From NCBI GenBank assembly GCA_964472135.1, contig CAYYJB010000001.1, positions 67,944-131,943 of the forward strand: a stretch of 64,000 nucleotides of DNA, in the 5' to 3' direction. Of the stretch, positions 1 through 64,000 are shown in pieces; positions within the stretch are counted from its first letter, which is position 1; each line of letters opens with the position of its first letter. The DNA comes from an uncultured Gemmobacter sp. Its GTDB lineage: Bacteria > Pseudomonadota > Alphaproteobacteria > Rhodobacterales > Rhodobacteraceae. The notes under the pieces were generated by a model. It saw nothing but the letters and a program-made list of their open reading frames with translations. It searched no databases and was not told the DNA's origin. The translations under genes were made by a program, and so were the position numbers.

Positions 1-1
1 C

Positions 2-535
2 CTCAAGCCCGACAGTTGGCGGGTCGATCCGCGCCAGTCGCCGGCGGGCGGCATGGCGGGGCTCGGCATCCACATGATCGATGCGATGATCGACCTCGTG
101 GGCGAGATCGCCGAGGTGCAGGCCCTCAGCCATCACCGCGCGACGCCGTCCGGGGCGCAGGACACGACCGCGATCATGCTGCGCTTTGCCGGTGGGGCTT
201 CGGGCTATGTGAGTTGCATGACCGCGACCGCGCCCAGCTATCGCTTCTGCCTCTATGGTTCGGGCGGGGTCGCAGAGATCCGCACGCCTGGGCTCGACCA
301 GTTCTCGTTCGTGCCGACACCGGATGCGCCCCTTGGCGGGCATGCCACACCCAAGCCCCCCGAGACGAGCGAGATCCGCGGCTTCGACACGGTCGCGGCG
401 GAGCTTGCCGCATGGGCCAGCGCGATCGGCGGGGGGGCGGCGTTTCCGATCGGGCACCGCGCCATGATCCACGGCGCGGCCGTCTTCGAGGCCATCGCAC
501 AATCGGCCGCAACGGGGGCGCGCGTCAGCCTCTGA
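2..535 (+). CDS. Gfo/Idh/MocA-family oxidoreductase, C-terminal part (5' end outside window)
   Basis: Frame is open from the window edge to TGA 533-535. The C-terminal domain aligns by eye with the complete paralog at 7007-7999 (FEAIAQSAATGARVSL vs LEAIVRSAATGACVRI). Confidence 0.75.
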   Translation, partial: LKPDSWRVDPRQSPAGGMAGLGIHMIDAMIDLVGEIAEVQALSHHRATPSGAQDTTAIMLRFAGGASGYVSCMTATAPSYRFCLYGSGGVAEIRTPGLDQFSFVPTPDAPLGGHATPKPPETSEIRGFDTVAAELAAWASAIGGGAAFPIGHRAMIHGAAVFEAIAQSAATGARVSL

Positions 536-561
536 CGCGCAGGCCCCCTCGCACCCGTTCC

Positions 562-1428
562 CTAGCGCGCGGCCAGATACCAGTCGGCGATCTCCTCGCC
601 CGTCATCCAGGCCACGCCCTCGTGGCCGAGGATGTGGTCGATCGCGCGCTCGAGATAGCCGATCCGGTGGGGCACCCCGGACAGATAGGGGTGAAGGCTG
701 ATCGCCATCACGCGCGGCTGATCGGCCCCTTCGGCCCAGAGCCGGTCGAATTGGGCGATGCAGCGGTGCATGAAGGCATCCGACGGCAGGTGCTGGATCG
801 CGTGGACGACGATGTCGTTCGTCTCGAGCGTATAGGGCACCTGCAGGATCGGCCCGTGCCTGGTGATGAGTTCCGAGGGCAGATCGTCGATCGGCCAGTT
901 GCAGACATAGTCGAGACCGGCCGCCTTGAGGTGATCGAGCGTCGATTCGGTCTCGGTCACGCCCGGGCTTTCCCAGCCGCGCGGCGGGCGGCCGGTAAAG
1001 CGGCGGATCGTCTCGACGGTGGCATCGATGGCCGCGCGCTGGTCATCGAGGTGGTGCATCGGGCGCTGCACGAAGCCGTGGCCCATGAACTCCCACCCCG
1101 CGGCGAGGGCCGCCTCGGCGATGCGGGGGTAGGAGTTGATGATGTTGCCATTCAGCGCCATCGACGCCCGCAGCCCCCGCTGCGCCAGCGCGTCGCGGAT
1201 GCGCCAGAACCCCACGCGGTTGCCGTATTCGTGCCAGGCCCAGTTCGGCAGATCGGGATGGAGCACGTTGCCCATCGGCGCGGTCAGGGTCTGGCGCGGC
1301 ATGGGCCGCTCGATCGCCCATTCCTCGACGTTGACGATGAACCAGACCGCGACGCGCGCCCCGTCGGGCAGGCGCATCCGCGGACGGTCGGGAAAGGCCA
1401 CATAGGGCGCGCGGTCGGTCAAGCGCAT
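562..1428 (-). CDS. polysaccharide deacetylase-family hydrolase (PuuE-allantoinase-like)
   Basis: 288-aa ORF with NVEEW, WHEYGNRVGFWR and ISLHPY motifs typical of the PuuE-like deacetylase group. Only an 18-nt gap separates it from the upstream gene on the same strand. Confidence 0.8.
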   Translation of the reverse strand: MRLTDRAPYVAFPDRPRMRLPDGARVAVWFIVNVEEWAIERPMPRQTLTAPMGNVLHPDLPNWAWHEYGNRVGFWRIRDALAQRGLRASMALNGNIINSYPRIAEAALAAGWEFMGHGFVQRPMHHLDDQRAAIDATVETIRRFTGRPPRGWESPGVTETESTLDHLKAAGLDYVCNWPIDDLPSELITRHGPILQVPYTLETNDIVVHAIQHLPSDAFMHRCIAQFDRLWAEGADQPRVMAISLHPYLSGVPHRIGYLERAIDHILGHEGVAWMTGEEIADWYLAAR

Positions 1429-1446
1429 GGGGATCAGCCTCCGCGA

Positions 1447-2535
1447 TCAGTCGAGGCCGAGCAGCCGGCGCGCCGTGCCGCCCGCCACCGCTGCCGTGTC
1501 TGCCGCCGAGAGGCCCGCGCTGATGACATGCTCGACCGGGTCGTAGTCGCACATGTCATAGGGATAGTCGGTGCCCATCACGATCTGGCCCGCCCCGAAC
1601 ACCTCGACCAGATAGCGCAGCTGGTGGGGGGTGAAGACGACGTTGTCAAAGAAGATCTTGCGCAGATAATGCGTCGGCGGCTTGGGCAGACCCGCGTGGC
1701 TGTCGCGCCGCGCCCCCCATGCGTGATCGATCCGGCCCGAATAGGAGGGCAGATAACCCCCGCCGTGGACGGCCAGGATGCGCAGCTTCGGGAAGCGCTC
1801 GAGCGTGCCCGAGAAGATCAGGTGGTGGAGCGCGATCGTCGTCTCGAGCGGGTTGCCGATGACGTTCGAGAAGTAGAAGTCGTGGAACCGATCGCCATGG
1901 GTGAAGCCGTTCGGGTGGATCATCACGAGAGCGCGCAACTCTTCGGCGCGCTTCCAGAAGGGCTGGAACTGGGGCGCCGACAGCTCGGCCCCGTGCACGT
2001 TCGTCAGCACCTCGACGCCCTTGAAGCCGAGCGACATGCAATACTCAAGCTCGCGCACCGCCTCGGCCGCATCCTGCAGTGCGACGGTGCCGAGGGCTGC
2101 GAAACGGTCGGGGCGCTTGGCGACAAAGGCCGCGAGCCCGTCGTTGACCATGCGCGAGCCCTTCACGGCGATCTCGACCGGCAGCGAATAGTAGCACTGG
2201 AAGGGCGGTGGCGCGACGACCTGGAAGTCGATCCCCATCGCGTCGAGCACCTTGAGCCGGTCGTCCATGTCGACCATCGCCACCTTGCGGTCGGCGTCCT
2301 GCTGCATGTTGATCGCGCGCGTCTCGGCGTTCGAATGGCGCACCATCGCGATGTCGGTCATCACCAGATGGGGGGCCACGAAGGCCGCGGCCTCGGGCAC
2401 GGCGACATGGGCGTGGATGTCGACGGTCGGTGTCGAGAGGCGCCTCGCCTCGCCCGGTGCGGGGCGGGCCGCCGTCGGGCCGTAGCGGTTGACGGCATCG
2501 CCGAGGGCGGGGGTGTCGATCGTGCTGTGGGTCAT
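1447..2535 (-). CDS. amidohydrolase-2 family protein (ACMSD/LigW-type non-oxidative decarboxylase-like)
   Basis: 362 aa counted from ATG 2533-2535 (MTHSTIDT...). Metal-ligand motif VDIHAHV, plus HGGGYLP and GTDYPYD. The 418-aa maximal ORF has a Pro/Arg-rich non-homologous N-terminus and was trimmed. Confidence 0.85.
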   Translation of the reverse strand: MTHSTIDTPALGDAVNRYGPTAARPAPGEARRLSTPTVDIHAHVAVPEAAAFVAPHLVMTDIAMVRHSNAETRAINMQQDADRKVAMVDMDDRLKVLDAMGIDFQVVAPPPFQCYYSLPVEIAVKGSRMVNDGLAAFVAKRPDRFAALGTVALQDAAEAVRELEYCMSLGFKGVEVLTNVHGAELSAPQFQPFWKRAEELRALVMIHPNGFTHGDRFHDFYFSNVIGNPLETTIALHHLIFSGTLERFPKLRILAVHGGGYLPSYSGRIDHAWGARRDSHAGLPKPPTHYLRKIFFDNVVFTPHQLRYLVEVFGAGQIVMGTDYPYDMCDYDPVEHVISAGLSAADTAAVAGGTARRLLGLD

Positions 2536-2567
2536 GGCGCGGATCCTATCGGGGGTCTGAGTGTGAA

Positions 2568-2594
2568 CCGCCGCCCGGAAGGTCCGGGCGGCGG
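2568..2594 (-). terminator. intercistronic 12-bp GC stem-loop after the binding-protein gene (attenuator / mRNA-stabiliser candidate)
   Basis: CCGCCGCCCGGA-AGG-TCCGGGCGGCGG is a perfect 12-bp stem with a 3-nt loop. It lies between the SBP stop (2618) and the amidohydrolase start (2535). Only a TT follows on the minus strand, so it is not a classical intrinsic terminator. Confidence 0.45.
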
Positions 2595-2617
2595 CAATGG
2601 CGGACGGGGTCCGAACC

Positions 2618-3652
2618 TTACTTGTTGGCCGCGAGCCAGGCGGCGGCCTCGGCCTCGACCTCGGCGCGGTCCCAGTCGTTCGCGGCGGCGATGTAGGTGT
2701 CATTGAGGAAAGTCGCGACGTCGATCTCCTGCGGGATCGCTCCCGACGAGAGCAGGCGCGGTTGCAGCGCAGTCCAGACGCCGGTCTGCAGATCGCCGAG
2801 GCGCTCGGTCGTCGACAGGTTCATCCCGATCGACATGCTGAGATAGAGTTGACCCGACGCCTCATTCTCCCACTCTTCGGGCACGGCCTTGCGCAGCGCC
2901 TGGGCGACCATCTCGGGGTTCACCTTGGCGACATACATCCCCTTCGACCATGCCTTGAGGAAGCCCTGCACGGCGGCGCGCTTGTCCTCGATGGCGCTGG
3001 CGTTGATCGCGAAGGTGTTCGCGGGCGAGGGCAGCAGTTCGGCCGGGGTGATCAGGCGCACCTCGATCCCGTTGGCATTCAGCGCGATCCAGTCCGGTGC
3101 CGCGCCCGAGATGGCCGAGACGGTGCCATCGCGCAGCGCCGCCGCAAGCGTCGGGCCGTTCTCGCCCAGAACGACGGTCTGGACCTGGTCGATGTTGGCG
3201 CCGACGGTGTCGAGTGCCGCCTGAAGGAAGGCGCGGTCGCGATCCGACACGAGGCCCACGGTCGTGCCCACGAGGTCATCGACCGAGTCGATCTGGCCCG
3301 AGGCCAGCACGCCGATGCCCTCGGGGGCGTTCTGCATCACCTCGTAGACCGTGTTGATGCCCGCGCCCGCGACGACGGCGTTGATCGTCTCGACCGGGTC
3401 GAGCATCGCGAGATCGGCCTGGCCGTTCTGCACGAACGCAACATAGGGGATCGAGGTGTCGGACGGCAGCAGGTTCACCTCAACGCCTTCCTCGGCGAAG
3501 TAGCCGAGCGCCTCGCCGACGACGAGCGGAAAGAAGTTCGTCGAGCGCGGCAGCGGGTTGATCATGTTCACGGTGGTCAGGTTCTGCGCGACAACCGGCG
3601 CCGCCGCCGTGGCGAGCGCCGTTCCGAGCAGGATCGTCTTGAAGAGCGTCAT
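2618..3652 (-). CDS. ABC transporter substrate-binding protein (NMT1/THI5-like, NitT/TauT family)
   Basis: 344 aa from ATG 3650-3652. Sec signal MTLFKTILLGTALATAAAPVVAQ. Periplasmic-binding-protein-like sequence adjacent to the permease and ATPase genes. Confidence 0.85.
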   Translation of the reverse strand: MTLFKTILLGTALATAAAPVVAQNLTTVNMINPLPRSTNFFPLVVGEALGYFAEEGVEVNLLPSDTSIPYVAFVQNGQADLAMLDPVETINAVVAGAGINTVYEVMQNAPEGIGVLASGQIDSVDDLVGTTVGLVSDRDRAFLQAALDTVGANIDQVQTVVLGENGPTLAAALRDGTVSAISGAAPDWIALNANGIEVRLITPAELLPSPANTFAINASAIEDKRAAVQGFLKAWSKGMYVAKVNPEMVAQALRKAVPEEWENEASGQLYLSMSIGMNLSTTERLGDLQTGVWTALQPRLLSSGAIPQEIDVATFLNDTYIAAANDWDRAEVEAEAAAWLAANK

Positions 3653-3687
3653 TCTTTCAGTCCTCCCATCAGGTTGCAGTTTGTCGT

Positions 3688-4542
3688 TCAACGCCCGAGT
3701 CGCGTCTGCCACGCCCTCGCGCGGGCACGCGAGATGGCCGTCATGCGGGCATCCCGACGCCAGAACACCACCCGGTCGTCGAGAAACTCCATCGCGTAAA
3801 AGAGCAGGAGCCCGATCATCGTCATGCTCAGGAGCGAGGCGATCGAATTCGCCATGTCGAGCTTGAACGAGAAGCGGTTCATCAACACGCCGACCCCGGC
3901 CGTCGCCTGCGCGAACTCTGCCACCACCGCCCCGATCAGGGCCGTGGTCAGGCCGATCTTCATCCCCGCGAACATCATCGGCAGTGCCGCGGGCACGCGC
4001 AGCTTGACGAACACATCGCTGGGCGTCGCCCCGAGCGAGCGGAACAGCTCCTCCCTGTCGGCATCGCGCTGCGAGAGGCCGGTCAGCGTGTTCACGAAGA
4101 TCGGAAAGAACGAGATGATCGCCGCGAGCGCGATCTTCGAGCCCATCCCGAACCCGAACCACGCGATGATGACGGGCGTGAGCGCGATCCCCGGCGTCAC
4201 GTTCAGCACGACCGCATAGGGCGCGACATAGCGGCGAAACGGGTCCGACAGCGCCGAAGCGACAGCTAGCGAGATGGCGATGCCGGCACCCGCGGCGAAG
4301 CCCACCACCGCCTCGGTCAGCGTGATGCGGAAATGCGGCCAGATCGTGCCCTGCAGGACATAAAGATCGACCATCGCGCCGATTACGGCCGACGGCCGCG
4401 GCACCATGATCGAGGTGATCGCCCCGCTGACAACCGCATATTCCCAGAGCGCGAGCAGGAAAGCGAGAAGGGCCAGATGCGGCGCCATCCGCACGACCAG
4501 CGCGCCCGAGCGGACCGCCTGAGCGGGCACCCCGTCAGACAT
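3688..4542 (-). CDS. ABC transporter permease (NitT/TauT family)
   Basis: Multi-TM protein with EAA-type loop SLGATPSDVFVKLRVPAALP. ATG 4540-4542 overlaps the stop of the upstream permease by 8 nt. Confidence 0.85.
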   Translation of the reverse strand: MSDGVPAQAVRSGALVVRMAPHLALLAFLLALWEYAVVSGAITSIMVPRPSAVIGAMVDLYVLQGTIWPHFRITLTEAVVGFAAGAGIAISLAVASALSDPFRRYVAPYAVVLNVTPGIALTPVIIAWFGFGMGSKIALAAIISFFPIFVNTLTGLSQRDADREELFRSLGATPSDVFVKLRVPAALPMMFAGMKIGLTTALIGAVVAEFAQATAGVGVLMNRFSFKLDMANSIASLLSMTMIGLLLFYAMEFLDDRVVFWRRDARMTAISRARARAWQTRLGR

Positions 4543-5383
4543 GCTGCCCCCCCGCAAGCGCGGCATGGGCCGCCGCGCGCGCCCTGCTCACGCGGCGCAG
4601 CCCGTCCTCGTTGGTCCAGAAGGCGACATGGCGGTCGAGCATCTCCATCCCCTTGAAGATCGCGAAACCGATTGCCGTCAGCGTGAAGATGCAGGCGAAG
4701 GCCGACGGCATGTTGAGGTTGCGCGTATAGGTCAGGATCAACGCCCCGATCCCCTGGTCGCGCTGGATGAATTCAGCCACCAGCACCCCCGACAGCGCCG
4801 CCGTCAGGGCCAGACGCTCACCCGCCATGATGACGGGCACCGCCTCGGGCATGACGAGCTTGCGCAGGATCTGCCACTTCGACGCCCCGAGCGAGCGGAA
4901 CAGTTGCAGCCGTTCCTCGTTCACGTTCACGACGCCCGAGAGCGTGTTGATGAAGGGCGCAAAGAAGCACACGAGCATGATGATCGCGATCTTCGATTGC
5001 GCCCCGAAACCCACCGCCGCGATGATGAGGGGGGCGACCGCGATGCGCGGCGTGGCCTCCATCACGATCACATAGGGTTGCAGGAACCGCCGGACCAGCG
5101 CGTTCAGCCCCACGATCGCGCCAAGTCCGACGCCGAGGATCGAGCCGATGGCGAAGCCCGCGAACACGAGCCCGAGCGAAACGCCCAGATGCGGCCAGAT
5201 GTTCATCTGCACGACATAGATGCGCCAGAAAGAAGCAAGGATCGCCGACGGGGCAGGGAAGAACAGCGGATCGAGCCAGCCCGCCCGAGCGCCGATTTCC
5301 CAGCCGACGATCAGGCACAGGAAGATCGCCCCGTGGGTCGCGGCACGCCGGACCGCCAGCGTGCGATCCGCATCGGTCGGCAT
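4535..5383 (-). CDS. ABC transporter permease (NitT/TauT family), second copy
   Basis: 282 aa, multi-TM, EAA-type loop SLGASKWQILRKLVMPEAVP. Its start overlaps the ATPase stop by 1 nt (TGATG). Confidence 0.88.
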   Translation of the reverse strand: MPTDADRTLAVRRAATHGAIFLCLIVGWEIGARAGWLDPLFFPAPSAILASFWRIYVVQMNIWPHLGVSLGLVFAGFAIGSILGVGLGAIVGLNALVRRFLQPYVIVMEATPRIAVAPLIIAAVGFGAQSKIAIIMLVCFFAPFINTLSGVVNVNEERLQLFRSLGASKWQILRKLVMPEAVPVIMAGERLALTAALSGVLVAEFIQRDQGIGALILTYTRNLNMPSAFACIFTLTAIGFAIFKGMEMLDRHVAFWTNEDGLRRVSRARAAAHAALAGGQHV

Positions 5384-6174
5384 CAGTGCTCACCCAGGGT
5401 GGAGCGGACCTCTTCGACGATCCGGTTGAACTCGGCCGATGTCTGAAGAGACAGGGCGCGCGGACGCTCGAACGGCACCTCGATGATGGCCGAGATCCGC
5501 CCGGGTCGCGGCGACATCACCACCACCTGATCGGCAAGGAAGATCGCCTCAAGGATGTTGTGCGTGACGAATACGGTCGTGGCGCGCACCTCCGCGACGA
5601 TCCGCATGAGTTCGACGTTGAGCCGCTCGCGCGTGAATTCGTCGAGCGCACCGAAGGGTTCATCGAGCAGCAGCACATCCGCGCCTGTCTGCAAGAGCCG
5701 CGCGAGCGCCACGCGCTGCTGCATCCCGCCCGAGAGTTGCGAGGGGAAGGAGAAGGCGAAATCGCCCAAGCCAACCATCTTGAGCAGGTCGAAAGCCCGG
5801 CGGCGATCCTCGGCCGTGGGCGTGCGGGTGATCTCGGTCGGCAAAAGCACGTTCTCGAGCGCGGTGCGCCAGTCGAGCAGCGTCGCCTTCTGGAACATCA
5901 GGCCCACGTCCGTGTGCGGACCCGTCACGGGCCGGCCATGCACGCTGAGGCTGCCCGAGGTGCGCTCGATCAGGCCCGCGATCAGGCGCAGCAGCGTCGA
6001 TTTCCCACAGCCCGAGGGGCCGACAAGCGAGACGAAGGAACCTTGCGCGACATCGAAGCTCGCGCCCTGCAACGCCACGACCGCCCCGCCGCCGAAGGTC
6101 TTGCCGACATCCCGCGCGCTGATGATGGGCACCGCTGCGCTGTCGGTCCGCGGCGTCTCGGCCTTGCTGTTCAT
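5383..6174 (-). CDS. ABC transporter ATP-binding protein
   Basis: Walker A GPSGCGKST, signature LSGGMQQR, Walker B LLLDEP. 263 aa. Confidence 0.93.
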   Translation of the reverse strand: MNSKAETPRTDSAAVPIISARDVGKTFGGGAVVALQGASFDVAQGSFVSLVGPSGCGKSTLLRLIAGLIERTSGSLSVHGRPVTGPHTDVGLMFQKATLLDWRTALENVLLPTEITRTPTAEDRRRAFDLLKMVGLGDFAFSFPSQLSGGMQQRVALARLLQTGADVLLLDEPFGALDEFTRERLNVELMRIVAEVRATTVFVTHNILEAIFLADQVVVMSPRPGRISAIIEVPFERPRALSLQTSAEFNRIVEEVRSTLGEH

Positions 6175-6224
6175 ATTGGCCTCCCCCCAGGCTGGCAGGG
6201 CGATGCTGAAGCAGCCCCGCGGCC

Positions 6225-6236
6225 GGTGATATTTCA
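6225..6236 (-). promoter_or_regulatory. candidate GntR operator half/variant upstream of the ABC importer operon
   Basis: GGTGATATTTCA is identical to 12 nt of the palindrome at 6937-6952. It lies 51-62 nt upstream of the ATPase start codon, in the only AT-rich stretch of that intergenic region. Confidence 0.45.
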
Positions 6237-6281
6237 GTCTCGATGTTTAACGCCGATTCGAGGAATATCAAGCGCGAGTTA

Positions 6282-6923
6282 TCACCCGATAATCGGGCGT
6301 TGCCCGAGCCCGCGCATCAGCGAGTTTCGCGACCGCCCCACATGCTTTTCCAGCCGGCGCGCCGCCGCAGTGGCATCGCGGCGCTGCAGCGCTTCGATGA
6401 TCGCGACGTGGTCGGCGAGCGGTTCATCGAAGCTGCCGCCGCGCTTGTTGGCCAGCGAGACCATGCACAGGCGATCATACATCTCCATCAGCCGCCGCAT
6501 TTCCTCGGCCAGCCGCTGGTTGCCCGACATGCGCCCGAGGGTAGAGTGGAAGTCCCTGTTGTAGATGGCAAAAGCTTCGATCGACGATGTGTCGGGCGCG
6601 CGGAAGCGATCGAGCGATGCCAGTTCGGCCGCCGATGCCGTGCGGGCGATCTTGCGGACGGCAGAGGTTTCGAGGATGACGCGCAACTCAAGGATGTCCT
6701 CGGCGTCGCCGACAGAAACGGGGCGGACGCGATGGCCCCGGCGTGGTTCGATCTCGATCAGCCCCTCGGCCTCGAGCTTGCGCATGGCATCGCGCACGGG
6801 CGATTTCGAGACGCCATATCGCTGCGCCAGCTCTGCCTCGCGCAGTTCCTCGCCGGGCATGAGGCGACAGGCGAGGATGTCGCCCCGGACCATCTCGAAG
6901 ACGATGTTGCGCGCCAGATTCAT
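6282..6923 (-). CDS. GntR-family transcriptional regulator (FadR/FCD-type C-terminal domain)
   Basis: 213 aa from ATG 6921-6923 (MNLARNIVFEM...). wHTH ELAQRYGVSKSPVRDAMRKLEAEGLIEI. The maximal ORF starts at TTG 6953 and GTG 6950 is also possible. Confidence 0.88.
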   Translation of the reverse strand: MNLARNIVFEMVRGDILACRLMPGEELREAELAQRYGVSKSPVRDAMRKLEAEGLIEIEPRRGHRVRPVSVGDAEDILELRVILETSAVRKIARTASAAELASLDRFRAPDTSSIEAFAIYNRDFHSTLGRMSGNQRLAEEMRRLMEMYDRLCMVSLANKRGGSFDEPLADHVAIIEALQRRDATAAARRLEKHVGRSRNSLMRGLGQRPIIG

Positions 6924-6936
6924 CAATGGACCAAGC

Positions 6937-6981
6937 TGGTGATATTTCACCAAAAGCTATTCATTCGCGGAGCCGCGTCAA
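6937..6981 (-). promoter_or_regulatory. promoter-like TTGACG-N16-TAGCTT followed by the perfect palindrome TGGTGATATTTCACCA (candidate autoregulatory GntR operator)
   Basis: On the minus strand: -35-like element at 6981-6976, -10-like element at 6959-6954, 16-bp palindrome at 6952-6937, then ATG at 6923. Confidence 0.5.
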
Positions 6982-7006
6982 GTCCCCGGCCTGCGCGGCC
7001 GGCGCG

Positions 7007-7999
7007 TCAGATGCGCACGCACGCCCCCGTCGCGGCCGAGCGCACGATCGCCTCGAGCACGGCGATGTTGCCGATCTTCTGGGCGTCGGTGAAGGGATAG
7101 CTGCCCCGCCCGGTCGCGGCGCGCGCGAAGAGGTCGAGGTTGGCGCGCACCGAATCGGTCCATTCGTGGCGGTGCACCTCTGGCGGGGCGCCCGTCCGCT
7201 GGATCGTGAGCGTCGCGGGCCCGGGCGTGTCGGGGTGGGTCTCGTTGCGGTATTCGACCCAGGCGGTCGTCCCGAAGATCGCCAGACGGAGATAGAGCGG
7301 CGTGTAGAGCACGGCATTGAGATAGGCCGTCGGCCCCGAGGCGAAGCGGATCAGCGCCGAGACGACATCGCCGTTCTCGCCGGGCAGGACGCGGGCGGCC
7401 GTCTGGGCCTGCACCTCGGTCGCCTCGCCAAAAAGGTTCACGAAGGCGTCCGACAGATGGATCCCCATCGCCGTCATGCCGGCCGCCGGGCTTTCGTCGG
7501 CGCGCCGGCGCCAGTCCGTCGGCGGCACGTTGATGAGCTTGTCGTGGCTGAAGTTCGCCTCGGCGTGCATGATCGTGCCAAGCTCGCCCGCGCGCACCAT
7601 CCGCTCGATCTCGAGCATGGCCGTCTCGAAGCGCCGCTCGTGGCCGATGCCGAGCTGGACCCCGTGCGCGGCGCAGATCGCGACCGACGCGCGCGCCTCG
7701 GCTGCGTTGAGCGCGAGGGGCTTTTCGCAAAAAACGTGCTTTCCCGCCCGCGCCGCCGCCGCGACCTGCGGCGTGTGGAGCGAATTGGGGGTGCAGAGGA
7801 TCACGGCATCGATCGCCGGATCGGCCAGCACGGCCTCATAGCTGTCGCCCACGGGAATGCCGTGGCGCGCGCTGTAGTCGGCGTGGTTCTGCGGCCAGAG
7901 ATCGACCGCGCGGGTGATCCGCATCTCTTCCGAAGCGCGCATCCGATCCGTGATCGTGCGCCCCCACCAGCCCAAACCGACGATTGCTGCCCTGAGCAT
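7007..7999 (-). CDS. Gfo/Idh/MocA-family NAD(P)-dependent oxidoreductase
   Basis: 330 aa. N-terminal Rossmann MLRAAIVGLGWWGR, and motif FCEKPLAL typical of the family. Confidence 0.9.
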   Translation of the reverse strand: MLRAAIVGLGWWGRTITDRMRASEEMRITRAVDLWPQNHADYSARHGIPVGDSYEAVLADPAIDAVILCTPNSLHTPQVAAAARAGKHVFCEKPLALNAAEARASVAICAAHGVQLGIGHERRFETAMLEIERMVRAGELGTIMHAEANFSHDKLINVPPTDWRRRADESPAAGMTAMGIHLSDAFVNLFGEATEVQAQTAARVLPGENGDVVSALIRFASGPTAYLNAVLYTPLYLRLAIFGTTAWVEYRNETHPDTPGPATLTIQRTGAPPEVHRHEWTDSVRANLDLFARAATGRGSYPFTDAQKIGNIAVLEAIVRSAATGACVRI

Positions 8000-8008
8000 T
8001 CCGCCCCC

Positions 8009-8440
8009 TCATGCCTTTCCGTTGTCGGCGGCAAGGCCCGAAGCGGCCACGCCATCCATGATGCAAAGCTCGTCCATGTCGCCGGTGTCGCCACTCACGC
8101 CCACCGCGCCGACGATCCGGCCCGCCGCGTCGCGCAGCAGCACGCCGCCGGGGTTGGGTACGAAGCGTCCGCCCGACGCCGCGGCGACGGCGGCGAAGAA
8201 GGTCGGATTGCCCGGCGCGCGCTCAAACAGCGTGCGCGAGGCAAGCCCCATCCCGAGCGCGCCATAGGCCTTGCCGAAGGCGATCTCGACCCGCAGGATG
8301 CCCGCGCCGTCGGCGCGCTTGATCACGACGGCATGCCCCCCCGCATCGAGGACGGCCACGCAGAGCGGATCCGCCCCCCGCGCGCGCCCTGCCGCAAGGG
8401 TCGCATCCGCGATCAGGTCCGCGACCTCAAGCGTCAGCAT
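8009..8440 (-). CDS. GlcG/HbpS-like (DUF336) haem-binding-fold protein
   Basis: 143 aa from ATG 8438-8440 (MLTLEVADL...). Contains the GAVGVSGDTGDMDE motif. Its start lies inside the last 14 nt of the upstream gene. Confidence 0.75.
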   Translation of the reverse strand: MLTLEVADLIADATLAAGRARGADPLCVAVLDAGGHAVVIKRADGAGILRVEIAFGKAYGALGMGLASRTLFERAPGNPTFFAAVAAASGGRFVPNPGGVLLRDAAGRIVGAVGVSGDTGDMDELCIMDGVAASGLAADNGKA

Positions 8441-9317
8441 CGGTCGCCCCGGCAAGGCGGCGCAGCACGGCAAAGAGGGCGGCGGTGTCTTCCTTGTCGC
8501 GCCCCTGCGCCAGCGCCGCGCTGTAATAGGGAACCGAGGCAGCCATCAGCGGCACCGGCGTGCGCATCGCCGCCGCGTGATCCAGGATGACATCGAGATC
8601 CTTCTGGTAGACATCCATCTTCATCGTCGCCGGTGTGTAGCTGCCCGCCACCATCAGGGGACCGCGCACCTCGAGCATCCGGCTCGACCCCGCCCCGGCC
8701 GTCAGCGCATCGAGCGTCGCCGCCAGATCGAGGCCGGACCGTTCGGCCAGCAGCAGCGCCTCGGCGGCGGCGAGGTTGTGGATCGTGACCAGCAGGTTCG
8801 CCACGATCTTGAGCTTCATGCCATGACCAAAGGGGCCGATGTGGCGCACGTCGCGGGCAAGCCCCGCGAACACGGGCCGCAGCCGCTCCGTCGCCGCTTC
8901 GGGGCCCGACATGAACACGACGAGATCGCCGCGCGCCGCCTGCGCGCCCGTGCCCGAGACCGGGCAATCGGTAAGGATCGCGCCCGTGGGGGCGATGCGA
9001 AGGCGCGCGGCCTCCTTCTCGGCGATGGGCAGCGTGCCCATCTCGGCCAGGATCTGGCCGGGCCGCAGCGCGGGCACCATCGCCTCGGTCACGGCATGGA
9101 GCGCGGCGGCCGAGGGCAGGGCCAGCAGGACGACATCGCAGGCCCCTGCAACCGCCGCGGCGTCGGGCAAGGCGCTGCCGCCTGCCTCGGCGAGCGCCGC
9201 CATCGCCGGTGCCGACGGATCGGTGCCCGCCACATCGAAGCCCGCCTTGCGCAGGTTGCGCGCATAGGCCAGCCCCATGATGCCGAGCCCCACGATGCCG
9301 ACGGTCGGGCCGCTCAT
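8427..9317 (-). CDS. NAD(P)-dependent 3-hydroxyisobutyrate/6-phosphogluconate dehydrogenase-like oxidoreductase
   Basis: 296 aa from ATG 9315-9317. Rossmann motif VGIVGLGIMGLAYARNL. ATGA overlap with the upstream hydrolase stop. Confidence 0.88.
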   Translation of the reverse strand: MSGPTVGIVGLGIMGLAYARNLRKAGFDVAGTDPSAPAMAALAEAGGSALPDAAAVAGACDVVLLALPSAAALHAVTEAMVPALRPGQILAEMGTLPIAEKEAARLRIAPTGAILTDCPVSGTGAQAARGDLVVFMSGPEAATERLRPVFAGLARDVRHIGPFGHGMKLKIVANLLVTIHNLAAAEALLLAERSGLDLAATLDALTAGAGSSRMLEVRGPLMVAGSYTPATMKMDVYQKDLDVILDHAAAMRTPVPLMAASVPYYSAALAQGRDKEDTAALFAVLRRLAGATDADA

Positions 9318-10114
9318 CGCAGCGCTGCCGCGTCGCTGAGCCAGGGTGCCACTGCCGCCTCGAAGGCGGCGGGATCCTCCATGTTCGGCACATGCGCGAG
9401 GCCCGGCAGAAAGACCGCCTGCGCGTCGGGCGTCGCGGCGGCCATCGCCTCCATCGCCGCACGCGGGGCGCCCATGTCCTCGGCGCCGCCCAGATAGCGC
9501 ACGGGGCGCGACATCCGCGGCAGGTGGCGCAGGTAATCGAGGCCCTTGAGCGCCGCCGCGCAGCCCGCATAGCCCGCGATCGGCGTCGCGAGGATCATCG
9601 CAGCCGCGCGCTCGCGCGCCGCGGGCGGACAGGCCGGGGTGAACCAGCGCGCGAGCGTGCCCTCGAGGATCGCCGCCATGCCGCCCGCGCGAATCGCCGC
9701 GATCCGGTCGTCCCAGCTTGCCACGAAGGGGGGCGGGGCATCGGCGCGCGCGTCGCACACGATCAGCGTCCCGACGCGCCCCGGATGCCCGAGCCCGAGC
9801 CCCAGCGCCGTCATCCCGCCAAGCGAAAGCCCCATCACGTCAGCCCGCGCCGCGCCGACATGGTCGAGAATCGCGACCATGTCCGCGACCAGCATCGCGA
9901 AGTCATACGCGCCCTCGGGCGCCTCCGATCCGCCGTGGCCGCGCGTGTCATAGCGCAACACGCGGTGTGTTCGGGTCAGCAGCCCGATCTGGTCGTCCCA
10001 CATGCGCAAATCGGCCGCGAGCGAGTTCGACAGCAAGAGCCACGGCTTGCCTGCCGCACCATCGACGCGGAACGCCAGCCGCGCGCCGGCCGCCTGAACG
10101 TGCCCCGTCGTCAT
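9314..10114 (-). CDS. alpha/beta-fold hydrolase (3-oxoadipate enol-lactonase-like)
   Basis: 266 aa. Nucleophile elbow GLSLGG. Overall PcaD-like sequence (LLLSNSLAADLRMWD). 4-nt overlap with the upstream LLM gene. Confidence 0.85.
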   Translation of the reverse strand: MTTGHVQAAGARLAFRVDGAAGKPWLLLSNSLAADLRMWDDQIGLLTRTHRVLRYDTRGHGGSEAPEGAYDFAMLVADMVAILDHVGAARADVMGLSLGGMTALGLGLGHPGRVGTLIVCDARADAPPPFVASWDDRIAAIRAGGMAAILEGTLARWFTPACPPAARERAAAMILATPIAGYAGCAAALKGLDYLRHLPRMSRPVRYLGGAEDMGAPRAAMEAMAAATPDAQAVFLPGLAHVPNMEDPAAFEAAVAPWLSDAAALR

Positions 10115-11214
10115 TCCGCGGCCTCGGTCATTGCGGGTCGGGCATCGATGCGCGGCAGGACCTTCTCGGCCAGAAGCACCATCGACCGTCGCGCCAGCGC
10201 CGGATCGGCCCAGTCGTGCCCGGCATAAAGGAGCGTGCCGAAATCGCCGACCGAATCGCGGAATGCTGCAACCTCGTCCGCGACCTTGTCGGGCGTCCCC
10301 CAGATCACCAGACGGTCGAGGACATGCTCGAGCGTCACCTCGCTGTCGGGCATCGACTGGTCTTCCTTGAAGAGGTTGGCGCGGCCGTTCTTCACGAGCT
10401 TCGTCAGAAGCTGCTTGTAATAGAAGACATAGGGCGACTGCGGATCGCGGGCATAGGCGCGCGCGGTCGCGAGGTCATCGGCGACGAAGATCGACTTCGC
10501 CACCCGCCAGTTCGACAGATCGCCCGGCCGCCCGCCCTGCGCGCAGCCCTCGAGATAGCTGTCCTTGTGGGTCGCAACCCACTTGGGCATCAGGAAGTTC
10601 GCGCTGATCGGATCCCAGCCCCGCGCCGCCGCCGCCGCCACCCCCTTGGAGAAGGGCGCGACCGCCGTGACGACGATCGGCGGGTGCGGCCGCTGCAGCG
10701 GCTTGCCCACGATCCCCTGCCCGATCTGCGGCAGATGCGTGCGCTCGGTCGTGATCTTCCAGAACTTCCCTTCGAGATTGTAGGGCGCCTCGGTCGTCCA
10801 GAGCGCGAGAACCATGTCGATGGCCTCGAGGAACATCGCGTTGCGGTCATTGCCAAGATTGCCGAAGATCTCGGCATCCGACAAAAGCCCGCCGGGCGAG
10901 ATCCCGAAGATGAGCCGCCCGTCCATCAGGTGATCGAGCATCGCGATCTGGCCGGCGACATGCGCGGGGTGCGAGTTGGGCAGGTTCACCGTGCCCGTGC
11001 CGATCCGCATCTGCCTCAGCCGCCCGGCAAGCGAGGCGATGAAGAGGGCCGACGAGGTGATGTTCTCGGCCAGATCGGTGACATGCTCGCCGACATAGGC
11101 CTCGGCGAAGCCAAGTTCATCTGCCAGCAGGAACGCGTCCTGATCCTCGCGCAGGCACTGGCGCCAGTCCTTGTCGATCGGGTGGATCGGCATGGTAAAG
11201 AATCCGGCCTTCAT
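10111..11214 (-). CDS. LLM-class (luciferase-like) flavin-dependent monooxygenase
   Basis: 367 aa from ATG 11212-11214 (MKAGFFTMP...). LLM-fold sequence resembling the LimB/alkanal monooxygenase group. A flavin reductase gene lies nearby at 12372. Confidence 0.85.
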   Translation of the reverse strand: MKAGFFTMPIHPIDKDWRQCLREDQDAFLLADELGFAEAYVGEHVTDLAENITSSALFIASLAGRLRQMRIGTGTVNLPNSHPAHVAGQIAMLDHLMDGRLIFGISPGGLLSDAEIFGNLGNDRNAMFLEAIDMVLALWTTEAPYNLEGKFWKITTERTHLPQIGQGIVGKPLQRPHPPIVVTAVAPFSKGVAAAAARGWDPISANFLMPKWVATHKDSYLEGCAQGGRPGDLSNWRVAKSIFVADDLATARAYARDPQSPYVFYYKQLLTKLVKNGRANLFKEDQSMPDSEVTLEHVLDRLVIWGTPDKVADEVAAFRDSVGDFGTLLYAGHDWADPALARRSMVLLAEKVLPRIDARPAMTEAAE

Positions 11215-11318
11215 CTTGTCACCTCGCACGCAGGGTTTCGGGCGGCCGTGCCGCCGCCATGGGCGTGAGATAGCGCGCCACGGACTTCAACGGAAATGAT
11301 GATCTCTGATATTGCCGA

Positions 11319-12272
11319 TCAGGTTTCCGGCTGGCCCGGGCGCGCGGCCCGCCCCTCGGCGATGATGCGCGACCAGCGGGCGTCGCTCTCGGCGTGGGCG
11401 ATCCGGAGGCGGTCGAGGAAGGCGCGCGCGGCGGGCGAAAGGGCGCGTGTCGCGGGCGAGATCAGCGCATAGCTCACGCTCAGCGCAGGATCCACGATCG
11501 GGTGCAGCCAGCGTTCCGCCCCTGCCAGATCCGCCGAGCAGATCGTCGCGGGCAGGATCGTGGCATAATCCGACCGCGCCACGAAATCGAGCGTCGCGAT
11601 CATCGCGTCCATGTCGAGCGTCGCCGCGGGCACGAGACCCGATTCGGCGAAGGCTGCATCGAGCCTGTCGCGCCGCGCGTTGCCGCGCAGAGGCAGCACG
11701 AGTTTCATCGACGCGATTTCGGCCAGCGCCACGGGCGCGAGATGGGCGCGCGATCCGCCCGCCCGGGTCACGAGGATCTCGCGGTCGCGTCCGAAGGGTT
11801 CGATCCGCAACCCGTCGCGCGTCACCGGATGGGGCACCACCGCAAAGTCGAGTTCCGCCGCCGCCACCATGTCGACCAGAAGCGCGCTATAGCCCTCGAT
11901 CACCCGCAGCGTCACGTCCGGATGGTCGGCGATGAGGTCCGTCAGCACCGGCGCCAGCACGCCCCGCGTGAAGGTCGGCATCAGCCCGACCGCGAGCGGC
12001 CCGGACACCCGCCCTGACAGGTTGCGCAGATCCTGCTCGGCTGCATCGAGACGATGCAGGATCTCAACCGCCACGCCATAAAGATGCCGCCCCGCCTCGG
12101 TCGGGGTGACCCCGCGCGCCGATCGGTCGAAGAGGCGCAACCCCAGCCTGTCCTCCATGTTGCGGATCTGCATCGACAGGCCCGATTGCGTCGCGGCAAG
12201 GCGTTCGGCCGCGCGGCTGAAGGATCCTTCCTCGTAGATCGCGACAAAGGCGGAGAGCTGGCGCAGGTTCAT
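11319..12272 (-). CDS. LysR-family transcriptional regulator
   Basis: N-terminal HTH MNLRQLSAFVAIYEEGSFSRAAERLAATQSGLSMQIRNME. Alternative starts at 12278 (ATG) and 12281 (GTG). Confidence 0.9.
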   Translation of the reverse strand: MNLRQLSAFVAIYEEGSFSRAAERLAATQSGLSMQIRNMEDRLGLRLFDRSARGVTPTEAGRHLYGVAVEILHRLDAAEQDLRNLSGRVSGPLAVGLMPTFTRGVLAPVLTDLIADHPDVTLRVIEGYSALLVDMVAAAELDFAVVPHPVTRDGLRIEPFGRDREILVTRAGGSRAHLAPVALAEIASMKLVLPLRGNARRDRLDAAFAESGLVPAATLDMDAMIATLDFVARSDYATILPATICSADLAGAERWLHPIVDPALSVSYALISPATRALSPAARAFLDRLRIAHAESDARWSRIIAEGRAARPGQPET

Positions 12273-12285
12273 GGGCATCACTCTG

Positions 12286-12325
12286 GGTGATATGGGCGAA
12301 TAGAAAGTATTGTTTTTCCTAAAGC
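12286..12325. promoter_or_regulatory. AT-rich divergent promoter region (possible LysR box)
   Basis: GGTGATATGGGCGAATAGAAAGTATTGTTTTTCCTAAAG lies between the LysR gene and the flavin reductase gene. It contains the imperfect dyad AATAG-N3-GTATT. No second copy was found to corroborate it. Confidence 0.3.
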
Positions 12326-12371
12326 CTGTCAGCCCCTATCTGAGGATCGCAGCACGCGTGCGGAGGCCCCG

Positions 12372-12890
12372 ATGAATGCGCTGAACGACATCAGATCGCC
12401 CTCGGGGGCGTCCCAGGTGACACCGCAACGCTTCCGCGATGTGCTTGGTGCCTTTGCGACGGGCGTCACCATCATGACGGCGCGCGGCCCGGACGGTGCG
12501 CGCGTCGGGTGCACGGCCTCGTCCTTCAACACCGTCTCGCTCGAACCGCCGCTGGTGTTGTGGTCGCTCGGGCTGCGCGCCGCTTCGCTCGCGGTCTTTC
12601 GCGCGACCGATCACTTCGGCGTCAGCATCCTCGCCGAGGATCAGCGCGATCTCGCTCTGCACTTCGCCCGCCCGGCCGAGGACAAGTTCGCCGGCATCGC
12701 CATTCGCGAGGGGTCGCATGGCGTGCCGCTCATCTCCGGCGCGCTGGCGCATCTCGAATGCAGGATCGTCGCCCGCTACGCGGGGGGAGACCACGAGATC
12801 ATGCTCGGCGAGGTGCTCGATCTCGAGCGGCGCGATGGCGCCCCGCTCGTCTATCATCGCGGTGGCTTCCACGGTTTGCGCGGCCTCTGA
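12372..12890 (+). CDS. flavin reductase-family protein (HpaC/RutF-like NAD(P)H:flavin oxidoreductase)
   Basis: 172 aa. FRDVLGAFATGVTIMTA motif. RBS GGAGG 7 nt upstream. Confidence 0.9.
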   Translation: MNALNDIRSPSGASQVTPQRFRDVLGAFATGVTIMTARGPDGARVGCTASSFNTVSLEPPLVLWSLGLRAASLAVFRATDHFGVSILAEDQRDLALHFARPAEDKFAGIAIREGSHGVPLISGALAHLECRIVARYAGGDHEIMLGEVLDLERRDGAPLVYHRGGFHGLRGL

Positions 12891-12892
12891 GG

Positions 12893-13309
12893 TCAGAGCG
12901 GCAGCGGCGCGTTCGCGCTGCGCTTGTCCTCGACGGTGGTAAAGGTCAGCACCGTCTCACCGATGTTCTCGAGATCGTGGGTCATGCTCTCGCCCGGGCC
13001 GAAGGCCATGTGGCGCGTCAGGCCGGTGTGATAGTCCATCTCGGTCACGCTGCCGTCCGGGCGGCGGGAACGGGCGCGCCCTTCGGAGGTCGCGACCCAG
13101 AAATAGTCGAGCACATGGGTGTGAAAACCTAGCCGCGCGCCGGGTTCGAGCGCGATGAGCCAGACGCGATAGCGATCGGTCTCGGACACGAGCGTGCTGC
13201 CCACGCGACCGTTGCGCGCCGCCGCGCGGGCTTCGGCTGCGAGGGGGGCGCTCCAGTGCGGGCGGCCGGCGAGATCGGCCGGCGTTTCGGCGGGGGCGGG
13301 CAGATCCAT
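12893..13309 (-). CDS. cupin-domain protein
   Basis: 138 aa. Cupin motif GARLGFHTHVLDYFWVATSEG. Convergent with the flavin reductase gene. Confidence 0.7.
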   Translation of the reverse strand: MDLPAPAETPADLAGRPHWSAPLAAEARAAARNGRVGSTLVSETDRYRVWLIALEPGARLGFHTHVLDYFWVATSEGRARSRRPDGSVTEMDYHTGLTRHMAFGPGESMTHDLENIGETVLTFTTVEDKRSANAPLPL

Positions 13310-13351
13310 CGCGACTCTCCTGTGCTTGTGCCGGATACGGGTCCGAGGCTA

Positions 13352-13370
13352 TTTATAGGACGATAAACAA
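13352..13370. promoter_or_regulatory. candidate TetR operator, site 1 (TTTATAGGACGATAAACAA)
   Basis: Inverted repeat TTTAT-N6-ATAAA. 15 of 19 positions are identical to the reverse complement of 15586-15604. Centred between the divergent starts at 13309 and 13412. Confidence 0.55.
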
Positions 13371-13411
13371 CGCGAGGCGAGTCCTTGCCGCGCGCGACGG
13401 AAAGGGCAGGA

Positions 13412-14608
13412 ATGGGCGGCAGGGCAATCATCGCGGGCGGATCGATCGGCGGGCTTTTCGCGGCCGCCATGCTGCGCCGTGCGGGGTGGGAGGTGATCGT
13501 CCTCGAACGCGCCCGGGCTGAGCTGGCCGGACGCGGCGCCGGGATCGTGACGCATGATCTGCTCGTGCGGCTGATCGAGGCGGCGGGCGCGGATACGGCC
13601 GATCTCGGCGTGCAGGTCATGCGGCGCATCGCCTTCGACATGTCGGGCGCCGTCACGGCCGAGATGCCGCTGCCGCAGGTCGTGACAAGCTGGGAGAGGG
13701 TGCATTCCTCGCTCCGCCGCCTGATGCCCGAGGGCAGCTATCGCCTCGGCCATTCCATCGCCGCGGTCGAGGATCTTGGCACCTCGGTCCGCTTGCGCAC
13801 CGAGGAAGGGGCCGTCGTCGAGGGCGACATCGCGATCGGGGCGGATGGTTTCCGCTCGGCGGTGCGCGCAGGGGTCGCGCCCGGCACGGCGCCCGAGTGG
13901 TCGGGCTATGTTGTCTGGCGCGCGCTGGCGACCGAGGCCGACCTGCCCGCGCACATCCGGCGCGACGTGTTCGAGCATTTCGCCTTCTTTATGCCCGCCG
14001 GGTCGCAGATCCTGACCTATCCCATCGCGGGCCCCGACAACGACCTGCGCCCCGGTCACCGGCGGCTGAACCTCGTGTGGTATCTGCCCGTTCGGCCCGA
14101 GGCGCTCGACGACATGCTGACCGACGCCGAGGGCCGCCGCCACGACATGACGATCCCGCCCCCCCTGATCCGCGACGAGGTGCTCGGGGCGATGATGGAG
14201 TCCGCGCGCGCGCGTCTGGCGCGGCCCTTCGTCGAGATCCTCGAACACGCCGAGCGGCCCTTCTTCACGCCGATCTACGACCATCTCGCGCCCGTCTTCG
14301 CCCGGGGACGGATCGCGCTTGCCGGCGATGCGGCCTCGGTCGCGCGACCCCATGTCGGGATGGGCGTCACCAAGGCCGCCGCGGATGCCGAGGCTCTGGC
14401 CCGCCACCTCGGGCAGGCCGAGCCGGTCGCGGCCTTGCGCGCCTATTCGGCCGAACGCCACGCGGCGGCGGCGCTGGCGCATGGCGTCGGCCGCACCCTC
14501 GGGTCTTGGATCGTTTCGGGGGGCGGGCGGGACGACGGCACCGCCCACCCGCGCGAGCGGGAATTTCTGGCGCAGACCGCCGTCGTGCCCGCCCGCCCCC
14601 TTACTTGA
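13412..14608 (+). CDS. FAD-dependent aromatic-ring monooxygenase (2,6-dihydroxypyridine / 6-hydroxynicotinate hydroxylase-like)
   Basis: 398 aa from ATG 13412 with RBS AAGGGCAGG. FAD-binding fold AIIAGGSIGGLFAAAMLRRAGWEVIVLER. GDAA motif (LAGDAASVARP). Confidence 0.85.
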   Translation: MGGRAIIAGGSIGGLFAAAMLRRAGWEVIVLERARAELAGRGAGIVTHDLLVRLIEAAGADTADLGVQVMRRIAFDMSGAVTAEMPLPQVVTSWERVHSSLRRLMPEGSYRLGHSIAAVEDLGTSVRLRTEEGAVVEGDIAIGADGFRSAVRAGVAPGTAPEWSGYVVWRALATEADLPAHIRRDVFEHFAFFMPAGSQILTYPIAGPDNDLRPGHRRLNLVWYLPVRPEALDDMLTDAEGRRHDMTIPPPLIRDEVLGAMMESARARLARPFVEILEHAERPFFTPIYDHLAPVFARGRIALAGDAASVARPHVGMGVTKAAADAEALARHLGQAEPVAALRAYSAERHAAAALAHGVGRTLGSWIVSGGGRDDGTAHPREREFLAQTAVVPARPLT

Positions 14609-15554
14609 TCGCCTGCGGGTTGGCGGGCGATCCCGCCCCTCCGGGCAGGTTCAGGGGCGGCGCGCAGAAGAAGAATTCATAGACCCCGTCCGCCGCGCAA
14701 TCCTCGGCCAGTTCCTTGACATAATAGATCTCGCCCATCGCGATCCCGATGGCCGGGATCACGACCCAGTGCCAGGGCTGGTTGGCCTCGGTCGTCTCGT
14801 TCGGGCGCACCTCGCAGCCCCAGGTGTCGGCGCAGATGGCCGCGATATCCTTCTGCCGGATCCAGTAGCAGGTCTCGAAGGCAAGCCCCGGTGCGTCGCC
14901 GCCGGCGTATCCCGTCCAGTCGCCGCGCCGCAGGCACGATTCCTGATGCCCAGTGCGGACGATGACGAAATCGCCCTTGCGGATCTCCACCCCCTGCGCG
15001 GCGGCGCAGGCGTCTAGGTCGGCGTTGGTGATCGCATAGCCGAGCGGGAGCATCTCGACCCCCTTCCAGCGCGCGACATCGAGCAGCACGCCACGGCCCA
15101 CGCAGCGGTCGCGATAGTTCTCGATCCCGTTCTTGCGCGCGCCCTTGGCATCGACCAGCGTCGCCGGATAGCCATTCCACATCTTGTCATCGAGGAAGAT
15201 GTGCGCGAGCGCGTCCCACTGGGTCGAAGCCTGGCAGGGCATGTTGATCGAATCGTCGGCATAGCGCAGGAATGCGCCCACGTCCTGATTGCCCGCCGCC
15301 GCGTCCGTGCCGGTCGCGAGCATGGTGTGGATGGGGTTCCAGCGCCCGCCGAAGAGGCCCGACTGGATCTTCTGGTCGAGCGCGAGGCCGAGCGCGAAGG
15401 TCTTGCCGCGCCGGATCAGTCGCGCTGCGGCCACCACATCCTCGGGCGTGACGTTGTTGAGCGTCCCGATCTGATCATCGGGCCCCCAGCGGCCCCAGTT
15501 CGACAGCTCGCGGGCAGCCTTGTAGATCGCCTCGCGGTTCACGGTCATCGGCAT
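14601..15554 (-). CDS. cyclase-family protein (kynurenine formamidase / isatin hydrolase-like)
   Basis: 317 aa from ATG 15552-15554 (MPMTVNREA...). Putative-cyclase-family sequence. The 378-aa maximal ORF was trimmed. Confidence 0.8.
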   Translation of the reverse strand: MPMTVNREAIYKAARELSNWGRWGPDDQIGTLNNVTPEDVVAAARLIRRGKTFALGLALDQKIQSGLFGGRWNPIHTMLATGTDAAAGNQDVGAFLRYADDSINMPCQASTQWDALAHIFLDDKMWNGYPATLVDAKGARKNGIENYRDRCVGRGVLLDVARWKGVEMLPLGYAITNADLDACAAAQGVEIRKGDFVIVRTGHQESCLRRGDWTGYAGGDAPGLAFETCYWIRQKDIAAICADTWGCEVRPNETTEANQPWHWVVIPAIGIAMGEIYYVKELAEDCAADGVYEFFFCAPPLNLPGGAGSPANPQAIK

Positions 15555-15585
15555 GTCGCATCCCTCCCTCGCCGGCGCAGCGGCT

Positions 15586-15604
15586 TTGTTTATCGGATGA
15601 TAAA
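15586..15604. promoter_or_regulatory. candidate TetR operator, site 2 (TTGTTTATCGGATGATAAA)
   Basis: Contains the perfect palindrome TTTATC-N4-GATAAA. Lies 32 nt upstream of the cyclase start and 79 nt upstream of the TetR start. Confidence 0.55.
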
Positions 15605-15682
15605 AAGCACGCGCCGCCCCATCCCGCAAGAGGCCCGTGGGCGCGCGGTTGCGCGCCGCGCCCGCCCGGCCTAGGGTGGGGC

Positions 15683-16384
15683 ATGGACACGCGCGGCGAG
15701 GAACGGATGGCACCGGCGGGGCAGGGGGCCGAGGCACCCGCGCCCGCCCGCCCGCAGCGCATGCTGCCCGAGGAACGCCGGCGCGCGCTGATCGAGAAGG
15801 CGACCGACTACTTCTCCGAGGCGGGGTTCGAGGGGGGCACGCGCGAACTGGCCAAGCGCATGGGCATCACCCAGCCGCTGATCTATCGCTACTTCCCCTC
15901 GAAGGATGATCTCGTGAACGAGGTCTATCGCGCCGTCTATCTCGAGAAATGGAAGGACGACTGGGTGCACGGCCTCTGCCGGCGCGAGGTGCCGCTTGGT
16001 GAACGGCTGCTCGCCTTCTATGCAGACTATACCGCCACGGTGTTCGAGCGGCGCTGGATGCGGATCTTCTTCTTTGCCGGTCTGCGCGGGCTCGACATCA
16101 ACACCCGCTACATCGAACGTGTCCGCGCGCAGCTTCTGGTCCCGATCTGCCTGGAGGCGCGCGCGAGCTTCGGCTTCGATACGCAAGCGCCTGTCACGGA
16201 TGCGGAAATGGCGCTAGCCTGGGTCATGCACGGGGCGATCTTCTATCACGGCGTGCGCGCGGTGATCTACAACCTGCCTGACCGGACCGACCCCGGCCAC
16301 ACAGCGCGGCTGGCAGTCGCTGCCTATCTGGCCGCGGCACCGCGCACCATCGCCGACGCGCTCTCGACCCGGCCGCCGGCCTGA
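15683..16384 (+). CDS. TetR/AcrR-family transcriptional regulator
   Basis: 233 aa. HTH GTRELAKRMGITQPLIYRYFPSKDDL. RBS AGGGTGGGG. Confidence 0.9.
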   Translation: MDTRGEERMAPAGQGAEAPAPARPQRMLPEERRRALIEKATDYFSEAGFEGGTRELAKRMGITQPLIYRYFPSKDDLVNEVYRAVYLEKWKDDWVHGLCRREVPLGERLLAFYADYTATVFERRWMRIFFFAGLRGLDINTRYIERVRAQLLVPICLEARASFGFDTQAPVTDAEMALAWVMHGAIFYHGVRAVIYNLPDRTDPGHTARLAVAAYLAAAPRTIADALSTRPPA

Positions 16385-16387
16385 CGG

Positions 16388-18787
16388 TCAGGCGTCTCCC
16401 GCACCGCCCTCCGCACTTCCTCGCGCGGCCGCGATCGCCCGCAGGACCCGCGCAGGCGTCATCGGCATCTGTGCCAGATGCGCGCCGAGCGGGCGCAGCG
16501 CATCGTTCACGGCGTTCAGCACCGCCGCCGGCGCCCCTGCCGTCCCGGCCTCGCCCGCCCCCTTGGCACCAAGCGCCGAGCTGCGCGTCGGCGTGACGAC
16601 ATGCGCGATGTGGATGTCGGGCATCTCGGCCGCCATGGGCACGAGATAGTCGGCCAGGCTCGCGTTCAGAAGCTGCCCGGCCTCGTCATAGAGGCATTCC
16701 TCAAAGAGGGCGGCGCCGATCCCCTGCACGACCCCGCCCCGGATCTGTTCGTCGACCAGAAGCGGGTTGAGGATCGTGCCCACATCCTCGACCACCCAGA
16801 CATCAAGCAGGCGGATGAACCCCGTCTCGGCATCGACTTCGACATGGGCCGCCATCGCGCCATTCGAATAGACGAAGGGCTGGTCGGTGACGCGATAGTG
16901 CCGTGTCGCCACGAGTTCGGGCGCAAGCCCCGGCGGCAATTCGTTGCCCCGGTAATAGACCATCCGCGCCAGATCCTGCAGCGACAGGCGCGCCGCCCCG
17001 GTCGCGTCGGCGACATGGCCATCGCGCAGCGCGAGGCGCTCGGGCGGGGTTTGCAGGATCGTGCCCGCGACCTCCAGGATCTGCCCGGCCAAGGCGCGCG
17101 CGGCCTGCAGCACCGCCTCGCCCCCGATCCCCGCCCCGCGCGAAGCCCATGTCCCGCCGCCGTGGGGGGCGGTCATCGTGTCGCCCGTGCTGACGGCGAT
17201 GCGCCCTGCAGGCACCGAGAGCACCTCGGCCGCGATCTGCGCCAGCACCGTGTCGGTGCCCTGTCCCTGCTCGGTGACCGAGGCCGCAAGGTGGATGTCG
17301 CCGCCGGGATTGAGCCGCACCGTCGCGCCGTCCTGCGCCGCGATGGGCGCCCCGCCGACGCCATAGAACATCGGCGACGGGTTCGTGATCTCGACCATCA
17401 TCGCAAGGCCCACGCCGCGCAGGACGCCGCGCGCGCGCGCCTCGGCCTGCTCGGCCCTCAGCCGGTCATAGCCCATCAGCCGGCGCAACTCCGCAAGGCA
17501 GCGCTCGTGGCTGAGGTCGGCAAAGCGCAGGCCCTGCGGCGAGGTTGCCGGATAGCTGTCGTCGCGCCGGATGTTGAGGGCACGCAGCACCGCCGGGTCG
17601 CGCCCCGTCCGTGCCGCAAGATCGTCGATCAGCGCCTCCATCACCGCCATCGCGACGGGGTGGCCCACGGCCCGATACTGGCACATCGGCGCCTTGTTGA
17701 GGAACGCGATCCTGAGCCGCGCGCGATAGGCGGGCAGATCGTAGGGCGCGCCGATCAGGTTCACGACCTGGTTGCCCTCGATCCCCGAGGATCGCGGATA
17801 GACCGAATAGGGGCCGATCCCGGTCAGATCGTCGATCTCGACCGCGGTCAGGCGGCCGTCCGCGTCGACTGCGGCGCGCGCGCGCAGGGTGTGGGCGCGC
17901 GCGTGGATGTCCGAGGCGAAGCTCTCGAAGCGGTCGGCCACGAACTTGACCGGACGGCCCAGCCGGCGCGCGGCGACCGCGCAGGCGATCTCGTCGCCAT
18001 AGGTGTGGATCTTGATCCCGAAGGATCCGCCCACATCCTCGGAGATGACCCGCACCTGCTCTTCGTTCAGGCCGAGGTGGCGGGCAAGGACGGCCTGCAT
18101 CATGTGCGGCACCTGCCCCGAATAGTGCAGGGTCAGCCGGCCGTCGCCCGCGTCCCAGTCATAGAGGCAACTGCGCGGTTCGAGCGTGACGCCCGTGTGG
18201 CGGGCGAAATCGAAGTGCCGCTCGGCCACGGCGGCGGCCGTGGCGAAGGCGCCATCGACATCGCCGACCTCGATCCGCCGCTCGAGGCAGAGGTTCGAGC
18301 CGAGCGCGGGATGGATCGCCGCCGCCCCGGGCGCAAGCGCCGCCTCGGGGTCCGTGACGGGGTCGAGCGGGTCGAGATCGGCCTCGATCAGGGCGACGGC
18401 GTCCTCGGCCTCGGCGCGGCTGCGGGCAAGCACGATGGCGAGCGGCTCACCCTGCCAATGCGTCGTGCCATGCGCGAGCGCGGGCTGCGGCGCCGAGCGC
18501 ATCCCCGCAAGGTGGGTGAGGACCCCCACGAAGGGCGCGACCTCTGCCGCGATCTCGGCCCCGTCCCATACCGCCACCACGCCCGCCGCCGCCCGTGCCG
18601 CCGCAAGGTCGATGCCGCGGATGCGCGCATGTGCGTAGGGTGAGCGCAGAAAGGCCGCATGCACCATCCGCGGGGGCGTGCGATCATCGACAAAGCGCCC
18701 GCGTCCGATCAGCAACCGCCGCGCGTTGGGCCGCGCCAGCGCGGCCCCGATCCCGCCCGCCGGCCTGTCGAACCGCCCCAGCGTCAT
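16388..18787 (-). CDS. xanthine dehydrogenase-family molybdopterin-binding large subunit (CoxL-like, not CODH)
   Basis: 799 aa from ATG 18785-18787. ATGA overlap with the small subunit. The active-site loop reads PMCQYRAVGHP rather than the CODH VAYRCSFR. Confidence 0.9.
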   Translation of the reverse strand: MTLGRFDRPAGGIGAALARPNARRLLIGRGRFVDDRTPPRMVHAAFLRSPYAHARIRGIDLAAARAAAGVVAVWDGAEIAAEVAPFVGVLTHLAGMRSAPQPALAHGTTHWQGEPLAIVLARSRAEAEDAVALIEADLDPLDPVTDPEAALAPGAAAIHPALGSNLCLERRIEVGDVDGAFATAAAVAERHFDFARHTGVTLEPRSCLYDWDAGDGRLTLHYSGQVPHMMQAVLARHLGLNEEQVRVISEDVGGSFGIKIHTYGDEIACAVAARRLGRPVKFVADRFESFASDIHARAHTLRARAAVDADGRLTAVEIDDLTGIGPYSVYPRSSGIEGNQVVNLIGAPYDLPAYRARLRIAFLNKAPMCQYRAVGHPVAMAVMEALIDDLAARTGRDPAVLRALNIRRDDSYPATSPQGLRFADLSHERCLAELRRLMGYDRLRAEQAEARARGVLRGVGLAMMVEITNPSPMFYGVGGAPIAAQDGATVRLNPGGDIHLAASVTEQGQGTDTVLAQIAAEVLSVPAGRIAVSTGDTMTAPHGGGTWASRGAGIGGEAVLQAARALAGQILEVAGTILQTPPERLALRDGHVADATGAARLSLQDLARMVYYRGNELPPGLAPELVATRHYRVTDQPFVYSNGAMAAHVEVDAETGFIRLLDVWVVEDVGTILNPLLVDEQIRGGVVQGIGAALFEECLYDEAGQLLNASLADYLVPMAAEMPDIHIAHVVTPTRSSALGAKGAGEAGTAGAPAAVLNAVNDALRPLGAHLAQMPMTPARVLRAIAAARGSAEGGAGDA

Positions 18788-19257
18788 GGCGCGCCCCCTC
18801 GGGCGGTGCCCGCCACCTCGGCCACGGCATCGACGATTGCCTGATAGCCCGTGCAGCGGCAATAATTGCCCGACAGCCAGTCGCGGATGGCCGCGCGGTC
18901 GGGTCCGCCCCCGAGGGCGATCCATTCCGCCGCCGTCAGCAGCATCCCCGGCGTGCAAAACCCGCATTGGAGCGCGTTGCGCCGGTGAAAGGCATCCTGC
19001 AGGGCGGCGATTTCGCCCGTGGCCGAGACGCCCTCGATCGTCTCGACGCGCGCCCCCTCGGCCTGCACCGCGAGCGTCAGGCAGGCGCGCACGATGGCGC
19101 CGTTCAGGCGCACCGTGCAGGCCCCGCACACCCCGTGCTCGCAGCCCACATGCGTCCCCGTCAGGCCGAGGGTCTGGCGCAGGAAATCCGCCAGATGCTG
19201 CCGCGGTTCCACATCGGCCGTCACCGCCTCGCCGTTGACGATCAGCGAAACCCTCAT
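18784..19257 (-). CDS. (2Fe-2S)-binding small subunit (CoxS-like)
   Basis: 157 aa. Cysteine motifs CEHGVCGACTV and CGFCTPG...CRCTGY. ATGA overlaps on both sides. Confidence 0.93.
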   Translation of the reverse strand: MRVSLIVNGEAVTADVEPRQHLADFLRQTLGLTGTHVGCEHGVCGACTVRLNGAIVRACLTLAVQAEGARVETIEGVSATGEIAALQDAFHRRNALQCGFCTPGMLLTAAEWIALGGGPDRAAIRDWLSGNYCRCTGYQAIVDAVAEVAGTARGGAP

Positions 19258-20093
19258 TCCGTCAATCCCGCCTGAACGAGCGCGCGCCGCAGCACCACGC
19301 GCGCGATCTGCGCGCGCGTGGCGGCGTCGGTCGCGTGATCCGAGGCCACCTCGATGCCGGCAAGGGCCGTGTGGGCGATTTCGGCCGCCGTCGCCCCCGT
19401 GGCAAGGGCCGCTTCGGCCGCGCCGTCGCGCCGCGGCCCGTCGCCCACGCCGAACCACACGATGCGCGGCGCCGCCGCCCAGCACACCGCGACCCCGGCC
19501 AGCGCGTAATCGCCCCGGCGGCGGGCCAACTCGCCGAAGGCCCAGCGGGCCGCGGGCGCGGCAATCGGCACCTCGATGTGGGTCAGCAATTCGTCCTCGG
19601 CGCGCAGCGTCTCGTAATAGCCACGAAAGAAGCCGTCCGCCTCGACCACCCTCGCCCCTTTCGGCCCGAGCAGGTGCAGCCGCGCCCCGAGCGCCACCGC
19701 CACCGCCGGCATCTCGGCCGCGGGATCGGCATTGCAGATCGACCCGCCGATGGTGCCGCGGTTGCGGATCGCGGCATGGGCGACGAAGGTCGCGGCATGG
19801 GCCAGGATCGGCGCGTGCCGCGCGATGAGCGGATCGCGCTCTATCATCGCATGGGTCGTGAGCGCGCCGATCCGCAGCCACCCGCCGTCTTGCGTGACGC
19901 CCCGCAACGACGCGATCGGCCCGATGTCGATCAGGGTCGCGGGCTGGTCCAGCCGGAAGGCCAGCGCGGGCAGAAGGCTCTGGCCCCCGGCGATGAAGCG
20001 TGCCCCGCCCACTGCCTCCCGCGCCTCGGCAAGCAGCCGCACCGCCTCTGCCGCGTCGGTCGCGCGCAGATAGCTGAAGGGGGCGAATTTCAT
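19254..20093 (-). CDS. FAD-binding medium subunit (CoxM-like)
   Basis: 279 aa from ATG 20091-20093. Motifs FIAGGQSLLP and RNRGTIGGS. Confidence 0.9.
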   Translation of the reverse strand: MKFAPFSYLRATDAAEAVRLLAEAREAVGGARFIAGGQSLLPALAFRLDQPATLIDIGPIASLRGVTQDGGWLRIGALTTHAMIERDPLIARHAPILAHAATFVAHAAIRNRGTIGGSICNADPAAEMPAVAVALGARLHLLGPKGARVVEADGFFRGYYETLRAEDELLTHIEVPIAAPAARWAFGELARRRGDYALAGVAVCWAAAPRIVWFGVGDGPRRDGAAEAALATGATAAEIAHTALAGIEVASDHATDAATRAQIARVVLRRALVQAGLTE

Positions 20094-20219
20094 GACGCGG
20101 GCCTTTGCATGCGCGCAACCTTCTGCACCCGCGCGAAAAACGCAAGCCGTCCGTGGCATTGCCCAGCCGCGCGATCCGCGCGATACCGCGCGCGTACTCA
20201 CCCCGCGAGAGGAACCGCC

Positions 20220-20786
20220 ATGACAGATGCTGCCGCCCGCCCCCCCTATATCCCGCTCGCGCAGATGACGCCCGAGCAGCGCGCCGCGCATGACGCCATC
20301 GTGGCAGGGCCGCGCGGGTCGGTGCCGGGGCCCCTGCGCGTCTGGCTCGTCAACCCGCCCCTGGCCGAGGCCGCGCAGCGCCTCGGGGCCTATTGCCGCT
20401 ATGGATCGCACCTGCCGCCGCGCCTGTCGGAGCTCGCGATCCTCATCACCGGGGCCTTCTGGCGCTCGGGCTACGAATGGGTCGAGCATCTGCCGATCGC
20501 GCTGCGCGCGGGCGTCGATCCCGCTGTGGCCGAGGCAATCCGTACCGGCGCCACGCCCGTCTTCGCCGCCGAGGACGAGGCCGCGCTCCATGCCTTCGCG
20601 CAGGAATTGCTGCGCACCCGACGCGTGTCGGACGCCACCTATGCCGGCGCGGTCCGGGCACTCGGGCGAGAGGGGGTCGTCGATCTGGTGGGCATCCTCG
20701 GCTATTACACGCTCATCTCTCTCACGATCAACGCCTTCGAGGTGCCGCTTCAGGATGGCGCGTCCGAGCCCTTCCCCGAGGGCTGA
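20220..20786 (+). CDS. carboxymuconolactone decarboxylase (AhpD-like) family protein
   Basis: 188 aa from ATG 20220 with RBS GAGAGGAA. CMD-family sequence. Divergent from the CoxMSL-like operon. Confidence 0.8.
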   Translation: MTDAAARPPYIPLAQMTPEQRAAHDAIVAGPRGSVPGPLRVWLVNPPLAEAAQRLGAYCRYGSHLPPRLSELAILITGAFWRSGYEWVEHLPIALRAGVDPAVAEAIRTGATPVFAAEDEAALHAFAQELLRTRRVSDATYAGAVRALGREGVVDLVGILGYYTLISLTINAFEVPLQDGASEPFPEG

Positions 20787-20876
20787 ACCGCGCCCGGCTG
20801 CTGACTTCCGCGACTGCGCCGCTATCATCCTGATGCCGATTCGCCGTCTTGGTCGTCAAATGCGGGAGCCGCCGAA

Positions 20877-22523
20877 ATGAAATTGCGACCGTTGCCCGGC
20901 CAAGGGCGCCGCGACGCCGCCCGGCCGCGCGGCCTGCCGGCGATGGCGGCGCTTCTGCCGCTCGCGGCCTGCGGCGGCGCCGCGACCCCGGGCCGCGACG
21001 GCAGCGCGCCCGCGACCTCGGGCCTGCCCGCAGGCTACGCGCCTCCGCCCTCGGCCTATGTTCCACCGGCGTCGGCCGATCCGGACGCGTTTCTTCTGCT
21101 GCCCGAATACATCAATCCCTACTGGGTGCAGGCGCTCGGCAACGCCGATCACGACTGGCTTTCGGAGTTCTACGATTCCTTCGACGACGTCGTGGCCTTC
21201 ACCTTTCCGCAGACGATGCCCGATTATCTTGCCGGAGACGACACCGTTGGATGGGCGCCCGCCTCGTCGGCCGTGCGGGCGGCGTTCCGGGCCGTCGTTG
21301 CAGACCTCGGACAGATGTTCGATGTCACCTTCACCGAAACAGATGACCCGAACGGTTTCAATGTCATCGCGATATCTCAGAACGATCAGGAAGGGCTTGC
21401 GGGCTATGCCTATTTCCCGCTCCCGGGCCTTTACATCGGATCGGACATCCTGATTTCGAACGAGATGGACGCCCCCGCCCGCAGCGGACCGACCACCAAC
21501 GACGATTACGAGGTACTCATCCACGAACTCGGTCACGCGCTCGGCCTCAAGCATCCGTTCGAGGCCGACGGCGAGGCATCGGTCATCCTGCCCGAGGCCG
21601 AGGACAACACGCGCTGGACGGCGATGACCTACACTCTGGAGCCCGGCTATTACGACGGGGGGTTCAGGGATCTCGACCTCATGGCGCTTGCAGGGATCTT
21701 CGGCGTCAATCCGGGCTGGCGGGCGGGCGACGACACCTATGCCTTTTCCGCGGGTGGGGGTGTCTTCGTGCTGGACGGTGGAGGGGTCGACACGATCAGC
21801 GCCGCGGGCCGGTCGGAGAGCGCGATGATCGACCTGCGGCCCGGCATGCACAGCCATCTTGGCCCCCGCGCCGACCTCATCACGGCGCCATGGCAGTTGA
21901 CCGTCTCGGCCGGAAGCGGGATCGAGAACGCGACAGGTGGCGCGGGCGACGACCATCTGGTGGGCAACGCGCTTGCGAACCTCCTGATGGGCGGCGAGGG
22001 ACGCGACCAGATCTTCGCGGGCGAAGGCGCCGATCGGGTCCGGGGCGGTCGGGGTGACGATGTGATCGATCTCTCGGAAGCCGCGCCCGGCGCGGACACG
22101 GTCGTGTTCGAGACCGATCCGGCGACGAACGGGGCAGATACGATCCATGGCTTCGTGCTGGGGCAGGGGGGCGACGTGGTCGAATTCGTGCCGCTTGCGG
22201 GTGCGGAGCTGCTTGCGGTCGTGGCGGCGGCGCGCGTTCCGGCCGCGAATGTGGGGGGCATGATCCTGCGTCTGGTTGACGATGGCCTCGTCAACGCCGA
22301 TGCGCTGCGGGATGCGCTGTCAACGGGCGGCGATTTCGCCGCGTTGCACATCACCGAGGGGGCCGAGGCGCTGGTGCTGACCGCCCGCTCGCAGCAGACG
22401 GGCGCCGATCAGCATCTCTTTCACGTTGCCGCGACGGGTGCGGCGCTGATCGTCAGCGCGATGGCGACGTTTTCGGGCAACGCACTCGATATCGACGCCT
22501 GGCACGGGACAAATTTCGCCTGA
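20877..22523 (+). CDS. serralysin-like (M10B) zinc metalloprotease with RTX Ca-binding repeats and an N-terminal lipoprotein signal
   Basis: RBS GGGAG 8 nt upstream. Lipobox LPLAAC|GG. Zinc site VLIHELGHALGLKHPFE. Met-turn TAMTYT. Nonapeptide repeats GGAGDDHLVGN / GGEGRDQIFAGEGADRVRGGRGDD. Confidence 0.88.
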   Translation: MKLRPLPGQGRRDAARPRGLPAMAALLPLAACGGAATPGRDGSAPATSGLPAGYAPPPSAYVPPASADPDAFLLLPEYINPYWVQALGNADHDWLSEFYDSFDDVVAFTFPQTMPDYLAGDDTVGWAPASSAVRAAFRAVVADLGQMFDVTFTETDDPNGFNVIAISQNDQEGLAGYAYFPLPGLYIGSDILISNEMDAPARSGPTTNDDYEVLIHELGHALGLKHPFEADGEASVILPEAEDNTRWTAMTYTLEPGYYDGGFRDLDLMALAGIFGVNPGWRAGDDTYAFSAGGGVFVLDGGGVDTISAAGRSESAMIDLRPGMHSHLGPRADLITAPWQLTVSAGSGIENATGGAGDDHLVGNALANLLMGGEGRDQIFAGEGADRVRGGRGDDVIDLSEAAPGADTVVFETDPATNGADTIHGFVLGQGGDVVEFVPLAGAELLAVVAAARVPAANVGGMILRLVDDGLVNADALRDALSTGGDFAALHITEGAEALVLTARSQQTGADQHLFHVAATGAALIVSAMATFSGNALDIDAWHGTNFA

Positions 22524-22535
22524 GCGATCAGCCCC

Positions 22536-23417
22536 TCAGATCAGCACCGCGATCAGCACCGGCAGGGTCGCGAGCGCGATCAGCGTCGAGGCGATGACAA
22601 GGCCGGCGACCACATCGGCGTCGGCGCCGAACTTCTGCGCGAGCAGGTAGGACGTCACCGCGACCGGCATCGCGATCTGGAGCACGAGCACCGCCGAGGC
22701 GACCGCGCCAAGGCCGAAAAGCCGCGCCACCCCGACCCCGATCACGAGGCAGATGACAAGCCGCGCCGCCGAGAGGGCTGCCGCCGGGCCGAACTGTCGC
22801 GTCCCGAGCCGCGCCATCGCGACCCCGAGCGTGAAGAGCATCAGCGGGATCGCCGGCTGCCCTACGAGGTCGAGCGTGTTCTCGATCCACGCGGGCGGTC
22901 GCCAGCCGAGCACCAGCGCCGCCATGCCGCCGATGCTTGCCCAAAGCACCGGCTCGCGCAGGTGGCGCGTCGGATCTCTGCCGCCCGCCACCGCCCAGAC
23001 GCCGACGGTGAAATTCAACAGGATCATCACCGCAAAGACGACGACCGCGAGGCCGAGCCCCTCCGTCCCGAAGGCAAAGAGCGCGAGCGGCAGCCCGAGG
23101 TTGCCGGTATTTCCGAAGACGAGCGGCGCGAGGTAGGTCGAGCGTTCGAGCCCCATCCAGCGCACCAGCGCCCAGATCACGCACCAGAGCGCCCCGTAGG
23201 CCGCGCCCGCTGCGAGCGCGATCTGCGAGAGCGCCTCGGGCGAGAGCGCGCTTTGCGTCAGCGCGACGAACACGAGCGCCGGCAGGCAGACGGACATCAT
23301 CAGCCGGGTGATGAAGTCGACCGGAAACTCGAACCCCCGACGCGCCCAGACATAGCCCGACGCCGCGATCAGGACGACCGGCGCGGTAACCTCGAAGACC
23401 TGCGCCAACGCCTCCAT
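22536..23417 (-). CDS. AEC (auxin efflux carrier) family transporter
   Basis: 293 aa from ATG 23415-23417 (MEALAQVFEV...). About 10 TM segments. The 376-aa maximal ORF was trimmed. Confidence 0.85.
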   Translation of the reverse strand: MEALAQVFEVTAPVVLIAASGYVWARRGFEFPVDFITRLMMSVCLPALVFVALTQSALSPEALSQIALAAGAAYGALWCVIWALVRWMGLERSTYLAPLVFGNTGNLGLPLALFAFGTEGLGLAVVVFAVMILLNFTVGVWAVAGGRDPTRHLREPVLWASIGGMAALVLGWRPPAWIENTLDLVGQPAIPLMLFTLGVAMARLGTRQFGPAAALSAARLVICLVIGVGVARLFGLGAVASAVLVLQIAMPVAVTSYLLAQKFGADADVVAGLVIASTLIALATLPVLIAVLI

Positions 23418-23550
23418 CCCGCCCCCTCGATGCCGCCCGACCGCCCATAGGCCGCGCCGATCGGCCCCGCAAGGCCGCGCTGGGCGGTGGACCTCAACAA
23501 CGCCAGAGGATAAGGCCGGGATCGTGGCCCGCCACTGGCAGGGGGGCCTG

Positions 23551-25245
23551 ATGGGGTCGATGAGGTTGATGGGGCTGAGGCGCTTCTGGGCGTGGATGGG
23601 GTGGGGCGCGCTTCTGCTCGGCCTCGCGCTCCTGTTGCTGCCGGGGCAGGCGAGCCTGCCCGTCATCGATCAGGACGAGGCGCGCTTCGTGCAGGCGAGC
23701 CGGCAGATGGTCGAGGATGGCGCGCTGGTCGACATCCGCTTTCAGGGCGAGCCGCGCTACAAGAAACCGGTCGGCATCTACTGGATCCAGGGCGTCGCGG
23801 CGCGTCTGGCCGGTTTCGGGGCAGAGGCGCCGCTGTGGGTCTGGCGCCTGCCGTCCCTGATCGCGGCCGCCGCGGCGATCGGCCTGACGGCCGCCCTCGG
23901 CGCGGCGCTGTTCGGCGCGCAGGCCGGTGCGGCGGGCGCGGCGCTCTTTGGTGCCGCCTTCGTCCTCTCGGGTGAGGCGCGCATTGCCAAGACGGATGCG
24001 GTGCTGCTCTCGCTCATCCTCGTGATGCTGCTGGTGCTGGCGCGGCTGGCGCGGCCGGGGCGCGGCTGGCAGGCCGGCGCGATGCAGACGGGCGTGCGCA
24101 CGGGGGCCGCCCTGCCGGGGCGCTGGGCGCCCTGGGCCTTCTGGATGGCGTTCGGGGGGGCGGTTCTGGTCAAGGGGCCGATCGGGCCGCTCGCGGTCGG
24201 GCTGACGGCGCTCGGTCATGGCGCGCTCATGCGGGATTTCCGCTGGCTGCGCCCCCTTGGCGCGCCGCTGCCGATCGCGGCCGCCTTCCTCATGGTGCTG
24301 CCTTGGCTGGTCGGCATCACCATTGTCGGCGGCGTTGCATTCTGGCGCGAGGCGGTACTGGGCGATCTGCTCTCGAAGGTCGCGTCGGGGCAGGAGGGCA
24401 AGGGCGCCCCGCCCGGCACCCACCTGCTGCTCATGTGGTTCGCCTTCTGGCCGGGGGTGGCGCTGTTGCCGCTCGCCTGCGCCGGGCTATGGGCTCGGCG
24501 TGGCGAGGCGCAGGTGCGCTTTGCCGTGGCGGCGATCGTTCCCTTCTGGCTCCTGTTCGAGGCGGTGCCGACGAAACTGCTGCACTACACGCTGCCCGCA
24601 TGGCCGGCGCTCGCGATCCTTGTTGCCGCGGGCCTTCTGGGGCGGCGGCAGGTGCCCGGGGTCGCGGCGCGGATCGGGGTGGCGCTGGCGGCGGCGAGCA
24701 TGCCCGCGGTGGCGGTGGCCTTGGTGGCGTTCCAGTTGCGCTGGGGCACACCGGCGGGGGCGATCGCGCTCGTGCTCGGCGCGGTTCTCGCGGCATTCGC
24801 GGGCGTGGCACTCGCGCTCGGGCTGCTCGGCCGCGGCCGCATGACCGGCGCGATCGCCGCGCTGGCGCTCGGCGGCGCGATCTTCAACGCGGGCTTCCTG
24901 TCAGGCGTCGCCCGCACCCCCTATCTCTGGCCGACCGAGGGCGCGGCCGGGCTTGCCGCCGCTGTGGCCGGGGCGCGCGGCTGCGGCCGGCCGTTCCTTG
25001 TGGGCTGGGGCTATTCCGAGCCGTCGGTCGTCTGGGTGGGCGGGCGCGACACGCCGCTGATTGCCGCCGATGCAGCACTTCCCGCCGCTCTCGTCGCAGA
25101 ACCCTGCGCGGTGGTGCTGCGCGACGTCGACCTCGTGCGCATCGAGGCCCCCGGCTGGCAGGTCGTCGGCCGCGTCGAGGGGTTGGCGATCGGGGCGGGA
25201 CGGATCGCGCGGCTCGACCTCCTCCAGCCGGTCGCGCCACCATGA
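23551..25245 (+). CDS. ArnT/PMT-like (GT83/GT39) membrane glycosyltransferase
   Basis: Motif PVIDQDEARFVQASRQM...RYKKPVGIYW, polytopic. ATG 23551 has RBS GGCAGGGGGG; GTG 23524 is an alternative start. Confidence 0.8.
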   Translation: MGSMRLMGLRRFWAWMGWGALLLGLALLLLPGQASLPVIDQDEARFVQASRQMVEDGALVDIRFQGEPRYKKPVGIYWIQGVAARLAGFGAEAPLWVWRLPSLIAAAAAIGLTAALGAALFGAQAGAAGAALFGAAFVLSGEARIAKTDAVLLSLILVMLLVLARLARPGRGWQAGAMQTGVRTGAALPGRWAPWAFWMAFGGAVLVKGPIGPLAVGLTALGHGALMRDFRWLRPLGAPLPIAAAFLMVLPWLVGITIVGGVAFWREAVLGDLLSKVASGQEGKGAPPGTHLLLMWFAFWPGVALLPLACAGLWARRGEAQVRFAVAAIVPFWLLFEAVPTKLLHYTLPAWPALAILVAAGLLGRRQVPGVAARIGVALAAASMPAVAVALVAFQLRWGTPAGAIALVLGAVLAAFAGVALALGLLGRGRMTGAIAALALGGAIFNAGFLSGVARTPYLWPTEGAAGLAAAVAGARGCGRPFLVGWGYSEPSVVWVGGRDTPLIAADAALPAALVAEPCAVVLRDVDLVRIEAPGWQVVGRVEGLAIGAGRIARLDLLQPVAPP

Positions 25246-25964
25246 GGGCTGGGGGAGCAGCGTACGTTGTGTTGCTGGGCGGGCTGATCGCCCTCGCCCT
25301 GCTGGCCGACGCCCGCCTGTTCGAGGTGGTGCGCGCCCATGCGGCCGAGTGGCGCGCGGTCTTTGTCGTCGTGACCGAGATCGGCAATTCGGCCTGGTCG
25401 GGACTGGGCGCGCTGACGGGAGTCCTGCTCTGCGCGCTTGCGCTGCGCCGCGCGGTCGGCAGCCAGGCGCGCGCCCTGCACCAGTTGCAAGGTGCGGCGT
25501 GGTTTCTGTTCGTCGCGGTCGCGATGGGCGGGATCAGCGTCTGGATCGTCAAGAACATGATCGGCCGCAGCCGGCCCGGCACCTTCGATCCGCCCGACCC
25601 CTTCGCCTTCGCCCCCTTTTCCTTCGAGGCGGCTTTTGCCAGCTTCCCCTCGGGCCATTCGACGACCGCGCTGACGGTGGCGGCGGTGCTGGGGTTCGTC
25701 GTGCCGCGGGCATGGGCGGTGCTGATCGCGATCGGCTGTGCGGCGGCAGCGAGTCGCGTGGTGGTGGGGGCGCATTGGGTGTCGGATGTGCTGGCGGGCG
25801 GGGGCTATGGCGTGGCGGCGGCGCATCTGACGCGGGCGTGGTTTGCGGCGCGCGGACGGGTCATCCGCCGCCCTCGGCCCGACGGGCGCGCCCGCCCCAT
25901 CCTATCGGCCGCAATCTGGCGCCGGGCCCTGCGGGGCAACGCCCGGCGCCCGCGCGCCCGGTGA
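25242..25964 (+). CDS. PAP2-family phosphatase (lipid phosphate / lipid A phosphatase-like)
   Basis: Three PAP2 motifs: KNMIGRSRP, PSGHS and SRVVVGAHWVSD. ATGA overlap with the glycosyltransferase. Confidence 0.88.
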   Translation: MRAGGAAYVVLLGGLIALALLADARLFEVVRAHAAEWRAVFVVVTEIGNSAWSGLGALTGVLLCALALRRAVGSQARALHQLQGAAWFLFVAVAMGGISVWIVKNMIGRSRPGTFDPPDPFAFAPFSFEAAFASFPSGHSTTALTVAAVLGFVVPRAWAVLIAIGCAAAASRVVVGAHWVSDVLAGGGYGVAAAHLTRAWFAARGRVIRRPRPDGRARPILSAAIWRRALRGNARRPRAR

Positions 25965-26033
25965 TCGGCCCCTGTTCCCCGGCCACGCTTTGCGCTATGG
26001 CGCGACGACGGATTCAGCGTGTCGGAGGCGAGC

Positions 26034-27038
26034 ATGGCAGTCAGGGTCGGCATCAACGGTTTCGGGCGGATCGGGCGCAATGTGCTGCGCGCGATCCTCG
26101 AATCCGGGCGGCGCGACATCGAGGTGGTGGCGATCAACGATCTCGGCCCGGTCGAGACGAACGCCCACCTCTTGCGCTTTGACAGCGTGCACGGCCGGCT
26201 GCCCTTCGAGGTGAAGACGGGCGAGGGCTGGATCGACGCGGGCCGCGGCCCGATGCGCGTGACGGCGGTGCGCGATCCGGCCCAGCTCGACTGGGGCGGG
26301 CTCGATGTGGTGATGGAGTGCACCGGCATCTTCACCGCCCGCGACAAGGCGGCGGTGCATCTGGCGGCGGGGGCGCGGCGCGTCCTCGTCTCGGCGCCCT
26401 CGGACGGAGCCGACCGCACCATCGTCGAGGGCGTCAACCATGACACGCTGCGCCCCGAGGACCGGGTCGTTTCGAACGCGTCGTGCACGACGAACTGCCT
26501 CGCGCCCGCGGCCAAGGTGTTGCACGAGACGGTGGGCATCCGGCGCGGCTTCATGACGACGGTGCACAGCTACACGGGCGATCAGCCGACGCTCGACACC
26601 ATGCACAAGGATCTCTATCGCGCGCGCGCCGCGGCGCTCTCGATGATCCCGACGACGACGGGGGCGGCCCGGGCGGTGGCCCTCGTGCTGCCCGAGCTGA
26701 AGGGCAGGCTCGATGGCGTCGCGATCCGGGTGCCGACGCCCAACGTGTCGGTCGTGGATCTGACCTTCGAGACGCTGCGCGATACGACCGAGGCCGAAAT
26801 CAACGACGCCTTCCGCGCCGCCGCGGCCGGGCCGCTCGCGCGCGTGCTGTCGGTCACCGATGCCCCGAACGTCAGCATCGACTTCAACCACGATCCGCAT
26901 TCCTCGATCGTGCATCTCGACCAGACGCGGGTGATGGAGGGGCGCTTTGCCCGCATCCTGACCTGGTATGACAACGAATGGGGCTTTTCGAACCGCATGG
27001 GAGACGTGGCCGTGCGGATGGGGGCGCTCGGCGCCTGA
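26034..27038 (+). CDS. gap: type I glyceraldehyde-3-phosphate dehydrogenase
   Basis: INGFGRIGR, catalytic SCTTNC, WYDNEWG. RBS GGAGGCG. ATG 26034 sits inside a GTG-initiated maximal ORF. Confidence 0.96.
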   Translation: MAVRVGINGFGRIGRNVLRAILESGRRDIEVVAINDLGPVETNAHLLRFDSVHGRLPFEVKTGEGWIDAGRGPMRVTAVRDPAQLDWGGLDVVMECTGIFTARDKAAVHLAAGARRVLVSAPSDGADRTIVEGVNHDTLRPEDRVVSNASCTTNCLAPAAKVLHETVGIRRGFMTTVHSYTGDQPTLDTMHKDLYRARAAALSMIPTTTGAARAVALVLPELKGRLDGVAIRVPTPNVSVVDLTFETLRDTTEAEINDAFRAAAAGPLARVLSVTDAPNVSIDFNHDPHSSIVHLDQTRVMEGRFARILTWYDNEWGFSNRMGDVAVRMGALGA

Positions 27039-27065
27039 TCGGCGCGGGCCCCGGCCCCCGATCCT

Positions 27066-27389
27066 TCAGCCGATGTCGATCATGACGCGCCCGCCCTCGA
27101 TGCGGACGGGGTGGGTGCGCAGGTCGATGCAGGCGGGCGCGCGCCGGGCCTTGCCGGTGCGGTAGTCGAAGGTGGCGTTGTGCTTGGGGCATTCGATCTC
27201 GTGGCCCATCACGAGGCCGTCGCAGAGATGGACCTGCTCGTGGGTGCACAACCCGTCGGTGCAGAAGAATTCCCCCTCGGGGCTGCGATAGATCGCGTAG
27301 CTCCGCCCGCCGTGGTCGAAGCGGATCAGATCCTCGGGGTCGATGTCGTCGGTGGCGCAGGCGTCGATCCAGGGCATGGGCGCGCTCAT
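27066..27389 (-). CDS. Rieske [2Fe-2S] ferredoxin (MocE-like)
   Basis: 107 aa. Rieske motif CTH-N16-CPKH. ATGA overlap with the upstream hydroxylase gene. Confidence 0.88.
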   Translation of the reverse strand: MSAPMPWIDACATDDIDPEDLIRFDHGGRSYAIYRSPEGEFFCTDGLCTHEQVHLCDGLVMGHEIECPKHNATFDYRTGKARRAPACIDLRTHPVRIEGGRVMIDIG

Positions 27390-28465
27390 TCGGCGGGTTG
27401 GCCGAGGGCCGCGGCGTGCAGATCCTCGCGATAGGGGCGCGCGGTCGGGGGCAGGTCGCGGCGCAGGAAGTAATCCTCGTTGCGCAGTTGCCGCTTCAGC
27501 GCGGGCCACATCTCGGCAAAGCCCGCCGCGATCGAGGGGGAGGGCGGGGGCAGGTCGTGGCGGATCGCGGCGTGCAGTTCTGGCAGGCGGTGATAGGGCA
27601 CCATCGGGAACATGTGGTGTTCGACGTGATAGTTCATGTTCCAGTAGATGAAGCGCGAGACGGGGTTCATGTAGACGGTGCGCGTGTTCAGCCGGTGGTC
27701 GAGCACGTTGTCGGCAAGCCCACCGTGCTGGAGGAGCCCCGTCATCACATGATGCCACGCGCCATAGAGCCGCGGCAGCCCGATGACCATGAGCGGCAGG
27801 ATCGACCCCATCCAGAGCGCCAGCCCGATCGTCGCGGCATAGATCGCGACCCAGACGCGCGCCACCAGCACGACCTTGGGCTGCTCGGCGGCGGGGATCC
27901 ACGTCGCCTCCTCGGGGTGGATGCGGCCCGAGGCGTTGTAGAGCATCCGCCCCCAGCCGTTCCAGGCATCGATGAGCCCGAAGAAATTCGCGATCAGCCG
28001 CAGAAATTCGGGCGGCCGCATGATCGCGATCTCGGGGTCGCGGCCGACGATGATGGTGTCGGTGTGGTGGCGGGCGTGGCTCCAGCGCCAGGCGACGGGG
28101 TTGCGCACGATGCAGAAGCTCGCGAAGTGGTACATCGCATCATTCATCCAGCGGGTGCGGAAGGCCGTGCCGTGGCCGCATTCGTGCCAGCGCGAATCCG
28201 ATGCCGAGCCATAGAGGACGCCATAGGCCAGCCAGAAGGGCGCCGACCACCACGACGGCCAGAGCGCGATTCCCACCCCCGCGAGCACGACCATCGCCCC
28301 GAGCAGGATCACGCTGTCGCGGATCGCCGGCCCGTCGCTGCGCTGCATCAGATCCTTCATGACCTTGCGCGGCACCTCGGTATGATACCATTCCGCCGCC
28401 GCAAGCCCGTTCTCGACCGCACGCTGCGCATCCGGCCCGTGCATCGAATAGTCGCGTCTTTTCAT
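27386..28465 (-). CDS. membrane di-iron fatty-acid-desaturase/alkane-hydroxylase-family oxygenase (MocD-like)
   Basis: 359 aa from ATG 28463-28465 (RBS GGAGGCG). Three His boxes: HECGH, HARHH, HVEHH. Confidence 0.88.
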   Translation of the reverse strand: MKRRDYSMHGPDAQRAVENGLAAAEWYHTEVPRKVMKDLMQRSDGPAIRDSVILLGAMVVLAGVGIALWPSWWSAPFWLAYGVLYGSASDSRWHECGHGTAFRTRWMNDAMYHFASFCIVRNPVAWRWSHARHHTDTIIVGRDPEIAIMRPPEFLRLIANFFGLIDAWNGWGRMLYNASGRIHPEEATWIPAAEQPKVVLVARVWVAIYAATIGLALWMGSILPLMVIGLPRLYGAWHHVMTGLLQHGGLADNVLDHRLNTRTVYMNPVSRFIYWNMNYHVEHHMFPMVPYHRLPELHAAIRHDLPPPSPSIAAGFAEMWPALKRQLRNEDYFLRRDLPPTARPYREDLHAAALGQPAE

Positions 28466-28551
28466 GGCGTCGCCTCCGTCATGCGAGGCCATAGTAGCGC
28501 GGATAGGCCCGCTAGACGAGAGTGCGCGCGCGTCCGGTACCGCCCTCGCGG

Positions 28552-29250
28552 TCAGATCAGGCCGACCCATCCCCGCGCGAGCGCCAGCCCGATCGCGTCG
28601 GCCTCGGCGCCCTCGCTCCGGGCGCGCCGGTCGTGGTTCGCGGCGAAATCGGGGTCCATGTCGGCAATGGCCGCGGGAAAGCAGCGCAACCAGTCGGCCA
28701 TCACGGCCCGATTCGCCTCGAAATGGAACTGGAACCCGTAGCCGGCGCGCCCGACCCGATAGGCCTGCACCTCGGCCCTGTCCGACCGCGCGAGATGCGC
28801 CGCCCCCGGCGGCAGGCTGAACGTGTCGCTGTGCCACTGCGGCGCAAGGAAACGCCCGGTAGGTAGGGCGCCGAGGATCGGGTCGTCCGCCCCGTCGCCG
28901 CAGCGCTCGACCCGGCACCAGCCGAATTCGCGCGCAACGCCGAGCCTGTTCTGCGCCCCGAGGCCGCGCGCGAGGATCTGGCTGCCGAGGCAGATCCCGA
29001 GCACCGCGACATCGGCGCGCGCCGCCGCGGCCATCCGCCGGGCAAGCTCGGGGATGTAGGGGTGCTCGGCATCGTCAAGCGCCGACTGCTCGCCGCCAAA
29101 GACCACGAGCGCGTCGTGCCCTCCCGCCTCGGGCAGGCGCCCGTCAGCGAAGGGGCGGAAGATCTCGATCCGCGCGCCCGCTTCGTTGAGGGCGACGCCC
29201 ACCTGCCCGTGATGCGTGAGCGGCGAGTTCTCGACAATCGCGACATGCAT
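28552..29250 (-). CDS. class I glutamine amidotransferase-like protein
   Basis: 232 aa from ATG 29248-29250. Nucleophile elbow GICLGSQ and a downstream FHFE motif. Confidence 0.8.
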   Translation of the reverse strand: MHVAIVENSPLTHHGQVGVALNEAGARIEIFRPFADGRLPEAGGHDALVVFGGEQSALDDAEHPYIPELARRMAAAARADVAVLGICLGSQILARGLGAQNRLGVAREFGWCRVERCGDGADDPILGALPTGRFLAPQWHSDTFSLPPGAAHLARSDRAEVQAYRVGRAGYGFQFHFEANRAVMADWLRCFPAAIADMDPDFAANHDRRARSEGAEADAIGLALARGWVGLI

Positions 29251-29286
29251 GGCAGCCTCCGTTGGGCACGTCGGGGCGGAAATGGA

Positions 29287-29314
29287 ACGGGCGCGCATTT
29301 GCACGCGCGCCCGT
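29287..29314 (-). terminator. stem-loop terminator candidate after the cytochrome c gene
   Basis: 10-bp stem (AACGGGCGCGC...GCGCGCCCGTT core) with an 8-nt loop, 26 nt after the stop at 29340. Followed on the minus strand by TTCCATTTCC. Confidence 0.5.
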
Positions 29315-29339
29315 CCGCCGCAAGAGGGCAGCGCGCCCC

Positions 29340-30689
29340 TCAGTGGCCGCCGGCCGCCCGATGCGCCAGATCGGCGCGCGTTTCGGCAATGCGCTTGGCG
29401 ACGAGGTCCGCCGGCCACGCCGGCCGGTCGGTGAAGCGCGCGCGCATGAAGGCCGCGAGGGCCGCCATCTCGCTGTCCGAGATCTGGTTGGCGCGGCCGG
29501 GCATCGCGCGGTCGAGCGACCCGAGCGGGCCGGGGGTGTTGCCCTCGAAGGTGATGCGCACGAGGTTTGCCGGCTCATCCGACCAGATGCTGGTGCCAAG
29601 GCCGAGCGGGCTCGGCAGGCCGCCCGCCTTGTGGCAGGTCGCGCACTGCGCCTCGAAGATGCGCGCGCCCTCGGCCATCTGTTCGCCTTCGGGCACGGGC
29701 GGCGCCTCGGGGTGGCCCCATTCGGCCTTGTCGGCGCGCGCGCGCGCCTCGGCCACGATCGCATCCTGCTCGGCCGCGGGCTTCTCGCCACCCTTGAGGT
29801 GCATGATGTAGGCCGCGATCGCGAAGACATCGTCCTCGGACTGCTCATAGAGGTCGTTGACGACGGGCTTCATCGGCCCCGCGACGATGCCGTGGTCGCG
29901 GTCCCAGCCGTCGATGAGGTAATTCACGAGCGCGATCTCGGTCCAAGGGATCGGCGCGGTCGTGGCGGCTGTCAGGGGCGGCGCATACCAGCCCTCGGCA
30001 TAGCCGCCCGCATAGGCATCGGGCCCCGATTTCGGCGCGGCACCCATCGCGTTGCGCGGCGTGTGGCAGGCCCCGCAATGGCCGAGGCCCTCGACGATGT
30101 AGGCGCCGCGGTTCCAGGTTTCCGATTGTGCGGGGTCGGGCTCAAACACACCCGCTTCCAGATGCAGGATGTTCCAGCCCTCCATCAGCGGGCGGAAGCC
30201 GAAGGGGAAGGGCAGCGCGGTCTCGGGGGCGGGGGTCGCGACGGCGGGCCGTGTCATCAGATAGGCATAGAGAGCCTCGAGATCGGCGTCGGTCACCTTG
30301 GCATAATAGTCGTAAGGGAAGGCGGGATAGAGGTGCGTTCCATCGCGCGAGATCCCTTCGCGCATGGCGCGGACGAAGGCCTCCAGCGGCCACGACCCGA
30401 TCCCCGCGACTGGGTCGGGGGTGATGTTCGAGGTGTAGATCGTGCCGAAGGGGGTGGGCAGCGCGAGGCCGCCGGCATATTCCGCCCCGCTCGCCGCGGT
30501 GTGGCAGACGTGGCAGTTGCCGAGCCCCGCGACGATCGCGCCCTGCTCGATCAGCGCGCCGTCGAAACTGGCCGGATCGGGCGGGGCGATGGCGGCAATC
30601 TCGCCGTGGCGGGTAGCAAAGGCATAGGCGCCGGCCGCCCCCACGAGGGCGGCACCGACAAGGGTGAGGGCGATCGACTTCAGCGACAT
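29340..30689 (-). CDS. tri-haem cytochrome c subunit of a membrane-associated molybdenum dehydrogenase
   Basis: 449 aa. N-terminal TM/signal segment. Three CxxCH motifs (CHVCH, CGACH, CATCH). Confidence 0.9.
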   Translation of the reverse strand: MSLKSIALTLVGAALVGAAGAYAFATRHGEIAAIAPPDPASFDGALIEQGAIVAGLGNCHVCHTAASGAEYAGGLALPTPFGTIYTSNITPDPVAGIGSWPLEAFVRAMREGISRDGTHLYPAFPYDYYAKVTDADLEALYAYLMTRPAVATPAPETALPFPFGFRPLMEGWNILHLEAGVFEPDPAQSETWNRGAYIVEGLGHCGACHTPRNAMGAAPKSGPDAYAGGYAEGWYAPPLTAATTAPIPWTEIALVNYLIDGWDRDHGIVAGPMKPVVNDLYEQSEDDVFAIAAYIMHLKGGEKPAAEQDAIVAEARARADKAEWGHPEAPPVPEGEQMAEGARIFEAQCATCHKAGGLPSPLGLGTSIWSDEPANLVRITFEGNTPGPLGSLDRAMPGRANQISDSEMAALAAFMRARFTDRPAWPADLVAKRIAETRADLAHRAAGGH

Positions 30690-30759
30690 CTTGATTCCGT
30701 TGTCTTGCGATGGGTGCCCGGTGCGGATGTGCGCCGGGGCAGGGCGTATCAGGACATGG

Positions 30760-30789
30760 CACGGCCGGGCAGTCGCCTGCCCGGCCGTG
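30760..30789 (-). other. intercistronic 13-bp GC stem-loop between the IorB-like gene and the cytochrome c gene
   Basis: CACGGCCGGGCAG-TCGC-CTGCCCGGCCGTG, perfect stem. No T-run follows on the minus strand. Confidence 0.5.
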
Positions 30790-30802
30790 GATGTCTGTCA
30801 GA

Positions 30803-32995
30803 TCATGACCAGCTGAGATCGTGCTGGATGATCGGGGTCGAGCGGACGCGCTTGCCCGTCGCGAAGAAGATCGCGTTCGCGAGCGCGGGCGGCGCGGGCG
30901 GGCAGGCCGTCTCGCCGAAGCCGCCCCACCACTGGTCCTCCGAGTTGGCGTAGATCGTCTCGACCACCGGCATGTCGGGCAGGCGCATCAACTTGTAGTT
31001 GTCGAAGTTGACGTTCTGGATCCGACCGCCCTGCACCCGCAGCCCGCCATAGAGGACGTGGCTGAATTCCCACGCCACGGAGCCAAACATTTGCTCTTCG
31101 GCGTTGCGCGGATTGAGGACGTAGCCCGAGTTCGAGATGAGCTGCACCTTCTCGATGAAGAGGGCGCCGCGGCGGCTGACTTCGACCGTGACGCAGGCGC
31201 CGACCGTCGAGCCGTGCGATTCGACGACCGCGATCCCCATGCCCCGACCCTTGGGCAGGTCGGTGGTGAAGCCGCAGACCTCCTTCATCTTGAGAAGGAC
31301 GCGCTGCCAGCGCTCGTTGCCCTCGGTCATCTTGATCCGCCACTCGAGCGGATCCCAGCCACCGGCGAGTGCGACCTCGTCGATGTACTGCTCGAGGCCG
31401 AAGGCGTTCGAGTTGTTGCCAGGGGCACGGTTCGGCCCGATCGGGATGTTGGTCGGGACGATCGCCCGCTCATAGCGGAAGTTCGGCACCATGTAGGGAT
31501 GGTTGAGGTTGCCCCGGTCGGCATAGGCGGGGTTCTTTTCCTCGCCCACGGCGCGAATGAGCATCCCCGTCGGCAGGCCGTCCTCACCAAGCGTGGTGAT
31601 GCCGCGCGACCAGACCGGCGGACGGGTCCGGGCCTGGGTCGTGTCCTCTTCGCGCGTCCAGATGACCTTGACGGGGCGGCCGATCTGCTTGGCGATCTCG
31701 ACAGCCTGGCGCGTCACATCAACCGCGTTGCCCTGGCCGAAGGCGCCGCCCTGGAAGGTGCCGTGGACGTAGCAGTTCTGCGGATCGATCCCGGACTGGT
31801 CCGCCGCGAGCAGAAGCGAGGCGGCGACGTTCTGGGTGAAGGACCACAGATCGACCCGCGGCGCGAGCGGCCCGGTCGTCTGCACATGTGCGACCGCTGA
31901 GGGCGGGCACATGGAGGCGTGGCACTCGTAGGGGCGGTGGTAGTCGCCGACGACGACCTTGTCGCCCGCCGCCTCGAGCAGCGGCAGAGGATCGCCGCGG
32001 ACGGCCTCGAAATGCTCGGCAGGCTTGCCGAGAAGTTCACGCGCCGCCGCATCCATCCCTTCGGTCGAATACTGCACGCCCGCGCCGAAGTCCCATTCCA
32101 CCGGCATGAGGTCGAGCGCCGTCTTGGCCCGGTAGAAGCTGTCGGCCACGACCGCGATCGCGCTGCGCATGTCGGCGTTGGCGAGCTTTTCCTTGACCTG
32201 CTTGAGTTCCACCGCGGCGATGACGCCGGGACGGTCCTTGATCGCGTCGAAGTTGAAGCTCTTCAGCACCCCGCCCGGAACCGGGCAGGCGCGGACCGCG
32301 GCATAGACCATGCCCTCGAGCCGCACGTCGATCGGATAGATCGCCGAGCCGTTGACCTTGGGCGCGACGTCCATGCGCGGCACCGAGGTGCCGACCAGCC
32401 ACCAGTCGCCATAGGCCTTGATCGAGGGTTCGGCATCAAGCTTGACCTTCGCGGCATCGGCCGCGAATTCGCCATAGGTCGCGGTGTTGGTGCCGGCCGT
32501 CAGCACGCCCTGCTCGGCCTTGACCTCGTCGCGGGTCACCTTCCACTTCTTCGCCGCCGCCTCGCGCAGACGCTCGCGCGCCGAGGCGCCGGCCTGCATG
32601 ATGTGCGGATGGCGGTTGCGCACGAGGTTCGAGCCGCCCGTCGACATGTTGACGTAGACTTCGCCCTGCGTGACGTGGCGGTTGGCATCCGCGAGCACGG
32701 TGCGCATGTTCGCCCACGGCACGTTGAGTTCCTCGGCGATCATCATCGCGACCGAGGTGAGCGCGCCCTGGCCCATCTCGGTGTGGGGGCAGCGCACCGT
32801 CACGATGCTGTTCTTGTCGATCGTGAGCCAGGCGTTGATCTCGGCGCCGCCCGCGGGGTCCTTCCATGCCTCGGGCAGCACGCCTTCGGCCATCACCTTG
32901 GGAACGCCCGGGATCACGAAACCGAGGATCATGCCGCCACCCGCGGCGACCGCGGTGCGGATGAAGCTCCTGCGGCTAAGGGTCATCTCGTTCAT
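30803..32995 (-). CDS. xanthine dehydrogenase-family molybdopterin-binding subunit (IorB / aldehyde dehydrogenase large subunit-like), Tat-exported
   Basis: 730 aa from ATG 32993-32995. Tat signal LSRRSFIRTAVAAGGG. Confidence 0.9.
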   Translation of the reverse strand: MNEMTLSRRSFIRTAVAAGGGMILGFVIPGVPKVMAEGVLPEAWKDPAGGAEINAWLTIDKNSIVTVRCPHTEMGQGALTSVAMMIAEELNVPWANMRTVLADANRHVTQGEVYVNMSTGGSNLVRNRHPHIMQAGASARERLREAAAKKWKVTRDEVKAEQGVLTAGTNTATYGEFAADAAKVKLDAEPSIKAYGDWWLVGTSVPRMDVAPKVNGSAIYPIDVRLEGMVYAAVRACPVPGGVLKSFNFDAIKDRPGVIAAVELKQVKEKLANADMRSAIAVVADSFYRAKTALDLMPVEWDFGAGVQYSTEGMDAAARELLGKPAEHFEAVRGDPLPLLEAAGDKVVVGDYHRPYECHASMCPPSAVAHVQTTGPLAPRVDLWSFTQNVAASLLLAADQSGIDPQNCYVHGTFQGGAFGQGNAVDVTRQAVEIAKQIGRPVKVIWTREEDTTQARTRPPVWSRGITTLGEDGLPTGMLIRAVGEEKNPAYADRGNLNHPYMVPNFRYERAIVPTNIPIGPNRAPGNNSNAFGLEQYIDEVALAGGWDPLEWRIKMTEGNERWQRVLLKMKEVCGFTTDLPKGRGMGIAVVESHGSTVGACVTVEVSRRGALFIEKVQLISNSGYVLNPRNAEEQMFGSVAWEFSHVLYGGLRVQGGRIQNVNFDNYKLMRLPDMPVVETIYANSEDQWWGGFGETACPPAPPALANAIFFATGKRVRSTPIIQHDLSWS

Positions 32996-33012
32996 TTGCG
33001 TTTCTCCCTCGC

Positions 33013-33468
33013 TCAGCCCATGGCCGCGGCGTCGTGGATCGCCTTGCGGATCGCCGGATAGGTGCCGCAACGGCAGAGGTTCCCGGCCATCGCCGCGTCG
33101 ATCTCGCGGTCGGTGGGGGCGGGGGTGGTGGCCAAGAGCGCCGCCGCGGACATGATCTGTCCGGACTGGCAATAGCCGCACTGGGGCACGGTGTTCTCGA
33201 CCCAGGCCTTCTGGACCTTGTGGCTTCCGTCGGGCGAGAGGCCCTCGATCGTGGTGATCGTCTTGCCGGCGACGCTCGCCGCGCTGACGTTGCAGGATTT
33301 GACCGCCACGCCATCGACATGGACGGTGCAGGCGCCGCACTGGGCGATGCCGCAGCCGTATTTCGTTCCGGTCAGGCCGATCGTGTCGCGCAGGACCCAC
33401 AGGAGCGGCGTCTCTGCCTCCACGTCGATATCGTGGCTCGCGCCATTCACGTTAAGTGTAAAACTCAT
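33013..33468 (-). CDS. (2Fe-2S)-binding subunit (IorA-like)
   Basis: 151 aa. Motifs [11 protein letters not shown] and CGYCQSG...CRCGTY. RBS GAGGGAGAAGG. Confidence 0.93.
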
Positions 33469-33487
33469 TGAACCTTCTCCCTCATGA

Positions 33488-33519
33488 GTTCCGCAAAGGG
33501 GTATCGCCCTGTTCCGCAA
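33488..33519 (-). repeat. direct repeat TTGCGGAAC x2 (23-nt period) just upstream of the iorA-like RBS
   Basis: GTTCCGCAA at 33488-33496 and 33511-33519 on the plus strand. The proximal copy ends 19 nt before the start codon. Confidence 0.6.
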
Positions 33520-33703
33520 CGTTGGGCCTTCGGGGCCTTCTGGCGGGCCTTGTGGCGACACGCGGGACGGTGCCCGCGACGCGGAGCCTGCGACTGGCCC
33601 GAAAAAAACTCAAGCGCTATTTGCTGTTCGCGAGCGTGGGGCGCGGACCCTGGGTGTGGCGAGATGACGCATATGTGCGCCGTGTCGACAGATCGGCGCC
33701 CTA

Positions 33704-34564
33704 TCAGCCGACGATGAGCGCCGCCTCGGCGCGATAGGTCGGGCCGGTCATGTCGAACCACTTGAAATCGATGGGGCCCGAGGAGGCGGCGCGCAGATGG
33801 AAGAGGAAATAGGGGTTGGTCGCCATCGCGGGATAGAGCCGCGCCTTGAAGAATTCGACGCCACCCTGCCGGGCGCCGAAGCTCGAGATGATGCGCTGGC
33901 GCACCCATTCGTCGGTGGCACTCTTGCGCAGCCCCGTCTCCATCGGATGCGAGATGACGGCGCGCACCGGCACCAACTCTCCCTTCGCGGCATGCGGCTG
34001 CACGCTTACGCGCGCCTCGGGCCGAAAGGCGAAGACATCGTCGTTCGAACCCGATCCGATCTGCGCGCAGGCGCCGAAGCTGACCGACACCTCGCGATCG
34101 GTCCGCAGATGGCGCCCGTCGCGCATCTGCGCCACCAGCGTCACGCGTTGCGTCTGCTCAAGGCGTATCCGCGTCGTGACCTCGGCCCGGCCCGACTCGG
34201 GCGTGAACCAGACCGAAAGGATCTGCGGCGTCGGGTTCCCGTGCGCAACGAGGTGCACGACCGTCGGACAGTCCTCGGGCGTCATCTGCGCGTCGATGCG
34301 GATCGTGCAGGGCACGGAACCGCCCGTATCGACATGGTCGGGCAGATCGAGATGCAGCCCCGTCTGTTCGAAGACGACCCCGCGGCCGAAATTCGCCTCG
34401 ATCACCGTCTCGGCGTCGCGCCAGACCGAATCGAACCCCTCGAGGTCGGTGACCCCCTGATTGGCCCGCAGCAGGCCGGGCGCCGAGAGTGTCGCCACAC
34501 CGGCGGCTGCGAGGCGCAGAAATTTCCGGCGCGCGAGGCGGCGGAGCGCAGGGGTCTGAGGCAT
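33704..34564 (-). CDS. soxYZ: fused SoxY-SoxZ sulfur-carrier protein, Tat signal
   Basis: 286 aa from ATG 34562-34564. Tat motif ARRKFLRLAAAG. SoxY-like domain ending VSVSFGACAQ, a Gly/Ser linker, then a SoxZ-like domain (VISHPMETGLRK...NPYFLFHL). Confidence 0.85.
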   Translation of the reverse strand: MPQTPALRRLARRKFLRLAAAGVATLSAPGLLRANQGVTDLEGFDSVWRDAETVIEANFGRGVVFEQTGLHLDLPDHVDTGGSVPCTIRIDAQMTPEDCPTVVHLVAHGNPTPQILSVWFTPESGRAEVTTRIRLEQTQRVTLVAQMRDGRHLRTDREVSVSFGACAQIGSGSNDDVFAFRPEARVSVQPHAAKGELVPVRAVISHPMETGLRKSATDEWVRQRIISSFGARQGGVEFFKARLYPAMATNPYFLFHLRAASSGPIDFKWFDMTGPTYRAEAALIVG

Positions 34565-34804
34565 CTGTCGGTCCTCGGCAGCGGCGCCGAAGAGGCTGCG
34601 CCGGCCCAAGGCCCGCACCGCCGCCTCGGCGACCAGCGTCAGCCTAGGGCGCATCCCCAGCACGATGCAAGGCGGCAGAATGGCTTGCCTGCCTGCGGCC
34701 GAACAGCCCACTTCCTTCGCGGCATGAGCTGCGCTAGCGTGCGCGTCAAGCGGCGGCGCCCCGGCGTGCGCGGGGCGCGCGCCTTCTGCCGCGACGGAGG
34801 GGTC

Positions 34805-35107
34805 ATGGCTGCGATCGGTTGGGGGGCGACACTCGGGCTTGTGTTGACATTTCATGCCTTCCCGGCGCTGGCCGAGGATGCGCGCGGGGCGATCCTCGCG
34901 GGGTCGTGCGCGGCTTGTCACGGCCCCGAGGGGCGCAGCCCGGGGGCGATTCCCGCGATCGACGGGTTGCCCGCCGAAGACATGGCGCGGCTGCTTGGCG
35001 AATACCGCAGCGGCGCCCTGGCGGGAACCGTGATGAACCGCATCGCCCGAGGCTTTACCGATGACGAGATCGCGGCCATCGCGGCCCATCTCGGCGATCG
35101 GCGCTGA
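34805..35107 (+). CDS. fccA: mono-haem cytochrome c (flavocytochrome c sulfide dehydrogenase small subunit, FccA/SoxE-like)
   Basis: 100 aa. Signal peptide, single CAACH. RBS GGAGGGG. An in-frame ATG at 34724 is an alternative start. Confidence 0.8.
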   Translation: MAAIGWGATLGLVLTFHAFPALAEDARGAILAGSCAACHGPEGRSPGAIPAIDGLPAEDMARLLGEYRSGALAGTVMNRIARGFTDDEIAAIAAHLGDRR

Positions 35108-35117
35108 GGGGGGCGCG

Positions 35118-36392
35118 ATGAGCGGATCCGCGATCGACCGCCGCAGCCTGATCGGCATCGCGCTTGCGTCCCCCTTCGTTCTCGGGCACCCCGCCAGAGG
35201 GGCAGCCGGCGCGCGCGTGGCGGTCGTGGGGGCAGGCTTCGCTGGGGCGAGCTTCGCGCGCACCCTGCGCCTGATCGCCCCCGAGATCTCGGTCGTTCTG
35301 ATCGAACCGGCCGCCTCGATCGTCACCTGCCCGTTCAGCAACCTCGTGATCGCCGGCATGGCAGAGATCGGTGCCGTCACCCACGGCCTCGACGGCCTGC
35401 GCGCCGCAGGGATCGAGGTGGTTCAGGATCGGGTGGTGGGGGCCGATCCAGGGCAGGGTCGGCTGACGCTCGCGGGCGGAGGCGAGGTCGGCTTTGACCG
35501 TCTCGTGGTCGCGCCCGGGATCGAGCTGCGCCTTGACGCGATCGAGGGCTATGACGCGAGCGCCGCAGAGACGATGCCCCATGCCTGGAAGGCGGGGCCG
35601 CAGACGCTGAATCTGCGCGACCGCCTGCGCGCCATGCCCGACGGCGGCACGGTGCTGATCGCGGTTCCCGCCAACCCCTACCGCTGTCCGCCCGGGCCCT
35701 ACGAACGCGCCAGCCTGATCGCGCATTACCTCAAGACCGAAAAGCCGCGATCGAAGCTGCTCGTGGTCGACGGCAAGGACAGCTTTTCCAAGCAGGGCCT
35801 TTTTCTCGATGGCTGGGCGGAACTTTATGGCGGCCTTGTCGAGTGGATCCCAGTCTCGCAGGCTGGATCGCTCATGGGCGTCGATGCGGGCTCGGGCGAG
35901 ATCCGTACCGAGTTCGCCCGTTTCAATGCCGATGTCGCCAACATCATCCCGCCCCAGAAGGCGGGCGCGATCGCGCAGTCTCTGGGCCTCGCGGGCGAGG
36001 GGGGGTGGTGCGCCATCGATCCGCTCAGCTTCGAATCGTCCCTCGTTCCGGGGGTGCATGTGCTGGGCGATGCCATCGTCGCCGGCGCCATGCCCAAGTC
36101 GGGCTTCGCGGCATCGAGCCAGGGCAAGGCCTGCGCGCACGCGCTTGCGGCAATCCTGGGCGGGCGCGCGCCCGAGGCCCCCTCGTTCATCAACACCTGC
36201 TACAGCCTGGTCGGGCCTGATTACGGCATTTCGGTCGCCGACGTCTTCAGGGTGGGCGCCTCGGGCAAGATCGAGGCCATCGAGGGGGCGGGCGGCACCA
36301 GTCCGCGGGGCGTGGATCCGGGCCTGCGCAGCGCCGAGGCCAGTTACGCACATGGATGGTATGCGAGCATCACCGCCGATATCTGGGGCTGA
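35118..36392 (+). CDS. fccB: flavocytochrome c sulfide dehydrogenase flavoprotein subunit (FccB/SoxF)
   Basis: 424 aa. Tat motif DRRSLIG. VAVVGAGFAGASFA FAD fold. Motifs YRCPPGPYERASLIA, NIIPPQKAG and MPKSGFAASSQGKACA. Confidence 0.92.
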   Translation: MSGSAIDRRSLIGIALASPFVLGHPARGAAGARVAVVGAGFAGASFARTLRLIAPEISVVLIEPAASIVTCPFSNLVIAGMAEIGAVTHGLDGLRAAGIEVVQDRVVGADPGQGRLTLAGGGEVGFDRLVVAPGIELRLDAIEGYDASAAETMPHAWKAGPQTLNLRDRLRAMPDGGTVLIAVPANPYRCPPGPYERASLIAHYLKTEKPRSKLLVVDGKDSFSKQGLFLDGWAELYGGLVEWIPVSQAGSLMGVDAGSGEIRTEFARFNADVANIIPPQKAGAIAQSLGLAGEGGWCAIDPLSFESSLVPGVHVLGDAIVAGAMPKSGFAASSQGKACAHALAAILGGRAPEAPSFINTCYSLVGPDYGISVADVFRVGASGKIEAIEGAGGTSPRGVDPGLRSAEASYAHGWYASITADIWG

Positions 36393-36837
36393 GGCCGCCC
36401 CGGCCGCCCCGGCCGCGGCGCGCCGGGTCGTGCTCGGGCTGATCGTTGCCCTCGGGACGGGGGCCGCGGGCGCGGCGCTGGGCATACCCGAGCCGCTCAC
36501 AGCCGAACCCGGCAACCCGGATCGCGGGCGACTGATCGTGCGCGACCTCTCGGCGGCGTCCTGCCTCATCTGCCACGCCATGCCGATCCCCGAAGAGCCT
36601 GACCATGGCGACATCGGGCCGCCGCTCCATGGGGTCGGCGCCCGGCTGACCCCGGCCGAGTTGCGCGAGCGGCTGGTCGATCCCAAGGCCCTCAACCCCG
36701 ACACCGTGATGCCCTCCTATTTCCGGACAGAGGGGCTGAAGGACGTGCTCATGCGCTATCGCGGCCGTACGATCTATTCGGCCCAGCAGGTCGAGGACGT
36801 GGTCGCCTATCTCTCGACGCTGACCGAGGCGCCGTGA
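36361..36837 (+). CDS. soxX: SoxX mono-haem cytochrome c (start uncertain: ATG 36352/36361 or GTG 36430)
   Basis: CLICH haem motif and DTVMPSYF. Overlaps the fccB 3' end in another frame. Its TGA overlaps the soxA start (GTGATG). Confidence 0.8.
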   Translation: MRASPPISGAEAAPAAPAAARRVVLGLIVALGTGAAGAALGIPEPLTAEPGNPDRGRLIVRDLSAASCLICHAMPIPEEPDHGDIGPPLHGVGARLTPAELRERLVDPKALNPDTVMPSYFRTEGLKDVLMRYRGRTIYSAQQVEDVVAYLSTLTEAP

Positions 36838-37625
36838 TGCGTGCCCTCCTGCCCATGCTCGCGACCGGTGCCGCCTGGCTCGCGGCCCTCGGAGCATCAG
36901 CCCAGACGCCTGACCCGACGCCGCGTCCGCCGGTTTCAGGTTACGATTACATGGCCCCCTCGACGCAGGAGTTGCAGGACGACGACTTCGGCAATCCTGG
37001 CTTTTTCGCGATCGACCGCGGCGTGCGGCTCTGGTCCGAACCGGGCGGCCCGGATGGGGCGGCCTGCGCCGATTGCCACGGCGCCGAGGGTGAGGGCCTC
37101 GTCGGGGCCGCCACCCGACTGCCCGCCGTCGACAGCCGCAGCGGAACGTTGATGAACCTCGAGGGGCACATCAACAACTGCCGTGTCGAAAGAATGAAAT
37201 CTGATCCTTACGCATATGAATCCGAAGAACTTCTCTCGCTTACGGCGTATGTTTCCTACCTCTCGCGCGGGCTGCCGGTCGCGGTGGCGGCTGATGGCCC
37301 GGCCGCGCCATTCTTCGAGGAGGGGCGCGCGCTCTATTTCGAACGTCGGGGGCAACTCGATCTGTCCTGCACCCAGTGCCATGATGAGCGCGCCGGCCAG
37401 ATGCTGCGCGGCGATCGCATCAGCCAGGGCCATGTCAACGGGTTTCCGATCTACCGGTTGAAGTGGTTTTCGATGGGGTCGCGGCATCGCATGTTCGAAT
37501 GGTGCAACACATCGCTCAGGGCCGAACCCTTCGCGCCCGGTAGCCCCGAATACCTCGCGCTGGAACTTTATGTCGCGTGGCGCGGTAACGGCCTGCCGAT
37601 CGAGACACCGGCCGTGCGGCGCTAG
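36837..37625 (+). CDS. soxA: SoxA di-haem cytochrome c (L-cysteine S-thiosulfotransferase subunit)
   Basis: Signal peptide, then CADCH and CTQCH. SoxA-typical FEWCNTSLRAEP with an active-site Cys. GTG 36834 is an alternative start. Confidence 0.9.
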   Translation: MRALLPMLATGAAWLAALGASAQTPDPTPRPPVSGYDYMAPSTQELQDDDFGNPGFFAIDRGVRLWSEPGGPDGAACADCHGAEGEGLVGAATRLPAVDSRSGTLMNLEGHINNCRVERMKSDPYAYESEELLSLTAYVSYLSRGLPVAVAADGPAAPFFEEGRALYFERRGQLDLSCTQCHDERAGQMLRGDRISQGHVNGFPIYRLKWFSMGSRHRMFEWCNTSLRAEPFAPGSPEYLALELYVAWRGNGLPIETPAVRR

Positions 37626-38341
37626 TAAAGCGGCGTCCTGCGGCGGCAGCGCTCGACAAGCGGCGCGCTCGCGGGGACGCAATAGGCGATGTCGCCCGAC
37701 ATCATCTGCGTTACTTCAGCCCGCTCGGCCCAATGCGCCGCCAGATCGAGGTCAGGCTCCACACCCCGGCCGAGCGCATAGAGCATGCTCGCCGCGAATT
37801 GCGCCGGCGCGAAATTCGCCTCGGCGGCGCGCAGGAACCACGCCGCCCCCTCGGTGGCGCCGGCGGGGCCTTCGGGGGCGTCCGCCGCGCTCAGCACCTC
37901 GCCTAGGCGCATCTGGGCGAGGATGTCGCCCGCCGTCGCGCCCGCCCGCAGCCATTCGAGCGCGCGCGCCCGATCCGCGGCGACCGGCCCGTCACCAGCA
38001 AGCAACATGACCCCGAGGTTGTAGAAGGCTGGCGTGAAACCCGCCGCCGCGGCCTTGAGGTAAAGGTCGAGCGCGGCCTGCGGATCGCGAGGCGCGCCGT
38101 CGGGCGGTACATCGGCGAGCACCCCGAGGTTGAACAGCGCGGCGCCGTCCCCGTTCGCGGCAAGTGTCTGCCAGATCGTGCGCGCCGCGCCGATGTGGCC
38201 ACGTTCCCACGCGAGGGCGGCCTCGGGGGCGTCCTTTGGGGCGGTGTCGGCCATGGCAGGGGCTGCAAGCCCGCCCAACCCCAGCGCCACCACGAGGGCG
38301 ACCAGATTCCGCATCAATGATATGGAGGGACCGCGCCGCAC
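37622..38341 (-). CDS. Sel1-like repeat (SLR) protein, secreted
   Basis: Signal MRNLVALVVALGLGGLAAPAMA (an ATG at 38314 is a likely alternative start). Repeated A..W...AA..G...A...LG motifs. Its stop shares CTAG with the soxA stop. Confidence 0.75.
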   Translation of the reverse strand: MRRGPSISLMRNLVALVVALGLGGLAAPAMADTAPKDAPEAALAWERGHIGAARTIWQTLAANGDGAALFNLGVLADVPPDGAPRDPQAALDLYLKAAAAGFTPAFYNLGVMLLAGDGPVAADRARALEWLRAGATAGDILAQMRLGEVLSAADAPEGPAGATEGAAWFLRAAEANFAPAQFAASMLYALGRGVEPDLDLAAHWAERAEVTQMMSGDIAYCVPASAPLVERCRRRTPLY

Positions 38342-38344
38342 CTT

Positions 38345-39004
38345 TCAGCCGCCGACAAAGACCGACATCCGCGCGGTGCGCATCGCGAGAGGCTCATACT
38401 CGTGCCCGCGGATCATGCAGGTCGTGGCCTCGGCACGTTCGTAAAGTTCGTTCGCGATCGAGGCATCGAGTTCGACGCCCTGTCCCATCGCATAGAGGGT
38501 TCCAAGCCGGAACATCGCGGCGGCGAGGTTCTGGCGAACCGCACGCTCATACCATTCGGCCGCCCGCGCGTGATCGAGCGGCACGCCCGTGCCGGTCGAA
38601 TACATCTCGCCCAGCTTGTATTGCGCAAGCGCGTTGCCCGCCTCGCCCGCGCGCTCGTACCAGCGCGCCGCCTCGGCCGGATCCCGCGCCATGCCCGCCC
38701 GTCCGAGTTCATGGATGAGGCCGAGATTGACCATCGCCTCGACCACGCCCTGCGCGGCGGCCATCTCATACCAGCGCTGCGCGGTCGCGTCGTCTTCGGG
38801 GCGGCCAAGCCCCCGATCGAAAAGATTGCCGAGGTTGTATTGGGCATCCGCATCGCCCGCCTCGGCCAGCGGCAGCCAGTGCCCGAACGCGGTCGCGTAA
38901 TCCCCGGCCATCGCGGCCCGCGCGCCGTCGTCGAAGGCATCGGCGCGCACATGCTGGGACCACAGCACGAAGGCGCACAGTCCGATCACCAGCAAGCCGC
39001 GCAT
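38345..39004 (-). CDS. Sel1-like repeat (SLR) protein, secreted
   Basis: 219 aa. RBS GGAGGA. Signal peptide. Five or more repeats of the type DAxAQYNLG / AARWYERAGEAGNALAQYKLG. Confidence 0.85.
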   Translation of the reverse strand: MRGLLVIGLCAFVLWSQHVRADAFDDGARAAMAGDYATAFGHWLPLAEAGDADAQYNLGNLFDRGLGRPEDDATAQRWYEMAAAQGVVEAMVNLGLIHELGRAGMARDPAEAARWYERAGEAGNALAQYKLGEMYSTGTGVPLDHARAAEWYERAVRQNLAAAMFRLGTLYAMGQGVELDASIANELYERAEATTCMIRGHEYEPLAMRTARMSVFVGG

Positions 39005-39129
39005 CGCATCCTCCGTCCCGCACGGCGACGTTAGCGCAGCTTGGCATTCCGATCAATCTGTTCGCCTGTTGCGTCGCGGCGCGCGCTTCGACAGGATGGA
39101 TTAACGGCGGGCGGGGCGGAGGCAGGACG

Positions 39130-39603
39130 ATGGGCTGGCGCGGCGCGGTATCGGCGGTTGCGGTGCTTCTGGCCTCGACGGGCGCAGGCTCGGCGCGCGA
39201 CATCCTCGAGACGCTGCGGGTGTCGGGCAACCACGAGATGTTTCTGGTCGCGGTCGAACGCGCGGGCTTCCTCGAGACGCTGCGCGGCCCCGGCCCGATC
39301 ACGCTGCTCGCGCCCCACGATGTCGCGTTTCGCGAACTCGAGGACGGCGGCGGGTTCGAGATGCTGCTGCTCCGGCCCGACCTCCTGCGCCAGATCGTTG
39401 CCTATCACATCCTGCCCGGGACGGTCGTCCTTGAGGATATGGCCGAAGGTGCCGCCATGGCCACCGTGCAGGGCAAGGAAGTGGTTTTTCTGCGCGCGGG
39501 CGGGGCGGCATTCAACCACGCGCGGCTGAGAAAGCCTGACATCGCCGCATCGAACGGCATCGTGCACGAGATCGAAGATATCCTGATCCCGCCGGGGCTT
39601 TGA
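39130..39603 (+). CDS. fasciclin (FAS1) domain protein, secreted
   Basis: 157 aa. RBS GGAGG. FAS1 motifs TLLAPHDVAF and NGIVHEIEDILIPP. Confidence 0.88.
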   Translation: MGWRGAVSAVAVLLASTGAGSARDILETLRVSGNHEMFLVAVERAGFLETLRGPGPITLLAPHDVAFRELEDGGGFEMLLLRPDLLRQIVAYHILPGTVVLEDMAEGAAMATVQGKEVVFLRAGGAAFNHARLRKPDIAASNGIVHEIEDILIPPGL

Positions 39604-39613
39604 TCAGCGGCGG

Positions 39614-41203
39614 TCAGACGACCGTGAACTGCCCCATCATGCCGGCATCCTCGTGTTCGAGAATGTGGCAGTGATACATGAAGGGATAATCGCGCGGGGC
39701 GGGTTGATCGAACCGCACGAGGATCTCGGTCTGGCCCGACACCAGCACCGTATCCTTCCATCCGCTGTTTTCAGGCCGAACCATGCCGCCCGCCTCGTCG
39801 ATGACCCGGAACTGCACCCCGTGGATGTGGAAAGGGTGCTCGCTGCTCGCGCCGCCCGAGATCAGCCAGCGTTCGGTCGTGCCGCGTGGGATCTCGAAAT
39901 CGTTGCGGGTCGGGTCGTAGACGCGGCCATTGATCGAAAAATCATGCAGGTCGTGGTTCGATGTGGATGCCGTCTCGCCCGTCGTCGCCACGAGCGACTG
40001 GGCGTGCCCCGATCCGTGCCCCGATCCGTCCCCGTGCTGATGTCCGGATAGGTTCCCGCCCGGGCGGCCGACCGCGCCGCCGCCGGTGTTGAGGGCGAAC
40101 CGCCGGGTCGGACCGTCCGCCCCATCGAGGGGCGGCAACTCGGGGCCGAGCCGATCGGGCAGACGGTCGATCCGGGCGGGCAGATCGGGATCGACCGCGA
40201 AGTCGAGGATGTCGATCTGACCCCGACCCGAGATCAGCCGCGCCGGCGCGCCGTCCGAGAAATCGACCAGCACCTCGGCGCGCTCGCCCGAGGCGATGCG
40301 CAGGCTGCGCAACGGGCGCGGGACCGGCAGATAGCCCCCGTCTGTCGCGATCAGATGAAGCGGGCGGCCATCGGGAAAAAGCAGCGTGTAGGTCCGGGCG
40401 TTCGAGGCATTGAGCACGCGAAGCCGCACGATGCCCGCGGGGACGGCGGCCGTCGCCCCGATCTGGCCGTTGACGAAGATGCGATTGCCATGGAACCCGT
40501 TCAGGATGTCCGTCGGCGTCAGATCATAGACCATGCGCCCCTCGGCATCGACGCGGCGGTCCTGCACGATCAGCGTCAGGTCGTCGACACCATAGCGGCT
40601 GGGCAGGCCGCGCTCATCGTCGCGCCCGTCTACGAGGTGGATCACCCCCGCCAGACCAGCGTAGACATGCCGCGCCGTCGCGCCGTGCACGTGCGAATGA
40701 TACCATGCGGTCATCGGCTCTTGCGCGACGGGCAGCACCGTGCGCCGCCGCTCGCCCGCCCCGATCGGGTTATGGGGCCCGCCGTCGACCACTCCAGGCA
40801 CCAGCAGGCCGTGCCAGTGGACCGTCACATCCTCTTTGAGCGCGTTGCGCACCTCGGCCGCGATCTCGCCGCGGGGCAGGATGATGGTCGGGCCGAGATA
40901 GCTCTGGTTGAAACCCGCAGTCATGCTGGGACGCCCCGGCCCGAACCGGGTCCTGCCGGTCTGCGCCCGCAGCGAGATGCTGCCCGTCTCGCGCACATCG
41001 AGGAGCGGCGGCATCCCGAGGCGTCCCGCTGTCGCCGCGCCGACGCGGCGGTCGATCGCGAGGGCCCCCGCCCCCAAAAGCCCCATCGCCCCAAGCCCGA
41101 GCAGGGCGGCGCGCCGGCGCGTGTCGGGCGGGGTGTCGGGCGGGGTGTCGGGCGCAAAGTCGGGCGCAGTGTCGGGCGATGTTCCGAGGCGGCGCGGCGT
41201 CAT
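39614..41203 (-). CDS. CueO-like three-domain multicopper oxidase, Tat-exported
   Basis: 529 aa. Tat motif TRRRAALLGLG. Copper motifs HWHG, WYHSHVHG, HPFHIHG and HCHILEHEDAGMM. ATGA overlap with apbE. Confidence 0.92.
   Translation of the reverse strand: MTPRRLGTSPDTAPDFAPDTPPDTPPDTRRRAALLGLGAMGLLGAGALAIDRRVGAATAGRLGMPPLLDVRETGSISLRAQTGRTRFGPGRPSMTAGFNQSYLGPTIILPRGEIAAEVRNALKEDVTVHWHGLLVPGVVDGGPHNPIGAGERRRTVLPVAQEPMTAWYHSHVHGATARHVYAGLAGVIHLVDGRDDERGLPSRYGVDDLTLIVQDRRVDAEGRMVYDLTPTDILNGFHGNRIFVNGQIGATAAVPAGIVRLRVLNASNARTYTLLFPDGRPLHLIATDGGYLPVPRPLRSLRIASGERAEVLVDFSDGAPARLISGRGQIDILDFAVDPDLPARIDRLPDRLGPELPPLDGADGPTRRFALNTGGGAVGRPGGNLSGHQHGDGSGHGSGHAQSLVATTGETASTSNHDLHDFSINGRVYDPTRNDFEIPRGTTERWLISGGASSEHPFHIHGVQFRVIDEAGGMVRPENSGWKDTVLVSGQTEILVRFDQPAPRDYPFMYHCHILEHEDAGMMGQFTVV
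40004..40027 (-). repeat. 12-nt tandem duplication inside the His/Gly-rich insert of the multicopper oxidase
   Basis: GTGCCCCGATCC x2 on the plus strand, encoding GSGH-GSGH. Confidence 0.8.
41121..41180 (-). repeat. 5 x 12-nt in-frame tandem repeat in the Tat-signal n-region of the multicopper oxidase
   Basis: Units are gtgtcgggcggg, gtgtcgggcggg, gtgtcgggcgca, aagtcgggcgca, gtgtcgggcgat. They encode SPDT-APDF-APDT-PPDT-PPDT immediately before the RRR. Confidence 0.9.
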
Positions 41204-42189
41204 GACCAGCCCGCCGTTTCGCCATAGCGGAGGATCTCGCCATCGGCGCGGGTCAGGCGCGCGCGGAACCCGTTTCTTGCCGGCAAGATGGCGCCCGCCC
41301 GATCCGGCCCCGCGACATAGAGCGCGGTCGACAGCGCGTCCGCCTCGCGCGCCGTCGGTGCCTCAACGACCGCCTCGATCACGCCCTCGGCGCTCCGGCC
41401 CGTCACGGGGTCGATGATGTGGTGTCCGCCGCCCGGCATCCTGAGGCCATACCCCCCCGATATCGCGAGCGCCGTCTCGCGCAGCGCCATCGTCCCGCGC
41501 GTGCGTGTCGGGTCGGTCGGATCGATCAGCGCGACCGCATGGCCCGCACCATCGGGGCCCGATCCGAGGGCGCGCAACTCGCCCGCGTCGATCAGCGCCT
41601 CATTGAACCCCTCGGCAGAGAGCATCGCCGCCAGCCTGTCCGCCGCGTGCCCCTGGGCGATCCCGTTCAGGGTAATCCGCATGCCCGGGCGGCCAAGACC
41701 GATCCGTCGTGCCCCGACATAGACCGCATCGCGCGCCACAAGGGCCCGCGCCGCCGCATGGGCCCTTGCGTCGCCCGGTTGCATGCTGAGCGCGCGCCAG
41801 AGGGGCTGGATCGTCGGATCGAAGGCGCCACCGCTTGCCTCGGCGACCTCGAGCGCATGCGTCAGCACCGCGCGCATGTCGGTCGAGGGTCGCTCGAGAC
41901 GCCGATCTAGGTTCAGCCGCGCGATCTCGCTCCGGGGGTCGTGCAGATCGAAGATGCGCCGCAGACGTCCGAGTTCGGCCTCGATCCGTCCGAGGGCGGC
42001 GCGCGCGCGGTTCGGGTCGGGGTGCCAGAGTGTGATCGCGGCTTCGGCGCCGAGCGCCTCACCCCGCCAGTGCACGGCCTCGGGGGCGCCGCGCAGCCCA
42101 CGCCCCAGCGCAAGCGCGAGTGGGATCGCCCCCGCCGCCGCCGCGACGCGCAGGAATTGCCGCCGTCCAAAGCCGCGCCCACCCCTCAT
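41200..42189 (-). CDS. apbE: FAD:protein FMN transferase ApbE, Tat signal
   Basis: 329 aa from ATG 42187-42189. Tat motif GRRQFLRVAAAAG. ApbE-family sequence. ATGA overlaps on both sides. Confidence 0.9.
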   Translation of the reverse strand: MRGGRGFGRRQFLRVAAAAGAIPLALALGRGLRGAPEAVHWRGEALGAEAAITLWHPDPNRARAALGRIEAELGRLRRIFDLHDPRSEIARLNLDRRLERPSTDMRAVLTHALEVAEASGGAFDPTIQPLWRALSMQPGDARAHAAARALVARDAVYVGARRIGLGRPGMRITLNGIAQGHAADRLAAMLSAEGFNEALIDAGELRALGSGPDGAGHAVALIDPTDPTRTRGTMALRETALAISGGYGLRMPGGGHHIIDPVTGRSAEGVIEAVVEAPTAREADALSTALYVAGPDRAGAILPARNGFRARLTRADGEILRYGETAGWS

Positions 42190-44306
42190 GCCGCCCCCGC
42201 TGCCATCGTGCCGCCGACCGTTCCGCCCGCCGCCTGCCGGCGCGCCCCCTGCTTGCGAAGCTGCGCGAGGGGCGGGCAACGATGATCGTCGTTATATTCG
42301 ACCATGCAGTCCAGACACTGAAAGCATTCGTTCATCCGGATCGCCCCCGAGCGTCCGATCGCCTTGACCGGGCACGAACGCTCGCACAACCGGCAGGGCG
42401 ATCCGCATTCGGGCCGCCGCTTGAGCAGTTCGACCAGATGCAGCCGGTCCATGATCGCGAGCACCGCCCCCAGCGGACACAGAAACCGGCAGAAGGCCCG
42501 TTCGGTGAACAGCCCTGCCGACAACAGGACAACGGCCCACAGCACATAGGGCAGGGCGCGATCGAAGATCGCGGTGATCGCGGTCTTGAACGGCTCCACC
42601 TCGGCCGCGACGGCGCCCGCGTCCGGCGCCACGAAGGCAAGCCCCACGACCACGGCCAGCGCCACATACTTGATGTTCCACAGACGCGATTGCAGCGCCT
42701 CGGACGGCGACCACTGGGGCAGGCGCAGCGCCCGGGCCAGATTGGCGAGCAACTCCTGCATCGCGCCGAAGGGGCACAGCCAGCCGCAGAACACCCCCCG
42801 CCCGAGCCACAGCAGCGAGGCGAGGGTGTAGAGCGAGATCATCACGATCAGCGGTTCGGCAAGATAGAATCCGACGTCGAGCCCGCCGAAGGGTGCGGCG
42901 AGGTAATTGATCACATGCACGATCGACAGTTGAGCGCCTGCGATCCAGCCGATCCAGACCAGCGTGAAAGTCAGGAACCCGAGTCGCAGCCCACGATAGA
43001 GGGCGCGGTGGCGCACGATGCGGCCCTGCATCGCAAGGATCAGCGTCAGCGCCGCAAGCGCCGCCGCCAGGACGACCTCTTGCCCGACCCCCTCGCGCCA
43101 CGCCTCGACCCAGGCGGGGACGGGGGCGGGCGGGGGCATCAGCACATAGTGGGCGGGCAGGGTGTAGTCGATCGCCGCCACGAGGAAGCGCGTCTCGGCA
43201 CCATCGGGGGCACGCGCCGTCGCATGCACTTCGGCCCGCCAGGGGACAAACGGGTCGAAGCCGCCGTCAGGCGGCAGCACGGCGATGTGCGCGACCCTGC
43301 CCAGCGCGAAGTTCGCGCTGACCAGATCCTGCGCCTTGAAGGTATGGATGCGCCCAGCCTGATGAACCTCGAGCCGCTCAAGCCGGAACCCGTGCGATAT
43401 GTTGCGGTATTTCGATCCGCGAAAGTCGAAGATCCCGTTCGAGGCGAAGATCAGCGCATGGGTGCCCTCGGGTCGCTTCTCGATCAACTGGTCGTAGGCC
43501 CATTGTCCCGCGCCGTTGCGCCCGATCGTGGGCGGGATCGCATAGCCCGCGCGAAAATCGATATAGGTCGCCTCGGGTTTGCCCCATGGTTCGACCTCGG
43601 GCGTGTGCCCCGCAAGCCCCGCCTCGGCCATGATGCGCGCAAGATCGGCATTCGTGACGATCGTCTGTGCCAGTCCGCCGTCCGCGATCAGCTCTTCCGC
43701 CGTCATCGGGCGGAAGTTCAGCGTGTCGACAGTCGGCTCGGTCACGACCTTCTTTCCGGTGCGATAGCGCAGCACGATCCCCGCGCCCTCCAGAACGGCG
43801 TTGCGCATCGCCCGCGCCGAGATCGTCGCCCCGGCGACATGCTGGGGCGGCAGGGCCCCCTCGGCCCCGACGCGCGCCTCGAGGCCTGTGATCGAGTTCA
43901 GCACCTGCGTGAGTTGACCGGTGCGCCGGGCGTCGTTGATGAGATAGGGCTCGCGATGAAAGAGGACCATCGCGCCCGTCACCCGCCCGTCGAGGCCGAC
44001 GCCCGCCACCACATCAAACGGTGTCGGCGAATAGCCCGGCGCGCGCAGCACGTCGAAGGTAGAGAACGCATATCCGGCGAGGGTTTCACCCGATTTCACC
44101 GCCATTGCCGGCGGCCCGCCGTCAGAAAGAGCCTCTAGCGCCGTCGCGCCCGGGAATATTTCGGCCATCACCTCGGGGGTCAGCCGTTCGCTCAGCGGCG
44201 GCCGTTCGGTCGACGTCCCCTGCGCGAGCGCCGCCGTGGCCCAGAGCAAGCAGACGATTTGCAGCAGCGCGGCGAGGGTCCGTCCTGTCGATCCGGGGCG
44301 CCGCAC
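42186..44306 (-). CDS. NosR/NirI-family membrane FMN- and Fe-S-binding protein
   Basis: 706 aa from GTG 44304-44306 (RBS GAGGAGGA). Periplasmic FMN-bind domain with VAGATIS. CGWLCPFG and CRFLCPLG motifs. C-terminal cysteine clusters CGSPCRLCERSCP and CFQCLDC. The 1085-aa maximal ORF has no in-frame ATG near the homology start. Confidence 0.88.
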   Translation of the reverse strand: MRRPGSTGRTLAALLQIVCLLWATAALAQGTSTERPPLSERLTPEVMAEIFPGATALEALSDGGPPAMAVKSGETLAGYAFSTFDVLRAPGYSPTPFDVVAGVGLDGRVTGAMVLFHREPYLINDARRTGQLTQVLNSITGLEARVGAEGALPPQHVAGATISARAMRNAVLEGAGIVLRYRTGKKVVTEPTVDTLNFRPMTAEELIADGGLAQTIVTNADLARIMAEAGLAGHTPEVEPWGKPEATYIDFRAGYAIPPTIGRNGAGQWAYDQLIEKRPEGTHALIFASNGIFDFRGSKYRNISHGFRLERLEVHQAGRIHTFKAQDLVSANFALGRVAHIAVLPPDGGFDPFVPWRAEVHATARAPDGAETRFLVAAIDYTLPAHYVLMPPPAPVPAWVEAWREGVGQEVVLAAALAALTLILAMQGRIVRHRALYRGLRLGFLTFTLVWIGWIAGAQLSIVHVINYLAAPFGGLDVGFYLAEPLIVMISLYTLASLLWLGRGVFCGWLCPFGAMQELLANLARALRLPQWSPSEALQSRLWNIKYVALAVVVGLAFVAPDAGAVAAEVEPFKTAITAIFDRALPYVLWAVVLLSAGLFTERAFCRFLCPLGAVLAIMDRLHLVELLKRRPECGSPCRLCERSCPVKAIGRSGAIRMNECFQCLDCMVEYNDDHRCPPLAQLRKQGARRQAAGGTVGGTMAAGAA

Positions 44307-44412
44307 GTCGGGATCCTCCTCGGCCGCATCGCGCCAGCCGCATGAGCGGATTTGGACGCGACGCGGGACAAAGCGCAAGAAGAAAAATGTCGGCACTTGG
44401 CGGGTCGCGTGC

Positions 44413-45825
44413 TCAGGGCAGGCCGAGTGCGACAGCCGATAGCGCCACGACGCGCGCCCCCCCGCTGAGGGCATCCGCCGTCGCGCGCGCGCCTTCGGCG
44501 TCCCCCGCACCTGCCTGCGCCCCCGCAACGGCGGCCATCGCCGCATCGCGTCCGTGCACCCCCTCGATTGCGGCGACGGCCGCGCGCGCCGCATCCACCG
44601 CCCCCGCCGCCGCCTCGAGCGTCGCGATGCGCGAAAGCACCTCTGTCCGTTCGCGCCTATAGGCGATGGCGGCTGCGGTTTGACGCGCGCTCGCGTGGTC
44701 GCCGGCCCCCGCCTGCGCGAGCGCGATCTGCGCCAGCGCCTCGACATGTGCGCCGCTGTCGCGGATCTCGGCGGCGATCCCGCGCGCCTGTTCGACCGCG
44801 CCTGCCTCCGCCAGCGCGCCCGCCACCGCGACCATGCCATCCGCCGCGCCATAGGCCCAGACGATCGCGCGCGCCGTCTCGATCCCTTCCGCGGGACGGC
44901 CGGCACGGACATGGGCGCGCGCGATCGCGACATAGACGCCCTGGTCGCCCGAGGCGATGTCGATTTCGGCCGCGGTCCGCTCGGCGCCCGCGATATCGCC
45001 GGCGTGCGCCTGCGCGAGGCCGACCGCGACCGTGGCGCGCGCCCGCCAACCCGGGTCGCGGATCGAGCGGGCGAGTGCCAGCGCCTCGGCCGTCTGCCCC
45101 GTCTCGGCCTGCACCGCCGCGATGCCCGCGAGGGCATCGAAGAACCACGTGTCCTCGACGATTGCCTCGGAAAAGCGATACGCATCGCGCGCGCGGGCCT
45201 CGGCGAGCCAACTCGCGCTCTCGATCCGGGCGGCGGTCGCGATCGCGCCGGCAACATCGCCGCCCCGCGCCTGCGCCTTGGCGATGGCCGCCTGCGCCTC
45301 GGCGCGGCGATAGAGATCCTCGATCGCGCCGGTCGTCCCGAACGCGCCCTCGATGTCGCCGGCCTGCAACTGCGCGATCGCGACAGCCTCGAAGGCCGCG
45401 TTCCGCGCCGATTGCTCGCGCGCGTCCTCGATCCCCGCGGCAAGCGCTTGCGCGCCCTCGATCTCGCCCGCCCGGGCCATCGCCGCCGCCACGAGCGCGA
45501 GCGCCTCGGCGCGCATGTAGTCGTCCGGGATCGCGCGGGCGTCTGCCACGGCGGCCCGGGTGTCGCCGAGCGCCGCGCGCGTGCTAGCGAGGGCGAAATA
45601 GGCGTCGGAGCGCTCGCGCGGGTGGAGAAGGGTTTGCGCCGTCTCGGCCGCCGCCCCGAGCAGCGCCGCCCGCAGCGCCTGCGCCGTGGCCCCGTCGGCC
45701 CCGAGTTGCGACGCCCAGCCGACCAGCCCGATACCGAGGATCGTTCGGCGCAGCCAGCGGCGCGCGCGCGTGTCCGTCACGATGTCCCTCTCGCTTGCGG
45801 CGTTTGCGCTGCCGCTTGGCGACAT
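44413..45825 (-). CDS. membrane-anchored Ala-rich helical-repeat protein (about 11 TPR/HEAT-like repeats of ~33 aa)
   Basis: N-terminal RRWLRRTILGIGLVGWASQL segment, then the repeated pattern I.D....A..A.A.AQA.AGD..GA..TA. GC3-rich codons. GTG 45780 with RBS GAGAGGGA is an alternative start. Confidence 0.65.
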   Translation of the reverse strand: MSPSGSANAASERDIVTDTRARRWLRRTILGIGLVGWASQLGADGATAQALRAALLGAAAETAQTLLHPRERSDAYFALASTRAALGDTRAAVADARAIPDDYMRAEALALVAAAMARAGEIEGAQALAAGIEDAREQSARNAAFEAVAIAQLQAGDIEGAFGTTGAIEDLYRRAEAQAAIAKAQARGGDVAGAIATAARIESASWLAEARARDAYRFSEAIVEDTWFFDALAGIAAVQAETGQTAEALALARSIRDPGWRARATVAVGLAQAHAGDIAGAERTAAEIDIASGDQGVYVAIARAHVRAGRPAEGIETARAIVWAYGAADGMVAVAGALAEAGAVEQARGIAAEIRDSGAHVEALAQIALAQAGAGDHASARQTAAAIAYRRERTEVLSRIATLEAAAGAVDAARAAVAAIEGVHGRDAAMAAVAGAQAGAGDAEGARATADALSGGARVVALSAVALGLP

Positions 45826-45866
45826 TTCTGCGCGCCCGCGCGTCAGGCCGCAAGAGGGTTCGTGCG

Positions 45867-46181
45867 TCAGCCCTCGACGGGTTTGAGGTGGCGCATCGCC
45901 ACCCAGCCCTCGCGCCCCTCGCGCGCGACCCGGCCCCAGGTGCTGTCGGCCGACACCTCGAGGATCATGACGTCGCGGGCATCGAACGCGATCCAGCCGA
46001 TCGCCTTGGCGAGCACATCGGGGCCCTCGCGCATCACCAGCATGTCATCGGAATGAAGCCCGACCACCATGAGGGGCCCGACCGGCGCGCCGGCGTTTGC
46101 CGTCTGAGCGTCCGCGCCGCCCTGCAGGGCGAGCGAAATCGCAAGGCAGAGGCAGGCGATGACGGGTGCGGTGCGGTTCAT
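45867..46181 (-). CDS. small secreted SH3b-like protein
   Basis: 104 aa. Signal peptide MNRTAPVIACLCLAISLALQGGADA. C-terminal WGRVAREGREGWVAMRHL is typical of bacterial SH3 domains. Confidence 0.55.
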   Translation of the reverse strand: MNRTAPVIACLCLAISLALQGGADAQTANAGAPVGPLMVVGLHSDDMLVMREGPDVLAKAIGWIAFDARDVMILEVSADSTWGRVAREGREGWVAMRHLKPVEG

Positions 46182-46222
46182 GCGCCCTGCCTAGCGCCGC
46201 CCGACCGCCGAGGCAAGAAAAA

Positions 46223-46250
46223 GGGCGCCCCCGCCGTGGCGGGGGCGCCC
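46223..46250 (-). terminator. rho-independent terminator of the binding-protein gene
   Basis: GGGCGCCCCCGCC / GGCGGGGGCGCCC inverted repeat, followed on the minus strand by TTTTTCTT. Lies 20 nt after the stop at 46270. Confidence 0.75.
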
Positions 46251-46269
46251 GGTTCGCGAACGGGCAGGA

Positions 46270-47319
46270 TCAGAAGCCCGCCTTGATCTTCTCGAACTCC
46301 TCGACCATGCGGTCGCGCATCGCGTTGTCGAGCGGCGTCTGCGTCAGGAGCGTGGTGTCGACGGGATCGACATCCGCCGCGACCAGTTCCTCGGTGGTGA
46401 TCCCCGCCATACCGGCCGCGTTCGCATGGGCATAGCCGAAGTCCGAAAGCAGCACGCGCGAGGAGCCCTGATCGAGGAAGGCGTTGACGAAGTCATAGAG
46501 CTTGTCCTCGGACCCCGGCGCGTCCTTCAGGTTGATGAGCCCGCAGAACCAGGTCGAGGCACCCTCGGCCGCCCGGCGCTGGAAGCCGACGTCGAAGCCC
46601 TCGGAGCGCATGATCGCGATCGCGTCGTTCCACGACCAGGCGACCTGCACCTCGCCCGTCGCCATCAGCTGGGCAAGCTCGGACGGGTCCGACCAGTAGA
46701 CGCGCACGTTCGCATGTGCCGTCCGCATCCAGGCGGCGGCGGCATCGAATTGCGCGTCGGTGATGTTCGTCCAGTCCGACACGCCCGTCGCGAGCAGCGC
46801 GAGCGCCCAGATATCGTCCGTGTTGTCGGGCAGCGAGATGCGGCCGGCATATTTCGGATCGTGGAACACCGCGAGCGTGGCGACATCGGCCTCGGGCACG
46901 TCGGCCGTGTTGTAGGCGACGGCGGTATAGGCGTAGTCGGTCGGCAGGTACCACACGCCCGCCTCATCCTTGAAGACCGAGGACTCGAGCATCCGCGCCT
47001 CGATGTTGGCGAATTCGGGGATCCGGCTCGTGTCCCAGGGCTCGATCAGACCCGCCTCGCGGTATTTCGGCACCATCGCCGAGCAGGGATGCGCGACATC
47101 GGCCTTGAAGCCCGAGGAGAGCTTCTGGAATGCCTCGTCATCGTCGGCGAAGAAGGCATAGGTCGGCATCTGGCCATGCTTGGCGGTGTAGGTCGCCATC
47201 AGGGCCTCGTTCTCCCAACCCGCCCAGTCGAAGACGATGAGGTCGGGGTCGGCGGCGAAGGCAGGCAGCGCGGCAGCGGCAAATGCGGCCGAAGTCAACA
47301 GACGCTTGAGAGCGGTCAT
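46270..47319 (-). CDS. orphan ABC-transporter substrate-binding protein (PotD/PotF-like)
   Basis: 349 aa. Signal MTALKRLLTSAAFAAAALPAFA. Extracellular solute-binding fold. No permease or ATPase gene is adjacent. Confidence 0.78.
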   Translation of the reverse strand: MTALKRLLTSAAFAAAALPAFAADPDLIVFDWAGWENEALMATYTAKHGQMPTYAFFADDDEAFQKLSSGFKADVAHPCSAMVPKYREAGLIEPWDTSRIPEFANIEARMLESSVFKDEAGVWYLPTDYAYTAVAYNTADVPEADVATLAVFHDPKYAGRISLPDNTDDIWALALLATGVSDWTNITDAQFDAAAAWMRTAHANVRVYWSDPSELAQLMATGEVQVAWSWNDAIAIMRSEGFDVGFQRRAAEGASTWFCGLINLKDAPGSEDKLYDFVNAFLDQGSSRVLLSDFGYAHANAAGMAGITTEELVAADVDPVDTTLLTQTPLDNAMRDRMVEEFEKIKAGF

Positions 47320-47366
47320 CCGAGGTCCTTTCTCTGTCCTTGTCGGTTGGTAGGGGCAAGCGCGCG

Positions 47367-47381
47367 GAACGATTCGCGTTC
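47367..47381. promoter_or_regulatory. inverted repeat GAACG-N5-CGTTC in the divergent intergenic region
   Basis: Perfect 5-bp arms. Overlaps a GGAAC-N15-TCTTA ECF-like motif. Lies about 100 nt upstream of the aminotransferase start. Confidence 0.3.
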
Positions 47382-47483
47382 GGGTTCTTAGCCCAAATCC
47401 CCGCCTTGAAAAGGGTCTCGGCGCGATTGCGCGCGCAGGTCGCAGCGCGTAATCGGGGTTCGTTCCATGCCAGAGGTCCGATC

Positions 47484-48719
47484 ATGCCCGCACTCGACGT
47501 CGAATTCGTCCGCAGCCATTTCCCGGCCTTCGCCGAACCCTCGCTTCAGGGCTGGGCGTTTTTCGAGAATGCGGGCGGCTCCTATCCGTGCCGGCAGGTG
47601 GTCGAGCGCCTCGCGCGCTTCTACACCGCACGCAAGGTGCAGCCATATGCGCCCTATCCCGCCGCGCAGGCGGGCGGGGCGGAGATGGACGAGGCGCGCG
47701 CCCGGCTTGCCGCCATGCTCGGGGTCGCGACGGATGAGGTCTCCTTCGGCCCCTCGACATCGGCCAACACCTTCGTGCTTGCCCAGGCGGTGCGCGAATG
47801 GCTGACGGCCGAGGGCGGGGCGGTCGTCGTCACCAACCAGGACCACGAGGCCAACACGGGCGTCTGGCGGCGGCTTGCGGCCGCCGGGATCGAGGTGCGC
47901 GAATGGCGCATCGACCCTCAGACGGGGCATCTCGACCCCGACGATCTCGCGCGGCTCCTGGCCGACGGGCGGGTGCGGCTTGTCTGCTTTCCGCATTGCT
48001 CGAACGTGGTCGCAGAGGTGAACCCGGTCGCGGGCATCTGCGCGATGGCGCGCGCCGCCGGTGCCGCGACCTGCGTCGATGGCGTGAGCTATGCGCCCCA
48101 CGGCTTTCCCGATGTCGGCGCGCTCGGGGCGGATGTCTATCTCTTCTCGGCCTACAAGACCTACGGGCCGCATCAGGGCATCATGACGATCCGCCGCGAC
48201 TTCGGCATGCGCCTGCCCGCGCAGGGGCATTTCTTCAATGCCGGCACGCTCTACAAGCGGTTCACCCCGGCCGGGCCGGACCACGCGCAGGTCGCGGCCT
48301 GCGCCGGCATGGCCGATTACGTCGACGCGCTGCACGCCCACCATTTCCCGGGTTCCGACGCCCCGCCCGCGGCGCGTGCGGCGGCCGTCCACGACCTGAT
48401 GCGCGCGCATGAGGTCGCGCTGACCGGGCCGCTGCTCGACTATCTCGGCGCGCGCAACGATCTGCGGCTGATCGGCCCGCGCTCGGCGGCAGGGCGCGCG
48501 CCCACGGTTGCCGTCGCACTCGACCGCCCGGCCGAACCCGTCGCGGCAGACCTCGCCGCCCACAGGATCATGGCGGGGGGCGGGGATTTCTATGCCGTCC
48601 GTCCCCTTGGCGCGATGGGGGTCGATCCCGAGGCGGGGGTGCTGCGGCTCAGTTTCGTCCACTACACCACCCGGGCCGAGGTTGACCGGCTGATCGCCGC
48701 GCTAGATCGCACGCTCTGA
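47484..48719 (+). CDS. class-V aminotransferase / cysteine-desulfurase-like PLP enzyme
   Basis: 411 aa from ATG 47484 (RBS AGAGG). PLP-lysine context FSAYKTYGP. Confidence 0.82.
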   Translation: MPALDVEFVRSHFPAFAEPSLQGWAFFENAGGSYPCRQVVERLARFYTARKVQPYAPYPAAQAGGAEMDEARARLAAMLGVATDEVSFGPSTSANTFVLAQAVREWLTAEGGAVVVTNQDHEANTGVWRRLAAAGIEVREWRIDPQTGHLDPDDLARLLADGRVRLVCFPHCSNVVAEVNPVAGICAMARAAGAATCVDGVSYAPHGFPDVGALGADVYLFSAYKTYGPHQGIMTIRRDFGMRLPAQGHFFNAGTLYKRFTPAGPDHAQVAACAGMADYVDALHAHHFPGSDAPPAARAAAVHDLMRAHEVALTGPLLDYLGARNDLRLIGPRSAAGRAPTVAVALDRPAEPVAADLAAHRIMAGGGDFYAVRPLGAMGVDPEAGVLRLSFVHYTTRAEVDRLIAALDRTL

Positions 48720-48735
48720 ATTCGGGGGGGCGGGC

Positions 48736-50178
48736 ATGACGGCCGAGGGCGCGATCATCTGGTGGGTGCGGCGCGATCTGCGGCTCGGCGACAACCCGGG
48801 GCTGGCCGATGTCGCGGCGCGCGGCCGGCCGGTGATCCCCGTCTTTGTTCTCGACCCCGAGACCGAGGCGATGGGGGCCGCGCCCCTCTGGCGGCTCGGC
48901 CTCGGGCTCGAGGCCTATGCCCGCGCGCTCGAGGCGATCGGCAGCCGGCTGATCCTGCGTCGGGGGCCCGCGCGCGAGGTGTTGCTCGCGCTTGCCGACG
49001 AGACCGGGGCGGCGGCGGTCGAATGGGGGCGTTTGCACGATCCGGCGACGATCCCGCGCGACAGCGCGGTGAAGGCCGCGCTGAAGGCCCGCGGGATCGC
49101 GGCGCGCAGCCATCTCGGCCACACGATCTTCGACCCCGCCGGGGTCGAGACGGGGCAGGGCGGGTTCTACCGCGTCTATTCGCCCTTCTGGCGGGCGGTC
49201 GCGAAGATGGGCGCGCCCGCCCCCGCGCCCCGCGTCGCATCCTTGCGCCCGCCCGCCGCCTGGCCCGCCTCGGAGGCGCTCGCCTCCTGGGCGATGGGGG
49301 CGCGGATGCGGCGGGGCGCGGCCATCGTCGCCCCCCATCTCGCGGTCGGCGAGGCGGCGGCGGCGCGGCGGCTGTCGGGTTTTCTCGACCGCGCCCTCAA
49401 GGGCTATCGGGCGGCGCGCGACTATCCGGCGCAGCCGTCGACCTCGCGGCTCTCTGAGAACCTCGCCTGGGGCGAGATCGGGCCGCGCGCGGTCTGGCAC
49501 GCCGCCGCCCGGCGGATCGAGGACGGCGAGGGGGACGAGCATTTCCTCAAGGAACTGGTCTGGCGCGAATTCGCCTGGCACCTCTTGCACCACACCCCCC
49601 ATATCGCCACCGCGAACTGGCGGCCCGAGTGGGACGACTTTCCCTGGCGCGGCGACAACCCCGAGGCCGAGGCCTGGCGGCGCGGCCTGACGGGGGTGCC
49701 CTTCGTCGATGCGGGCATGCGCGAGATGTATGTGACGGGCACGATGCACAACCGCACGCGGATGATCGTGGCCTCCTACCTCACCAAGCATCTGATGACG
49801 GACTGGCGCGTGGGGCTCCACTGGTTCGCCGATTGCCTTGTCGACTGGGATCCGGCCTCGAACGCGATGGGTTGGCAGTGGGTGGCTGGCTCGGGGCCCG
49901 ATGCCGCGCCCTATTTCCGCATCTTCAACCCCGAGGGGCAGGCCGAGCGATTCGATGCCGACCGCGCCTATGTCCGCCGCTTCGTGGCCGAACTGTCGCG
50001 CGAACCTGGGCCCGAGGCGCGCGCCTATTTCGATGCCGTCCCCCGTTCGTGGGGCCTCGACCCCGCCGCGCCCTATCCCGCGCCCGCGATCACGCTCGAG
50101 GCCGGGCGGGCGCGCGCGCTCGCGGCCTATGGCGCGCGCGGCGGACGCGAGGTCGACCCCGCCGCTTTGCAAGGCTGA
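48736..50178 (+). CDS. phr: deoxyribodipyrimidine photolyase (cryptochrome/photolyase family)
   Basis: 480 aa. Motifs WWVRRDLRLGDNP, WREFAWHL, TGVPFVDAGMREM, MHNRTRMIVASYL, GWQWVAGSG. Confidence 0.93.
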   Translation: MTAEGAIIWWVRRDLRLGDNPGLADVAARGRPVIPVFVLDPETEAMGAAPLWRLGLGLEAYARALEAIGSRLILRRGPAREVLLALADETGAAAVEWGRLHDPATIPRDSAVKAALKARGIAARSHLGHTIFDPAGVETGQGGFYRVYSPFWRAVAKMGAPAPAPRVASLRPPAAWPASEALASWAMGARMRRGAAIVAPHLAVGEAAAARRLSGFLDRALKGYRAARDYPAQPSTSRLSENLAWGEIGPRAVWHAAARRIEDGEGDEHFLKELVWREFAWHLLHHTPHIATANWRPEWDDFPWRGDNPEAEAWRRGLTGVPFVDAGMREMYVTGTMHNRTRMIVASYLTKHLMTDWRVGLHWFADCLVDWDPASNAMGWQWVAGSGPDAAPYFRIFNPEGQAERFDADRAYVRRFVAELSREPGPEARAYFDAVPRSWGLDPAAPYPAPAITLEAGRARALAAYGARGGREVDPAALQG

Positions 50179-50249
50179 ATGTGACATCCGGGGCTTGAGC
50201 GTGCGCGCCCGGACGCGCTAAGGTTTGCGACCTCTGGCGGAGCCCGTGC

Positions 50250-51461
50250 ATGACACCCTTGACGACGACCGACGGCGAAAAGGACCTGCCGCGCTATTTT
50301 CCCACCGTCTTCTCGCTCGTCCGGCGGGGCCTCGAACACGGCCGGCTCGATTTCGTGCTGCCTGACGGGCGCGTCTTCAGGGCCGAGGGGCGCCGGCCCG
50401 GATCGGTCGCCAGGGTCGAGATCGTGAACCCCGACACCTTCGCACGCCTCGTGCGCGACGGCGACCTCGGCTTTTGCGAGGCCTATCTCGACGGCTGGTG
50501 GACGACCCCCGACCTCATGGCCTTCATGGACCTTGTTCACGAACGCAACGAGGCGGTCTACGACGGCTTCCCGGGCGCGGGGCTCGTGCGCGCGTTCGAG
50601 CGGCTGCGCTTCTGGCTGCGGTCGAACACCAAGGCGGGGTCGAAGAAGAACATCGCCCACCACTATGATCTCGGAAACGATTTCTATCGTCTCTGGCTCG
50701 ACGACACGATGACCTATTCCTCGGCCCTCTTCACCACCGGGCAGGAATCGCTCGAGGCCGCGCAGCGCGCGAAATACGCCTCGATCGTCGACCGGATGGG
50801 CGCGCAACCGGGCGATCATGTGCTCGAGATCGGCTGCGGCTGGGGCGGGTTCGCCGAATACGCGGCCGCCGAGCGGGGCTTGCGCGTCACGGGTCTGACC
50901 ATCTCGCGCGCGCAGTACGAATTTGCGGTTGAGCGCCTCGCGCGCGCCGGCCTCTCGGACCGGGTGGAATTCCGCCTGCAGGATTACCGCGACGAGCGCG
51001 GGCAATATGACGGCATCGCCAGCATCGAGATGTTCGAGGCGGTCGGCGAGCGCTACTGGCCGACCTATTTCGAGGCCATCCGCGAGCGGCTGAAGCCCGG
51101 GCGCAATGCCGCGCTCCAGATCATCACGGTTGAGGATGCGCGCTTTGAGGTCTATCGCAAAAGCGTTGACTTCATTCAGAAATATATCTTCCCAGGCGGC
51201 ATGCTGCCGTCGCCCTCCGCGCTGCGCCGCGAGGTCGAGGCGGCGGGCCTGCGCCTGATCGGCTCGATCGAGTTCGCCGACAGCTACAGCCAGACCCTGC
51301 GCCGCTGGCACGACGTCTTCAACGCCCGCTGGGACGAGGTGCAGGGCCTTGGCTTCGACGACCGCTTTCGCCGCATGTGGAACCTTTACCTCGCGGCCTG
51401 CGCTGGGGCGTTCCGCGGCGGGCGCTGCGATGTCACGCAGGTGACGCTGACGCGCGCCTGA
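50250..51461 (+). CDS. cfa: cyclopropane-fatty-acyl-phospholipid synthase-family SAM-dependent lipid methyltransferase
   Basis: 403 aa. SAM motif VLEIGCGWGG. Also HYDLGNDFY and IFPGGMLPS. Confidence 0.9.
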   Translation: MTPLTTTDGEKDLPRYFPTVFSLVRRGLEHGRLDFVLPDGRVFRAEGRRPGSVARVEIVNPDTFARLVRDGDLGFCEAYLDGWWTTPDLMAFMDLVHERNEAVYDGFPGAGLVRAFERLRFWLRSNTKAGSKKNIAHHYDLGNDFYRLWLDDTMTYSSALFTTGQESLEAAQRAKYASIVDRMGAQPGDHVLEIGCGWGGFAEYAAAERGLRVTGLTISRAQYEFAVERLARAGLSDRVEFRLQDYRDERGQYDGIASIEMFEAVGERYWPTYFEAIRERLKPGRNAALQIITVEDARFEVYRKSVDFIQKYIFPGGMLPSPSALRREVEAAGLRLIGSIEFADSYSQTLRRWHDVFNARWDEVQGLGFDDRFRRMWNLYLAACAGAFRGGRCDVTQVTLTRA

Positions 51462-51550
51462 CGCCTTCGACCGCGCTTCCCCGCCCGCCCACGGGTTGAG
51501 TTCGCGCCGCCCCCGGCCTAGAAGGAAGCGTCCAGCCGAGGGATCATTCG

Positions 51551-52582
51551 ATGCGCCTTGCCCGCGATCTTGCCGACGCCGTCGGCCGCACCCCCCTGAT
51601 CCGCCTGCGCGCGGCGAGCGAGGCGACCGGCTGCGAGATCCTCGGCAAGGCGGAGTTCCTGAACCCCGGCCAGTCGGTCAAGGATCGCGCGGCCCTCTGG
51701 ATCATCCGCGACGCGGTGGCGCGCGGCGCGCTGCGCCCCGGCGGCACCATCGTCGAGGGCACGGCCGGCAACACCGGCATCGGGCTGGCGCTTGTGGGCG
51801 CGTCGATGGGCTTTCGCACCGTCATCGTCATCCCCGAGACGCAGAGCCAGGAAAAGAAGGACATGCTGCGGCTCGCGGGCGCCGAACTCGTCGAGGTGCC
51901 GGCCGCCCCCTATCGCAACCCCGACAACTATGTCCGCTATTCCGGCCGCCTTGCCGAGCGTCTGGCGCAGACCGAGCCCAACGGCGCGATCTGGGCCAAC
52001 CAGTTCGACAATGTCGCCAACCGCCAGGCCCATATCGACTCGACCGGCCCCGAGATCTGGGAGCAGACGGGCGGGCGCGTCGATGGCTTCGTCTGCGCCG
52101 TGGGCTCGGGCGGCACGATTGCGGGCGTCGCGATGGCGCTGCAACCCAAGGGCGTGCGGATCGGCCTTGCCGATCCCGAGGGCGCGGCGCTCTGCAGCTA
52201 TTACACGACGGGCGAGTTGAAGGCGGAGGGCTCCTCGATCACCGAGGGGATCGGGCAGGGGCGCATCACCGCCAACCTCGAGGGCTTCCGCCCCGACATG
52301 GCCTGGACCATCCCCGACAGCGAGGCGCTGCCCATCGTGTTCGATCTGCTCGCGCATGAGGGGCTCTGCCTCGGCGGGTCGTCGGGCATCAACATCGCGG
52401 GCGCCATGCGGATGGCGCGCGCGCTGGGCCCGGGGCACACGATCGTCACCATCCTGTGCGATTACGGCACGCGCTATCAGTCGAAGCTCTTCAACCCCGA
52501 GTTCCTGCGCGCGCGGAACCTGCCCGTGCCGGGCTGGCTCGACCGGCCGGCGCGGGCGCTGCCTGACGTGCGCGCCGGCTGA
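51551..52582 (+). CDS. cysK: cysteine synthase A / PLP-dependent beta-substituting enzyme (CysK/CBS-like)
   Basis: 343 aa. PLP lysine in SVKDRAAL. Also GTAGNTG and GSGGT. RBS GAGGGA. Confidence 0.88.
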   Translation: MRLARDLADAVGRTPLIRLRAASEATGCEILGKAEFLNPGQSVKDRAALWIIRDAVARGALRPGGTIVEGTAGNTGIGLALVGASMGFRTVIVIPETQSQEKKDMLRLAGAELVEVPAAPYRNPDNYVRYSGRLAERLAQTEPNGAIWANQFDNVANRQAHIDSTGPEIWEQTGGRVDGFVCAVGSGGTIAGVAMALQPKGVRIGLADPEGAALCSYYTTGELKAEGSSITEGIGQGRITANLEGFRPDMAWTIPDSEALPIVFDLLAHEGLCLGGSSGINIAGAMRMARALGPGHTIVTILCDYGTRYQSKLFNPEFLRARNLPVPGWLDRPARALPDVRAG

Positions 52583-54963
52583 TGGCGTTGCTGCGCGCCC
52601 TCGGCGCGATCGTGTGGCTCGTGCTTGTCGCGAGTTTCGGATCGGTTGCTCCGACGGCCGCGCAGGCGCCCGAGGTCGCCGCCTTCGATGCCGACGCCTG
52701 GAGCGCCTTCGCCGCTCGAGCAGAGGCGCGCATCGGCGATGCCGACACCGGGACCGACGCGCTGCGCACCCTGCGGGCCGAAATCGCCGACTGGCGCGCG
52801 CGCCTGCTCGCGGCGCAGGCCGCGAACCGCACCCGGCTAGAGACGCTGCGCGGCCAGATCGCCGCCCTTGGCCCGCCGCCCGCCGAGGGCACGACCGAGG
52901 CGCCCGAGATCGCGACGCGGCGGGCCGAACTGGACGCCCAGCTCCGGCGGCTCGAGGCACCTGCCATCGCCGCCGAAGAGGCATGGCGGCGTGCCGATGG
53001 ATTGATCGGCGAAATCGACCGCCTGTTGCGCGACCGTCAGGCGGCCGCGCTCATGACGCTCGGGCCGAGCCCGCTCAACCCGCTCAACTGGCAACCCGCG
53101 ATCGTGGCGCTCTCGGACGGTATCGGCGCTCCGCTGGCCGAGATCCGGAGCGATCTGTCAAGCCCCGCAGGCCGCGCCGAGGCGCTGAACAACCTGCCCG
53201 TCGCGCTCGGCTTTGCCATTCTCGCGGTCGTGCTCGTGCAGCGGGGGCGGCGCTGGATGGGCCGGCTGCGCGGCGCGATCGATGTGCGGTCCGCGCCACG
53301 CTGGCGCGGCATCCTGATGGCGCCCGCTTCGCTCGCGCAGGTGATCGTGCCGACCCTCGGCGTCCTTGCGGGCGTCATCGCCCTTGGCGAGACCGGTCTT
53401 GGCGGTGCCGCCACGGACGAACTTCTCTCGGTGCTGCCGGTTGCGGGCGCAGCGCTCTTTACCGCGCTCTGGCTGGCCGAGCGCGTCTTTCCCCAGCCCG
53501 GCACGGATGAGCCGCACCTGCCGCTGTCGGAGGATGCGCAGGTGCGGGGGCGCCTTCTTGTCGTGATGGTCGGCTGGATCCTTGCGGCTGATCTGCTGCT
53601 CGGGACGCTCATCGCGCCGCGCGGGGGGACAGGCGTTGCGGGCGTGGCCGCCGTCCTCGATTTTCCGCTGATCGTCCTCGGTGGGATCGTGCTGTGGCGG
53701 TTCGGCCGCATCCTGCGGCTCGCGCCGGCCGATGGGGCCGAGGCCGGCGCCGACGCCGGCGCGCCCACGGCCGAGGGCATGCCGCTGCGCGACCGGCTGG
53801 TGCGCCTCTTTGGCTTTGGCGCACGGGCCGCAGGCGCGCTGGCGCCCGTGCTCGGTGCGCTTGGCTATCTCGAGGCGGCGGGGATGCTCGTGATCTCGTC
53901 TTTCCTCTCGCTCGGGCTGGCGGGGCTCGTGATCGTCTTCCAGCGCCTGCTCGCGCGGCTCGCGCTCGCGCTGGCGGCGCAGGCGGGTGTGCGCGATCAG
54001 GGGGGCGAGGCGGCGGCGGGGTTGCTGCCCGTGCTGATCGGCTCCCTCCTGATCCTTGGGTCGCTGCCGCTCTTTGCCCTGATCTGGGGGGCGCAGGCGA
54101 CCGACCTGGCCGAGATCCGCGATCGCTTCCTCGCTGGTGTCCCGGTCGGCAACACGCGCATCTCGCCTACCGCGCTCATCTGGTTCGCGGTGGTCTTCGG
54201 CGCGATCTACAGCGCCACCCGCCTCGTGCAGGCGGGGCTGCGCAGTTCGGTCCTGCCGCGGACATCGCTCGATCAGGGTGGGCAGACCGCGATCGTGGCG
54301 GGGGTTGGCTATGTCGGCATCTTCCTTGCGGCCATCGCGGGCATCAGCGCGGCTGGGTTCGATCTGTCGTCGCTCGCGATCGTGGCGGGCGCGCTGTCGG
54401 TCGGCATTGGCTTCGGGTTGCAGAACATCGTCTCGAACTTCGTCGCGGGCATCATCCTGCTGATCGAGCGGCCGGTCTCCGAGGGCGACTGGATCGAGGT
54501 CGGCGGCGTGCAGGGGATCGTGCGTTCAATCTCGGTCCGCTCCACCCGGATCGAGACCTTCGACCGGACCGACGTGATCGTGCCCAACGCCGACCTGATC
54601 TCGAATCAGGTCACGAACTGGACGCATTTCAATCAGTCGGGTCGGCTGATCGTGCCCGTGGGCGTGGCCTACGGCACCGATACCCGCCGTGTCGCCGACA
54701 TCCTGACCGAGATCGCGCGCGCAACACCCGGCCTGCTTGCCCAGCCCGCGCCGATGGCCATCTTTGCCGGCTTCGGGCCGAGCAGCCTCGATTTCGAGTT
54801 GCGCGTGTTCCTGCGCGACGTCAACACCTCGGTCGTGACGCGCTCCGAGATCAACCACGCCATCGCCCACCGCTTCGCGCAGGCCGGGATCGAGATCCCC
54901 TTTCCCCAGCGCGAGGTGTGGCTGCGCACCCCCGCCGCCCATACGACCGAGGCCAGGACATGA
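52582..54963 (+). CDS. MscK/KefA-like mechanosensitive channel (MscS family)
   Basis: 793 aa. Signal, coiled periplasmic domain, many TM segments. MscS core GFGLQNIVSNFVAGIILLIERPVSEGDWIEV. Its ATG overlaps the cysK stop by 1 nt. Confidence 0.88.
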   Translation: MALLRALGAIVWLVLVASFGSVAPTAAQAPEVAAFDADAWSAFAARAEARIGDADTGTDALRTLRAEIADWRARLLAAQAANRTRLETLRGQIAALGPPPAEGTTEAPEIATRRAELDAQLRRLEAPAIAAEEAWRRADGLIGEIDRLLRDRQAAALMTLGPSPLNPLNWQPAIVALSDGIGAPLAEIRSDLSSPAGRAEALNNLPVALGFAILAVVLVQRGRRWMGRLRGAIDVRSAPRWRGILMAPASLAQVIVPTLGVLAGVIALGETGLGGAATDELLSVLPVAGAALFTALWLAERVFPQPGTDEPHLPLSEDAQVRGRLLVVMVGWILAADLLLGTLIAPRGGTGVAGVAAVLDFPLIVLGGIVLWRFGRILRLAPADGAEAGADAGAPTAEGMPLRDRLVRLFGFGARAAGALAPVLGALGYLEAAGMLVISSFLSLGLAGLVIVFQRLLARLALALAAQAGVRDQGGEAAAGLLPVLIGSLLILGSLPLFALIWGAQATDLAEIRDRFLAGVPVGNTRISPTALIWFAVVFGAIYSATRLVQAGLRSSVLPRTSLDQGGQTAIVAGVGYVGIFLAAIAGISAAGFDLSSLAIVAGALSVGIGFGLQNIVSNFVAGIILLIERPVSEGDWIEVGGVQGIVRSISVRSTRIETFDRTDVIVPNADLISNQVTNWTHFNQSGRLIVPVGVAYGTDTRRVADILTEIARATPGLLAQPAPMAIFAGFGPSSLDFELRVFLRDVNTSVVTRSEINHAIAHRFAQAGIEIPFPQREVWLRTPAAHTTEART

Positions 54964-55679
54964 CCGATCCCGTCTTTCGCACCGCTCCCTACCTGTCGAC
55001 GCTGCGCACCCGCATCCTTGCCCTGACCGAAGAGGGCGGCATCATTCCCGCCGCCTCGAACTTCTATCCGACCGGGGGCGGCCAGCCGGGCGATTCGGGC
55101 CATCTCTCATGGGATGGCGGGCGCGTCGCCATCGCGACGACGCTGAAGGGCGAGGGGGGCGGCATCGTCCTCTTGCCCGCCGAACCGGGTGGGCTGCCAC
55201 CTATCGGCGCCGAGGTCGAGCTTGCGTTGAACTGGGGCCGGCGCCACGCGCACATGCGCATGCACACCGCGTTGCACCTGCTGTCGGTCGTCGTGCCGCT
55301 GCCCGTCACCGGCGGCGCCATTGCCGAGGGGCGCGGTCGACTCGATTTCGACATGCCCGACCCACCCGGCGATGGCTACCGGATCGAGCGCGACCTCAAT
55401 GCGCTGATCGCGCGCGACCTGCCGGTCACCGACGACTGGATCACGGATGCCGAGCTCGAGGCCAACCCGGGCCTCGTCAAGACGATGTCGGTGCGCCCGC
55501 CGACGGGGCAGGGGCGGGTGCGGCTGGTGCGGATCGGGCAGGGGGCCGAGCAGGTTGACCTCCAGCCCTGCGGCGGCACCCATGTCGCCAGAACCGGCGA
55601 GATCGGCGTCGTGAGCGTGGCGAAGATCGAGAACAAGGGCCGTCAGAACAGGCGCATCACGCTCGAACTTCAGGTCTGA
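54960..55679 (+). CDS. alanyl-tRNA editing protein (AlaX-like)
   Basis: 239 aa. Zinc motifs HMRMHTALH and CGGTH. ATGA overlap with the channel gene. Confidence 0.85.
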   Translation: MTDPVFRTAPYLSTLRTRILALTEEGGIIPAASNFYPTGGGQPGDSGHLSWDGGRVAIATTLKGEGGGIVLLPAEPGGLPPIGAEVELALNWGRRHAHMRMHTALHLLSVVVPLPVTGGAIAEGRGRLDFDMPDPPGDGYRIERDLNALIARDLPVTDDWITDAELEANPGLVKTMSVRPPTGQGRVRLVRIGQGAEQVDLQPCGGTHVARTGEIGVVSVAKIENKGRQNRRITLELQV

Positions 55680-56826
55680 GGGGCGGTGCCTTCGCGTCCT
55701 CTTCGAGCGTGCCGTCGAGCGTCGGTCGCGTGTCCGGCACCCCGTCGCGCGACAGCAGCACCGCCAGCGGGCGCAGCCCCTCGACATGGGCGCACACGAT
55801 CATCAGCGCAACCATGATCGGCACGGCGAGGAACATCCCCGCCACCCCCCACACCGCCGCCCAGAAGGCAAGCGAGAGCAGGATCCCGAAGGAGGAAAGC
55901 CGAAGCGCGCGGCCGAGCAGCAGCGGATCGAGCACCATCCCCACCACGAACTGGATCGAGGTCAGCGTCGCCATAAGACCAAGCGTCAGCACCGTGTCGC
56001 CAGTCTGGACATAGCCCACCAGCGTTGCCGCGATCGTGGCGACGATTGAGCCGACATTGGGGATGAAATTCAGCACGAAGGTCAGCACACCGACGGCAAG
56101 CGCCAGTTCCAGCCCGAACGTCGTCATCGCGAGGAAGGCGAGCGCGCCCGTCACGGCGCTGACCAGCGTCTTGACCAGAAGATATCGGTTCACCCGGTGG
56201 ATGATCGAACCGATGACCTTCTCGGCCTGGCGCGCGCGTGCCGGATCGCCGAAAAGCTGCGTCAGCTTGGCCGAGAAGAACAGCCGCTCGGCAAAGAGGA
56301 ACCCGACAAACAGCACGATCAGCACGACCCCCGAGAGGATCCCGCTCGCCTGTCCGGCCAGGGTCCGCAGATAGTCGGCCACCCGGAACTGCTGCATCGA
56401 GAGCAGCACCGCCGCCTCGACATCCTCGCCCATCCACGAGAATAGCTCCGCCACCGCGCGCTGCGCGGGGTCGGTGTATTGCGCGACCGTCGTCACCACC
56501 GTGTTGGCCTGCGACAGGAAGAGGCCCGCGAGCGCGAACAGGAAACTCGCGATGATGCCGAGTGCCACGATGCTGGCTGCGACCGGCGGGATGCGCAGCC
56601 GCCCGATCCGCGCCCCGCCGACCCAGCGGATCACATCCGAGGTCAGGCTGAAGAGGATGATCGCGATCACGAGCGATATGAGGATGAAGCGCGCCTGCAC
56701 CAGCAGGAACAGCACCACCGCGAAGGCGATGATGCCGAGCAGCCACGCCTGAAGCCGCGACCCGGAAACGACCATGCGCCCGGGGCTCTCGGCGGCGCGC
56801 GCAACCAGATCCTGATCCCCGGGCAT
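55657..56826 (-). CDS. AI-2E (PerM/UPF0118) family transporter
   Basis: 389 aa from ATG 56824-56826 (RBS AGGGA). About 8 TM segments with family-typical layout. Its 3' end overlaps alaX by 23 nt (convergent). Confidence 0.82.
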   Translation of the reverse strand: MPGDQDLVARAAESPGRMVVSGSRLQAWLLGIIAFAVVLFLLVQARFILISLVIAIILFSLTSDVIRWVGGARIGRLRIPPVAASIVALGIIASFLFALAGLFLSQANTVVTTVAQYTDPAQRAVAELFSWMGEDVEAAVLLSMQQFRVADYLRTLAGQASGILSGVVLIVLFVGFLFAERLFFSAKLTQLFGDPARARQAEKVIGSIIHRVNRYLLVKTLVSAVTGALAFLAMTTFGLELALAVGVLTFVLNFIPNVGSIVATIAATLVGYVQTGDTVLTLGLMATLTSIQFVVGMVLDPLLLGRALRLSSFGILLSLAFWAAVWGVAGMFLAVPIMVALMIVCAHVEGLRPLAVLLSRDGVPDTRPTLDGTLEEDAKAPPLRPEVRA

Positions 56827-56960
56827 CACCCATCCCTAAAAAATCGCCCCGAGGATGCCGCGATGGAGCGGGTTGCGCAAGGGCCGGGCGCCATTTTCCG
56901 TCCGGCGACGCTGCCCGACCACGGCGTGGCCCGGAACTCGGGAACACTGACCCCTTGGGA

Positions 56961-57419
56961 TCAGCCCGGGATGGCCGGGGAGAAGGCGTGACCCTCGGGT
57001 GCAAGGATCGTGCATTCGCGCAGGCCGTGGGGCTTGGTCGCCGGCGGCTCGAGCAGCACCCCACCCGCCGCCTCGGCGCGCCGGGCGGCACCGTCGGGAT
57101 CGATCCCGAAGAGATAAAATTGCAGCCCGCTGCCGCGCGGCGCGCCCTCGGGCAGGAGCGCGTGAAGCGGGTGGCGCGCGAAGGTCCGGTCGGCATGGAG
57201 CTGGATCAGCGCCCCGTCATGGTCAAGAAGCGCGAAATCGGCCGAGACGCGATGAGAGCGCAACCCGAACACCTCCGCCATGAAGCGGACCATGGCTGGA
57301 ACGTCGCGGACGATGAGGTTCACGCCGACACCGCGCAGCCGGTGGGCAAAGACGGTGGCGGGCACGGTTTCGAGATCGGATGCCGGCTCGGCCATCGGAT
57401 CGGAAGAAGGGCCGGACAT
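56961..57419 (-). CDS. VOC (glyoxalase/bleomycin-resistance/dioxygenase) family protein
   Basis: 152 aa from ATG 57417-57419 (RBS AGAGGAG). It occupies the C-terminal end of an 824-aa shadow ORF; only this part looks like a protein. Confidence 0.65.
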   Translation of the reverse strand: MSGPSSDPMAEPASDLETVPATVFAHRLRGVGVNLIVRDVPAMVRFMAEVFGLRSHRVSADFALLDHDGALIQLHADRTFARHPLHALLPEGAPRGSGLQFYLFGIDPDGAARRAEAAGGVLLEPPATKPHGLRECTILAPEGHAFSPAIPG

Positions 57420-57617
57420 GTCGGGCGCTCCTCTGCGGCTGGTCGGGTGCGTGCTCGGGCCGTGGACGGCGCAAGACGGCGTAGCGCGCGGCGGGGCGAG
57501 CGTCAACGAACCGGCGGGATCGGCGGCCGCCGTGGGGCCGATGCCGCCCATCTGCCCTTGCCGCCGAGGATGTGAGAAGGTCTCATCGATCAGGGAATCA
57601 CCCGACCGGAGCCGGCT

Positions 57618-58616
57618 ATGACCGCACGCCCCCCCGCATCGCCGGTTCCGCCGCTGCCGCGTCCGTCCGTGGCGCCGGGGGGCGGGGGATGGCGACGCAC
57701 CCCACCCGCGATCTTTCCGGCGATCCTCGGCCTCTGGGGGATCGGGCTCGGCTGGCGCGCGGCGGGCGAGGCGGCGGGGTTCGGCCCGGCGCCGGGCGAG
57801 GTGATCCTCGGCGCGGTGTTCCTGCTGTGGCTCGGCGCGCTTCTTGCCTATGGCGCCAAGGTCGCGCGCCGGCCGGGCGTGCTCGCCGAAGAGGTGCGGG
57901 TGCTGCCGGGGCAATCGGGGCTCGCGGCGCTCGGGATGGCGACGATGGCGGGGGCGGGGGGCGTGCTGCCCCATGCGCCGGGCATCGGGGCGGCGATGCT
58001 GGTTGCCGGTTTCGTCGCGCATGTGGCGCTGGCGGTCGTGATGGCGCGGCGGCTGCTTGCCGCCCCGCCCGAGGGGCGCGCCTTCAACCCGGTCTGGCAC
58101 ATGATCTTCGTCGGCCCGATTCTGGCCGTCGCCCCCGCCGCCGCGCTCGGGTTCGGGCTGGCGGCCGCCGCGATCCTTGCGGTGACGCTGGCCAATGCGG
58201 TCGTGCTCTGGCTCGCGGGCGGCCGGGCGCTCGCGCGTGCGCGCCCGCCGGGCCCGCTCAGGCCGACGCTCGCGATCCACCTCGCGCCCGCAAGCCTTGC
58301 GGTCATCGGCGCCCTCGCGGTCGGGGCGGGCTGGCTCGTGCCGGTCGCGGCGGTCTGGACGCTCGGGCTGCTGGTCGCGCTGCTGGCCTCGGCGCGCTGG
58401 CTGACGGCGGCGGGGTTCTCGCCGATGTGGGGGGCGTTCACCTTTCCGCTCGCGGCGGCGGCGCGCGCGCTGATCGAGGCGGGCGGGGCCTTTGCCGTCG
58501 CGGGGGCACTTGCGCTCGCGCTCGCGACGCTGATCGTGCCGTGGATCGCGCTGCGGATCCTGCGGATGTGGGCCGACGGCACGCTGGCCGAGCGCACGAA
58601 CGCCGCCACCGCCTGA
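57618..58616 (+). CDS. TDT/SLAC1-family (TehA-like) anion transporter
   Basis: 332 aa with about 10 hydrophobic segments. TehA-like pattern (PAIFPAILGLWGIGLGW...FTFPLAA). Confidence 0.7.
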   Translation: MTARPPASPVPPLPRPSVAPGGGGWRRTPPAIFPAILGLWGIGLGWRAAGEAAGFGPAPGEVILGAVFLLWLGALLAYGAKVARRPGVLAEEVRVLPGQSGLAALGMATMAGAGGVLPHAPGIGAAMLVAGFVAHVALAVVMARRLLAAPPEGRAFNPVWHMIFVGPILAVAPAAALGFGLAAAAILAVTLANAVVLWLAGGRALARARPPGPLRPTLAIHLAPASLAVIGALAVGAGWLVPVAAVWTLGLLVALLASARWLTAAGFSPMWGAFTFPLAAAARALIEAGGAFAVAGALALALATLIVPWIALRILRMWADGTLAERTNAATA

Positions 58617-60134
<1,518 letters not shown>

Positions 60135-60137
60135 GCG

Positions 60138-60311
60138 GTGCTGTGGCTGCTGCTCCTGTGCTTTTGCGTGGGGCTTGCGGTCGTGGCCCTCTTTACCCGC
60201 GAGGGGCGGGGGTGTCTGGCGGGGGCGGTCGGGCTTGCGGTCGCGATCGTCGCGATCACGGCGTTCGGGGCCGCGATCCTTGCGGGGCTCGTGCTCCTGC
60301 TCCTTGGCTGA
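60138..60311 (+). CDS. possible 57-aa two-TM small membrane protein (below the ORF-track cutoff)
   Basis: GTG 60138 lies 3 nt after the guaB stop. Product VLWLLLLCFCVGLAVVALFTREGRGCLAGAVGLAVAIVAITAFGAAILAGLVLLLLG. 50 of 57 codons end in G/C. No clear RBS. Confidence 0.35.
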   Translation: MLWLLLLCFCVGLAVVALFTREGRGCLAGAVGLAVAIVAITAFGAAILAGLVLLLLG

Positions 60312-60391
60312 GGCGAAATGCCCCATCCTGTCCGGGGCTTGCAGGTGGGGCAGGGAAGCCCCAGCTTCTCCCGGGGTTGCTGAGGGATGCC

Positions 60392-61354
60392 ATGCGTTAC
60401 GCCTGTGTTCGTGCCGTTCTGTCTGCCGTCGCTCTCGGTCTCGCGCTGCCCGCGGCGGCGGCCGAGACGCGCGTCGTCGCGACCGTCGCCATGGTCGGCG
60501 ATCTGGCGCGCGCGGTCGCGGGGGAATGCGCGCGGGTCGATGTGCTGATGGGGCCGGGGATCGATCCGCACCTCTATGCCCCCCGCCCGTCGGATCTGCG
60601 GCTTCTGCGCGATGCCGATCTGGTGCTCCATGTCGGGCTCGGGCTCGAGGGGCGTTTCGGCGCGCTTCTGGGCCAGATGGGGCCGGCCGCCCTCGCCGTG
60701 GCCGAGGCGCTGCCCGAGGGTGCGGTGGTGACGGGCCCCGAAGGCGGGCCTGACCCGCATCTGTGGATGGATCCCGCCCTCTGGGCCGGCACGATCGGGC
60801 CGATGGCGGATGCGTTGGCGGCGCTTGCGCCCGGCTGCGCGGCGGATATGGCGGCCCGCGCCGACGCGCTCGGGGCGGAACTGGCCGCGCTCGACGGCTG
60901 GGTCGCGGCGGGCATCGCCACCATCCCCGAACCCGCCCGCGTGCTGGTGACCGCGCATGACGCGTTCGGCTATTTCGCCCGCCGCTACGGGCTCGAGGAG
61001 GCCGCGCTGCAGGGCTTCTCGACCGAGGCAGAGGCGAGCATCGCCGACATCTCGGAAACCGCTGCCCTCGTGATCGCGCGCGGCGTGCCGGCCGTTTTCG
61101 TCGAGACGACGGTCAACCCCCGGGCCGTCGCGGCGCTGACCGAGGCGGTCGCGGCGCAGGGCGGATCGGTCGCGATCGGACCCGAACTCTTCTCCGACGC
61201 GATGGGCGACCCCGCGACGCCCGAAGGCAGCTATGTCGGCATGATCCGCCACAACGCGCTGGCGATCATCGGCGCACTCGGCGGCACGCCGGCGCCCTGG
61301 CCCGAGGCGCTCGGGCCCTGGGCCGCGCGGCAAGGGATTGCCAACGGGGGCTAG
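60392..61354 (+). CDS. metal (Mn/Fe-type, cluster A-I) ABC transporter substrate-binding protein
   Basis: 320 aa from ATG 60392 (RBS GAGGGA). Signal peptide. PHLY, PHLWMDP and TAHDAFGYF motifs. No His-rich ZnuA loop. Confidence 0.88.
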
Positions 61355-61389
61355 GCGGGCCACATCTGGCATCAAACCCCGGCCGGACC

Positions 61390-62160
61390 ATGCCCGACAC
61401 CCCCCTGCACGAACCCCACATCGCCTGCCACATCGAGGATCTGACGGTCAGCTATCGCGACCGTCCGGTGCTGTGGGACATCGACATCGATGTGCCGCCG
61501 GGCGTGATGGCGGCGATCGTGGGGCCGAACGGGGCTGGGAAGTCGACGCTGCTCAAGGCAGCACTCGGCCTCGTGCCGCCCGTTGCCGGGCATGTGCGCT
61601 TTTTCGGGCGGCCCTATGCGCAGGCGCGCCGCCGCGTCGCCTATGTGCCGCAACGCGCGAGCGTCGACTGGGATTTTCCCGCGACGGCGCATGATGTGGT
61701 GATGATGGGCCTTTATGGCCGGCTTGGCTGGTTGCGCCGCCCCGGCCGGGCAGAGCGGGCGCGCGCCGATGCCGCCCTCGAGGCCGTCGGCATGGCCGAT
61801 TTCGCGCGCCGCCAGATCGGCGAGCTGTCGGGCGGCCAGCAGCAGCGCGTCTTCATCGCGCGCGCCCTCGTGCAGGAGGCCGACCTCGTCTTGCTCGATG
61901 AGCCGATGGCGGGCGTCGATGCCGTGACCGAGCGCGCCATCGTCGCGATCCTCAAGGGCTTGCGCGATCAGGGGCGCACCATCGTCGTCGTCCATCACGA
62001 CCTGCAGACGGTGCGCGCCTATTTCGACTGGCTCGTGCTGCTCAATGTCCGGGTGATCGCGCAGGGGCCGGTGGCCGAGGTCTATACGGGTGCCAACCTG
62101 CGCGCGACCTATGGCGGGCAGGCCGCGCTCATTGCGCCCGAGGGGCCGGCCGCGCCATGA
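61390..62160 (+). CDS. metal ABC transporter ATP-binding protein
   Basis: Walker [10 protein letters not shown], signature LSGGQQQR, Walker B LLDEP. Confidence 0.93.
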
Positions 62161-63278
62161 TCGGGCTCTGGTCCACGCTGGGCGGGCACACGGGCCTGAC
62201 GGTGGTGGCGGGATCGGCCCTGATCGGGATGGTCGCGGGCGTGCTTGGCGCATTTGCCCTTTTGCGCCGCCAGAGCCTGCTTGGCGACACGCTGAGCCAC
62301 GCGGCCCTTCCGGGCGTCTGCGCGGGCTTCCTGCTCGCGGGGGCGCGCGATCCGCTCGCGATCCTCGCGGGCGCGCTCGGGGCGGGGATGCTCGCGGCGC
62401 TTGCGGTCACGGCGATCCCGCGCGTCTCGCGGCTGAAGCCCGACGCGGCGATGGCCATCGTGCTGTCGGGGTTCTTCGCGGTGGGGGTCGTGCTCCTGTC
62501 GGTGGTGCAGGGGCTGGCGACGGGGGCGCAGGCGGGGCTTGCGGATTTCCTCTTCGGGCAGGCGGCCGCGATCCTTCGGGGCGATCTGATCGTAATGGGG
62601 GCGGTGGCGGCGCTCTGCCTCGGGCTTGTCGCGCTCGGCTGGAAGGAATGCGGGATCGTGGCCTTCGACCCCGACCTCGCGCGGGTGCAGGGCATCCCGG
62701 CGGGAGCGGTGCAGGCGGGGCTGACGGCGCTGATGGCGCTCGCGATCGTGGTCGGGCTGCAGGTGGTCGGGGTGGTGCTGATGGTGGCGCTGCTCATTGC
62801 GCCGGCGGTGGCGGCGCGGCTCTGGGCGCAGCGGCTCGGGGCGATGGTCATCCTCTCGGGGGTGCTGGGCGCCGTCTCGGGGATCGTGGGGGCCGTCGTC
62901 AGCGCAGTGCATCGCGATGTCGCGACGGGCCCGGTGATCGTGCTGGTGGCGATCGGGGGGGTGGTGGCCTCGCTCGTGCTCGCGCCGCGCAGGGGCATGA
63001 TCGCGGTCTGGCGGCGCCGGCGGGCCGAACGGGCGGCGCTCGATCAGGGGGCGGTGCTTGCGGTGCTGCGCGATCTGGCGCGCGCGCATGGCGATCCGGC
63101 CTATCGCGCCGAGGCCGGGATGCTCGACGCAGCGCTCGGGGCGCGCAGCCGCGGCGCGCTCGCGGCGCTCGCGCGCGCGGGGCTGGCGCGCGAGGTCGCG
63201 CACCCGCCCGAGACGACGCCGCACTGGGAACTGACCGAGGCCGGCCGCCGCCGCCTCGCGGCCGAGGGGCGCGATTGA
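62157..63278 (+). CDS. metal ABC transporter permease (ABC-3 family) with ~85-aa C-terminal winged-helix-like extension
   Basis: 373 aa. ATGA overlap with the ATPase. The ABC-3 core ends near residue 285. The tail contains [34 protein letters not shown]. Confidence 0.88.
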
Positions 63279-64000
63279 TGGGCGATCTGCTCGGGATCGA
63301 GGGGGCGATCGCGCTGACGGGGGCGCTCCTCGTGCTGGCGGCGGTGCCGCTCGGGCTGCTGCTCGTGCTGCGCGGGGCGGCGATGATGACCGATGCGGTC
63401 TCGCATGCGGTGGTGCTCGGGATCGTGCTCGTGTGGATGGCGACGGGGATCGTCTCGGGCCCGGTGCAGATCGCGGGGGCGGCGGCGGCGGGGCTTGGCT
63501 GCGTGCTGCTGGCCGAGGCGCTCGGGCGCGCGCGGCTGATCCGCAGCGATGCCGCGACGGGGCTTGCCTTCAGCGCCTTCTTCGCGCTGGGCGTGCTGCT
63601 CATCAACCTCAACGCCGGGAACGTCCATATCGACGCGGACACGGTGCTGCTCGGGGAAATCGGGCTCGTATGGCTCAACACCGTGCCCGTCGGCGGGGCC
63701 GAGGTGCCGGTCGCCGTCCTCGCTCTCGCGTCGGTGGCGGTGCTGAACGGGGCCTTCGTCGGCCTCTTCTGGAAGGAGTTGAAGCTCGCGACCTTCGATC
63801 CCGCCCTGGCCGCGGCGCTGGGCTTCGCGCCGGCGGCACTCGGCCTCGTCACGCTCGGGCTGATGAGTGCCACCGCGGTCGCGGCCTTCGATGCGGTAGG
63901 GGTCGTCCTCTTCGTGGCGCTGACGGTCTGTCCCGCGGCGACGGCGCTCGTGCTCACCGACCGGCTGGGGCGGGCGCTGGGGATTGCGCTGGCGGCGGGC
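63278..64000 (+). CDS. metal ABC transporter permease, second subunit (3' end outside window)
   Basis: ATG 63278 overlaps the upstream TGA by 1 nt. The frame stays open to the window end. ABC-3-type sequence (MMTDAVSHAVVLGIV...FWKELKLATFDP). Not in the ORF track because no stop lies in the window. Confidence 0.85.
   Translation, partial: MGDLLGIEGAIALTGALLVLAAVPLGLLLVLRGAAMMTDAVSHAVVLGIVLVWMATGIVSGPVQIAGAAAAGLGCVLLAEALGRARLIRSDAATGLAFSAFFALGVLLINLNAGNVHIDADTVLLGEIGLVWLNTVPVGGAEVPVAVLALASVAVLNGAFVGLFWKELKLATFDPALAAALGFAPAALGLVTLGLMSATAVAAFDAVGVVLFVALTVCPAATALVLTDRLGRALGIALAAG

What the first reader, a model, noticed from the sequence alone, without database searches (positions are those of the whole stretch)
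39614..44306. NosR-like / ApbE / multicopper-oxidase operon: N2O-reductase accessory electron-donor machinery wired to a CueO-type oxidase instead of NosZ
Three genes are welded into one translational unit by ATGA overlaps at 42186-42189 and 41200-41203.
(1) A 706-aa NosR/NirI-type membrane protein. It has a periplasmic FMN-bind domain with the flavinylation-type motif VAGATIS, two CxxxCP motifs (CGWLCPFG, CRFLCPLG) and C-terminal Cys clusters (CGSPCRLCERSCP, CFQCLDC).
(2) A Tat-signal ApbE FAD:protein FMN transferase, the enzyme class known to flavinylate NosR.
(3) A Tat-signal CueO-like multicopper oxidase with all four copper-ligand motifs.
NosR and ApbE are established partners of nitrous-oxide reductase, yet no nosZ, nosD, nosF, nosY or nosL is present in the window. 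An MCO sits where nosZ normally does. This implies a membrane-derived electron input into a periplasmic MCO: either the MCO acts as an O2-reducing end module, or NosR keeps its copper centres reduced or active. I am not aware of this coupling having been characterised.
Basis: partly seen in the sequence, partly recalled or inferred. Interest (0 to 1): 0.8.

Follow-up and report, generated by a model that had tools for sequence, protein, structure and literature searches.

The report
NosR-like electron module with copper oxidase
A freshwater Gemmobacter-like bacterium carries a real operon in which a membrane flavin/iron-sulfur electron-transfer protein and its flavin-attaching enzyme are joined to a copper oxidase; this enzyme pairing has not been described, but it is a new variant of a known modular system, not rewired nitrous-oxide machinery.

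Summary
Three minus-strand genes are joined by two ATGA overlaps: a NosR-like protein of 706 aa, a Tat-exported ApbE/NosX, and a Tat-exported CueO-family multicopper oxidase (MCO). All quoted motifs are present. No nosZ, nosD, nosY or nosL lies in the window.

- The NosR-like protein is about 33-35% identical to nosZ-linked NosR. It belongs to a separate alphaproteobacterial "orphan" clade.
- That clade usually occurs as a NosR-like-ApbE pair (60 of 78 loci) and never next to nosZ (0 of 78).
- It lies near varied periplasmic redox enzymes. This matches the modular "NapH-like flavinylated systems" described by Meheust et al. in 2021.
- So the module is not Nos machinery rewired to a new enzyme.

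The MCO link is nevertheless real and specific. An MCO lies within 10 kb in 9 of 78 loci. Eight of those, in two different gene orders, carry one small MCO subclade. That subclade has 8 of 113 family members, and all 7 with known context are linked, including one predicted beforehand. These MCOs keep all 12 copper ligands. They lack CueO's Met-rich loop and its substrate-copper residues.

A TPR-like solenoid protein travels with the module. Electron transfer from NosR-like FMN to the MCO is plausible but unproven.

Verdict: new variant of a known kind, moderate interest.

The parts
42186..44306 (-). NosR-like membrane flavo-iron-sulfur protein, 706 aa. It has a signal or anchor helix at residues 10-28. 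A periplasmic FMN-bind domain follows, with the candidate flavinylation Thr161 in QHVAGAT. Next come a periplasmic NosR domain and about 5-6 transmembrane helices that carry two CX3CP motifs. A C-terminal Cys-rich region carries two ferredoxin-type motifs.
   Evidence: Searches give the ORF, the GTG start and the Shine-Dalgarno site. Searches give Fer4_5, PF27538 NosR, weak FMN_bind, and NF046105 at 451 of 1000 bits. One search shows all Cys motifs 100% conserved. One search gives the hydropathy segments. Searches give an AF2 model whose only significant PDB fold match is RnfG, the flavinylated FMN subunit (E 1.6e-4).
41200..42189 (-). ApbE/NosX-type FAD:protein FMN transferase, 329 aa, with the twin-arginine signal GRRQFLR and no lipobox Cys. 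Its start overlaps the NosR-like stop (ATGA at 42189-42186).
   Evidence: PF02424 at 1e-48; 41% identity to Phaeobacter NosX; an ApbE homolog lies next to the NosR-like gene in 60 of 78 clade loci; the 4-nt overlap is conserved in 5 of 5 orthologous loci.
39614..41203 (-). Three-domain CueO-family multicopper oxidase, 529 aa, with a Tat signal. All 12 copper ligands are present. The variable loop is Met-free and His/Gly-rich. The start overlaps the ApbE stop (ATGA at 41203-41200).
   Evidence: Cu-oxidase domains 1-3, and CueO NF008205 at 435 bits against a cutoff of 525; best PDB match 6evg CueO at 371 bits. Searches give the ligand mapping onto E. coli CueO. One search gives the loop composition; it belongs to an 8-member MCO subclade in which all 7 members of known context are linked to NosR-like/ApbE.
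44413..45825 (-). Ala-rich TPR-like alpha-solenoid protein of about 455-470 aa, with an N-terminal RRWLRR...AQA signal-like segment. It is a co-travelling component of the module in Paracoccaceae and is a probable scaffold.
   Evidence: no Pfam or NCBIfam family; homologs are named TPR protein or hypothetical. AF2 mean pLDDT 87.7, all helical hairpins. Foldseek returns TPR/PPR scaffolds; it lies next to NosR-like/ApbE in 23 of 78 clade loci, and directly after the MCO gene in L091 and L092.
45867..46181 (-). Small secreted SH3-like protein, 104 aa, immediately upstream of the TPR gene. It may be the first gene of the transcription unit. Confidence is low.
   Evidence: weak SH3_3 and SH3_4 matches; a gene of 104-112 aa holds the same position in L001, L085 and L086; a strong terminator-like hairpin lies just upstream of it.
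46223..46250 (-). Intrinsic-terminator-like hairpin with 12 G-C pairs followed by a T run. It lies between the upstream solute-binding-protein gene and the SH3-like gene and is the likely upstream boundary of the unit.
44314..44320 (-). AGGAGGA Shine-Dalgarno site, 7 nt upstream of the GTG start of the NosR-like gene. The 107-nt spacer to the TPR gene holds a conserved promoter-like element.
   Evidence: One search gives the sequence. One search shows the conserved element AAGTGgCGACA..CTTGCaCTTTG..GCGTCCAAtTC in five related loci.
39130..39603 (+). Fasciclin (FAS1) domain protein, 157 aa, convergent with the MCO gene. It is conserved at this position in the operon-type loci only, and its role is unknown.
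   Evidence: PF02469 at 3.7e-23; present in L003/L095, L094 and L086, absent in L091 and L092.
40003..40034 (.). 12-nt tandem repeat (2.8 copies) inside the MCO gene. It encodes the GHGSGHGSGH part of the variable loop.
41116..41178. 12-nt tandem repeat (5.3 copies) inside the MCO gene. It encodes PDTx repeats ahead of the Tat motif.

Best explanation
This is a nosZ-independent, NosR-family ("NapH-like") flavinylated transmembrane electron-transfer module. In one Gemmobacter-like Paracoccaceae lineage it has recruited a dedicated CueO-family multicopper oxidase (MCO) into its operon.

Shown directly:
- The gene string is (SH3-like)-TPR-like-NosR-like-ApbE-MCO, with overlapping stop and start codons.
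- The cofactor motifs are intact.
- The nos genes are absent.
- The NosR-like protein lies outside the nosZ-linked clade.
- One MCO subclade is co-inherited with the module.

Inferred from family knowledge:
- The Tat-exported ApbE/NosX attaches FMN covalently to Thr161 of the periplasmic RnfG-like domain.
- The protein carries electrons between the cytoplasmic or quinol side and the periplasmic FMN. The route runs through the C-terminal [4Fe-4S] motifs and the CX3CP-bearing membrane helices.

My commitment (inference):
- In this lineage the periplasmic FMN domain hands electrons to the MCO, most likely at its type-1 copper. The TPR-like solenoid may act as a scaffold.
- The MCO then reduces O2 to water, or is kept reduced and active, using membrane-derived electrons. 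It would not act as a free-standing Cu(I) oxidase.

The module's core function predates the MCO and does not need it. Elsewhere the same core sits beside Mo-hydroxylases, sulfite-oxidase-family enzymes and PQQ dehydrogenases.
For: Operon structure:
- The ATGA overlaps are in the window.
- Tight junctions are conserved in orthologous loci.

Module identity:
- Fer4_5, the NosR domain and FMN_bind are detected.
- The only significant fold match is RnfG.
- All 16 Cys of the CX3CP and ferredoxin-type motifs are invariant.
- The G-A-T core of the flavinylation motif is conserved at 91-96% (motif definition from PMC12052999).
- ApbE is adjacent in 60 of 78 clade loci.

Not Nos:
- nosZ, nosD and nosL are found in 0 of 78 clade loci. 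nosZ is found in 35 of 91 more distant loci.
- The clade is separate in the NJ tree.
- The NosR equivalog score is 451 against a cutoff of 1000.

Specific MCO link:
- Operon-type loci are L001, L003/L095, L093, L094, L086 and L176.
- A second, convergent order (MCO->TPR-> <-ApbE<-NosR-like) occurs in L091 and L092.
- The linked MCOs form one clade of 8 among 113 homologs.
- All 7 with known context are linked. P0125 was predicted to be linked from the tree and then confirmed.
- The nearest unlinked homologs looked up (53-56% identical) sit in a copper-resistance island or alone.
- The linked MCOs have Met-poor loops and lack the CueO substrate-copper residues. This fits a change of electron donor.

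Precedent for modular partners:
- PMC8238504.
Against: - No experiment or structure shows contact or electron transfer.
- MCOs normally need no protein electron donor.
- Most clade members lack a nearby MCO. These include close relatives at 60-66% identity: L088, L089, L013 and L004-L009. The module's primary partner must therefore be something else, or something general.
- All MCO-linked loci are related Paracoccaceae that share flanking sox and Sel1 genes. Part of the conserved adjacency is therefore inheritance, and there are at most 2-3 independent arrangements.
- The window protein's flavinylation motif departs from the consensus at two positions: Q for D, and A for S/T.
- The FMN_bind Pfam score is below threshold.
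- In L091 and L092 the NosR-like gene is in the same operon as a three-subunit Mo-hydroxylase, while the MCO is on the opposite strand.
Confidence: 0.45

Rival explanations
1. Co-expression without electron exchange. The TPR/NosR-like/ApbE module serves other periplasmic partners, such as the nearby Mo-hydroxylase, sox proteins or a general reductant supply. The MCO gene was inserted downstream and is merely co-regulated. It would then work as an ordinary free-standing periplasmic oxidase.
For: - The core pair occurs without an MCO in most loci.
- MoCoBD genes lie nearby in 18 of 78 loci. In L091 and L092 they are in the same operon as NosR-like-ApbE.
- MCO-family homologs elsewhere function in copper-resistance contexts (CutO in PMC8456105).
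- The unusual MCO loop partly arises from a 12-nt tandem repeat, so it need not be adaptive.
Against: - A dedicated MCO subclade has stayed with the module through at least two gene orders. All 7 members of known context are linked.
- Start and stop codons overlap.
- The Cu(I)-oxidase hallmarks are lost in the linked MCOs.
Confidence: 0.33
2. Copper redox cycling or metallation. The NosR-like flavoprotein acts as a periplasm-facing cupric (or ferric) reductase. It would supply Cu(I) for loading the Tat-exported apo-MCO, or work against the oxidase to set the periplasmic Cu(I)/Cu(II) balance. This would be analogous to the related polyferredoxin CcoG, which reduces Cu(II) and is needed for full CutO activity.
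For: - CcoG is a cupric reductase, and its loss lowers R. capsulatus CutO activity by about 25% (PMC8456105).
- That CcoG belongs to the same NapH/NosR-related Fer4_5 polyferredoxin family is my own knowledge. It was not tested here.
- The periplasmic flavin domain is suitable for metal reduction. Flavinylated systems are tied to iron reduction in PMC8238504, but that point rests on my own recollection of the paper. The passages read do not cover it.
- The linked MCOs carry a His-rich loop.
Against: - No copper chaperone, transporter or sensor gene lies in the unit.
- The NosR-like clade mostly lacks any copper gene nearby.
- No invariant Cys, His or Met metal site was seen in the periplasmic domains.
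Confidence: 0.14
3. Rearranged remnant of a nos cluster. A true nosR-nosX pair lost nosZDFYL and ended up next to an unrelated oxidase.
For: - The domain architecture is the same as NosR over its full length (model positions 17-679 of 680).
- The ApbE is 41% identical to NosX.
Against: - Identity to nosZ-linked NosR is about 33-35%.
- The clade is distinct.
- None of 78 relatives has nosZ, nosD or nosL within 10 kb.
- All cofactor motifs are under conservation, so the gene is not decaying.
Confidence: 0.02
4. Regulator reading. The NosR-like protein is a membrane-bound transcriptional regulator, as old annotations of NosR and NirI state, and it controls MCO expression.
For: - Source annotations of homologs read "transcriptional regulator of nitric oxide reductase" or "NosR/NirI family transcriptional regulator".
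Against: - No DNA-binding domain was detected.
- The architecture is that of an electron-transfer protein with FMN and Fe-S motifs.
- The current literature treats NosR as a flavo-iron-sulfur electron-transfer protein (PMC12052999).
Confidence: 0.03

Closest known systems
NosR of nosRZDFYL(X) clusters (Pseudomonas stutzeri; the Phaeobacter and Cereibacter plasmid clusters L083 and L084)
   Same: - The architecture matches over the full length. It has a periplasmic FMN-bind domain with a G-A-T flavinylation core, a NosR domain, membrane helices with two CX3CP motifs, and two C-terminal Cys clusters.
- It is matured by an ApbE/NosX enzyme.
- It is paired with a Tat-exported multi-copper enzyme.
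   Different: - Identity is only about 33-35%.
- It scores below the equivalog cutoff (451 against 1000 bits).
- It belongs to a separate clade.
- It is never next to nosZ, nosD, nosF, nosY or nosL.
- The flavinylation motif has Ala where NosR has Ser (D-x-V-S-G-A-T in NosR; x-F-V-A-G-A-T here).
- The gene order is NosR-like-ApbE-enzyme, whereas nos clusters run nosR-nosZ-...-nosX.
"NapH-like" flavinylated extracytosolic electron-transfer systems (Meheust et al. 2021, eLife, PMC8238504)
   Same: - It meets that paper's operational definition: a PF12801 membrane protein with an N-terminal FMN-binding domain in a gene cluster with ApbE.
- That paper already states that such modules are used modularly with reductases (NosZ, PceA, NirS) or oxidases (ExaA), and that most have unknown partners.
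   Different: - A multicopper oxidase partner is not mentioned in that paper's text, nor in the held part of its supplements.
- The TPR-like companion protein is not described there.
NirI-NirX of Paracoccus denitrificans (from my own knowledge)
   Same: - It is an adjacent pair of a NosR homolog and a NosX/ApbE homolog that lies outside a nos cluster.
- The two-gene order is the same.
   Different: - NirIX sits beside the cd1 nitrite reductase genes and affects their expression.
- Adjacency to nirS was not tested here.
- The genes annotated within about 10 kb here are sox-type, Sel1, fasciclin, MCO and Mo-hydroxylase genes.
PceC/RdhC of organohalide respiration (PMC5928378)
   Same: - It is a NosR/NirI-type membrane protein with a flavinylated periplasmic FMN domain.
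- It is encoded in the operon of a Tat-exported terminal redox enzyme.
   Different: - Its partner is a corrinoid reductive dehalogenase in anaerobic Firmicutes and Chloroflexi.
- There is no sequence-level closeness to the window protein.
CueO (E. coli) and CutO (Rhodobacter capsulatus cutFOG) periplasmic multicopper oxidases
   Same: - It is a Tat-exported three-cupredoxin-domain MCO.
- All type 1, 2 and 3 copper ligands are conserved.
- It is 40% identical to E. coli CueO.
- The best PDB match is a CueO (6evg).
   Different: - It scores below the CueO equivalog cutoff (435 against 525 bits).
- There is no Met-rich segment: 0 Met in a 71-aa loop, against a family median of 5 Met in 34 aa.
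- The CueO substrate-copper residues M355, D360, D439 and M441 map to T, a gap, A and S.
- There is no cutF or cutG.
- It is encoded after NosR-like-ApbE.
CcoG/FixG cupric reductase
   Same: - It is a membrane polyferredoxin of the NapH/NosR-related Fer4_5 family (family membership from my own knowledge, not tested here).
- It reduces Cu(II) and contributes to MCO (CutO) activity in a Rhodobacterales species (PMC8456105).
   Different: - CcoG has no periplasmic FMN domain and no ApbE partner.
- It acts on cytoplasmic copper.
- It is a functional analogy only.

Membership tests
NosR (nitrous-oxide reductase accessory protein) | Domain architecture: periplasmic FMN-bind domain, NosR domain, membrane helices with two CX3CP motifs, and a C-terminal domain with two ferredoxin-type Cys motifs | tested here: met
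   - The NF046105 alignment covers model positions 17-679 of 680.
- Fer4_5 and PF27538 NosR are detected.
- All Cys are 100% conserved.
- The hydropathy segments fit.
- The N-terminal domain has an RnfG-like fold.
NosR (nitrous-oxide reductase accessory protein) | Score at or above the curated equivalog cutoff (NF046105, 1000 bits) | tested here: not met
   451.2 bits.
NosR (nitrous-oxide reductase accessory protein) | Genomic linkage to nosZ and nosDFYL | tested here: not met
   - No nosZ, nosD, nosY or nosL lies in the window.
- None is found in 78 clade loci with flanks of up to 10 kb.
- nosZ is found in 35 of 91 more distant homolog loci.
NosR (nitrous-oxide reductase accessory protein) | Phylogenetic placement among nosZ-linked NosR sequences | tested here: not met
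   The NJ tree of 145 sequences puts it in a separate alphaproteobacterial clade. This is a distance tree without bootstrap support.
ApbE-flavinylated FMN-binding domain proteins | Flavinylation motif D-x-x-[S/T]-G-A-[S/T] (PMC12052999) | tested here: inconclusive
   - The window has Q-H-V-A-G-A-T161.
- The G-A-T core is conserved in the clade (G 91%, A 96%, T 95%).
- D is present in 63% of the clade.
- The [S/T] position is Ala in 80%.
- D-to-A substitutions are reported to have minor effects.
- Covalent FMN itself cannot be tested with these tools.
ApbE-flavinylated FMN-binding domain proteins | FMN_bind (PF04205) domain | tested here: inconclusive
   - The score is 18.7 bits against a cutoff of 22.
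- 13 of 20 clade members match at E<=0.01, the best at 6e-6.
- The only significant PDB fold match of the AF2 model is RnfG 7zc6_G (E 1.6e-4, TM 0.51 on the target).
NapH-like flavinylated system (Meheust et al. 2021) | A PF12801 membrane protein in a gene cluster with ApbE and an extracytosolic FMN-binding domain | tested here: met
   - PF12801 at 1.1e-19, with PF02424 ApbE adjacent and overlapping.
- The definition was quoted.
ApbE/NosX FAD:protein FMN transferase | ApbE domain above the Pfam cutoff, and export to the periplasm | tested here: met
   - PF02424 at 166.6 bits against a cutoff of 25.6.
- The twin-arginine motif GRRQFLR is present.
- It is 41% identical to NosX.
- It is not the E. 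coli ApbE equivalog (66 against 498 bits).
Three-domain multicopper oxidase | Three cupredoxin domains and the full ligand set for the type 1, 2 and 3 copper sites | tested here: met
   - Cu-oxidase_3, Cu-oxidase and Cu-oxidase_2 are detected.
- E. coli CueO ligands H101, H103, H141, H143, H443, H446, H448, H499, C500, H501, H505 and M510 all map to identical residues.
CueO-type cuprous oxidase | Curated equivalog score (NF008205, 525 bits) | tested here: not met
   434.7 bits.
CueO-type cuprous oxidase | Met-rich segment over the type-1 site, and substrate-copper residues M355, D360, D439 and M441 (the residue list is from my own knowledge of E. coli CueO) | tested here: not met
   - The residues map to T373, a gap, A452 and S454.
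- The loop is 71 aa with 0 Met and 6 His. The family median is 34 aa with 5 Met and 0 His.
NirI/NirX | Adjacency to the nirS (cd1 nitrite reductase) genes | not tested
   - No NirS query was run.
- The genes annotated within about 10 kb are sox-type, Sel1, fasciclin, MCO, TPR-like and Mo-hydroxylase genes.

The most novel reading that the evidence does not exclude
A dedicated subfamily of CueO-like multicopper oxidases has become the periplasmic end enzyme of a NosR-type flavo-iron-sulfur conduit. Together with a TPR-like scaffold, it would form a new kind of periplasmic oxygen-reducing branch fed from the membrane or the cytoplasm. Given that an archaeal MCO shows N2O-reductase activity (cited in PMC12052999), it might instead be an alternative reductase. 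Electrons would flow Fe-S -> covalent FMN -> type-1 copper -> trinuclear centre.
Probability: 0.3. Interest if true: 0.75.

Novelty: new variant of a known kind. Interest (0 to 1): 0.5.

Why it matters
If the NosR-like flavoprotein really feeds electrons to the oxidase, multicopper oxidases could serve as protein-fed terminal enzymes of a membrane-linked chain. They would not be only scavengers of small reductants such as Cu(I). It would also give a tractable, oxygen-tolerant model for a long-unsettled question: what NosR-type proteins actually do for their copper-enzyme partners.

Even without that, two results stand:
- A sizeable alphaproteobacterial clade of NosR-like/ApbE pairs is annotated as a "nitrous/nitric oxide reductase regulator" but has nothing to do with nos genes. 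This matters for reading denitrification potential from metagenomes.
- A small MCO subfamily has lost the copper-detoxification hallmarks.

Tried and rejected
- A quick GC3-based gene caller for the fetched loci merged and mis-started genes and was dropped. I used conservation-based ORF clustering and the precomputed gene calls of the look-up of encoding contigs instead.
- The sigma-70 promoter scan found nothing, and terminator hits were at the chance level except for one strong hairpin.
- Rfam found nothing in the window.
- A sequence search of the PDB found no solved relative of the NosR-like protein or of the TPR-like protein.
- Pfam and NCBIfam gave no family for the TPR-like protein, even at E<=1.
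- The supplement text of PMC8238504 held no Cu-oxidase accessions, but the stored files are truncated, so this is weak evidence.
- I checked whether the window's 288-aa gene after the Mo-hydroxylase cytochrome matches the 289-aa gene that precedes NosR-like in L091. It does not: the window gene is a class-I glutamine amidotransferase and the L091 gene has no family.
- I considered the His-rich loop as a defining trait of the linked MCOs and rejected it. P0124 has only 2 His in its loop, and part of the window's loop is a recent 12-nt repeat expansion. Only the scarcity of Met is shared.
- The Bauldia locus L014 has an MCO 6 kb away on the opposite strand, only 42% identical. I treat it as a probable coincidence.

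Full report
**1. The observation**

The window is about 70% G+C. On the minus strand there are three tightly packed genes.
- The first runs 44306..42186. It starts at a GTG that is preceded by AGGAGGA 7 nt upstream, and it encodes 706 aa.
- The second runs 42189..41200 and encodes 329 aa.
- The third runs 41203..39614 and encodes 529 aa.

Pfam and NCBIfam give these results.
- Gene 1 has Fer4_5 at 1e-19 and a sub-threshold FMN_bind match. It aligns over the full length of NCBIfam's NosR model, but at 451 bits against a cutoff of 1000.
- Gene 2 has ApbE at 1e-48.
- Gene 3 has the three Cu-oxidase domains. Its best NCBIfam model is CueO, at 435 bits against a cutoff of 525.

A tblastn search with a reference Phaeobacter nosRZDFYLX set found no nosZ, nosD, nosY or nosL in the window.

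**2. What the NosR-like protein is**

Bona fide NosR proteins encoded next to nosZ on plasmids are only about 32-36% identical to it. The protein database, by contrast, holds many homologs at 50-86% identity, from Paracoccaceae, Devosia and other Alphaproteobacteria.

I fetched 80 loci from species-representative genomes. I fetched 80 more from metagenomes, plus individual contigs. I then scored their flanks with tblastn.

Among 78 non-redundant loci whose protein is at least 44% identical to the window's:
- an ApbE gene is adjacent in 60;
- nosZ, nosD and nosL are found in none.

Among 91 more distant loci, 35 have nosZ.

A neighbour-joining tree of 145 sequences separates the nosZ-linked NosR groups from an alphaproteobacterial "orphan" clade that contains the window protein. 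This is a distance tree without support values.

The orphan clade keeps every cofactor cysteine: two CX3CP motifs and two C-terminal ferredoxin-type motifs, all at 100%. It also keeps the G-A-T core of the flavinylation motif.
- True NosR has D-x-V-S-G-A-T.
- The orphan clade has (D)-F-V-A-G-A-T.
- The window has Q-H-V-A-G-A-T161.
- The published motif is D-x-x-[S/T]-G-A-[S/T], and the D is reported to be dispensable (PMC12052999).

An AlphaFold model has mean pLDDT 71.5 and is higher in the NosR domain. It has one significant structural match in the PDB: RnfG, the covalently flavinylated subunit of Rnf. No NosR-type structure is in the PDB by sequence search.

Hydropathy gives an N-terminal signal-like helix, a periplasmic region of about 375 residues, and five to six membrane helices.

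The protein is therefore a functional-looking NosR-family flavo-iron-sulfur membrane protein with its own flavin transferase. It is not part of, nor a remnant of, a nos system.

**3. What is already known about such modules**

Meheust et al. (eLife 2021, PMC8238504) catalogued 2465 "NapH-like" flavinylation clusters. These are PF12801 proteins, mostly with an N-terminal FMN-binding domain, next to ApbE.
- Only about half are Nos or Pce systems.
- Others sit with NirS (133 genomes) or with the PQQ alcohol dehydrogenase ExaA (172 genomes).
- Most have unknown partners.
- The authors conclude that the apparatus is used in a modular way, to pass electrons to reductases or from oxidases.

My survey agrees. 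Besides ApbE, the recurrent neighbours of the orphan clade are:
- IorAB-type Mo-hydroxylases with a 2Fe-2S subunit and often a cytochrome c (MoCoBD in 18 of 78 loci);
- sulfite-oxidase-family Mo enzymes (8 of 78);
- PQQ dehydrogenases (3 of 78);
- in Paracoccaceae, sox-type genes.

The words "multicopper" and "copper" do not occur in that paper. No Cu-oxidase accession was found in the held part of its supplements. No paper in the library links NosR and ApbE to an MCO.

**4. How specific is the link to the oxidase?**

An MCO within 10 kb is found in only 9 of 78 clade loci.

Six of these have the window's order:
- TPR-like - NosR-like - ApbE - MCO, followed by a convergent fasciclin gene, two Sel1 genes and the sox genes;
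- the NosR-like protein in them is 70-100% identical to the window's (L001, L003/L095, L093, L094, L086, L176).

Two loci at 64% identity (L091, L092) have a different order:
- MCO then TPR-like on one strand;
- these converge on ApbE <- NosR-like <- 289-aa gene <- cytochrome c <- MoCoBD <- Fer2 <- SoxYZ on the other strand.

Close relatives at 60-66% identity lack any MCO in their flanks (L088, L089, L013, L004-L009, L097, L098).

The NosR-like/ApbE overlap is conserved in 5 of 5 operon-type loci. The ApbE/MCO junction is a 4-nt overlap in three of them and a gap of 12-18 nt in two.

The stronger evidence comes from the oxidase side. In an NJ tree of 113 homologs rooted on E. coli CueO, the linked MCOs form one clade of 8. 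P0125 was a member of that clade whose context was unknown. I looked it up as a test, and it proved to lie directly after ApbE and a NosR-like C-terminus. So 7 of 7 members with known context are linked.

The next-closest homologs I looked up (53-56% identical) lie elsewhere:
- one is in a copper-resistance island with a two-component system, a CopA-like MCO, a cupredoxin and CusF;
- the others are alone.

I read this as a single recruitment of an MCO into the neighbourhood. It was then co-inherited through at least one rearrangement and later lost from the neighbourhood in some branches.

**5. The oxidase itself**

It is 40% identical to E. coli CueO. Its best solved relative is a CueO (6evg, 371 bits). 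All twelve canonical copper ligands map to identical residues.

It differs in the parts that make CueO a cuprous oxidase.
- The residues that I recall as the substrate-copper site of E. coli CueO (M355, D360, D439, M441) map to T, a gap, A and S.
- The variable loop over the type-1 site is 71 residues with no Met and six His.
- The typical family loop is 34 residues with five Met and no His.
- The other linked MCOs are likewise Met-poor (0-2 Met), though not all are His-rich.

Part of the window's loop, and the PDTx repeats ahead of the Tat motif, coincide with 12-nt tandem repeats. The exact loop sequence should therefore not be over-read.

**6. The companion protein**

Immediately upstream (45825..44413) is an Ala-rich protein with no family match. 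It lies next to NosR-like/ApbE in 23 of 78 clade loci, and in L091 and L092 it follows the MCO gene directly.

AlphaFold predicts a confident all-helical solenoid (pLDDT 87.7). Its structural neighbours are TPR/PPR scaffolds.

It begins with an RRWLRR...AQA signal-like segment, so a periplasmic scaffold role is a reasonable guess. That guess is untested.

A 104-aa SH3-like gene and a strong terminator-like hairpin lie further upstream and may mark the start of the unit.

A conserved promoter-like element lies in the 107-nt spacer before the NosR-like gene. Internal transcription starts are therefore possible.

**7. Mechanism**

Shown directly:
- the operon structure and the domain and motif content;
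- the absence of nos genes and the separate clade;
- the co-inheritance of one MCO subclade.

Inferred from the families:
- ApbE flavinylates Thr161;
- the protein moves electrons between the membrane or cytoplasmic side and the periplasmic FMN.

My commitment, at about 0.45: in this lineage the FMN domain reduces the MCO. The MCO then reduces O2, or is kept in its active reduced state, using membrane-derived electrons.

Rivals:
- co-expression only, with the module serving the Mo-hydroxylase, the sox proteins or a general role (0.33);
- a copper-reductase or metallation role, by analogy with CcoG, whose loss lowers CutO activity in R. capsulatus (PMC8456105) (0.14);
- a decayed nos cluster (0.02) and a transcriptional-regulator reading (0.03). 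The data argue against both.

**8. Verdict**

The finding is real and correctly described at the sequence level. Its headline interpretation needs correcting.
- This is not Nos accessory machinery rewired. It is a member of an already recognised class of modular flavinylated membrane conduits.
- That class is here joined to a partner enzyme type not reported before, together with a dedicated MCO subfamily and a TPR-like companion.

I rate it a new variant of a known kind, with moderate interest (0.5). The source is most likely a freshwater Gemmobacter-like member of the Paracoccaceae.

Noticed in passing
window 29343-33561 (minus strand); L091 16706-20789; L092 16479-20564: There is a three-subunit Mo-hydroxylase: a 2Fe-2S subunit at 33561..33016, a MoCoBD subunit at 33010..30806 and a cytochrome c at 30689..29343. 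In relatives L091 and L092 the same genes run co-directionally, with overlaps, straight into NosR-like-ApbE. MoCoBD genes lie within 10 kb of 18 of 78 orphan-clade loci. This enzyme may be the older partner of the module.
   Followed up: partly
window 33707-39004: There is a partial sox-type set: a fused SoxYZ-like carrier (34660..33707, below its equivalog cutoff), an FCSD-type flavoprotein (35061..36392), small c-type cytochromes, a true SoxA (36834..37625, 213 bits against a cutoff of 110) and two Sel1-repeat proteins. The same set flanks the NosR-like module in L089, L091, L092, L094 and L003.
   Followed up: partly
window 40003-40034 and 41116-41178: Two 12-nt tandem repeats lie inside the MCO gene. 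They encode the GHGSGHGSGH part of the variable loop and the PDTx repeats ahead of the Tat motif. Both odd segments of this MCO are therefore recent repeat expansions.
   Followed up: partly
L003 (JBIKVM010000015.1): The contig is filed under a Limisphaerales (Verrucomicrobiota) MAG. It nevertheless carries a fully syntenic cluster 78% identical to the window's, including the Paracoccaceae-type sox flank. It is probably a mis-binned contig.
   Followed up: no
L044, L063, L078; L049, L053, L058, L064, L127, L129: Among distant NosR homologs without nosZ, some loci carry two NosR-like genes in tandem. Others give a longer match with an extra N-terminal partial copy, which suggests duplicated periplasmic domains.
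   Followed up: no
window 44307-44415; L093, L085, L096, L095 equivalents: A conserved intergenic element lies between the TPR-like gene and the NosR-like start: AAGTGgCGACA..CTTGCaCTTTG..GCGTCCAAtTC. It looks like an internal promoter and may include an operator.
   Followed up: no
window 46223-46250 (minus strand): There is a strong terminator-like hairpin with 12 G-C pairs and a T run. It lies between the polyamine-type solute-binding-protein gene and the SH3-like gene.
   Followed up: no
homolog annotations: Many members of the nosZ-independent clade are annotated in public sources as "transcriptional regulator of nitric oxide reductase" or "nitrous oxide reductase regulator". One MCO homolog is annotated as "biphenyl 2,3-dioxygenase". 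These labels would mislead metagenomic calls of denitrification potential.
   Followed up: no
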